Source: Lepidodermella squamata
Lineage: Eukaryota; Animalia; Gastrotricha
Length of the DNA: 64,000 bases
NCBI GenBank assembly: GCA_047495785.1
Contig: JBLDXI010000042.1
Location: forward strand, 4,526,001 to 4,590,000
Direction: 5' to 3'
Below the pieces are notes generated by a model, which saw only the letters and a list, made by a program, of their open reading frames with translations, did no database searches and was not told where the DNA came from. Position numbers and translations under genes: made by a program. Below are positions 1 through 64,000 of the stretch, one piece after another. Positions within the stretch are counted from its first letter, which is position 1. Every line of letters starts with the position of its first letter.

Positions 1-391
1 ATTTTCTCGGAATTATAATTTTGACTTCAATTAACTGCGTTAGTCATGTACTTATCACCCTAAACAGCTGAAACAATTGATAGATGTGCGAACGTAGACG
101 AATGACGATAGATACAAAGGATCGTCATGTTTGCGAATTGACGTCATCTATAATTTGAATTACGCCAGCACATAGTTCGGCCTTTGTGACTTGTCTTAAG
201 TCAGTACATCTTTAGTATGAACATGTTTCATTTGTATTGGAAATCATGAAGAGCACATGTTTTTCATTACCATCAGCACATAAGGCAGATTAATGAAAAT
301 GCAGAAAAATATGAAGCATGTCGAATAGCCGGAATTGGCTCAAAATATATGGGATATTACAAAATATGTATCAGGAGATATTACAATAACT

Positions 392-1778
392 TCACGAAAT
401 CATTTTCCCAATACAAAAGCCATCGAAAACTATGAGTGACAAAATTACTAAGGCGACAACAATGCAATCCTGAAGTCGACCTGTCCTTGCAAAATGTTTG
501 AATCGAACCTCTTTAGAAGGATCACTTGGCATAACAAAGCCGCTATCCGCATCGGCATAGATAACAGATGTTAAGATTTGGTAGATCGTTAGTACCAAAG
601 CGACAATGAATTTTCCGGTAACAATATTTACGAGGTAAACAGTCTCTGAAGTCTGAGGGATGCGATCGAAAACCATTGCCAGAACTACAGCGTAAGACAG
701 AACAACAGTAACGCTGAAACTGACTCGATCCAGTTTACCGGGTGGCATCAACATGCTGGCCAATTGCATGACATAAAGAGAATAGATCGGAAGAAAGATG
801 CTCATGTAGAAATAGTACGGTTTTCTGACGAATTTGATGTTGAACTTGATCCGTGGGAATAAAACATCTCCAGCTTGTGACTGGTTAGAAACCTCCGGTG
901 GCAGTAGGCGATCCAGCTTCCAAATGTCTGTATTCCCAAGGAAAGTTTCTTTTGCAGAAGGGTCGATCTCGAACGTGTGAGGCTCGACGACCATAATAGT
1001 AGTGTCAAGCTCAGCATCGAAGGTGATTCCACATACCAAAGTGTCGAAAGGGAATTTCTCGAATGAAAAATCTCCGCAGGCAATGTCAAATCGTCCCACG
1101 GTTGTGTACATAGCTGGATCCTCTGGCGACAAAGGTGAAACCACAACATAACGACTGGATTGCCTGTTGGTTCAGTAAAATTGTAAAGCTTGTATTGTCT
1201 CAAATTTGACTTCCTACGATTCTATCGTTCGCGGCTGGTAGAATGCGTTCATGTGAACAAAGGTTGGATACCTTGAAGGCAGTCGATAAAAAGATTGTGA
1301 GGAAATATCTCATTATATACTTACCAAGTCTCTGAAAACGGGATTGGAAAATACAAGGAGAAGAATTTTGTGTCATTCCGGCTGCAGTAAGTCGAGTTCT
1401 CTCCAACCAACTGAGAACACTCAACCCTCGGGCATGGATAATCCCAAAAAATGCCGAAAGAAGCCCAAAGCGACAATCTATAATTTTGAAAGTTGAAATA
1501 GCTATTTTCAACGCCGTTAAATTTTACCTCTGGTCCTTATCGCTAATTTCGATCATCCTGTAAAGAGCAGCGGCCATTTTTACTTTCACTGGATCGCCTT
1601 TGAGTAGCAACCAATCAGCTGGTAATGCTAGCGAAGTAACTGGCGGACACATGCTGATGTAATTGGCTTTTAAAATCTCCGTTGGAAGCGAACTGTTTGG
1701 AGTAATGTTTGGAATTACTATCGACGTGGCATGACTTCGCAGCGTCATACATAGTAGCAGAATCATTTTACGCATCAT
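392..1778 (-). CDS. Divergent Cys-loop ligand-gated ion channel subunit, copy 1 (exons 1778-1528, 1477-1325, 1271-1218, 1163-392)
   Basis: Three phase-2 GT-AG introns of about 50 nt join the ORF pieces in frame. The product has a signal peptide, ETWYPTFVHMN (loop-A region), a Cys-loop with FPFD, pre-M1 RKPYYF, M2 DRVSFSVTVVLSY, an M2-M3 linker IPQTS, M3, a short loop and M4. Confidence 0.9.
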
Positions 1779-3310
1779 TTTACAGAAATATTAAAAACCA
1801 AATTTGAAGTTATTTTGTTTCTTTGGACTATTTCGCATTATTCTCACGTGTTCCGATCCTTACAGCTGAAGAAACATTTGATTCCTGGTGTCAGCGTTTT
1901 GCTAGCTTTTCAGAATTGTATTAGCTGCAAAAAAGTAAGCTATAGTGATGGCGAAATTACTATAGCAATTATAAGCATTTGCGTCACTGCTGGTACAAAC
2001 TGTAAGCATTCCATACGATAACGAATTCTGAAGTATGAACTTCGACCTCTGTGGTACGTTTCGTCGAAAATCCAACTGTAAAGCATGATCGGAGTTGCCC
2101 GACCATTTAAAAATAAGCATGAATTTCGCTTTCAAAGCCGTTACAGGTCTACACAGTCATGCAGGTTTCGGCCATGAAATCGCCTCAAAATATCGAAATT
2201 TGCGCTTCAATGGATAGATTGATTTATTAGTGGATTGCACGACCAAATGTTTCATGCCGGTGTCGTAGTAACGATCAGTGGCTGCTGGCTGCTACCCTAA
2301 AGTTGATATGTCAACCTTCTGCATTCGTCATTTGCCGTTAATAACATGCAGATGGCCAGTCACGCAATCCAGCTCTAGCTCCTACTCCAACTCTAGAAAT
2401 CCCCAGTGGTCGTCAGTTGCGAGTTTTTCTATTGAAGATTGAACAAATTTGTTTAAGACAGATGAATACGGCTTTACCAGTATGCCAGTCTTATTCAATC
2501 GAAAACAGCTGCAATTGCTCAAAGCCATACTCCGCGGACTTTAAAGGGAATATCTTGTTATCCTAATCTAAATCTTAGGTATCTTGGAAGTAAAGATTAT
2601 GTATCAATCTCGATTCGACCTCAAAAAACAGCGTCAGATTTCATTAACGAATAATGAAGATTTCGGATAATGAGCAGAATATAACTGACGAGTAGTTTTG
2701 CCATTTCGCTTTCGGTCTTAAAATGCGCTGGCTTTCCTGTATTGACAGCTGAAGTAACTATACCCTACGACTGATGTTTGCAAGAAGAGTTCTTTTCTCT
2801 TAGCGTCTTAAGATGATAAATATGAACGTAAAGACTTAAGCATCTACTTGGGTATTACCTCTAAACTGATTTTATGCGCCCAATGTGACTGATCCTAATG
2901 ATACGCCTTCGCAGGTACGCTATGAGAGGATTTATTATGAAAGGATGTTAGTGTCCTCTGACGTTTTCTGCCTTCCTGCGGATTGCGGCCTCTTCGAAGT
3001 TTGCATACTGCAGTCGAAAACAGAGTTCACTTCTTTACTTCTTGCTGGTTCATTATTTTTTACGAATCGATTCATGTATTTTCTGTAAGTCACACCCATC
3101 TGACACATTATTTGATAATAATATAACTAATTTATAACGTCACCTCTAGGCGCTCCTTGCGTCATTCGCAACGTAAATTGTCCGTGAAACATGCGATGGC
3201 CAGTCGCCATACTTCTAGTCCAAATTTATTTAATCGCAGAAATCCACGTTCTGTGCAGGAAAGCGAAGACTCCCACATGTAGGTACTTGAAAGTTCATTT
3301 AACCAAAATT

Positions 3311-5530
3311 ATGTCTCTGAACTGCATTGTTTTTCTCTGCTCAGTGTTCGTTCTGCTGAAGTTTTGCGATGCAGGCAAAGCTATAAAGCTAAAAGTCCTG
3401 GTGACCTGATCTATCAGTAAGAATGACCCGAGGTTAGTAGTCGCTTGGAGAGCAACATGCCAATATGTAGCGGAGAAACTTAACGGTAGAAGTGACCTCC
3501 TGCGAGATTATTTTATCGAATTTGACATTCGGGATGAACTTACTGGCACGCAGGCCGTCCAACGATTGATCGAATTCCGCAGGGAAACCTCAAGTTTACA
3601 ATCGCCTATAATGGCAGGCCCAGCATTTTCGGTCGGATGCCAAGCTGTAGCTCCTATTTTACACAGAATCAACACGGTATCCATATCATCGTCTTGCACA
3701 GCTGACAGTCTTTACAACAATCCCCTGTACCCAAATCTGTTCCTGAGTCTTACAAGTGCGGTACCAACAGCTATGTCGATGCTAGCTTTCGTTAAAAATG
3801 TCGGCCGGTGGAGAACAATTGGAATTACCGGGACAGCGACAAGTATTGAGTTTTTGGCGTGCCAATACCTGCATGATCGAGCTGTAGAATCTGGGATCAA
3901 TGTGCATTTCTTTGACCTTTTGTACGATGTAACACCAGAGTTTCTGACGAAATTGAAGCTAACTGGGGTCCGTATCATTCTAGTCGGAACTTCCAATCAG
4001 ATACTTTTCACGCAATTTCTATGTGAAGCCTATAGAGCTGGATTGGTTGGACCTCGCTTCGTCTTCCTATCCTTCTCACTTGCGTTTTCCTTTGAGCCAC
4101 CGAAAGGTTGCTCGACAGCAATCCTGATTAAACAAGCTAGACAGACTTTTTATTTCGGCAATTCTGCTGCCCCTCGAAATTACGATGTGGTTAGTGATCT
4201 CGGCGATACAGCTCACGAATTTGAGAATTTCTTGTTCAAGTCGAATTTGAGTACGCCGGGTGAAAACTTGAGGCTGTATCTGCTTCATGACACTTTATCA
4301 AGCATCGCAATCGCTTTGAATGAGACCAACCAACGCCTCAAAGCTGAGTTGAACATGTCTCTAACTAATTATTCCGATAATCCGGAAATTGTGGCTCGTT
4401 TCGCGAGAGAAGCTGTGATAACTAAGGAATACATGGGTCTTCGAGTTGGCCGATCACGTTACACTAAGAGCGGCGGGATTTCGGGCGATTTTCGGGTCGC
4501 AACGCAGTGGACTCCTTATATCGGTTCACAGGTGGTTAACTTCATACAGCTAAGATATAACTACACTTCAGATGCAGATATAAATGAATACGACGTTCAG
4601 CAGGGCGAGAAAATTAATTGGATAATGGGTTCGCCGCCTCGCGATCAGCCGCGAATTCATAGGAAACTGTTGACGGTCCCCTTATCCATATCTGTGCCTT
4701 TGTGGACAATAGCATCAACTGTCTTTTTGGCGCAAACCTTATGCGTTGCAAGGTTGCTGAGGAAAAGGCATACGCTTCCTCAACTCAAGTCTAAACTTTT
4801 CGCTTTGTCGGGTTGCTTACTGATCAACATCTCTGCATTATTTTTCGTTTTGGATTTCACGCCCTTCATTTTAATTACAAGCTTTCTGCTGCTGGGACTT
4901 TCAGTGGCTATTATTTGCGGGCGATCAGCGGCTCACTTCCTAATTTGGAACTCTGGTAAAGCAAAGCGACTACAGAATGCAACTCGAAAGAAAAGAAGAT
5001 TCAGACCCGCTGGATTTCGATTTCAAATCCCCCTTGGTTTTGACCAAATACTTTTGGGAACGAATTTAGGGGTTGTTATACTATCATTATTTCTATTGGT
5101 AGCTTGGGCAGTGACTTCCGAGCCGGAATGCAAGCAAGTTCTAGCATATCCGCCTAACTACGACGAAACTTCTGACACATTAGAAGAGACATGGGTCATG
5201 AAATGTTCGACAAGCTCAGTTTCCTTTGCTATGCTAGGCACATTCGGTGGCGCTCAAATGATTTTGCTATCATTAAGCCTGTTCTTAGCCTACAACTTGA
5301 GGCAGCAACGCAAAGTCAGACAGCTTCGAGGCGAATATCTGGCACATTGCAGCTCGGCTGCTATTTCTGCCACTCTGTTGCCTGCTGGGTTTTTGATCGC
5401 GTTAGTCCTCAGCAACGATCCGATAATGCAACAGTCTGCAACAGGTTTTCTTGCTGTCATGCTCTCCTTTTGCGTGTCGATAGCTTGGCTCTATCCGAAT
5501 AGGGATACGCTAATAGGAATGTCTCGTTGA
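3311..5530 (+). pseudogene. Class C (GABA-B-like) GPCR copy A with a single in-frame TGA at 3407-3409
   Basis: The ATG at 3311 starts a signal peptide that is in frame with ORF 3566-5530. The sequence is collinear with intact copy B apart from the one stop. Venus-flytrap domain plus 7 hydrophobic segments. Confidence 0.8.
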
Positions 5531-6628
5531 AATTTAAATAGATTATATAATACTAATTACGCTATTTATGTTTGTACTACTGCGCGTTCTTTAAAACTCA
5601 ACATTGTTCGCGCGCGCTAAAAGGTTGTGTTTTAGTAGTTTTACTGCTTACCGCACACGATTTCTTTTCTCTCGAATTTTTTTAATATCTCAATATTTCA
5701 TTCATTATTCATTGTAATTATTTTATTTTATTTATTGCTTTAATTATTTTTAAATAAACATTTTTTTTTACATGTCAGCGTTTCGCGCGATACGACCCAG
5801 TTGCGTGCAAGTATTCAATGTTTCAAGTTTTCATTATACCATGCGTATAAGTTTGGCTCACTGGCTAATTTTGTTCTCATACGCCAAGGAGAGGAAACGC
5901 TTAGGAAATTCACAGCATGAACAGACAAGGAAAGTTGTCAGAACGAGATCGCTATCATAGCGACGCCGAAATAGCGTCTCAAGATGAAAAAAAAATGTAT
6001 CAGCCTTGAAAAACTTGCATTTGGGCGGCTGATGATTAGTATGCGATGATGTTTTGGGTTTTTGGAAAGTAATAGGCGAAAAATGAGCTGAACTACTAAA
6101 TTCAAATCGTAACCTGTTGCTCCTGTTGCTCGAAAGCGAAGCTGAGCGCTTTGGGTTGAAAACAACAATTCCCCTTAATTGAAGGTTGCTAATGAAGATG
6201 ACGGTAAAAAACTGAATGGGATTTTTCCCGCGCATGTGTTCAATCAAAGGGCACTGCCCTATGAAAGTAACAATTGACAAAGCATTCATCAAAACCTAAT
6301 TTTAGAATTTGTAATAATGTCGAGGTTGATATTAGTAGCCCGGGCTGCTTTAGAAACAAATACGGTAAATATTTTTGCGTTTTGCTGGACAGTTCAAAAA
6401 CGTGCCAAATTTCTGTTTTCACCACTCACATGATGCCTCATCACGTCATTATAGTCTCTTGATATCTTCTTTAGCATATCTGAACTTTATTCCCCGGCTT
6501 TGATTAGTTAGAGAGGAAGAACTCAGACTTGAGTGAATCTCAACTCGTACTCACAGCGATAATGATTTTTTATTTTTAATGACCTCTCTGTAAATAACTT
6601 TCTTATTATTTCTTACGCCATTACTTAA

Positions 6629-7008
6629 CCCTTAGCCGCCGGCGCAATGACGTGTTAACTCGAGCACCTTTCAGAAAATCCCAGAAAATCAAGAAGAGGC
6701 TAAATTCAAATTCTGAGTCGGCAGAAAGTCTTACATTTAGCCTTAGATTGAAAGCCGAACCTCTTTTTCAGAATAAATTTACCTGGGTTGCCGTTGCTAT
6801 GACGTGTTAACAAGTCATTTAACATTTTTCTCACTATTTTCGACCTGGTCAGAATGGCTTTGAAAATTTGGATTTTCGGGGAGTGCTTGTTTCTTGCTAT
6901 GATTTATCATAATTTATGACGCAACAATGGGTTTGATAGCCCAAATCCTCCAACCACGGTGAATTTTCTCCGGAATTAACGCGTGTACACGTCTTCGGCG
7001 GCTAAGGG
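6629..7008. mobile_element. Non-autonomous piggyBac-like element (380 bp)
   Basis: 13-bp terminal inverted repeats (TIRs) CCCTTAGCCGCCG, flanked on both sides by TTAA. Confidence 0.85.
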
Positions 7009-7127
7009 TTAAGCTATTCCGAAAGGAGCACCCTCATGCTCTGTGTTAGGGCCGTGCTTATTTTAAAGTAACATTATCCATTTATCAAACGAATCTTGTA
7101 CTCGAGAGCCCACATTTTACCAAAACA

Positions 7128-9362
7128 ATGCTTCTGAATCAAACGACCTTTCTCTGCTCTGTGTTCATTCTGCTAAGAATTTCCAACTCAGAGAAGTCTA
7201 CGAAGTTGAAGGTTTTGGTCATTTCACCCATAGCCAGAAACGATCCGAAGCTGGCGGCTGCCTGGGTTGCGACATGTCAGTATGTAGTGGATAAAGTGAA
7301 TCGGCAAAGCGGTTTCTTGCGCGATTATTATATCGAGTTCGATGTACGGGATGAACTCCTTGGAATGCAGGCCGTTCAACGCCTGATCGATTTCCGCAGA
7401 GAGAACTCGAGCTTACAGTCGCCTATAATAGCGGGCCCAACCTATTCAGTAGGATGCCAAGCTGCAGGCCCCATTTTACATCGCTACGACACAGTTTCGA
7501 TCTCGCCGCTCTGCGCAGGTCCGAATCTTTACGGAAACCCTATGTTCCCGAATTTGTTTCTTAGTCTAACAAGTGCCATTCCAACTATTATGTCAATGCT
7601 AGCCTTCGTGAAAAAGGTCGGAAGGTGGGAGAACATTGGCATAGCCGGCACAGCAGGTCCGGAATATGCACTATCCCAATATCTGCACGATCGATCTATC
7701 GAATTTGGGATCAACGTCCTTTTCTTCGATGTTGCAAACGACATAAAACCAGAGTTTGTAACGAATCTGAAGCTAGCGGGAGTTCGCATCATTCTATTTG
7801 GAACGTCCAATCCACTCATTTTCACGCAGTTTCTTTGCGAGGCGCATAGAGCAGGATTGGTTGGACCTCGCTACGTTTTCTTGACCTTCTCCTTTTCTTT
7901 CTCCCTAGAACCACCTAGCGGTTGTACTGCTGCAATATTGATTTTGCAAGCAAGGCAGACGTTTTATTTCGGCAATTCAGCTTCACCTCGGTATTACGGC
8001 GCGATTAGCGATCTTGGCGATACTGCTGAGCAGTTTGAATACTTTTTGTCCGTGTCAAACTCTCTTAAACCTGGTGAGTACTCGAGGCTCTATCTGCTTC
8101 GTGACACGCTGTCCAGCATCGTCTTAGCCCTTGAGGAAACAGACCAGCGTTTGAGAACCGGTTTCAACATGACCCTGAGGAACTATTCTGATAGGCCAGA
8201 AATCGTCGCCAAAGTCGCGAGAGAAGCAGTTTTGGCCAAAGAGTATTTTGGACTTCGAGTTGGGCGAACCCGTTATACCGAAACCGGGGGAATTTCGGGC
8301 GATTTCCGTGTGGCGACACAATGGACGCAGCGCAACGGGACCCAAGTGGTTAACTTCATACAACTTGGACTAAATTACAGTTCTGAGAAGAATGTGTATG
8401 ATTACATCGTCGAGCCGGGAGCTAAAATAGAATGGACAGTTGGTCTGCCACCTCAAGATCGGCCGCAGATTCTAACGCAACTACTGACGGTTCCTATTTC
8501 GATTTCGATAACTGTATGGATTTTAGCCTCTGCGTTATCATTCATTGTTCTTTGTTGCTTTGTGCGCCTCCTCTCCAAAGAACCTCATAAACTGAAGCTT
8601 AATTCAAAAATCCTAGGACTGTCCGGGTCTCTCTTGCTAAATCTCACGGCGATTTTCTTTGCCCTCGACGCGACCCACTCTGTAGTGATTATTAGATTTT
8701 TCACCTTGGGAATAGCCATATCAATCATATGTGGCTACATAACAGCGCACTTCATCATTTGGAACTCTGTACTTACAAGAAGACTGAGAAGGTTATCTCG
8801 CAAATCGGTCATCTCTGTGTTAGGCGGTGCCAACATAGCTAGATCATCTAACATTCGAGTATCGTCTAATATTAAAATTGAAATTCCCCGAAAGGTTCTT
8901 GCTACGAATATCGGAGTGGCTATTCCTTCAATTCTTTTAATGATATCATGGACAATGACATCTAAGCCGAAATGCAATATAGTGTTGGCGTCACAACCAA
9001 CTTACAACGATATATCCGATATCGTCGAAGAGAGTTGGGTCGTGAATTGCTCCACGACTTCCACTTCACTTGCGTTGTTGGGAGCCTTTGGCGCGTTCCA
9101 AATAATTCTTCTTCTATTAAGTATTTTCCTTGCCTACAGTTTAAAGCAGCTGCGAATTGTTACTGGCATTCGTGACGAATATCTGGCACTCAGTGCTTCT
9201 GCGGTCATCACTGCGACTCTGCTTCCAGCTGGGATTTTAATAACAATACTGCTGGGCAGCGATCCAATCAAACTGCAGTCTGCAGTAGGATTCCTCGCGG
9301 TTATATTATCGACTTCGTTTTCAGTCGCCTGGCTCTATCCTAGTAGGAATCGGCTGGCTTAG
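7128..9362 (+). CDS. Intronless class C (GABA-B-like) GPCR copy B, intact, 744 aa
   Basis: Signal peptide. Venus-flytrap motifs include IIAGPTYSVGC, VRIILF, FLCEAHRAGLVGPRYVF and PPQD before TM1. No cysteine-rich domain. Seven TM segments ending WLYP. Confidence 0.88.
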   Translation: MLLNQTTFLCSVFILLRISNSEKSTKLKVLVISPIARNDPKLAAAWVATCQYVVDKVNRQSGFLRDYYIEFDVRDELLGMQAVQRLIDFRRENSSLQSPIIAGPTYSVGCQAAGPILHRYDTVSISPLCAGPNLYGNPMFPNLFLSLTSAIPTIMSMLAFVKKVGRWENIGIAGTAGPEYALSQYLHDRSIEFGINVLFFDVANDIKPEFVTNLKLAGVRIILFGTSNPLIFTQFLCEAHRAGLVGPRYVFLTFSFSFSLEPPSGCTAAILILQARQTFYFGNSASPRYYGAISDLGDTAEQFEYFLSVSNSLKPGEYSRLYLLRDTLSSIVLALEETDQRLRTGFNMTLRNYSDRPEIVAKVAREAVLAKEYFGLRVGRTRYTETGGISGDFRVATQWTQRNGTQVVNFIQLGLNYSSEKNVYDYIVEPGAKIEWTVGLPPQDRPQILTQLLTVPISISITVWILASALSFIVLCCFVRLLSKEPHKLKLNSKILGLSGSLLLNLTAIFFALDATHSVVIIRFFTLGIAISIICGYITAHFIIWNSVLTRRLRRLSRKSVISVLGGANIARSSNIRVSSNIKIEIPRKVLATNIGVAIPSILLMISWTMTSKPKCNIVLASQPTYNDISDIVEESWVVNCSTTSTSLALLGAFGAFQIILLLLSIFLAYSLKQLRIVTGIRDEYLALSASAVITATLLPAGILITILLGSDPIKLQSAVGFLAVILSTSFSVAWLYPSRNRLA

Positions 9363-9810
9363 TTCGGTAAAATATTTCTAATTAATTTCATCGTTTACAC
9401 AATGAGGGATCTGTGTATTCCTGTATTTATGTCATTTTATAGCGAATAAAAGCCAATAACCTTCAAGCACAAGAAAATCTAGTATACCGGTGTAGGTTAG
9501 GAATCTCGCACTCGACAATAAATATCGAGTAGTTAATCGATGGTGATGTTTTTTCAGATGTTTTTTAAGATTCCAACGAATTCCATTTTCCCTCTAACAA
9601 CGTCGATGCGGCTCTTTTTTGATATGGCTACTTCCTAACGATATCTAAGAGCACTTCTTGAGTCATGCACGCGTCGTTAGATTTCAGAAAGCTTGAATAC
9701 AACCGCTCGTGCTGTATTATTCTCCCTAAATTAGCTACATTGGCAGAAAATCACGGAGTGTAATAGGTAGGAGCGCTCTCACGTGTTGTCCAAAGCTCAT
9801 TCCTACGAAG

Positions 9811-12048
9811 ATGTTATTGAATCACCTTGCTTTTCTCTTCTCATTGTTATTCGTTCTGTCCATCAGCTTAGACAATCCCATCAAGCTTAATGTCCTGGTG
9901 ACTGCGCCAATCAGCAAGAATGACCCGAGGCTGGTGGCCGCATGGACGGCAACATGCCAGTATGTAGCCCAGAAACTTAACAGCAGGAGTGATATACTAC
10001 GCGATTATGCAATTGAATTCGACTTGCGTGACGAAGTCGTTGGTGGCGCGTAAGCCGCTCAACGCGTGATCGAATTCCGAAGGGATAACTTAAGCTTACA
10101 GGCGCCTATAATAGGAGGCCCAGCCACTTCCCTCGGGTGCCAGGCTGTGGGCCCTGTTTTACATAAAATTAACACGGTCTCTATCGCCACACTTTGCGCC
10201 GCTGATAATCTTTACGACAACCCTTTGTATCCAAACTTGTTCCTAAGTCTCACCAGTGCGAAGCTTTCGGCTATGGCAATGCTAACTTTCGTTAAAAAAA
10301 TTGGCCAATGGAGAAAAATTGGAATTGTCGCAGTAGCTACAGGCCTTGAGTTTTTATTATCTTTATATTTGCATGACCGAGCGATTTCATCCGGCATGAA
10401 CGTCCTTTTCTATGACGTTTTAAGTGATGTCACGCCAGAGTTTTTGACTAATCTGAAGCTGACGGGAGTTCGTATAATTCTTATACCAACGACTCTCAAA
10501 ATATTTGTTACGCAATTTCTCTGCGAGGCATACAGAGCGGGAATTTTTGGGCCACGCTATGTATTCTTGGCATTCTCACTTTCATTTTCGCTCGAGCCGC
10601 CTCAAGGTTGTTCGGAAGCAGTCTTAATGCAACAAGTGAGACAGACATTTTATTGCGGAAATTCAGCTATGCCGCGAGCTTACGGCGTGGTTAGTGATCT
10701 CGGAGATACTGCCGAGGAATTTGAGTATTTTCTGTCCAACTCAACCTCTCTGAGGCCTATGGAATACTTGACGTTTCACGTGGTTCGTGATGCGTTGTCA
10801 AGCATCGCAATTGCCTTGAATGAAACGGACCAACGTCTTAAGGCTGAACTTAATATGTCTCTGAAAGAATATGCTAATAAGCCTGAAGTTGTGGCGCGTT
10901 ACGCGAGAGAAGCAGTTTTAGGTAAGGAATTCTTGGGACTGAGGCTTGGCCGCCGATCGCGTTACACAAAGAACGGCGGAATGTCGGGCGACTTTCGGGT
11001 TGCAACGCAATTGTCCCAGGTGGTCAACTTCATTCAGCTGAGGCAAAATTCCAGTTCTTATGGGGATACAATGGAATACGAAATTCAGCAAGGTGCAAAG
11101 ATAGAGTGGCTTTTGGGGTCACCACCTCGTGATCAGCCGCGAACTCAGATGAACCTTTTAACGGTTCCAGTGTCAACCTCTGTGCCAGTATTGGTTTTAT
11201 CCTCCACGTTGATATTTGGGCTACTTTTCTGCGTTGTGAGAATTATTTCAAAAATCTATCCCAATCTCCAAATCAAATCGAAAGTTGTTGGTTTGGCAGG
11301 TTGTCTGCTGCAAAACGTTTCTGCTATTATTTTTGTTCTAGGCGTTACGCGTGCTACTTTAATTTCTAGCTTATTCATGCTTGGAATATCCATCTCCATA
11401 GCTTGCGGCTACATTGCGGCTCATTTCTTAATGTGGAACTACGGCTATAAGAAAAGACTGAGAAAGTTACATCACAAGCCGGGTGCGGCTGGAATCTTTG
11501 ACACTAATAGTAAAAAGGGCCTGAACAATTCGGATGTGACCGAATCTCAACCTCACCCGAATTTTAACCGAAAGGTTTTTGCAATGAATTGCGGAATCTC
11601 TATTCCCTCGTTTTTCTTGATGATAGCTTGGGCTGTTACATCAGAGCCTGATTGCCGGAAAGTTCTTGCATTCCCGCCAATATACGACGAAATCGCCGAT
11701 ATTGTCGATGAGAGCTGGGTAGTGAAGTGCTCACTCAGCTCCACTTCGTTAGCTGTGCTAGGTGCATTTGGCGCCGTTCAAATGACACTGCTAATGATAA
11801 GTCTATTCCTAGCCTATAGTTTAAAGCAACTACGCAACATATCAGGGTTTCGAGACGAATATCTGGCTGTCAGTATTTCCGCGATTATTACTGCCTCGCT
11901 TCTGCCTACTGGGGTTCTGATAATATTGCTTTTAGGCGATCCGATTAAGCAGCAGTCTGCAATAGGTTTCATTGCTATCATACTGTCTTTTGGTGTTTCG
12001 GCATCCTGGCTGTATCCCAATAGGAATCAGCTGATACGAATTGCTTGA
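9811..12048 (+). pseudogene. Class C (GABA-B-like) GPCR copy C with a single in-frame TAA at 10051-10053
   Basis: ORFs 9811-10053 and 10066-12048 are in the same frame. The TAA aligns to a Gln codon (CAG) in copies A and B. Confidence 0.8.
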
Positions 12049-12507
12049 TCATGAGCGAGAACGTTGAATCCAATCGAATAGTGATTATTGATGTGACATT
12101 ATTTTATCTCCTACTTTTTGCTATTGATGCAATATAATAATATACTGTTGAGATATTAGGTTCTAGATTGAGCTCTTCATTAAAGATTTTTCTTATCAAT
12201 GAAGATCGATATTAGTCCACATCCGGTTTTCTTATTTACGGTCATTGCTCGCTATATCAGCGAAACGCGACATTATCGCTCACGCATTTCCAGTACCTTT
12301 TTGGCTGATCTGTCTCACCTTTCATGTTAATTAATTTCTGTGTAGGCTACTGGCGGTGCTGCAATTTCCGATTCATCCTCTAAAGACACTGTACTCATGA
12401 TAAAACAAAGTCACTGATAGTAACGAGAGCAACATGATACCTTCCCCTCATCATAGCATCCACGATCACTTTTATCGATAAAACATCACACTCTACACTT
12501 TTTGATC

Positions 12508-13559
12508 ATGAGTCAAGCTTTAAGATATATCACAGCCTATCTACTGCTTCTTTCCATCGAAGATGCCGTAGGATTGATGCAGAATTCAACAATCCTCAGA
12601 AATTCGACAGTAACAATGAGTAACAGCAGGTTAAAGACAGGTAATATTTCTAATACAGATCGAACCAAGTAGTTACACCAGCTTTTTCATCAGTCAACTC
12701 AACACAAATCCCCCCGATACTTCTAACAAGAACCTCATCCAACGAAAGTACGACCGATGCATCGCTATGCCAAAAGTCCAACTTCTACCTGGTAGATCAA
12801 GCGTGGATAGCATCCATCAGAAACAACGCTGCTAGATGCATGAATGTCAGCATCACCTCACAAGTCACATCGCAATTCATCGACATGTCATTCTTCGTTG
12901 TCAACGCACCCTGCCATAGCGATCCTGCATCAACAGCTTGTTCCTTGTCTATCACTGATGACGCAAATGATCGAAGCGTTACTTTCCCACGACCTGACGG
13001 AGCCTGCTCAACAATGGGCCAGATCAAGTGGGAATGGACGAACGAACTAAGGATTACGGCTATCAATTGTTCGAACTCGGACTTTTCCATCTATGTAAGG
13101 GGGCCAACTCCCTTCCAAGTTCGGACGGAGAGTAACAATGGATTCCCGTGGGAGAAGCCGACTATGCCAAGCTTTGTGACGAGGGAACCAGTGAATAGGG
13201 ATGTTTCGATAACCAAGCAACTTCCCTATATCATCGGACCGCCTGTTTCTCTCATTGTTTTGGTTGTTCTTCTAGTACTGAAAATGCGGAAAGCTTGCTC
13301 AGACGCGCCTCGTCGTGTGTCAACGCGTCACCACCGGGTTCAGCCTGTTATCATGCCGCCACAGGATGGCGTTACAACTCGAATTGAAGTTCAACCTGCA
13401 GCTCCGTTTGTTATCTCGGATAAGCCGCCGAGTTACGGCGAAGTTACTGGCATGGAACTGACGGAAATTAAGGCGAATGACAGCGGTAACCGGCAGCAGA
13501 ACTTGAGCGAATTGACGATAATGACGTACCCTGGAGCTAGACCTGCAATTTCTTATTAA
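12508..13559 (+). CDS. Type I membrane glycoprotein with a cytoplasmic PPxY motif
   Basis: A signal-peptide-like ORF starts at ATG 12508 and is probably joined by a short intron (e.g. 12641-12681) to the frame containing ORF 12840-13559. S/T- and NxS/T-rich region, Cys-containing ectodomain, TM LPYIIGPPVSLIVLVVLLVL, and PPSY in the tail. The 5' structure is uncertain. Confidence 0.6.
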
Positions 13560-14390
13560 GGGATGCAAGTCTTTCCAAGTTGCAGATTATTTTTGTTATA
13601 TTTTGTTATCAAATGAGTTTCAATAAACTTGGAAATCTTGTCATCTTTCTTCCAAGCCGTTATGTTTATTCAACTCCCCCACTGAAGTAGTTTCAGGTTT
13701 CAAGATTAATAGGAAAATTAATGTAAGACAGCGGAAATGTTACGCTTCGATGAAATGACATAGTTTTTAATTTCAATGCAACGATGAAAATTGAAGTAAT
13801 CGAAACCTTCTCAGCTTCAAATAACTATTTTAGAACACGTGGGAAGGATTGCCCTGGGCTTGGGTAAGTTCGATAGGTGGATTTTCGATGTTTCGGCACG
13901 TTTCAATCATTAAAGCCTAATATCTTCGAGCTGAAAATAATTTCTCAAGCGCTAAAGCTTGGTACCCTTGATGCAGTTAAAATTTCCGAAAATTCCTTAG
14001 GGTGACTACAACCGCATTTTGTCTTAATGAGTAACAAAAGTATCGAGTATCGAGTATCGAATGAAGAAATAATAAAAAATTCTAAATCCTTTGACTGGAA
14101 CCTGGAACCTTTTATGATAGTCAAGTTCAACAAAGTCTTGAAATTATCCATAGCTCATTGCTCGATTTTGTCTGGGAAATCGGCTATCTAAAAGGTTGAA
14201 AAATCGCTCACCTTCATTTAATTATTGTTTTTCAATTATAGATTTTATCGCTTTGCCCCCAATTAGCCCTAGCAGTTATTAAATGTCTACTCCAATTTCA
14301 AAAAGATTGCATCTTATCCGAATTCATTGAAAACACCTTGTTAGCAGAAAAAATAAAGGTTATAGCTGAATTTTTATAAATAAAATTACC

Positions 14391-14963
14391 ATGCAAAATC
14401 TGTCAAATTTCTCATTAGCTCTCATTACCCTGATTTTCCGATACCTTCATTCTTTGTAGCTGGCTCTGCAAATGAGGTCAACCCGGAAGTCGCCATTCTT
14501 CTACGACAAATCAAATCTATGAAGCTGAAGCCTTGGATAGTCAACTATTTAGTGACTCGATACCGGATGAAGCTCGAGGCGGCTAAAAGTGGCTCGTGGT
14601 GCCCGGAGAAATTCCCGCGAGAAATGTGCGCCGATCGAAATATTTTCTACATTTGGGTTAGGCAGTACATTGAAATCGAACGGCAGAGAGCCATCAAAAA
14701 TCGTTTGCAATGTTATCTTAATTTTTTTCAAAATTTTCAAAATTATATTTTTAGTGGCCGGTGATGTTATTTCCGAACTCCTCGTCACACTTCAGAAATT
14801 GCTGCAAAATCAGAAAATTTTGCAAGTGAGAGAAGTCGCCAAGATTCCGAAGCCCAAATCTTCGATTTCGAAAAATTCTGAGAAAAAGCTCAACCGACGA
14901 GCGAAATTTATTTATTTCGAAGCAATCAAAAATCTGCCGTCATCATGGGTTAGATTCGGTTGA
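14391..14963 (+). CDS. Candidate neuropeptide precursor ending ...RR-AKFIYFEAIKNLPSSWVRFG-stop
   Basis: A 52-nt GT-AG intron at 14703-14754 joins ORF 14519 to ORF 14589 in frame. C-terminal RFG-stop. The hydrophobic N-terminus from ATG 14391 needs a 1-nt frame correction near 14437, or else an upstream exon. AATAAA near 15012. Confidence 0.45.
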
Positions 14964-15154
14964 CCCTTTTTTCATAAATAATTGTGTCATGCGATGAGCG
15001 CATTGTTGAAGAATAAAATCGAATTGCGTAACATGTTTTCATTATGGAACGCGGCTATAAAAACTAAAAATTTCCCATCGTTTCTCATCATCGAGTCGAT
15101 TTCACTCAAATCATTTTAACAAACATTTTTGTTCGGTTTTAAAAAAGAATTACC

Positions 15155-16624
15155 ATGCGGGTTTTAGTCATTATTTTAGCCCTGTTCGGCCTGGCGTCCT
15201 GCAATAAGGACAAAAGCGATAGCGGCGAGTCGTCGGAAGAACGCTTTGCCTCCCTTGACAATGTTCACCGTTACGACGCTGATAAGATGATTCATTACTT
15301 CCTCAAGAATCCGGTCACCAAGCGCCAACTCGATTGCTTCTCGTCGAAATTTCAATCGGGCGATTCGATCGATTTTGTTATCGATATTGCGCCCAGCCCA
15401 AGTCTCGACAAAATCGATGAAATGTGTGCCAACAGTCCAATCGGGTTAGCATTTAAAAAATCATATCTCAATTTTGAAAATTATTATTTTCGAAATTTGA
15501 AATTCAATTTTTGAACATTTTTCATTTTTGAAATTTTGAAATTCAATTTTTTTCGCAGTAATTTCCTCGAGGCTTACAAGCTGTACCGAAGCCCGACGCG
15601 CAGCTATTTCGATTTCATCTCCCACTTCATCGACATTGTCTCGTACGGCATGAAGCCTGAGCTGACGCATACTGTCATCGTTGACAAGGGCCACAAGTTC
15701 TACCTGCGCGGGCGTTACGTCAACGAAACGATCGATGTCGATAACAAGCAGTACGGCAGCGATTTCAGCGATGCGGTTCGCAATTTGAAGACCATGTGGC
15801 CTGTTTCGACCAAGTCACCTGTTGAGGGTTCCAAGATGGCGAAGATCCTGGTTAATAACCTCGGCCGTATGACTAAGCTGGCTCTGTGGAATCGCGACAA
15901 CGGCCTGCCCACAGGTAAGAACATTTTTCGAGAATTTTTAATTTTTGGCAGAATTTTCTGAATTTAACCATCGGAATTCACGAACCATTATTAAAATTAT
16001 TTTCCGACTTGTACAAAAAATTGGAAAATTCCCAAAATTTAGAAACAATTTCGAAATTCAGATTTTTCTTGAGAGGAAATTCCTAATTCCCCAATTTCCT
16101 TTTTTCGGACGTTAAAATGTATATTATTCGAATTATTTAGGATTTTTTGTGAATTTTCGCCCAATTTTGGAAAGTTTTTTAGATTTTTGGAAATTTTCCC
16201 ATCATTTTTCAGAAATTCTCAGATTTTACAAAAATTCTCTACATTTACATCTGATATTTTTCTCGGATTTTTTCTAAAGTAAATTTTGCCATTTTTTTAA
16301 TTGAATTATTTTCCAGTTCTGAATGGTGCTCGCCACTCGAAGCCTGTTTACTCGATTGTCCTAACCGACGGCTCATCCGGATCGAAAATTCACGAACTGG
16401 TCGATGACATCACGCGTACGACCGTTATCGACATTGGCAATCAGCGCTTCGTCGACCGCCTCAAGTGGGACGAGCTGAAGAAGATGCCGAGCGTGTTCAC
16501 CCTGACGGCTCCGCAGGGCCTGCTCGCCTTCAGCAACACCGTCCGCAACATGGCGTGCCTGTTGTGCACCCACTACCGCCCTGAGGTCACGCCGTCGCCG
16601 GACGTCAAGTTTTCGCACTATTGA
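15155..16624 (+). CDS. Secreted von Willebrand A-like domain protein (exons 15155-15444, 15559-15914, 16317-16624)
   Basis: Signal peptide MRVLVIILALFGLASC. IDFVIDIAPS resembles beta1 with a degenerate MIDAS, and IVLTDG is present. The GT-AG introns restore the frame. Confidence 0.7.
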
Positions 16625-16860
16625 TTTCATGGGAGCGAAAAAAGTGCTGAAGAAAGAAATGACTAATTTTAAAATCCAACTCTAATGTCGACTCGATTTT
16701 TTTTAATAACCACGATTTGTTACGTAAAACCAATATAGGCTTGTGCAACTTGATAACTGAATAAACATACAGCCGTTTTGTACAAATTTGGCTTATTTCC
16801 TCGAATTTATTAGCAGAAACCGACCTTTTGATCTCGAAGGTAAATAAGGTAACAAACCAC

Positions 16861-17134
16861 CCAGTTACGTATGATATTCGAAATTTTTTGACCATAATAT
16901 TCAGCTTCCAAAACTGAGTATGAATCATATTCACATGAAATGAGGGTTGGAAAGCTCATGAAGCCTAAAAGGTTCTGAACCTTAGATCCAACTTAATGAA
17001 AATAGGAAAAACTCCTGTTTTTGCAAATTTGAAGTCCAAGTTATCTCAGCTTCCCGGGTGAGATATATGATTCATATTCAGTTTCAGAAGCTGAATATTA
17101 TGGTCCAAAAATTTCGAATATTACGTACAACTGG
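16861..17134. mobile_element. MITE-like element with imperfect inverted repeats of about 75 bp
   Basis: 16861-16934 is the approximate reverse complement of about 17058-17134. Confidence 0.6.
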
Positions 17135-17731
17135 AAATCCGCTCAAGTAAGAATATCATAGAAATACGTACTTATTAAGAATATCCACTCCGTTTATTTT
17201 CACACTTTATTAAAACCTAACCCAAACCTATCGCCGATTGGACAAGTTGAACGTTAGGAAACATCACAATTTTAGCCATATCAATTCAATAGATGTCAGG
17301 GATTCTACTAGAGAATTTTATTATTGGAATATGGCTGTAGCGCACCTGTATGTTCATAATTGTGTCTTTGTCCAATGTATAATTAGGTATTCCTTTTACT
17401 TAACATCCAAAAATTATGTGATATCCTTCTACTTTTCGTATTTTCGTGATGATTCACCTCTTAGCGTGACCCAATTAATGGGCATGCGAAAGCGCGCAAT
17501 TTTTTTCTGAAATCAATAACGCGCCAAACACGAGCGATTCAGCGCTAGGTGGCTGTTTTTCTTATTTAAGAAATCGGACCATACAACCTGGCGCACGCAA
17601 TAAAAACGTTGCTAGGCAGTTGCGCGACGCGTTCTCGCTCAATGTCAACCTGAAATTGCAATAATAAAGAATCATTTTCCGTAAATCTCGTTTTTGAATA
17701 ATCGCACTGCCAAAATATAATTTGTGGAAAA

Positions 17732-18372
17732 ATGGCCTTGGTAAGTAATTTTACCCTGGTTTTTTTCAAGATTTTTTCAAATATTAGCTATTATTAGGGT
17801 GGAAAAGATGCTAAGCTTTTTATCAGCTATTCTTGGGCCTGTGGCAAGGAAGAAGTCGAAGGCCTAGCTGATTTCCTAATCGCAAAAAAGCATTTCGGCA
17901 ATGTTTGGATCGATCGCAATGAAATGTACGGCAATACTGATGATCGAATGATTGAGGTATACGGCAAAACAACCCCTCAATTCGATATATTTTCAAGTTT
18001 TCTGTCATTTCAGGGCATCAACGACGCTGATTTGGTCGTCATTTGCTTCAGCGATGCTTACGTTAATAGCGAAAACTGCATGAAAGAACTCAGTTTCGCG
18101 GCTAATAAGAAGAAGCCCATGTTCCCGATCAATGTTGAGAGTGACGAATTTGAAACGCCGGATAAAATTTTGTTCCACATCAAAACCGCGCTGTGGCACA
18201 AGTATTTCGGCGAGGAGGAGCAGAAGGAGCCGATTTTTCAACACATTTGCAAGGTTTTGGCCGAAATCGAGGCAAAAGCTGCCGAGGAAGAGTAAATATT
18301 TACTAAAAATTTCAGAAATTGATGTCTACCGATTTTCTTAACTTTTTATTCAGAGGTGAAGAGGACGCCTGA
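17732..18372 (+). CDS. TIR-only protein (exons 17732-17740, 17798-17956, 18014-18291, probable 18354-18372)
   Basis: The spliced product contains LFISYSW, VWID..EM, GINDADLVVICFSDAY and SENCMKEL (catalytic-Glu position), followed by KKKPMFPI. Confidence 0.85.
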
Positions 18373-19079
18373 ACGAAACTTTGAATTTCAGCTGGACTCA
18401 GACTATCTATAGCATTTACTACAACAATTACCTCACGATAAGCAGTGATGAGCCGGTGATGTGAAATTAGAATTGCTGTTAAATTGTCAGTGAAACTTAG
18501 TTACCAGGTATTTCAATGCTAGGAATTGCATGTATATTATCAGCTAGTAAGTAATAAAGGAGGATGGACGATAGGTTCACACAGAGACTGTATTGAGAAC
18601 TTATATGGTATCTCACGATTTCAAGCTAAGGGAATATTTGCTGATCATGAGCTTTGAGGAAGTTAAAGGATAGTGAGTGAAAATGCTTGCTTTGCTTTAT
18701 CGCTTTATCTTAAAACAGAATTTGTGCATATTTTCATTTCCCAATTGACAACGTTGAAGAAAAATGCGGGAATTTAGAATTTGAAAACCCGATATTTTGC
18801 GACACACCATAAGGAGGAAAATGTCCTGTGTCGAGTTGTTCACATGAATTACAAAATTATCTCGGGAACGGCGATAGGTATAGAAAGCCGTTCTCAGAGA
18901 AAAATGTCATAAGCGTGAGAAGATCTGCCTAGAAGAACTTTCAATTCGGTCTCAGAGGATACTTTGAAGACGATTTGGAGGACACTTCGGTGAATTTTGG
19001 AGATGATGGTCCCCGGGGCCTGTCTCATATCATTAAGCCTATTAGACATATTGGTTAGGTATTAATCCGTTTCCATCAA

Positions 19080-19700
19080 AATTTTGCGGCTTCCCATTGC
19101 GATCGGTGAGCAGCACCGTCTTTGATGTGCGCTATCGCCTCGAAGTCGCAGCGTCTACTTGCGGTTGATTGGGAAAGGCAATCGAAACCAAGTTGTCAAC
19201 TTCATCGACGAAGCTGTGGAATTTTTCGTCGCTTTTTTGCCGACGCTGGGAGAGCTTTTCGCGTGCCGCAGTTGGATCAAGGGATTCGCCGAAGCGTTCG
19301 AGCAAAGCTTTAATAACAGGCTCCTTAGGCTCCCTCGCCTCTAGGCATTGCGAAACCTTATGCGTTGAGTCGCGATTCAAGCACGGCTATGAAGTCGGCG
19401 TCGCTGCAGTCCTCTATGTGGCAAGTGCGCTCAGTCCTGGTTAGCCACAAGTTAAAATCATCGCTAGCTTATAGCGTATCAACCTCATGAATGGTTTTTT
19501 ACTCTAGACTTATCAATCGCGGGCGCAGCAGCGGGAACGGGAAATTCGATTTTTGGCGAAGTAATCATTGATTTTAGGGTGGTCAGCGCTTCGAGTTGCT
19601 CTCCGCTAGACAAGTTCGCTAAGTTTTTGATGTTAGCTACCGCGATTAAAGCCTTATTAACAATGGCTGTCGCTTTGTCGACCTTAACTGATTTCGCCAT
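19080..19700 (-). mobile_element. Degenerate LTR-retrotransposon gag-like remnant
   Basis: Broken ORFs contain KALLERFG...AREKLSQRRQKSDEKFHSFVDEVDNLVSIAFP, which resembles a retrotransposon capsid. Confidence 0.5.
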
Positions 19701-20529
19701 TTACGAAAATTGAAAAATAAATAATTTCAAGGCGCCATCGACGAAACTCTAGCTGTCGAGGGGAAAATGAATGTTCGGAAATCAGGTAAAATCAAGAGTT
19801 TGTCAGGACACAAACGAATTATCGGGCGAAATCTTTCGACCAACCGAGCTTTCTTTTAAAGGAATTTTCGTAAGAGTCGAATAGACGTTTCCGTGAAAGG
19901 ACATTGAGCTTTTTTATATTCCGCATTGAGCTTTTTATTTTATATTTTATATTGGCAACGAAAATCGGCGCCCTGGTGACAGCCAAAGAGCTTGACAGTA
20001 TCTGGGTAGTGCAAACCGCAGCAATCGAAAATCGTACGCAGTGTCCGCGATCTTCAACCCATTTTGCACGACCCTAGGGATCAAATCTTGGCAAGATCTT
20101 AGCTGAACTTGCCAAGATCGATCACTTATTGTAGTTGTAGTTATTGTTAGTATTTGGTTTCCTGCCGATAATTTTCTAAAATTGACCGCAGGTGAAGAAA
20201 CAGAAAGCTAAATAACGCCGGATTAACGATGCCATCAAGAAAATTACAACCAAATATCTACATATGACATGAATCGACAAGTCTGATTCCAACATTTATT
20301 GTTAAAAATAAAATCTTCTAAAATTGACCGCGAGATAGCCAGGTCTACTCAGTTATTTATTTAATGTTCGCGCACGCAAAAGTCGAACATTTTATGAAAT
20401 TTCGGGCCACGTGTGCTGATGTTAGACGGCCAACTTCTATTAATTCGGCGGTATTTACCATCGATCGAGTGATTATAGGTGAGCGGCAGGATAATATTAT
20501 AATTAATGAGAAATACGGAAACAAACACA

Positions 20530-21495
20530 CACTTCGAGTGAGCGTAAAAAATTTCCCATAGGCTTTTTCGCGCGATAAACCAGTATTCTATCGGTAGAGA
20601 ATTTTCTGAATATTATTTTGGAATAAAAACCGCTGGATTATCCGAATCTGTTCCTTTGAGATCAACGCGCGCGGCCCAAAATGTATCAAAAAGGCGAATA
20701 AATATTTGCGCAATATTTGAAATTTCCAGCTTTGCTGCGATTTTCCGCTCATTTGCAGGTAAAATAATTTTCAATCATTTGTTACAGAAATTTGCAAGGA
20801 ATCGAACGAAACTGAACGCGACTCGCTAGCTCTCATGGTTTTTGAGTAATTTTCGCTGCGGAGCGGCCACAAAAATCAGACGACTTCCGCATTTTCACTC
20901 GAAAATTTCGAAATTTCATTGTTTAGTGAATTTTTTTCTTGGTAAGCTGAAAATTCATGACGGAATTCATTGTCCATATCTAGTGCAAAATTTCACAGCC
21001 TACCCGGCTGTGAAAGCCGCGAGTCTCTATCTATCACTGTTTCTTGCTTATAAGCCGCGCGGTATTATGTGAGATAAAAATGAACCCGATAAATTTTGAA
21101 ATTTTTTTACGAAATTAATACCGCGCGCGATGATGTTAAAGGCTTACTTTCGAATATCGTGTCGGTTTTAAAACCTAAATATAATTCAAGCAATTCGCTA
21201 TCGTTTGGATATTGTGTTCCCGCGTGAAAAAGTTGAGTGAAAATATTTTACGCGCACCTTAATTATTCCACACCGATTGAGAGTGCGCGCACTCGCTTTC
21301 CGAAACTGAAGATACATGTAAAACATTTTCTTTCAATTTTTTTCACGCCTGAAACTATATATGTATACTTATTCAATAGAGAATCATCTGGGTTATTTTT
21401 GGGTATAAAAACCGCCTGAATTATAACAAGTAGTCCTTTGAAATTCTTACGCGCGGCCCTGAATTTTATAAAAATTTCGACTTAGCGCTCGCGCA
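20530..21495. repeat. Three diverged copies of a ~190-bp unit (about 20530-20720 +, 21090-21262 -, 21305-21495 +)
   Basis: The copies share ordered motifs: GTAAAA...TTTTTC(A/G)CGC...TAAAAAC CG...CCTTT...CGCGCGG. The second copy is inverted. Confidence 0.55.
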
Positions 21496-22768
21496 CAAGT
21501 CCACTTATACCCTCTGATTGGGCAACCGACGCTTGGGGCCTGCTCGTATATTTACGGGGGCGCGCAATCGAGCTGAAAATAGCATTGCAGCATTGATTCC
21601 AAGTGAATGCACTTCAGTGCCCTAATTATTCAATTTCAGCAAAGATCAGCAAAGATCAGCAAAGATCGTTATGAAGCAATCATAAAAGATCCTTCCAAGT
21701 TCTTGCAAAGATCACTCAAGATCTTTGTTAAGAAATCATTCGGAAAGTCTTACCAAGATCTTGCAAAGATTTATAAAGATCTTGAATCTTGGGAGATCTT
21801 AGCAGAACTTTGCAGATTAACCATGGCATTAATCACAGGGGATATTTGAGAGCTCGCCGATGGTAGGCTGCAAAAATTTCCTAAACATCTCGGAACTTTC
21901 GCTGTCCTCTTACATCGATAGCTGATATTCCCCAGCGCAGCCCACCTTGGCTTTGGTCACAGCAGTGCAAATGTAAGAACTTACTGTAGCATCTACCATG
22001 CTCGTCCCTAGCTGCCATGCCATCCACCTGTTTCCTAGTGTGAACCATGATGTAATATTGATTTACCCAGTGTTTTTAAGCAGTTTAACAGTTTAAATTT
22101 TAAACACCAAAAAGGGCATAATATGGCCGAAATCGCAAGAAAAACGGTCTTCACACTTCAAAACCGCAATTTTAAACACCAAATCGATCCTTAAAAAACA
22201 CGCTGATTTACCTGAAGCCGTAGATCATTAACAATTAAGGATTCCTTAACTCATTGACAAGGCCCCGATGTATCGGTTTTTCCTAGGAGAAACACTAATA
22301 TCCCCACTAATATTTGAAATGTTCTGCGGTTCACTGTGTAAACAATGGGCGCGCTTGGTGCGGGTGACAATGTAAACAATAATAACCACGCATCGCGCGC
22401 TACCGCCCTGCAGTCCTGTGTCACGTGCCGGCTGTTTGCTTTGTTCGATTATTAGAGCGATCGATCAGAGGGGAACGAATAACGAATTCGAATTATTACG
22501 CCTTTTATGATGAGAATGGGGCCATAAACTTCAACAAATGTCGCGAGTAACATGAAATCCGAGCCAGTGGCATATTTGGCTGGTTTTATAAGAAATTTAG
22601 CTATCACTGTGATATCACCCCCTGCGTGCTTTATTTTCACCTTGATGTAAGCAAAGCAACGTCATTGATGTTTATTAACAAGGAAATAACAAGGAAATAA
22701 GAATGAAGATTCATGGTACAAACTACAAACGCGTGCTTATAACGCCAATGATTACAAATCAACGACTA

Positions 22769-23069
22769 CATTGTGTTTGAGGTTGTAAGTTGAAAAAAAT
22801 CTGCATGCTGATTGGTCAGTTGGCTCGTATCCATGACTCCGCCTTGCTACTTGATCGTGCGATCTATATAATTTGTGGCTTTTATTATTTTTATGAAGGC
22901 CGTATCGTAGCACGCGTTTCCAACAAATGCGTAAAACCATTCATAAAAAGATATTTTTTGCAAACATTTTATGGATCGCACGATCAAGTAGCAAGGCGGA
23001 GTCATGGATACGAGCCAACTGACCAATCAGCGTGCAGATTTTTTTCAACTTACAACCTCAAACACAATG
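22769..23069. mobile_element. Tc1/mariner-type MITE with ~100-bp TIRs, inserted in the putative 3' LTR
   Basis: Near-perfect inverted repeats CATTGTGTTTGAGG...CCTCAAACACAATG, flanked by TA on both sides. Confidence 0.85.
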
Positions 23070-23123
23070 TACGCAATAGAAGCGTATCACAATAACGAGA
23101 ACAATTACAAGTGCTACTGTTAC

Positions 23124-25681
23124 ACTATACCCTCCTTCAGGGTGAACGTCGCTTTGAAAACGTGCGACATGGGCCCGGCTTCCTGGGATATTCCGCGTGA
23201 AACTTTGCAACTAGCTCCGAGGAATTTTGAACATTTGAAGCAGGTTCCCAAGTCCGTTCCTCCGGGCCGTAGCCACGCCACTCAACCAAATACTTCAATT
23301 TTCCACGCTCGAACTTGGAGTCAACGATAGATTCGACTTCGAACTCTTCCTCGCCATCAACTTCAACAGGCGGTGGCGGAGGCTGGGTTCGATTTTCGAT
23401 GACATTAGCGATGAAAGGTTCCAACAAAGAAACATGTACAACCGGATGAATTTTTATCGAAGCAGGGAGTTGAAGCTTGACCGCACGATTTCCGACCAAT
23501 CCTTCGATGAGAAATGGGCCCAACGGGGCCCAATGGGTAATCCAACTTCTTTGAAGGTCGATTCGTAGTCAAATTCGAAGCATTCAACCAGACCTTTCAC
23601 CCGGCTTAAAATCTGGTGCTTCTTGACGATGACGATCGGCAAATTTCTTGTAGTTTTGCTTAGCAGTTTCAAGATGGTTGGTCAAAACTTCAGACAAATC
23701 GCTTAGCTGCTTTGCTCGAAATTCGGCTCGAGGTACTTGAGTAGTGGACGGTGTCGTAAAATCGAAGCGAGGATGAAATCCGTAATTTGCGAAAAATGGC
23801 GAGGCTTTGATTGAGTCATGAATGGAATTGTTGTAGCAGAATTCGGCAAAAGGGAGTAGTTCGAACCAGTTATCTTGTTGATAGGAACAATAGTAGCGTA
23901 GATATTGTTCAAGGCAAGAATTGACACGTTCTGTTTGCCCGTCAGTTTCCGGGTGAAACGCCGTCGACATTTTGACTTGACAATTGAGTAATTCGAGGAA
24001 TCTTCTCCAGAAATGCGACGAAAATTGTGTTTCGCGATCACTGATGGTATCCTCCGGCAGGCCATGGAGCCGAAAAACTCGATCCAAAACAGCTTGCGCC
24101 GTTTGCTCAGCAGTCGGTAGCCCCGGAAATGCAATAAAATGAACCATTTTAGTTAAACGATCCACAATCCACAACATTTAAAATACAGGTCATACCGTTA
24201 GATGGCGGAAGTTCAACAACAAAATCCATCGAAATCGAAGCCCAAGGTCGGGTCGGCGTCGGTAACGCCTGGAGGAGACCGTAGGGTTTGTGACGTTGAT
24301 TCTTGACTCTGGCGCAAGTTTCGCACGAGCGAACGAAGGTCCGTACGAAGTCGCGTTGTCGCGGCCACCAGTAATCTCTTGAGACCAACTCGAGCGTTTT
24401 CGCAATTCCAGGGTGCCCAGCGATCTTTTCGTCGTGTCGCGACTTGACGACTTCGAGACGCATGGATTCTGGCACGTAGATTAGATTCTCGTACATCAGG
24501 ATCTCATTTGATAAGCTCAATCGAGTCACGTCGAGATTGATCGAGGCACGTTTTCCGGCGAGCAAATTGCGAGCAGCAATGACAAACTCGTCCTTCTCCT
24601 GGGCATTGCGAATGCGGCCATGCCACGGGTTTTCCGAGTAAACAAACGAGCGAAGAGCCATGATTTTCAAATTTTTTGAATGTAAAACAAATTCAGGTTC
24701 GGTTACAGCGACGGAGGACCGATCTTCCGATTTCCTTGAGAGCGCGTCAGCCTTACCGCCTTGTGACCCAGGCCGAAACTTGATGACGAAGTCGAACCTT
24801 GCAAAGAGCATCGCCCATCTTGCTTGGCGTTGGTTCAAAACCTTCAACTTCGATTCGAAGAACTCCAAGTTCCGATGATCAGTGTAAACTGTTATTTGAT
24901 GGCGAGCGCCTTCAAGGTAGTGACGCCACTGTTCAAACGCGACCTTGATTGCCAGCAGCTCCTTGTCATGTACGCCGTACCGTTGTTCAGCCGCTGTGAG
25001 GCTTCGAGAGTAGAACGCACAAGGATGAAGATGACCATCTGCCGCCACTTGAGAGAGAATGCAGCCAACTGCGTAATTGGACGCATCGGTTTCAACAGTG
25101 AATGGCTTCCTTGGATCAGGGTGAATCAATACGGGCGCTTGCGTGAATCGCTTCTTCAACTCCATGAAGGGTTCTTCAGCTTGACGGCTCCAGACAAAGA
25201 CCGAATTTTTGCGCATCAATCGAGTCAGCGGTTTCGTTATCGAGGCAAAATCTCTAATAAACCGACGATAAAAATTAGCAAAACCTAAAAAAGTTTGAAC
25301 TTCCCTGAGGTTGGTCGGGCTTTTCCAGCTTCGAACGGCTTCGACCTTCGCTAGCGACATGGTGATCCCATCCGTGCCGACAAAAAATCCAAGAAACTCC
25401 ACTTTCTCAACTTCGAACTCACATTTCGTGAGCTTAGCGAACAACTTGTTTTCTCGAAGCCGTTGTAGCACCATTTTGACGAGAATTTCATGCTCGGCCA
25501 GCGAATTTGAGAAGATCAAAATGTCATCTAAATAGACGATAACAAAAATGTCGATCATATCCCGAAATATGTCGTTCATAAAATGTTGAAATGCCGCCGG
25601 GGCCCCGGACAATCCGAAGGGCATAACCAAATATTCGAACAGGCCGTAGCACGAACGAAAGGCTGTCTTCCATTCATCCAT
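23124..25681 (-). mobile_element. Ty3/Gypsy chromovirus-type pol remnant (RT-RNaseH-integrase-chromodomain), frameshifted and 5'-truncated
   Basis: YLDD, TDAS, the HHCC zinc finger, ISMDF, PETDGQTER, a GPF motif and the chromodomain EFEVESIVD..YLVEWRGY..TWEP are all present. A polypurine tract is followed by TGTAAC (LTR start) at 23124. A possible LTR end lies at about 22419. Confidence 0.93.
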
Positions 25682-26880
25682 TCATTTGTGGAGGAGTAGT
25701 CCTAACGCAATCTGGCCAGTCTCGCGGTACTTCCTCGCAACTTCTTCATTTTCGAATTCAACTAGGACGTAACCAGTAGTTTTTGATTTTTCCGGGTTTG
25801 TTAGCCAGGCTGCCTTTTTGACTTGATGGCCAGTTTCTTCGGTGAATTCTTTCACATCATCTGTCGTGAGTGCGCCTTTGATAACAATACGAAAGGCGTC
25901 TCTCGGATCGACTTTCTTGGGAGCGTCCCCTGGGCGGTGATTGAAACCTTGCCTTCAAATGTTTCGGACGGCATTTGAAATTTCAAGAAAAAATCATCCG
26001 CTTTGCTCCGATATTCTTCCACAGGGAGCAAGAAGACTCCGCCTTTAGGGAATATGGTGATCTGCTTGTATCTTATAACCGGTGCTATTTTTTCGAGGAA
26101 TTTCATAAGTAGCTTGGGTTCTTTCGGCATGTTTTTGGCTCCGTCGATGGTGATGCCGAACGACTGACGGTGCTGGGGCTGTTTACCCTTCTCCTCGGCA
26201 GGATTCTTCTGAGTTCCTTGCTCTGGTTGCGCACTTTTCTCGACAGGTTTGCGTTGGTCTTTTTTACCACTAGATTTTGGCAGGTCGACTGGTTGGCAGG
26301 TGTTTCCTCCAGTGGTGGCATAACTTTGTTTCGCTTGAACTGGTCTTCAAGTGCTATTTGTTGATGGATATCGGTTATAGGCTTCGACAATGCGCTTTTT
26401 TCGGTCTTTGTTGAGGGTGCGCCATGCCATAATCGAGGCTCGACAGGATGGTGCAGTCAGTAGCGTCATGAGATTCGAGCTCGGCTGGGAACTTTCGAAC
26501 AAAGTGATGAAATCCTTGACGAATTTCGTTTCCAATTTCTTATCGGCAATCAGGGTCTTGTAGCATTCAATTTTTAGGGTGAATTGGTCGACTGAAATCT
26601 TGTCAGCTCTTCGCTCTCCGCTTTCTCGCATCGCCTCGGTTCGCTTCCCTAAAACTGCTTTTTTGGTAACAGGAGATGCCTGCGAATCCTCAAATTCGGA
26701 ATTCGATGGTTCTCGCAAATTTTGATGTTCATGTTCAGTTCGGGGCAATTCAATTTCATCGATGTCCGAATCACTAGCATAGTCGTATTGCAGGCAGGCC
26801 TGGCAATTCGAATTTTCGCCACAATAATCATGATTTTTAGTGTAGATTTCAGAGGCATTAGATCGATATTCAAAGTGCAA
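25682..26880 (-). mobile_element. Degenerate non-LTR retrotransposon ORF1-like region
   Basis: Frameshifted ORFs include IVIKGALTTDDVKEF...TTGYVLVEFENEEVA, which resembles an RRM/pre-C2HC ORF1. Confidence 0.45.
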
Positions 26881-27159
26881 ATTTCTTTGATTTTTGAAAA
26901 CGACCTAGCGCTTCTAAAATTGTAGAGAAATTGCGATTTCATAAAAGCGCCATAATGTAATGATGAACCATGGTGGCGCGATTTTATTTTGCTTGGAAAT
27001 ATTTTTGTGCGCCCTGTCAATTGTAAAGCATCATTATTTCTCGCATATCTTCTTGATTTGCAATTTTTTGAAACTTGGTACTAATTGAAAAATGTAATCT
27101 CGATGCGCATGATATAACACATGATATAATGGACTTGTTCAATTCGGGCGAGCTGACTT

Positions 27160-27400
27160 GTGGTTTTCTTATCTACACCATCATCTACACCAGCGACCTG
27201 CGCTCACCAAGTGGGACCTCACTGGACGCCTATGCTGACGACCTCACCCTCGCCAGCACGGGCGCTCCGTTGTCGAAGCTCGGACGAACGCCCAGTGCGA
27301 GGTCGATCGAATAGCCACTTGGGCTACCTTAACGCCAGCAATTCAATGCCTCTTTCTCTCGCCAGCCACCAGTCATCCGCTTTTACACTACACCATAGGT
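27160..27400 (+). mobile_element. LINE reverse transcriptase fragment
   Basis: IYTSDL...AYADDLTL motif. Confidence 0.6.
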
Positions 27401-27769
27401 GGGTTTTTCATCATGCTCGAACTTCGATTGTCCTCGACTGTGATCAAGTCAACAAAATAATAACAATACTCTAATTTTCCGGTTCAAGCCCGAGGTCGAG
27501 TGGGTTGCAGCAAAGAAAAATCACCCTCCAATTCGACAAGATATAAGCTTCTACAAAACGTGACATGATTGTAATTTAAGACTGCGCCGTGTGACCCTCG
27601 ATAATTTCTGACTGCGTGTCCATTTTTAACAAACAGCACCTAAATGCTTGTTTTATTTTCTTCGCTCCCATTAGTGATGAATCGACGCGTCAATCGAAAT
27701 TAAGTAACCGATGAAATGATATGAATAAATTTAGAGATTGGTCAAAGAACATTTTGAATTGAGTAATGA

Positions 27770-27815
27770 AAACCGCAGAATTCGTGCATTAGCCAATGCA
27801 CGAATTCTGCGGTTT
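27770..27815. repeat. Perfect 21-bp inverted repeat with a 4-nt loop
   Basis: AAACCGCAGAATTCGTGCATT-AGCC-AATGCACGAATTCTGCGGTTT. Confidence 0.9.
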
Positions 27816-27884
27816 CCATAGAGAAGACTTAATCTTCATAAGAATCTTAAAACCGGCTAAAAACAGGTAGAATTCCGACCGAAC

Positions 27885-30800
27885 TCATTCGTTCTGACCC
27901 GCAGAAACCGTATCAGGTGCTTTCTCCGCTAGAAACTGAACAACTTCAAGGTGGCCATTTTGAGCGGCAATCAACAGCGGCGTTGAGCCTGTGTTGTCAG
28001 CAGTGGAAACCGTATCAGGGGCTTTCTCCGCTAGAAACTGAACAACTTCCAGGTGGCCATTTCCAGCGGCAACCCATAGCGGCGTTGAGCCTGTGTTCTC
28101 AGCAGTGATAACCGTATCAGGGGCTTTCTCTGCCAGAAACTGAACAACTTCCAGGTGGCCATTTTGAGCGGCAATCAATAGCGGCGTTGCGCCTTCGTTC
28201 TGAGCAGTGGAAACCGTACCAGGGGCTTTCTCTGCCTGAAACTGAACAACTTTAAGGTGACCATTTTGAGCGGCAATCCACAGCGGCGTTACGCCTGCGT
28301 TCTGAGCAGTGGAAACCGTATCAGGGGCTTTCTCTGCCAGAAACTGAACAACTTCAAGGTGACCATTTTGAGCGGCAATCCACAGCGGCGTTGCGCCTTC
28401 GTTCTGAACAGTGGAAACCGTATCAGGTGCTTTCTCTGCTAGAAACTGAACAACTTCCAGGTGGCCATTTCCAGCGGCAATCCATAGGGGCGTCGAGCCT
28501 GTGTTCTCAGCAGTGGAAACCGTATCAGGGGCTTTCTCTGCTAGAAACTGAACAACTTCCAGGTGGCCATTTTTAGCAGCAATCCATAGCGGCGTTGTGC
28601 CTGTGTTGTCAGCAGTAGTAACCGTATCAGGTGCTTTCTCTGCTAGAAACTGAACAACTTCCAGGTGGCCATTTCCAGCGGCAATCCATAGGGGCGTCGA
28701 GCCTGTGTTCTCAGCAGTGGAAACCGTATCAGGGGCTTTCTCTGCTAGAAACTGAACAACTTCAAGGTGACCATTTTGAGCGGCAATCCAATGCGGCGTT
28801 GCGCCTTTGTTGTCAGAAGTGGTTACCGAGTCAGGTGCTTTCTCTGCTAGAAAGTGAACAACTTCCAGGTAGCCATTTCCAGCGGCAAACCATAGCGCCG
28901 TAACGCCGTTGTTATCCGCTTCAAATACAGTTGCGGGTGATGTTTCAAATATCAGAGCAACTGCTGCTAAATCACCGTTAATCGATGCTATTTTCATAGC
29001 CTCCTCTGCTTCGGTTATGTTGAAAAAACACTTCGAAGCTGTTACGTCTCGCTTTAAAACTGCTTCCAGGAAATCGGAAGCTTCGTTCCTGCTTATCAGC
29101 GTGTGTAACATCGTTCTTGCCGCATATCTCCAGAGAAACCCCGTAAGAAATTTCGTTATTTCGTTTCTCTCATATTTCAGCGTCTCAGTCTCGTTGTCGC
29201 TCCAGACTTGCATCAGAAAAGCTAAGTTGCCGTGCTCTGCTATGCATTTGATGTATTCTTGATTTCGATGCAGCTTTCGCAAAATCCATGCTATCATTCG
29301 ATAGGACTGATGCGTGCCATACTGCTTGTAATCATCGTTCTCTCGTCGGCGAAAATTGTCTTCCCACTCTAAGCCATACAGAAAATGGATGAAAGACTTG
29401 CCCTCGCTTTCGCTCATCGATGTACAAACTTCCAGCAATGCTTCGTTACCCAAACACTCCAGAATATCACGTAGCAGTTTTCGATGAACTGCTTTATGCT
29501 TTTGACCAGCTCTGCCCTTGAAAAATTCAAAAAGCATCATCTCGACTTTCGAAGAGTTCCCTGTTTGCAGCAAGAATACTCGAACTTTGTCATACAAATC
29601 CGCGGCATTTGAGGCTGCTATGTTGAAATCTTTCGCTGCTCGCCGAAAACCAGCCTCCCAAAGCAACTGATGCGTGAAAGAGAGTTCTAGCCCTAGCCCA
29701 GCCGTCCTGATAAGTCCTTGCTGGTCAAAGGCATTAAGGACCTCTTTGACTTTCAGGTTAGGTGCCAGTTGGTGCCACAACATTTTTAGATATTCGACGG
29801 AAATCGGAAAGTTTGGCTGGAATAGCAAGAAGGCGTAGAAACATTGCCTATAGCCCTCCCCTAGTCGTTCGAGGGAAAACTGCAACAGACTATCAACGGT
29901 TTGTTCTTTGAAACGGGGATCGCCGCCGTTAATAGACATATCAAAGTCTATAGACTTTTGCGCAACGAACTCTTCATACTCCTCGTCCCAATCGTAATTT
30001 CCGAAGCGGAAGCGGTTGGCAATAAGAGACATGATCAGAGGCAAACCACAGCACATTTTCGCAAGGTCAGCTATCTTTTTCTCGGCGTTTGATTTAAATT
30101 TCTTTTTCAGTTCGCACACATTTCCAAGATACTCTGCAATAACATTAAACTCGAGGCTATCAATCTTCTCTAATTTGTGGATGAGCTGCCGCTGTCGTAC
30201 CAAAATCGGATATGGGTCTCGTGTTATGACGCAGCAGGACATTTCCGACTGCTCTTGCACGAAGTAGCGAAGTAATTCAATGTTGAACATATCATCGAGG
30301 ACGACTAAGACGCGACGGCGATATTTCTCTCGGAAATACTCGCTGATGTGAGGTAGTTCCGATCCAGTGAACTCAGCAGAGGTTTTTTTAGCGAGGGAAA
30401 TAAGACTCTCCCGGAAATCTTTTTGGTCCGAGTCGTCGAATGTTGTACCTTGCCACTTGAAACACCGAAGCCACAGAACAACCGTTGGAGATTGCAACCC
30501 CGTCGGTACATCAATTCTACCGAGCAAATTTGCCAGCAACGCAGATTTTCCAACGCCTCCCTCGCCAGAAACGAGCAGTATACTAGTATTTCCTAAGAAC
30601 CCATTTCCGATTTTTTATGTATAATTTCGTAGAAGAAACAGCCTACCTTCCGTTCGATTATTGCATATTTCGATTAGATGTTTCATCATAGTATTTTCAA
30701 GATCATTCCGCTTTAAATAGTTTGGAATGTTGATAGGTAAGCTTGAAGCGTAGAATCGATTCCAGACAACGGTTTTTCGAGCGGGAATTCCAAGATTTAG

Positions 30801-31357
30801 GCGGATTTGGCGGCAAATTTCACTCGCGTCGTCCTCAAAATGCATGGCTTCGGTGCGTAAGTTTACATAGAGTAAATCTTTCAGTTCAGGCTTGTCATCC
30901 AAATTGCATTTCTTGTCCAAATGAACGAGGAGTAGTTTCTTTTTTAAATCGCAAGCATAATTGAATTCGAAAGCGGAATTAGAGCCTTCACGACGGTATT
31001 CTTCACTTAGGAAGCAAACAACGATATCAGCCGAGTCGATTCCCTGTTAATGTAAGACATAAAACAAGGGAAACTCAAAAGAAACTGAAAACTTGCTGCC
31101 TTCATCCTATCCGTAAGACTACCGTACATGTCATTTTTATCGAAGAATACGTCAAAGTCGGGCTGCTGGCAGAGATAGTCGTTAGCGACTTTCCAGACGT
31201 CCTCTTTCCGAGATCTCCACGAATAGCTGACAAATACACGAGGTTTTTTGATACTAGTAACTAAATCTGACGCTTTCGTTGTTACTTCATCTCCGGGAGT
31301 GGCCTGAAATTGAATAGACACACTCGATTCAGCTAACATTAAGATGAAACGTACCAT
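27885..31357 (-). CDS. TIR - NB-ARC (STAND) - ankyrin repeat protein, NLR-like (coding exons 31357-31355, 31303-31097, 31043-30647, 30592-27885)
   Basis: TIR: VFVSYSW, FFDKNDM, GIDSADIVVCFLS, NSAFE. P-loop: GEGGVGKS. Walker B: VLVVLDD. Also VITRD, CGLPL and an MHD-position THQ. Ten 34-aa ankyrin repeats follow. The 51-54-nt introns restore one frame; intron 2 needs a GC donor. Confidence 0.88.
27894..28913 (-). repeat. Ten tandem 102-bp coding repeats (ankyrin)
   Basis: Consensus NxGxTPLWIAAxNGHLEVVQFLAEKAPDTVSTAx, near-identical at the DNA level. Confidence 0.95.
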
Positions 31358-34300
31358 AGTTCCAATCTACGATTTGAATGCTAAAATCACTGAAATTTCT
31401 AAAAATCGAAACAATATTTTATGGAAGATGCGGAAGACATGCAATCAAAGTTGTCTAATTCGAAAAAATCGTGCCACAAAAATTAGTCCGGATTAGGCCC
31501 AGTCGGAAAAATTTGTCACTGGACGAGAACATGACATTATTAATGAAATTTAGTTTCGTGAAACTGAGGAACGATAAGCCAAAATATAAACGCTAATAGT
31601 TTAATTTCGGTTTAAAAAGCCGTGGTAACAATGCGCAGATAAAAAAGACTAAAGACAGCTAAGCACCCACTATCCAGCGGAAATGTTACCTATCAAGCGG
31701 CCCCCGGACCATAAAAATGCAAAAAAGTGTTGCGCCAATTTAATCCAAATCAAACAGCGCTCTGCTTATCAGTTTGTTATTTCATGTCATGTCGTAGTCT
31801 TTGAGGCAGCTCTTTATAGAAACTATTCAGCATTTTAGCTCTGTCTCTCTCTTTCTCTCCTTCTCTTCTCGCCTCAATCTGCGCCTGCCGGCGTTCGTTA
31901 TCTCGTTTTGAAACTGGTCAAACAATGCAGCTTGTTTGGCCAGTTTCAAAACGAGATAACGAGTAATGAAGGATAATAATAATAATAATTGGAGTAATGA
32001 AGGAGCCGCAACTGTGTGTGGCCGACAAAGGCGTATCAGATCGAAAGGCGGGCGCGCGCGCGCAGTACTTGAGCCCTTATTATACGTATTATGCGCGGTC
32101 ACGTGATCGCGAGAATCAATGCAAACCTTCCGGGACTTTTCAATCAAAAACCATAGATGATACTTGGATGCGACAAAAAGCAGTAAAAGCAGTAAAATGT
32201 GAGGACGATTGGGATAGTTTTTATTGCTGTAGCATTTATGGTTGTTGAGATATAACAAATTATCGCAAATTCAGCCCTTTTGTTCCGGGACTTTTCGTAT
32301 CAACACCGTTAATCGCATATTTTTAATGTTTATACCATTGGGAGAGTTTTCTTTTAACAATAGCACTTACGGCTGTGATGCAATGATGCGCCAAACATGA
32401 CTATGTTGCGCGCCCCTCGCTCGCTATTTCTCGCGCATTCGCGCGCGCACACACGCCAATTCCTCATCGTTCAAGAGCACTTGAGACGAACGTAACTACA
32501 AGATGGTGTCAAGAAAATGAAGAAATGAAGAAATGCAGTGATGCTTCGCTCTTCATCGTCGAATACCTGCTACCTGTTAATACTGTAAAATTCCTGGGAT
32601 GAGCCTGTCGGACCAGCGTTACTTACGATTCAAGCGAAAAGCAGATGAGGAAAGCCCTGATGGCACTGCTTTTGTGAACAGACTGAGAGCTATGAGGCCC
32701 TATACGCACGGCGTCAGGCGTTTTCAACGAGGCGTGGGATCCCTTAAACTTTAGTGCCCTGACATCTGCTCAGAGGAAGGTACGCGATGGAGTCCGCGCT
32801 CTAGGTGAGCCTCCGGTCCTGAGGGCAGGACCCAATAAGCAGGCAATGCCCGCTTGGCTGGTATCAGCCGCCAGGTACGCATCCTGGCTTCAACTTTCAC
32901 TTGGGCTAATGCCCTATGTTAGAGCGTGGCGGTGTGCGCCAATTGCGAGCACTGCACGTGCGTGCCAACCCGTTGGTACGCCATATCCGTACGGCTTTTC
33001 TTGGCTGCATTAAGTTTGCAGTTGGTTTGTGGGTTTGATTGGACTTGTGAGCTAATGGCTCACTTGAGGGTACTTGTGGCCCGTTCCGCAGACCCAGTGT
33101 CCTTAACAAAAAAAAACGGACCTTTGCACTGGAACCTTGACGTGGTGGTACCGCTTGACCAGCTAATGATCCAAGGCCTCACTGTCAGGGAAATCCTGAA
33201 TGTGCTATATCTTGTTGGTTGCCTAATGCCAGTGCCGTCGTCAGGCTGCCTTCAGTGTAGCCGCGACAATAAGGACATTCAAACACTCTCTGCCGACAAC
33301 TGCTATTATTGTTATTTCCTGCCCAAGTGGCTGTCGGCCATGTCTTGGCCATACACATGGATGAGATCTTAGCAGTAAGCAATGCGAACTGTTCCACAGC
33401 TTGGCGGCAACCCGCTGGGATGTGTGCCTCTGAAGACCCGACCCGGCTTAGATCCGACTCGGGGACAACCCCGAGGCCGCGTATTCAGGCCTCGTTTTCG
33501 TTCGTTTCGTTCTAATAGGTCTAGTATGGGTCTAGTGGGAGTTTGGTCAAAGTGAAGCCGACCTAGCTGGGCCTAGGTATCCAGGCCTGAAAACCAGGCC
33601 CGAAATAGGCCCGTTATTTTATGAGGCATTGTTCAGTTTCTTCCATTAGGCCGATCAGTGGTCTAGGTAACCATGCCCGGAAAATTCCAGAGCATATAAT
33701 GTAACCAGAATCTAGCAACAGTTTTAAATGAATAGATTTCTCGACAACCTGCGTACTTAAAATAAGTTTCTAAGGATAAACTTAGAAATTAGATTTCCGG
33801 TATTGATCCGTTAAGACTTAAGACATAACAGGTTGCAAAAATCTTGACGTTTCAGGCTATACCTAATCTGGCTATAGCGTACTAATGACTATGTGTGTGC
33901 TACGTGGATACCGATTTCCCCATTAGATTCCCCAGGCTACGTTGGAAACATTTAAACATTTAACAACATAAAAATCATGGACTCCCTCCAATTGCTCTAT
34001 GCTCCAACTGCTCCAACCTTACTTGCCTTCACACGTGCGTCAGAAAATTGAAGAAACCGATTTGAAACTTAGGGTAAGGTTACCTAAATGTGCATAAAAT
34101 ATTTCGACTTTTTTCAAACACTTGTCATTCCATAACCATGGGGTTCTTCGGGCTCATATTTTGACCATCGACAGTCAGAACCCATTTCAGTCAGCTCACA
34201 AAATCTCATGAGCTACGTCCTCATCGTTAGCGAGCCACCGCTGCTCAGAGTCAGCAAAAAACGCTCGAGGGTGCCCTAAATTTGCATAAAAGCCAAAAAG

Positions 34301-34522
34301 CTCCTGAACCTAAACTGCATGCTCGCTCAATATGGACGATTTCGGGCTACCAATTTCGGGAATGGTACTTCGAAACACGCTGAAGAACCAACCGGCCAGA
34401 CTTTAGCTAATCGATACTCCGGCCGATCAGCCAGATCTGTGTCCAACTCTGGACTGAGACTGCGACGATATGCCTCGATCTATTATATAGAATTAGCCAT
34501 TTCGCAATTATTATTACTGTAT

Positions 34523-48562: not shown

Positions 48563-49957
48563 TTATGTCGTCATTTTCACAATGTAATAGCTGTCGACGA
48601 TTATCGCAATCAAAATAACAGCTCCTACCATGATGCAATCCAAAAACCGGCCAGTCCTTACAAAAGATTTGAATCGAACTTCTTTCGATGCATCATTTTG
48701 GGCATCTGTGTTGCGATCCACATCAGCGTAGATGAGAGACGTTAAAATCTGGTAGAAGGTTAGCACCAGAGATATTATGAATTTTTCTGAAACAAGGTTA
48801 ACGAGGTAAACCGTCTCCGAAGTCTGGGGAATACGATCGAAAACCGAGGCCATGACTACGGCGTAAGCCAGTACGATAGTAACACTGAAGCTTACGCGAT
48901 CCATTCCACTAGGAGGCATCAGCATACTAGCCAACTGCATTACGTACAATGCGTATACCGGCAGAAAAATGCTCATGTAGTAGTAGTGGGGTCTCCGAAC
49001 AAATTTGATGTTGAATTTGATGCGCTGTAATGTAACATCGTCAGTTCCTGATAGATTTAAAACTTCTGCTGGCATTAGGCGATCCAGTGCCCATATGTCT
49101 GTATCACCAATGAAGCTGTCTTTTGCTGGAATGTCTATTTCAAAATTCCAGACTTCCGAAATCAATGCTGTGTTGTCATAGTAACTATCCAAAATGATTC
49201 CGCACACCAATGTGTCGAACGGAAATTTCTGGAAGGAGAAATCTCCACATGTATTGTCGTACCTTCCCGTAGCCAAGTACATGGCTAATTTGTAGGAAAA
49301 AGGATAAATCCATACGTAACGATCAGATTGCCTGGTGGTTAAACAAAAAATATAATGCATAAGAGTTCAACTGTTGTGCTTACGTTTCGATTGATCTGGG
49401 CAGGATGAAAGCGTTTTGGTGGACATAACTTGGATACCTAAATATATGCAGTATATAGCTACAAAATTAATAATGATTTCACTACTGCAATACCATGTTT
49501 CCTCGAACGGAATCGGAAAAGATAGCGTGAATGATTTTGTATTATTTCTAGTGCAATAGTCCGAGTCTTCTCCTAGCAGACGGGTGCAGTTTAGTTTTGG
49601 GCACGGATAATCCCAGTGAAACCTGAAAGCAGCCCAAAGCGACAATCTGTCTTCCAATTATCAACAAGTTATCATCAACTGTTTATGGCTTTGCTATTAC
49701 CTCTGGTCTTTGTCGTTAATTTCTATCATTCGAACCAGTTGCAAAGAAACTGAGACTGTGATGGGTCCGCCTCCGTTTCTAAGTAACCAATCAGCATGTA
49801 ACGTTCGCGTCGTGACTTCTGGACACGAGTTGATAACATTTCTCTTTAAGATCTCCGACTGAAGAGAGCTTATCGGCGTAATGATCGGTAACGTTGTCGC
49901 AACTGCTTGGCTTGCAAGCCAAGTGCTCATCAAAATTTCAGCTAAAAAGAAAAACAT
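48563..49957 (-). CDS. Divergent Cys-loop ligand-gated channel, copy 4
   Basis: Four-exon paralog with intact splice sites. Confidence 0.88.
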
Positions 49958-50846
49958 TTCTTCACTCTTGACTTACTCTTGACAGCAAAATTGCTCGACT
50001 ATTGTAGCTTTAGCATTAACCGCAGCTGAAATAACGCGAAAATTTAGCCAAATACATTCCTGTAGGTCATGTAGATGATAAGAATGATAGGTAGCTTTTA
50101 ATGACGTAAGCCAGTGTTTGCTTGATCAACGCACTTTTTCGATCACAACTCGCGTTAGCAGCTGTTTACTTTGAAAAGAAGAAAGAATAATCTTGACGCA
50201 TTCTTTAGCAAACTGAATGATTTTCAAAAAAATATTATTAACTTTGTGTTGGATGAGAATTATGCCTATAATTTACAACTTCCAGCGTGAAGCGTGAATT
50301 TAGGCCATCAAAGTCGTGGGATTTCAAGCCCCCAAACCCCAAATGAGAGTTTAATTATTTTTCCCCCGAATTCATGTCGCGTGCCGGAATTCGGAGGATA
50401 GCAGACCTAAATACCATTTTTAATTTCGCATTTGGTTATATCGTTGTAAACAGGTGAACAAGCTCAATCCTACATTCGAAATACATATTTCTTCGGCTTC
50501 AAATCGCTATCGACTCGGCTTTAATTGACTACTTGAATAACGGTCGTTCATCCGGGCTTCACCCACAACCCCCGGTTTATGCCTTTGTAGCGAATCGCTC
50601 GTGTCAGTATTGATGTTTTGTACAGGTTAATAGAGACATTGCTCCAACAGAAACGTATCGACGGAAATTTTTATTGCAAATTATTAATTTTAAAGACACA
50701 CTAATCTAAGGATTTCTGTGTCAAATCATAAGAAAGGAAGCGAGCAACTACAACGGAGATTATCAAAAGAAAGCATACAACAAGCAAGAATCACACAGGT
50801 ATCATTTGAATGGGTATAATGTGCAAATTCCTCAGTTATTCAGGTT

Positions 50847-52247
50847 TTATGTCGTCATTTTGACAATGTAATAGCTGTCGACGATTATCACAATCAAAAT
50901 AACAGCTCCCGCCATGATGCAATCCAAAAACCGACCCGTCCTCGCGAAAGATTTGAATCGAACTTCATTAGATGCATCATTTTGGGCATCGGTGTTGCGA
51001 TCCACATCAGCGTAGATGAGAGACGTTAAAATCTGGTAGAAGGTTAGCACCAGAGATATTATGAATTTTTCTGAAACAAGGTTAACGAGGTAAACCGTCT
51101 CCGAAGTTTGAGGAATGCGATCGAAAACCGAGGCCATGACTACAGCGTAAGCCAGGACGATGGTAACACTGAAGCTGACTCGTTCCATTCCACTAGGAGG
51201 CATCAGCATACTAGCCAACTGCATTACGTACAATGCGTATACCGGCAGAAAAATGCTCATGTAGAAGTAGTAGGGCTTCCGAACAAATTTGATGTTGAAT
51301 TTGATGCGCTGCATGGTAAAATTGTCTGCTCCTGTTAAATTTAGAACTTCAGCTGGCATCAGGCGATCCAGCGCCCATATGTCTGTATCTCCAATGAAGC
51401 TGTCGCGAGCTGGAATATCTATTTCAAAAGCTGAGACATCCGATATCAGTACTGTGGTGTCCACGTAACAATCTAAGACGATCCCGCACACCAATGTGTC
51501 GAAAGGAAATTTCTGGAAAGAGAAATCATCACATGAATTGTCGTATCTTCCTACTGCCAAATAGTTTGCCACTGGATCTCCAAGTGGGGTTATCCCTACG
51601 TAACCTTCAGATTGCCTGGTTTAGAACAAAACTCATACAGTCAAAAGAACAAAATGCATGAGTATATGCTTACGTTTCAATTGCCTTGGGCAGGATGAAA
51701 GCGTTTTGATGGACATAACGTGGATGCCTATACAATTATACACGAGCTATAGCTAAAAAATTCATGACTTAAGTAATTTAATACCATGTTTCCCCGAACG
51801 GAATGTTAAAATACAGCGTAAATGGTTTGGTGTCATCCCTTGAGCAATAGTTCGAAGCCTCTCCCATCAGCTGAGTGCAGTTAAGTTTAGGGCACGAATA
51901 ATCCCAGGTAAAGCTGAAAGTAGCCCAGAGCGACAATCTGTCTTCCAATTACTAACAAGCTGTCCTCAACTATTTATAGGGTTTAGTCATTACCTCTCGT
52001 CTTTATCGTTGATTTCTATCATCCGAACCAGTTGTAAAGAAGTGTAGACATGTAGTGGTACGCCTCCACTCGTAAGTAACCAATCAGTAGGTAGCGTTAG
52101 CGACGTGACTTCCGGACATGAGTTGATAAAAGTTCGTTTTAGGATCTCTGATTGAAGAGAGCTATTAGGCACAATATTCGGTAACGTTATCGCAACTGAT
52201 TGGCTTGCAAGCCAAGCGCTCAGCAAAATGTTTGCTGAAAAGAACAT
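50847..52247 (-). CDS. Divergent Cys-loop ligand-gated channel, copy 5
   Basis: Four-exon paralog; M2 is MERVSFSVTIVLAY. Confidence 0.88.
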
Positions 52248-53540
52248 TCTTTTACCAGCTTACTTACAGCAAAATTTCTTGACTATGTATTGTAATGTAT
52301 GGCTTTGTCGATATGGACAGCTGAAATAACGCGAAGGTATCTAGCCAAAGGCATTTCTTGCAGTTCGTAAAGAAGATAACAATGACGATAGCTTGCTGAC
52401 GTAAGCCTTTTTGCTCGATCAACACACCTTCACGTTCCCTAGTCGCGTGTAACAGCTTGTTAGATCGTTTTTGTAAGAAAAGAAGAACTACTCTTAAGCT
52501 GAACTTTCAAAAAGTATTCAAAATTGTGTGTTGGATGAAAATTATGCCTATTTATTTTTTTATTTTTTTAAAAGCCATATCGCCCAGAAGAGGGCAGTTT
52601 AGCAAGTTGAATGAAAGAGAAACATATAATTCCAGGACAGGTTGCAGAGGAAAGGACAATTCAGATGACACCAAATCTTGGAAAGTGCGATGTAGAAAAT
52701 CCAACAACAGAATCAGACACAACAAATTTAGCAAAAATACAAAACATAACTATTGACTATGGTTGTGTGGCATTGCTGGCATTGCTGGCATTGAAATGTG
52801 CGTAGGCGGCTTCGGGACACACCTTTGCAGACTGCGCGTCGTGAACGATCGATGGCATTTGATTCCACAGATGCGGGCCCCTGTACGACAGGCTCAGCTG
52901 GCCGCGCACGGTCGTGAAGGTCGGTTTGAACATTGGCTCGAAATTGCGCCAGATATAGCCGTGGCTGCGATCGTTCAATTTGAACATCGACTTTAAGTCA
53001 CCCGGCGCCATCTCATGTAGGCTCTTCCATGTGCATAGGAGTACCGCATGTTTCTGGTTGACAGTAAGCCATCTAAGTTAATGCCGAAGCGGAGCCGGAT
53101 CTGCCAAAGGATGAGCGCTGAGGGGTTTTTTTTTATTCGCAACACTTCGAACAGTACATACTGTATTTTGTGTATTATCGTTCGAAAATAGCACTTTCTA
53201 CAAAAAATACTGTAATTTCTACGCGTTCGAAAATGCACTGTTTTTTCTATGGTATAAAGTGTATTTTTTCTGTACATAATTATCGAAACTGTATAAAATT
53301 GTATTTCATGGTCGATTCTCCGTCACTCGCTGAAGCCTTAAATTTTCACACTTTTAAAGATTTTTCATTCAACCCAACGGCATTTATCATAAACAACGCT
53401 TTAAAAAGAATGGCTCTTTGTTAATTCTTTTCTTTATTTGTCACAACATCGGATGAATATCACACGTGTAATCACAGCAGGTATTGATAAAAATTCGCAA
53501 AATATTCTGAAAATCTGCTCATCACTCATCGTCGGCGTAT

Positions 53541-54770
53541 TCAAAGCTCATTGCAGAGCAAAAACCGCTTGAATTCACCATCAGTGTCGTCCGCCAAGTC
53601 CTCTGCAACAACTGCCTGGTCACCAGAAACTTCTTCGCGAACATCAGCTCGGTCGTTAACAACCTGCCGTTCAGCAAGAGCTGGATCGGGAACAAAAAAG
53701 TCTTCCCCGTCGTCTAGACAAATATTGTGCAGGACACAGGCTGCTGCTAACTGATAGGCAGCACGTTTGATGTCCGTATATTCAGACATTTTTAAGAATC
53801 GGCGAAAGCGACCCTTAAGTATGCCAAAGGCATGCTCAATGCAAACCCTCGCCTTACTTAAGAGACGGTTGAAGGAGGTTCGCTTCTCTCGGTCTTCCTT
53901 CAAATCGGCTTCTTTGAATGGGGCCATCAAGTGTAGGAGAACGGGATAAGCACTATCTCCTGTTAAATGGTGCTTGTTGCTGGGAAAAAACGTTTTAGGA
54001 TCGTTTCGTATCGCTTCCTTTAGCAGCGATTCATTGTAAACACGCCGATCGCCGCAGGAGCCAGGGTAACCAATAAACACATCGATGAAACGACCACGGT
54101 CGTCAGCAACAGCCTGCATATGCAGTGAGCACTGCTTCTTGTAACTGGTGTAAACATGTCCTTGATTCGTAGGCGCGGATATTTGAATGTGAGTCCCATC
54201 TATTGCTCCTACGAAGCCAGAAAACCCGGTTTTTTCGTACACGCGATTTGTAATTTCATCGATTTCAGCATGATTTGGCCATCGTATGAAACGACTTTGA
54301 AACCTGGATAGACCACGACAGACTTTGTATACATCATTACAAACGGTCGAAGTAGCAACATTCCATTTGTCACCAATAGCTGCTAGGGTTTCGTTCGTAC
54401 CAAGATATCGAAGTACCATCAATACCTTAGCATGCGGTGGTAACGGAGGCCGCCCACGTCGGCGTTTGGCTAAATTGGAGATGATTATTCCTTGTTTGAC
54501 GAGAAAATTGGTCAGCTGCTCAGCTTTTCGACGAGTCATTCGAAAATGCAGGATAAAGTCGTCTGGATCATAGTTGGGAACTACCCTTTCATAATAGCCA
54601 AGGACACGGTAATGTTTACGCCGCTGCCTCTTCGTCTGTAATGCCTCAGAAATCAGACCAGCTGGCGCACAAGATCCCAGGAAATAACTAGCCGCCATGA
54701 ATAGCGCTATGGGATTCATTATGAATAATGCTTGGTAAAATGAACCTAAACATAAAAATATACACCTCAT
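53541..54770 (-). CDS. Harbinger DDE transposase (HARBI1-like)
   Basis: FRMTR, GAIDGTHI, GDSAYP, IEHAFGILKGRF and ACVLHN motifs. The exact start is uncertain. Confidence 0.92.
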   Translation of the reverse strand: MRCIFLCLGSFYQALFIMNPIALFMAASYFLGSCAPAGLISEALQTKRQRRKHYRVLGYYERVVPNYDPDDFILHFRMTRRKAEQLTNFLVKQGIIISNLAKRRRGRPPLPPHAKVLMVLRYLGTNETLAAIGDKWNVATSTVCNDVYKVCRGLSRFQSRFIRWPNHAEIDEITNRVYEKTGFSGFVGAIDGTHIQISAPTNQGHVYTSYKKQCSLHMQAVADDRGRFIDVFIGYPGSCGDRRVYNESLLKEAIRNDPKTFFPSNKHHLTGDSAYPVLLHLMAPFKEADLKEDREKRTSFNRLLSKARVCIEHAFGILKGRFRRFLKMSEYTDIKRAAYQLAAACVLHNICLDDGEDFFVPDPALAERQVVNDRADVREEVSGDQAVVAEDLADDTDGEFKRFLLCNEL

Positions 54771-54863
54771 TTCTTATAGTTGTTGAGATTCAAACTCTCC
54801 CGCCTTTATTATCACTCGAATTGCTTCTAGGAAAACAGATCTTCTCATTCACGATTCAAAGAT

Positions 54864-55745
54864 TCAGCTATCAGGTTCCGGAATATCCGGAAGATCCAAA
54901 TCATCCTGAATAATGACAGTACGGGAACGCTTCGGAGTGCCCTGTTCGCTCGCTGCATTTTTTTCCAGTATCGCCAGAAGTTTATCGTATTGGTCCGCTC
55001 GGCGCTTTTCGATTTGTTTGAATTCCTCGAGAAAGCTTTGTTGAAAAGGGGTCATCTCCGGCTGCTTGGGTTTCTTTCGAGACTTCTTCTTTGACTGCGA
55101 CTCTTCCTCCTTATCCGACGCAAAGTCGTCATCGTCGTTGCGCACAACGCCACCTGGAGCCAGGTTTGCCAGAACAATCACGGGTTTGACGGAAGGGTCA
55201 TCTTCGTACAAATCTTTCAGCTGCTCATAAAATGGCGGTTCCTCGATTTCGTCGGCCTGAGAGCCAGTCCTGCTGGTTGCGGTGTTATAGCTTGTCAAAG
55301 AAGCTTTAAGGGCGAGAAGCTTCGACTTGACCTGTGGTCCGGTAACATTAACTCCGTTGGTTGACAATTCCCGGCCGATTTTATTATAGATCGGCATCGC
55401 CTTCATCTTCCCCTTGTCGATCATAGATTTTTTCGGCTTGAACAATGCAATCAGCTGCAACACCCGTTCATCGGTCCATTTTTTGTTATCATTCCCGTTA
55501 TTGCCAGAATTAGATTCTTCTTCAAAGTCATCGGCTTCTTTGGGTGACGATGAGACAGCTTGCTGCTTTTTCGAATTTTTCGGCGGCGGTTTAATGCGTG
55601 ATGCTTCGGCAGCTCTCTGCCTATCTTCCTCGTCGCAGTCAGACTGCGAAAACATAAGTATTTCTTGTTGAATCCATCCCTGCTCCGACGGCGTCCAGTA
55701 ATAGCCAGGCTGTGCTCGGCAAGGAGGGTTGCCAAATCTATACAT
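54864..55745 (-). CDS. Harbinger Myb/SANT-like DNA-binding protein
   Basis: KWTDERVLQLI...IGRELS...TGPQVKSK...PPFYEQL, located inside the TIRs. Confidence 0.8.
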   Translation of the reverse strand: MYRFGNPPCRAQPGYYWTPSEQGWIQQEILMFSQSDCDEEDRQRAAEASRIKPPPKNSKKQQAVSSSPKEADDFEEESNSGNNGNDNKKWTDERVLQLIALFKPKKSMIDKGKMKAMPIYNKIGRELSTNGVNVTGPQVKSKLLALKASLTSYNTATSRTGSQADEIEEPPFYEQLKDLYEDDPSVKPVIVLANLAPGGVVRNDDDDFASDKEEESQSKKKSRKKPKQPEMTPFQQSFLEEFKQIEKRRADQYDKLLAILEKNAASEQGTPKRSRTVIIQDDLDLPDIPEPDS

Positions 55746-56268
55746 ATTGAAGAAATGGAATCCTAAATGGCTAAAAATACCAATACATCACTAGATAACA
55801 ACGATCATAACATCAAAACTAACTATCAAAACTCATTAGTTTTCAACTTATGAGTGATGTTGTAATTGCGCGCGCACGTGTTTTTATGAGGAAGAACTTG
55901 ACTTCGTTTCAGGCGGATTTATTAACGGCTTAAATTATAAGCCAAAATAGCAGTGTGTGGTTCGTCTCCTCCTGTGGTCAAGCCATTTTTTTCTTCTTAT
56001 TTTCGCCCCGGCATTTTTTATGCGCACAAGAAGCCCCATTTCTACACTTTGCACACTTTTTCTGCCTGTATTATTTGCAGGAAAAATAGGGCTGTATTTT
56101 CTGTATTTTTTATTCGAATCCGTAGAAAATACAGGAGAAATACAGTATTTCTGTAGCGAATTTTCGAATGCAACAAACTGTAGCTGTAGCTGTATTTTCT
56201 GTTGCGAATAAAAAAAAACCCCTCTGTAGATTATTTTGATGGCTCGATCTTGGGACGATTTCAGCTTG

Positions 56269-56606
56269 CATTGTGTGACCACTTAAAAGTCCAATCCAAT
56301 GCGCACGCTGATTGGTCAATTGATTGTTGCTATGACTCCCGGATGAAACGTTCTGCCGTGCGATCCATAAGATTTTTTGCAACAAGTGTTTTTTGCCGCA
56401 GCAATTTACCACGATTAATATGGAGTTTACGCTCGTGGTCAATGGAAACCGGGCAGAGGGTGTGGCAAGGTCATTTTTTTCATAAATATAAAATAATTTA
56501 TTAGTGGATCGCACGACGGAAATGTTTCATTCCGGAGTCATTAGCGACGATAACTTGACCAATCAGCGTGCGCGCCAAGGTTCAACTTACCAGTGGTTCC
56601 ACCATG
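56269..56606. mobile_element. MITE related to the 22769-23069 element
   Basis: Inverted repeats GCGCACGCTGATTGGTCA...GTGCGATCCA with a CATTGTG terminus. It interrupts the LINE ORF between STRD and KLK. Confidence 0.7.
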
Positions 56607-57936
56607 TTCCTGTCGCGAGTCGACTTTGAGGCTTGCCCAAGGGTAATGTCCCCATAATTCAGGTGACTGACAACGAGACCATTGGTCATCTTGACGGCAG
56701 TTTTGCGATCAACTCCAGCATCGACAGTTTGTTTGAGAGCAAACAAGCCCTTTCGAGCCTTGCCCTTCGCCATCTCGACTGTTCGTCGAATAAGAGCTTA
56801 TTGTCAATACGGAAGCCGAGCGCGTTCATAGATTCAGACGGCCTATTCGCAACGCCACCGATTGACCGTGAAGTCGGGCGCTGTCGAAAGGTGCGGCTTG
56901 AGCAGCATAAACTGCGATTTTTTGCCATTTACCGCCAGGCTGTTCTGCTTCAGCCATGCGCACAACCTGTTGAGTTCCAGTTGTAGAACAGCCTGTAGTT
57001 CGTTGATGTTTTTCGAACCAAAGAAAATGGTAACGTCGTCAGCGTATTGAGCTATGCCGCATCGGCTCAAGATCAGGGGAAGATCGTTGACATAGATCGC
57101 GAACATAAGAGGCCCCAAGACTGACCCTTGTGGCACACCGCATACAACCGACTCGAGCGGGGATGATTCGCCATTGATTTTGGTGTTTGCTTAAATAACT
57201 CATCATCAAGCGAATAGAGTGTTCTGTTAGGCCAGCGCTTCGAAGTGATTCTAGGATACCCTCGTGCGTATCGAAGCGTGAATACAGTGGGATTGCAAGC
57301 CCACATATTAGGGTCCAACTTATCCCCGAATTAATTACTCGTGCCGGAATTCGGGGATAGAAGGATTAAACTCATGCTTTTTTCAAGGTTGACCAAAGCC
57401 CGGCAGCCCGAATGCGGCGCTGAACAACAGCGCTGGTTCCCTTTGCTCTACGCCGTGCGCGGGTCAACACCTTGGCCGGCCCGTGTGCGGTGAAACGTGA
57501 TTCTTTCGAATTTGTTAAATTTACTGTAAACGTCGCATACAGGCATGTTTAAAGCAGCCCGAGTGCGGAACGGCAAATCAATGTTACCCGTCTGCGCACA
57601 GGCCGAAATCGGGCTCGGGCTTTTTTATTTCGAAAATGTGGGCCGATTGCACAAAATCAGCAGATTTGGCGATAATTACTGCGTACTGTTTGGCCAAATG
57701 TTGGCGTTACTCGCGAAATTCGCGCTTTAAAAGGGGAGACAACATGACTTTTTATGAAAGATATTTTTAGTCATTGAAGACACTTGATCAACATTATTTC
57801 TGAGTCAATCAAAGAAGCTAATAAAGGCGGAAAAACTGCGCTGAGGATAATCGAAAATGAAAGGATAAAACGAAAGTATTACACAGGTATCTTTTAAGAA
57901 ATTAATGTCATATTCGCCAGTTTTAACATTGAGGAT

Positions 57937-59317
57937 TTACGTCGTCATTTTCACAATATAATAGCTGTCGACGATTATCACAATCAAAATAACAGCTCCC
58001 GCCATGATGCAATCCAAAAACCGACCCGTCCTCGCGAAAGATTTGAATCGAACTTCATTAGATGCATCATTTTGGGCATCGGTGTTGCTATCCACATCAG
58101 CGTAGATGACAGAGGTTAAAATCTGGTAGAAGGTTAGCACCAGAGATATTATGAATTTTTCTGAAATTAGGTTAACGAGATAAACCGTCTCCGAAGTTTG
58201 GGGAATGCGATCGAAAACCGAGGCCATGACTACGGCGTACGACAGTACGATGGTAACACTGAAGCTGACTCGTTCCATTCCGCTGGGAGGCATCAGCATA
58301 CTAGCCAACTGCATGACATACAATGCGTAAACCGGCATAAAAATGCTCATATAGAAGTAGTAGGGCTTCCGAACAAATTTGATGTTGCATTTGATGCGCT
58401 GAAACATATCACCGCCAGTTCCAGATAGATTCAAAACTTCAGCTGGCATTAGGCGATCCAGCGCCCATATGTCTGTATCACCAATGAAGCTGTCTCTAGC
58501 CGGAATGTCTATTTCAAAATCCGAAACAGCCGAAGTTACTTGTGTGACGTCATAGTAACTATCCAAAATGATTCCGCACACCAATGTGTCGAAGGGAAAT
58601 TTCTGGAAGGAGAAATCTCCACATGTACTGTCGTATCTCCCTGCAACCAAGTACATGGCATCATATCCTTCTGTAAATGGAAAAACATATATGTCACGGC
58701 CAGATTGCCTGGATGAAACAAATATCATGCACAGTCGCTTGAGTTTGGCTGAGTATGCTTACGTTTCGATTGATCTTGGCACCATGAAAGCATTGTGATG
58801 GACATAACTTGGATACCTATGTAATTATGCAAAATAGTATATAGCCATATTTATCATACTACTGATTGCGATGATACCATATTTCCTTGAAGGGAATATG
58901 AAACATGAGTGTGAAGGGTTTTGTATCATTTCTACTGCAGTAGTCCGAGTCTTCTCCCAAAAGCTGGGTGCAGTTGAATTTTGGGCACGGATAATTCCAG
59001 AAAAAGCTGATAGCGGCCCAGAGCGACAATCTGTCTTCCAATTATCAAAAAACTACGTACGGTTTCATAATTACTTGCCTCTCGTCTTTATCGCTGATTT
59101 CTATCATTCGAACGAGTTGTATAGAAACGTTGATGTTGATTGGTCTGCCTCCGTTTCTAAGTAACGTATCAGCAGGTAACGATAGCGACGTAACTTCAGG
59201 ACAGGCGTTGGCAATCTTCCTTTTCAAGATCTCTGACTGCAGAGAGCTTTTTGGCACATTGGCTGCGTGGCTTGCCAGCCAAGTGCTCATCAAAATTGCA
59301 GCTATAGAGAAAAACAT
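57937..59317 (-). CDS. Divergent Cys-loop ligand-gated channel, copy 6 (intron 1 is GC-AG, 59031-59078)
   Basis: Four-exon paralog. Confidence 0.88.
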
Positions 59318-59477
59318 GTCACTCATACAACTAAATTCGTCGACTATTGTAATACTCAGTTTTTCAATATTCGCGCAGCTGAAATAACACATCTAAAATG
59401 CATGTATTGTAGATCTTGTAGATAGCTTGATAACGGTGGGCTTTAGTTTCGCCTTGCTCATGCTTGATGACGTAAGC

Positions 59478-60199
59478 CAGCGGTTCCCAAACTTTTCGTC
59501 TCATATGACACAGCAGTGTCTTATGAGAATGGCTCGTAGGACACTTTGATAAAATGACTATAATTTGGTTGGGATTTAGTGCAATTTTTTGAGCTGCAAA
59601 TCGATTGCTTGTTCAAATTGGTTTTTGATGGCAACCGAGCTCGAAATGTATAAAATCCCGGGTGAAATCCAAACTAAACGCGAGCGAAGCGAGGAAATTT
59701 TAAGAATTCGACACAGAAAAACGACGTATTACGTATAACATCTTAAAATGAGGCAATGCCTCGGGGTTTTCCCATAAATTCACTCATTAATAATGAAAAT
59801 TCAATTAATCATGTCGTAAGGTACAATCTGTACCGTGCTTAAATAACAAGGGACATAAGTCAGTTTTAAAAATTGATTCTATCTTTTATCGTCTCAGAGA
59901 TTCGGCCATACCATGCTTACGGCCATGTCACATGGAAAGCACCGGTTCCCGTCCGATCGGAGGTTTTCATAAAATATTTCATCAATAGGCAACTCGCGAG
60001 CAAAGCGAGCTTTAGCTGACGGTTTTTTAATTTGAGCCTGAAAATGATCCAAATTTGCCTTGTTTCTTAGAGTGGATCTATGTTGGTCCTTTTGTCATTT
60101 TGAGGCCGATAGGACACCATAGTGTCCTACAGGACACTTGAAAGTTTGCTTAGTACACGAGTGTCCTATAGGACACGGGACACGGTTTGGGAAACGCTG
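59478..60199. mobile_element. hAT-type non-autonomous element
   Basis: TIRs CAGCGGTTCCCAAAC / GTTTGGGAAACGCTG with an 8-bp TSD ACGTAAGC and internal TAGGACAC repeats. The empty site TGACGTAAGCC is present upstream of channel copies 4 and 5. Confidence 0.9.
59915..59958 (+). pseudogene. 5S rRNA 5'-end-like fragment
   Basis: GCTTACGGCCATGTCACATGGAAAGCACCGGTTCCCGTCCGATC resembles roughly nt 1-45 of eukaryotic 5S rRNA. The rest of the gene is missing. Confidence 0.6.
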
Positions 60200-61847
60200 A
60201 CGTAAGCCAAGTGTCTTGTTTGTCGATCAGCACAATTGTAATTTCATAACTCACGTTTAGCAGCTTGTTCGATTGAAGGAAGATAGAATAATATTGTGGC
60301 CTTCTAAAGCTTGTGATTTTCAAATATTATATTCAAAAGGTGGTTACTGTGAACAGTTTGAGTTTGTTGCAACATTTTTCGGAAGATTGCAAAAAGATGC
60401 TCAGCCTTGGTTTTAACCAGGCCTCGTCAACCGTGGCTTATTTCGCCATATTTTCAAATTTTCGAATTGCCACTATGCATTCATTTCTTAATATATAGGG
60501 CTATAGTACTCGGAAACACGACGGAATCTTTTGACATCGAACTTGTCCAAATCAGCTGCTAAATCGGGCATGGATTTAGTCAGCCATGGTGCAACTGACC
60601 CAAGCCCGGCGGAGGTAAGCACGCCTAATACTATACTGATCTACCAATTGTTCTCTTACTCGAGGATTATTTTTTACAGGGAATAAACAACCGTTGCGGA
60701 AACTGAACTTTTCAATATTTTCAAAAATATCGGAAGCTTTTGTAGGATGAGAATTGAGAATTATGCCCATGATTTATAACCTCCAGCATGAAGCGTGAAT
60801 TCTGGCCATAAAAGTCTTTGGATTTCAAGGCCCAGGCCCGTCATTCCCCCAGTCCCCCAAATAAAAAACGTCTTTGAAAGATTTTTTGAACAAAATCAAG
60901 CTTTTATTGATAAATTACAGATTGATTATAACAATAGTTCAATTTTTTCACGTGAGATCACAAGCGTAACTCTCCAAGACAAACAAACACGATCGATAAA
61001 ATAGTTGTTCTTTAACAATAGCGTTAATACAAAAAAGAACGTTACATAATTTTTTGAATATAATATTATCCAATAAAATAATTTGCATTTTTTATCAATT
61101 TTAAAAATTAATATCACATGACAATTTACATCTCGAGCCCAGGTAATAAAGCAAGGCCTCAAAATAATCAAGTCAATATTTCTTTTCGAAAAATATAACA
61201 GCGAAGGGAAAATATTACTATCACGTTATTTCTTCTATTTCGTGGAAGTCAGAAAGTATCAATAAGTAAATACCTAATGAGTGAATTTTTATCACATTCC
61301 TCTGACGCATCCCACTTTCGCATGAGCTTCAGAGATCACAAAAAAAGAAAATGATACGCAGCTGCGAGAGAATCGATCGAATTTCCAGCCATCAGTAGAA
61401 AATCAGTTCACATGTTTTTTCCCTATCGTAAGGTGTTCATTATCACAAAAATTATGTTCAAAAATTTGCGCGAGATTTAAGGCTAAATATCAATACAGGA
61501 TCTTCATAAAACGCGAACAATATTAATGTCTATAGTGATTTATAACAAAAAAATGCATCTTTTTCCAGTTTTGACTGATATAACAAGCGAAAAGCAGTAA
61601 AATCGCCATGTTTTACATCAATTTTCCGCCTCGATAATTGTTTTTTTTTCCAAAATATAAATTTAGCAGAAAAATTTAATAACAGGTAATTTTAATTTCA
61701 CCACAATATAATATTTTGATTACCTATAGTAAGTATCACATTGAAATGTCCATTTTTCAATAAATCGGAAAAATATTATGTAAATTTAAATAAATTTAAA
61801 TAAAATACTTTTTGTTATTTTTTGGGGGTTTAGATATCATTAAGAAA

Positions 61848-64000
61848 TCACAAGAGCCTGTCCCAATTGAAATCGTCCTCAATGTCGTCGGAAAGTCCGA
61901 TGCCGCCGCGGCTCGTGCGCGTTGTCGCCGCCGTCGCCGACACGCCTCGTTGATTTTGATTGTTTTGATGCGCAACAGGTGGTTGCGCGCTCTGCGTCGG
62001 CCGCGGAATCGCATAGCCATCGCTGTCCGTTCGCATCGTCGACATTCGAATGCCGTTGTTATTCGCACTGCCGCCGCTTGCCGAATTTTGCGGTTGTGGC
62101 GGGGTGGGCGGTTGTTGTTGTTGTTGTTGTTGTTGCTGCCTCGGTTGCTCATGTGTCGGGCTGAATTGCGTCTGAGGCATGTATTGCTGGTGGTGCACCT
62201 GAAACGGGTGCTGATAGCCGCGGTAGGCCTGTTGCCGTTGCTGCGGTGATCCGAATAGCTGCGAGTCATTGGCGAATTTCGAAAAATCACTCGCGTCAAA
62301 CCCGCCTTGAAAAAATAGAAAAAAATATTTTCGGTTGATTGGATTTGATCATTTTTACCTCCAGCTTGGAATGAATCGGTCAATAGGCCGGTTTCTTGAC
62401 CGCCGGAGAACATTAGAGGCGGCACAAGGGGCGAAGGTGCTGGCATGTGGCCTCGAGCTCGAAATTGCTAAAATAAAATTGTTTAATCAAAAATTTAAAA
62501 AAGTCAAGAATCAGCAATCTTTAGATAAGATAGAAAATTATGTTCTTCTGAAATTAACGAAAAATGGAACAGGGCGCCTTTTCCAGATAATCGAGGCGCC
62601 TAAATTTTTGGAATCGAGAATTGAAGTAATATACAGTGACAACCGAAAGAACCGCACGGTGGGATCGATATTTCGCGAACCGAAATTATGGAAACTCTAA
62701 AACCATCTCAAATCTTAGTGGAATAGTTTTCAGAATATGAATATATTCATGAGATGTCTTTAAACTAGGACATTCTTAGCTCCGCGCAAAAATATCCAGA
62801 GCAAATCGAGCTGTTAGTGTAAGATGGGGATGAATCAAAACCAATTTTTCAAATTTTTTTCAACAATATTGTTAGTTTTATGGCACTTGAATATTAATTA
62901 GCACCCATGAATATTCACAAGTAAAAACCTATTAAAATTTCAGAGTCTGTCCGAGTTACACTTACTATTTTTAATTGATTTGAACCTAAACTTGGGGCTG
63001 AAAATTATTCGGGCGCGAGCGAAATATTTTTTGTTTCAAATTCCTGACCGTGCGCAACTTCTGATTATCACTGTAAATAGCTATAAATCGAATGACTCCA
63101 AGTTAAAAGCAGATGATATTGCAATAAATTGATGATCTGTTCGAATTACCTGTTGGATAAATTGCCCCCATATTTGTACCTGAATTCGATACGATGGAAT
63201 TTATTAAAATAACTAGGTACGTACATTTTCAACTAGATTTGTAGAAGTAGCTCTTTTCAATTTTTTCCAAACTTTTTAGTCTTGAGATTTCAAGATTGGT
63301 TATTGAATGATACCTATCACAATTTTTATCAACAGAAAATCTTGATTAGGTACCAGTAAGAGGTTCTGAAGGATGGATAGAAGCTGGAGAAGCTCGCAAA
63401 AAATGGAAAAAATCAAAACATGCAAAAAAATCCATGAAAATTTTCAATTTAATATTCAAAATTCATTTTTAGCGATGTTTTCCACATTTTCTTCAAGTGA
63501 AAAAAGAGAAAACAATATGCACACAAAATATAAAAAAATGTTTGAAAAAAATTCTGAATTATTGCGTTCAAAAAATAGAATCGACAATTCCAACTCAATA
63601 ATGTGAACTAAATCTGATTTCATTCGATTTAATTGAAACTCCATCATTTTAAAGCTTTGATTCAAGCTTTCAAGGTTATAAATTAAAGAAAATCTAGAGA
63701 CAACATGTACCTGTTCTGACTGTTGAGCCTGTCTATAGTCGCCATCGCCCGTTTTGCCACTCTGATCCATGCCGTTATCGCCGCCACCGCTTCGCATGGT
63801 CGACCCGCCGGTGCTGTCCACGCCGCTATCAGTTACCAACTGACTCGCCTGCGAGAAGAACGACGTCATCGAATTGGCTAGATTTACAATTTTCTCCGGC
63901 GTCAGCGACCAATTCGCGCCCTCAGCTTCGCGCATAGACGCTAGCAAATTTCTGAACTGCGACTGCAAATTCGCGTTGCCAGCCGCCGATGACGACATCA
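61848..64000 (-). CDS. foxJ2/3: 3' part of forkhead transcription factor FoxJ2/3 (exons >64000-63711, 62467-62359, 62305-61848)
   Basis: SQFRNLLASMREAEGANWSL..KIVNLANSM and the C-terminal DDFNWDRLL match my recollection of conserved FOXJ2/FOXJ3 C-terminal blocks (SQFSELMESLRQAE.KNWTL; DDFDWD). A Q-rich tract is present. The forkhead domain lies outside the window. Confidence 0.75.

What the first reader, a model, noticed from the sequence alone, without database searches (positions are those of the whole stretch)
27885..31357. Animal TIR-NB-ARC-ankyrin NLR-like receptor hidden by tiny introns
Seen: four exons splice into TIR + NB-ARC (GEGGVGKS, LVVLDD, ITRD, GLPL) + ten ankyrin repeats, and the TIR keeps the Glu at the NADase catalytic position (NSAFE). 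Known: the best-studied animal STAND proteins are NACHT-LRR or CARD-NB-ARC-WD40. TIR-NB-ARC is the plant TNL head, and STAND-ANK is typical of fungal NLRs and some bacteria. Inference: an intracellular immune sensor that oligomerises and cleaves NAD+, with an architecture little described in animals. The introns show it is resident in this genome and not a contaminant.
Basis: partly seen in the sequence, partly recalled or inferred. Interest (0 to 1): 0.9.

Follow-up and report, generated by a model that had tools for sequence, protein, structure and literature searches.

The report
Animal TIR–NB-ARC–ankyrin receptor gene
An invertebrate genome carries an apparently intact gene that joins a TIR signalling or enzyme domain, an Apaf-1/plant-type molecular switch and a variable ankyrin array, so it is built like a plant immune receptor, but neither its expression nor its activity has been shown.

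Summary
On the minus strand, 31357-27885, four exons separated by introns of 51, 53 and 54 nt encode a 1104-aa protein. It has a TIR_2 domain, an NB-ARC domain, a conserved helical linker, and an N-cap plus ten 34-aa ankyrin repeats.

The splicing is supported indirectly. The NB-ARC exon has no in-frame ATG before its P-loop. Relatives carry the same junctions in uninterrupted ORFs. The TIR intron position is shared with a TIR-only paralogue in this window and with a metagenomic relative. One intron is GC-AG.

The NTPase folds like Apaf-1 and plant NRC1. The TIR keeps an invariant Glu that aligns with the catalytic Glu of plant TIRs, and a paralogue model is closest to SARM1.

Relatives are very rare: 18 weak hits among 1.8 billion proteins, the ten nearest looked up all unnamed metagenome proteins; two loci repeat TIR-NB-ARC-ANK.

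Each pairwise domain combination is already published for animals (amphioxus TIR-NB-ARC-WD40, coral STAND-ANK). This is therefore a new variant, not a new kind.

Expression, NADase activity and an immune role remain untested.

The scan's first readers noted the same architecture many times on other DNA of this genome, so this locus is one member of a family.

The parts
31355..31357 (-). Exon 1: start codon only, followed directly by a GTACGT donor
   Evidence: Sequence; model. The TIR-only paralogue has the same layout (MAL | intron).
31304..31354 (-). Intron 1, 51 nt, GT-AG. It is in frame and stop-free, so retention would give the alternative N-terminus MVRFILMLAESSVSIQFQ.
31097..31303 (-). 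Exon 2: N-terminal half of the TIR domain (betaA VFVSYSW, alphaA, betaB, BB-loop/alphaB)
   Evidence: Pfam TIR_2 profile positions 1-44, 14.6 bits. PADLOC bSEFIR E 5.7e-6. 36% identical to the paralogue's first half.
31044..31096 (-). Intron 2, 53 nt, GC-AG (GCAAGT...AACAG), phase 0
   Evidence: Enumeration of all stop-free joins. The same intron position occurs in the TIR-only paralogue and in metagenomic relative L002. P0015 is uninterrupted across this point.
30647..31043 (-). Exon 3: C-terminal half of the TIR (betaC, alphaC with Glu96, betaD, alphaE), a linker, and the N-terminal helix of the NB-ARC
   Evidence: Pfam TIR_2 profile positions 47-118, 28.8 bits. Alignment with P0010, P0012 and P0015.
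30966..30968 (-). Codon of Glu96, the candidate catalytic glutamate of the TIR
   Evidence: Invariant in alignments A2 and A4. It aligns to chain index 81 of the RPS4 and RUN1 TIR structures; MyD88 has Gln at this position. Coordinates.
30593..30646 (-). Intron 3, 54 nt, GT-AG, with an in-frame stop (TAA at 30617-30615)
   Evidence: Relatives P0010, P0012 and P0015 read through this junction in a single ORF.
29640..30592 (-). Exon 4, first part: NB-ARC NTPase (P-loop 30566-30543, Walker B LVVLDD, ITRD, GLPL, winged helix with THQ at the MHD position)
   Evidence: Pfam NB-ARC 29.2 bits. AF2 model at pLDDT 73. Foldseek hits Apaf-1, NRC1, CED-4, RPP1 and Roq1. Atlas NB-ARC clusters at TM 0.56-0.64. 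Profile hits to plant NLRs.
29001..29639 (-). Exon 4, middle: helical linker with the family-specific motifs GKSFIHFLY..W and SYRMIA
   Evidence: Conserved in P0001 and P0003 and in the L002 ORF (GMTFLHFLYSVDW, SYRLVREI). Modelled as helices with low confidence.
27888..29000 (-). Exon 4, last part: ankyrin array, made of an N-cap, ten 34-aa repeats and a 7-aa stub
   Evidence: Pfam Ank_2 252.8 bits. TRF period 102, 9.8 copies. Repeat register. Variation is concentrated at 7 positions.
27885..27887 (-). Stop codon TGA. The array ends abruptly, and the sequence downstream is unrelated to the repeat unit.
27766..27819 (-). Hairpin with 25-nt arms in the presumed 3' UTR, 66-120 nt after the stop codon
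   Evidence: 96% complementary, 4-nt loop. It is unique in the window.

Best explanation
This is an apparently intact, spliced, lineage-specific STAND gene of an invertebrate. It encodes a cytosolic TIR - NB-ARC - helical linker - ankyrin protein and is one member of a multigene family.

Shown here:
- The architecture.
- An intact ATP-switch motif set (Walker A K218, Walker B D302/D303, sensor-like ITRD, GLPL, and His510 at the MHD position).
- An NB-ARC fold.
- An invariant Glu96 at the catalytic position of the TIR.
- An ankyrin array whose differences concentrate at a few positions.

Inferred by analogy with Apaf-1, plant TNLs and SARM1: the ankyrin array holds the switch closed and binds a ligand. 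Ligand binding allows ADP/ATP exchange and oligomerisation of the NB-ARC. Oligomerisation brings the N-terminal TIRs together, and they then signal. The most likely output is NAD+ cleavage (depletion or a nucleotide messenger). The alternative is TIR-TIR recruitment of a partner such as the TIR-only protein encoded 10 kb away. The most likely biological role is innate immune or cell-death sensing.
For: Gene model:
- There is no in-frame ATG between the stop inside intron 3 and the P-loop. The first in-frame ATG is at 30290, after Walker B, so exon 4 cannot encode a working NTPase on its own.
- The introns are 51-54 nt with good splice signals.
- The Pfam TIR_2 profile continues from position 44 to position 47 across intron 2.
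- Relatives P0010, P0012 and P0015 are collinear across the junctions within single ORFs.
- The TIR intron sits at the same position in the TIR-only paralogue and in L002.

NB-ARC:
- Pfam score is above the cut-off, and NACHT is below it.
- Foldseek top hits are Apaf-1 at E 1.2e-10 and the NRC1 NB-ARC at TMt 0.69, followed by CED-4, RPP1 and Roq1.
- The family profile finds plant NLRs at E 1e-11.

TIR:
- Glu96 is one of four invariant residues among sequences that are 19-38% identical.
- It aligns to index 81 of the RPS4 and RUN1 TIR chains.
- The paralogue model's best structural matches are SARM1/TIR-1 and Glu-dependent N-glycosidases.
- Weak Nuc_deoxyrib_tr, YtoQ and bSEFIR hits point the same way.

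Conservation of the architecture: L004 encodes TIR_2 + NB-ARC followed by ankyrin repeats. L002 encodes a TIR (two exons) + NB-ARC + ankyrin repeats.

Ankyrin array: pN is 0.38 against pS 0.23 at 7 variable positions, and pN is 0.04 elsewhere.

Localisation: no transmembrane segment or signal peptide in the spliced form.

Family: read depth rises 2-5 fold over parts of the gene in a DNA run.
Against: - No transcript evidence. The only candidate RNA run gave short contigs with inverted joints and no splice joints, so it looks like amplified DNA.
- The TIR score is borderline (28.8 against 28 for the larger piece).
- The best sequence-level PDB match of the TIR profile is the non-enzymatic MyD88.
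- The Trp usually found four residues before the catalytic Glu in plant and SARM1 TIRs is Asn here (reading of the sequence plus my recollection of those motifs).
- This protein's own TIR could not be folded because it is split by a frame-shifting intron. Only a paralogue that is 29% identical was modelled, at pLDDT 74 and with a retained intron loop.
- The ankyrin array has no C-terminal cap and stops 7 residues into a repeat, so a 3' truncation is possible.
- The variable ankyrin positions were chosen after looking at the data, which inflates pN.
- The immune role rests on analogy only.
Confidence: 0.6

Rival explanations
1. Same protein and same switch, but the TIR is a non-enzymatic scaffold. 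On oligomerisation it nucleates TIR-TIR assemblies with an adaptor, such as the neighbouring TIR-only protein or a MyD88- or SARM1-like protein, as TLR and MyD88 TIRs do.
For: - The best PDB sequence match of the TIR profile is MyD88 (E 0.0045).
- There is no Trp before the Glu.
- A TIR-only paralogue lies 10 kb away, in convergent orientation.
- As I recall, several non-enzymatic TLR TIRs also keep a Glu at this position. This was not tested here.
Against: - The Glu is invariant across very divergent relatives, whereas MyD88 has Gln there.
- The structural neighbours of the paralogue model are led by SARM1/TIR-1 and N-glycosidases, ahead of MyD88.
Confidence: 0.25
2. The locus is a recently disabled or silent family member, a 3'-truncated copy in a fast-turnover gene family, and not a working receptor.
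For: - The array stops 7 residues into a repeat, with no C-cap, and unrelated sequence follows.
- No expression evidence.
- A Gypsy element lies nearby.
- The family has many copies.
Against: - The reading frame is open for 1104 codons across four exons.
- All splice signals and all NTPase motifs are intact.
- The repeat framework shows strong purifying selection (pN 0.04 against pS 0.20).
- Relatives also end right after their ankyrin arrays.
Confidence: 0.1
3. These are two genes: a TIR-only gene (exons 1-3, ending at the stop inside intron 3) and a separate NB-ARC-ankyrin gene.
For: - An unspliced intron 3 would give a TIR-only product of about 213 aa.
- TIR-only genes exist in this genome.
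- Some relatives, such as P0026, show no TIR upstream.
Against: - Exon 4 has no in-frame ATG before the P-loop and Walker B.
- The N-terminal helix of the NB-ARC is encoded at the end of exon 3.
- P0010, P0012 and P0015 carry the TIR half, the linker and the P-loop in one ORF.
Confidence: 0.05

Closest known systems
Amphioxus TIR-[NB-ARC]-WD40 hybrid proteins (Zhang et al. 2008, PMC2575513)
   Same: An animal protein with an N-terminal TIR fused to an NB-ARC switch and a C-terminal repeat sensor. It was predicted from a genome and its function is unknown.
   Different: The sensor there is a set of WD40 propellers (Apaf-1-like); here it is a 34-aa ankyrin array. No sequence relationship closer than the general NB-ARC level was found.
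Plant TNL receptors (RPP1, ROQ1, RPS4, RUN1)
   Same: - The TIR - NB-ARC - repeat order.
- The NB-ARC fold.
- A Glu at the catalytic position of the TIR.
- The expected logic of induced TIR proximity.
   Different: - No LRR and no C-JID; ankyrin repeats instead.
- The TIR is of the broad TIR_2 type and lacks the Trp of the plant SxWCxxEL motif.
- The origin is probably independent.
- The EDS1 pathway is not expected in animals.
Fungal NB-ARC/NACHT-ANK NLR-like proteins (Dyrka et al. 2014, PMC4986451) and the 11 Acropora NACHT/NB-ARC-Ank proteins (PMC7642931, Table 4)
   Same: A STAND NTPase with a C-terminal array of highly similar ankyrin repeats, in families that expand within a lineage.
   Different: The N-terminal effector here is a TIR. 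The organism is an animal with about 50-nt introns. No close sequence relatives were found among them.
SARM1 / C. elegans TIR-1
   Same: Best structural match of the paralogue TIR model. An animal TIR with a catalytic Glu whose NADase activity is switched on by oligomerisation.
   Different: SARM1 is ARM-SAM-TIR with no STAND NTPase. Sequence identity is only about 18%.
TeTIR-NACHT STAND proteins (TEP1, NWD1/2; bioRxiv 10.64898/2026.09.21.753143)
   Same: An animal STAND protein with a TIR-like domain directly upstream of the NTPase. NADase activity that depends on the catalytic Glu has been shown for TEP1.
   Different: Those proteins use NACHT and WD40/TPR, and an extended TIR with an RWG loop. 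Here the parts are NB-ARC, ankyrin repeats and a compact TIR_2-type domain.

Membership tests
TIR domain (Pfam TIR_2, STIR clan) | Profile match at or above the curated cut-off | tested here: met
   The exon 3 piece scores 28.8 bits against a cut-off of 28. The exon 2 piece adds 14.6 bits at the adjoining profile positions (1-44 then 47-118). The spliced whole could not be scored as one sequence.
TIR domain (Pfam TIR_2, STIR clan) | Flavodoxin-like beta-alpha fold of TIR | tested here: inconclusive
   Only the TIR-only paralogue could be modelled (29% identical, pLDDT 74). Its best matches are SARM1, TIR-1, MyD88 and RPS4 TIRs and NDT-like N-glycosidases. This gene's own TIR is split by a frame-shifting intron and was not folded.
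Enzymatic (NADase) TIRs | Glutamate at the catalytic position in alphaC | tested here: met
   Glu96 is invariant in A2 and A4. Profile position 25 maps to chain index 81 of 4c6r_A (RPS4) and 6o0w_A (RUN1). That corresponds to E88 and E100 if the construct numbering is as I recall. The E-values are weak (0.5-1.5).
Enzymatic (NADase) TIRs | NAD+ cleavage activity that depends on that Glu | not testable with these tools
   Needs a biochemical assay.
NB-ARC (AP-ATPase) clade of STAND NTPases | Profile match above the cut-off and preference over NACHT | tested here: met
   NB-ARC 29.2 bits (cut-off 23.5). NACHT 13.4 bits (cut-off 26.7). The family profile hits plant NB-ARC proteins at 1e-11.
NB-ARC (AP-ATPase) clade of STAND NTPases | Walker A, Walker B, RNBS-B/sensor, GLPL, and His of the MHD motif | tested here: met
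   GEGGVGKS, LVVLDD, ITRD, CGLPL, and FTHQLL with its His in the column of the IHD/VHD motifs of Apaf-like hits.
NB-ARC (AP-ATPase) clade of STAND NTPases | NBD-HD1-WHD fold as in Apaf-1, CED-4 and plant NLRs | tested here: met
   Foldseek: 3sfz E 1.2e-10, 8bv0_A TMt 0.69, 1z6t, CED-4, RPP1, Roq1. Atlas NB-ARC clusters at TM 0.56-0.64.
Plant TNL | C-terminal LRR (and C-JID) sensor | tested here: not met
   No LRR family among the Pfam hits. The C-terminus consists of ankyrin repeats.
Canonical animal NLR (NACHT-LRR) | NACHT NTPase and LRR | tested here: not met
   NACHT is below its cut-off and there is no LRR.
Apaf-1 / CED-4 / Dark | N-terminal CARD, WD40 sensor (Apaf-1, Dark), APAF1_C helical domain | tested here: not met
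   None of these families appears in the Pfam results. The N-terminus is a TIR.
Ankyrin repeat proteins | Tandem 33-34-aa Ank repeats | tested here: met
   Ank_2 252.8 bits. Ten 34-aa units plus an N-cap.
Orphan 'WLxCxKW' NB-ARC-ANK clade (metagenomic eukaryote contigs) | Shared motifs after the P-loop (WLxCxxW), LLFxPxxP, GKSFIHxLY, SYRMIA, together with the TIR-NB-ARC-ANK order | tested here: met
   Alignments A1 and A3. Loci L002 and L004 show the same domain order. Identity is only 22-29%.

The most novel reading that the evidence does not exclude
An invertebrate lineage has independently built a plant-TNL-like immune system. Earlier notes suggest the lineage is a rotifer, a group reported to largely lack Toll-like receptors. 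The system would be an expanded family of TIR-NB-ARC receptors whose fast-varying ankyrin arrays bind pathogen molecules directly. Their TIRs, once oligomerised, would act as NADases that deplete NAD+ or make nucleotide messengers, possibly together with TIR-only partners.
Probability: 0.25. Interest if true: 0.8.

Novelty: new variant of a known kind. Interest (0 to 1): 0.55.

Why it matters
**Plant-animal parallel.** Coupling of a TIR effector to an NB-ARC switch is the hallmark of plant TNL immunity. In animals, TIRs are thought of mainly as TLR/IL-1R adaptors, with SARM1 (and, very recently, the TeTIR of TEP1) as the enzymatic exceptions. A family of compact TIR-NB-ARC-ankyrin proteins with a conserved catalytic-position Glu would be a further, independent animal case of a STAND-controlled TIR, with a different NTPase clade and a different sensor.

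**Possible answer to an open question.** If the host is a rotifer or another TLR-poor spiralian, the family is a concrete candidate for the question of how such animals sense infection (raised in PMC8609888).

**A family that standard searches miss.** The gene has almost no detectable relatives in 1.8 billion protein clusters, so homology-based surveys do not find it.

Tried and rejected
- **Word-index homology search** with the NB-ARC region: nothing.
- **phmmer against PDB** with the NB-ARC region, the exon 3 TIR half and the P0015 TIR: nothing significant.
- **RNA evidence.** The 'RNA?' run X1 gave roughly 100-nt contigs with many opposite-strand joints and no skip joints, and I read it as amplified DNA. 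Its zero depth upstream of 31352 is therefore not taken as a transcript boundary.
- **Alternative splice joins for intron 2 with GT donors.** Every one deletes betaC or betaB of the TIR, so they were rejected.
- **Independent NB-ARC-ANK gene.** Rejected because there is no in-frame ATG before the P-loop.
- **Bacterial defence or contaminant origin.**
  - PADLOC and NCBIfam give no STAND match.
  - The introns and the animal gene neighbours argue against contamination.
- **Identifying the phylum.**
  - Rfam and tRNA scans of the window were empty.
  - A search with the 744-aa class C GPCR found nothing.
  - The Atlas look-alikes of a Cys-loop channel indicate only 'animal' (Mollusca, Nematoda, Arthropoda).
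  - Earlier notes disagree (rotifer against nematode) and were not tested.
- **Literature.**
  - 'TIR-NB-ARC' as a term occurs only in plant papers.
  - No paper links rotifers with an NB-ARC family.
  - Urbach & Ausubel 2017 is not held.
- **Not attempted.** Folding or scoring the spliced TIR or the whole protein as one sequence, because it has no reference and would have had to be typed.
Full report
**1. What is there**

The finding lies on the minus strand. A mechanical ORF list shows an 884-codon ORF at 27885-30539, a 101-codon ORF at 30615-30920 and a 116-codon ORF at 31007-31357. Reading the DNA and assembling it in a script gives four exons:

- Exon 1: 31357-31355 (ATG only).
- Exon 2: 31303-31097.
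- Exon 3: 31043-30647.
- Exon 4: 30592-27885.

The introns are 51 nt (GTACGT...TTTCAG), 53 nt (GCAAGT...AACAG) and 54 nt (GTAGGC...TCTTAG). The product has 1104 residues.

I add FTHQLL (His510) at the MHD position. That His falls in the same alignment column as the IHD/VHD motifs of Apaf-like proteins.

**2. Are the domains real?**

Pfam:

- TIR_2 matches exon 2 at profile positions 1-44 (14.6 bits). It matches exon 3 at positions 47-118 (28.8 bits, cut-off 28). The two halves of one domain therefore abut exactly at the proposed splice.
- NB-ARC scores 29.2 bits (cut-off 23.5), whereas NACHT scores only 13.4 (cut-off 26.7).
- Ank_2 scores 252.8 bits.

An AlphaFold2 model of the first 520 residues of exon 4 (mean pLDDT 73) finds Apaf-1 first in the PDB (3sfz, E 1.2e-10). 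The next hits are the tomato NRC1 NB-ARC (TMt 0.69), CED-4, RPP1 and Roq1. In the ESM Atlas it finds NB-ARC clusters of bacteria and plants (TM 0.56-0.64). A profile of the family finds plant NB-ARC resistance proteins at E 1e-11. The refutation criterion 'the NTPase does not match NB-ARC' is therefore not met.

**3. Is the splicing real?**

I could not get transcript evidence. The 'RNA?' run gave short contigs full of opposite-strand joints and no skip joints, which looks like amplified DNA. The case for splicing therefore rests on five indirect points.

(a) Intron 3 contains an in-frame TAA. The frame of exon 4 has no ATG until 30290, which is after the P-loop and Walker B. Exon 4 alone cannot make a working NTPase.

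(b) Metagenomic relatives P0010 and P0012 carry the second TIR half, the linker and the P-loop in one uninterrupted ORF. P0015 carries the whole TIR plus the NB-ARC. The spliced query aligns collinearly across both junctions.

(c) Enumerating every stop-free GT/GC-AG join around intron 2 shows that the only joins keeping betaB and betaC are two GC donors three bases apart, and the paralogue's junction picks GCAAGT, the GC-AG consensus donor; every GT donor deletes one of those strands.

(d) A TIR-only paralogue in the same window (17732-18298, plus strand) has a canonical GT-AG intron at exactly the homologous position: DRMIE|GINDADL against DRMKA|GIDSADI. It also has a tiny first exon.

(e) Relative L002, only about 28% identical, has an intron at the same position...AVRQ|TIKLCDLVIVV.

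A conserved intron position also argues for long residence in eukaryotic genomes.

**4. Where does it sit?**

The window also holds:

- Three class C GPCR ORFs at 3.5-12 kb.
- A Gypsy-type pol at 23.1-25.7 kb.
- A Harbinger transposase with its Myb partner at 53.5-55.7 kb.
- At least four Cys-loop ligand-gated channel ORFs at 42-59 kb. Their Atlas look-alikes are molluscan, nematode and arthropod.

This is an animal genome and the gene is not a contaminant. I could not establish the phylum. Earlier notes of this scan say 'most likely a rotifer' or 'probable nematode', and I did not test either.

**5. Relatives**

An exhaustive phmmer search of 1.84 billion cluster representatives with the NB-ARC region found only 18 proteins at E <= 0.001. 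The best are 29-30% identical. The ten nearest that I looked up are unnamed, nine from ENA metagenome assemblies and one from Logan. They lie on contigs with eukaryotic genes such as 7tm_1, G-alpha, CEP104 and Ddi2.

The nearest group shares specific motifs with the query: WLxCxKW after the P-loop, LLFxPxxP, GKSFIHxLY..W and SYRMIA. It also shares the domain order. L004 encodes TIR_2 + NB-ARC (P0015) followed directly by an ankyrin ORF. L002 encodes a two-exon TIR, the NB-ARC and an ankyrin ORF. The architecture is therefore conserved across organisms, not an accident of this locus.

In a DNA run of the same or a close organism, depth rises 2-5 fold over the ankyrin units and parts of the NB-ARC, and contigs branch off there. 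This fits a multigene family. First readers of this scan listed the same architecture at many other places in this genome.

**6. The TIR glutamate**

In alignments of the betaC-alphaC segment from the query, the TIR-only paralogue and three relatives (19-38% identical), only four residues are invariant. One of them is Glu96.

A profile of this segment matches MyD88 best (E 0.0045), and MyD88 has Gln at that column. The profile also matches RPS4 and RUN1 TIRs, though weakly (E 0.5-1.5), with the Glu at chain index 81 in both. By my recollection of the construct boundaries, these are E88 and E100, the catalytic residues.

The paralogue was the only family TIR in this window that could be folded by reference, because its intron is in frame. 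Its model has pLDDT 74. Human SARM1 and C. elegans TIR-1 are its best structural matches, followed by DNPH1, MilB, BcmB and nucleoside deoxyribosyltransferases, all Glu-dependent N-glycosidases, and then by MyD88 and RPS4. Weak Nuc_deoxyrib_tr, YtoQ and bSEFIR hits point the same way.

Against an enzymatic reading:

- The residue four positions before the Glu is Asn, not the Trp of plant and SARM1 TIRs.
- A Glu at this position is not sufficient for activity.

I rate NADase activity as plausible, not shown (about 0.45).

**7. The ankyrin array**

The array is an N-cap plus ten 34-aa repeats from a 102-nt unit (9.8 copies, 88% matches). Differences between repeats concentrate at seven positions in the turn and first helix. 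There pN is 0.38 against pS 0.23. At the other 27 positions pN is 0.04 against pS 0.20. This fits a binding surface under diversification on a conserved scaffold. Because I picked the positions after seeing the data, it is only suggestive.

The array stops seven residues into a further repeat, with no C-cap, and unrelated sequence follows. A hairpin with 25-nt arms lies 66-120 nt downstream.

**8. Mechanism**

Shown: the parts, their order, intact switch motifs, and no transmembrane segment or signal peptide.

Inferred from Apaf-1, plant resistosomes and SARM1: ligand binding or release at the ankyrin array, nucleotide exchange, NB-ARC oligomerisation, and TIR clustering. The output would then be NAD+ cleavage or, alternatively, TIR-TIR scaffolding.

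**9. Comparison and novelty**

- TIR-[NB-ARC]-WD40 proteins were reported in amphioxus (PMC2575513).
- TIR combined with NACHT/NB-ARC was reported in Hydra viridissima, and 11 NACHT/NB-ARC-Ank proteins in Acropora (PMC7642931).
- Placozoan NB-ARC proteins carry CARD or DD with WD40 or TPR (PMC6321704).
- A 2026 preprint shows NADase-active TIR-like (TeTIR) domains in NACHT-type animal STAND proteins (10.64898/2026.09.21.753143).
- A 2026 TIR atlas notes several uncharacterised animal TIR clades (PMC13142454).

I found no description of TIR-NB-ARC-ankyrin in animals. The gene fails the membership tests for plant TNL (no LRR), animal NLR (no NACHT or LRR) and Apaf-1 (no CARD or WD40). It is a new variant of the known kind 'STAND receptor assembled by domain shuffling'.

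**10. Verdict**

Interest is moderate to good. It would be raised by transcripts and an E96-dependent NADase result. It is limited because the function is untested and comparable domain shuffles are known in other invertebrates.

The Gypsy element was only domain-scanned.

Noticed in passing
window 17732-18298 (+): A TIR-only gene of about 165 aa in three exons: MAL | GGKDAKLFISYSW...DDRMIE | GINDADLVVICFSDAY..NCMKELSFA. It is 29% identical to the TIR of the receptor, keeps the Glu, and has introns at the same positions. It is convergent with the receptor gene, about 9.6 kb away, with a Gypsy element between them.
   Followed up: partly
window 3566-12048 (+): Three tandem long ORFs for class C GPCRs (ANF_receptor + 7tm_3). 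The 744-aa one found no relative at all in the word-index protein search.
   Followed up: partly
window 42063-58728 (-): At least four ORFs with Cys-loop ligand-gated channel domains (Neur_chan_memb/LBD), forming a tandem array. A Harbinger element is inserted among them.
   Followed up: partly
window 23137-25681 (-): Gypsy-type LTR retrotransposon pol (RT, RNase H, integrase) with a chromodomain-like tail. The reading frame is broken into at least three ORFs. It was only domain-scanned.
   Followed up: no
window 53541-55745 (-): Harbinger-type element: a DDE_Tnp_4 transposase (409 aa) next to a Myb/SANT-like protein (293 aa). Both ORFs are intact.
   Followed up: no
window 27766-27819: A near-perfect hairpin with 25-nt arms and a 4-nt loop, just downstream of the receptor's stop codon. 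It is unique in the window and its role is unknown (3' UTR element or remnant of an insertion).
   Followed up: partly
window 31270-31381: DNA run X2 holds two contigs of equal depth that differ at 31300, 31329 and 31351. These look like two alleles at the 5' end of the gene; two of the three differences lie in intron 1.
   Followed up: no
window 27600-31351 (run X1): Run X1, labelled as possibly RNA, gives roughly 100-nt contigs with many opposite-strand joints. That pattern is typical of whole-genome-amplified DNA, so the run should not be used as expression evidence.
   Followed up: no
L002 4420-7713; L004 4796-8109: Two metagenomic eukaryote contigs from different ENA samples encode the same TIR - NB-ARC - ankyrin order. 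L002 shares the TIR intron position with the window's gene.
   Followed up: partly
window 31097-31303 (-): The first TIR half matches the PADLOC model of bSEFIR (E 5.7e-6), a bacterial anti-phage protein of the SEFIR/TIR clan.
   Followed up: no
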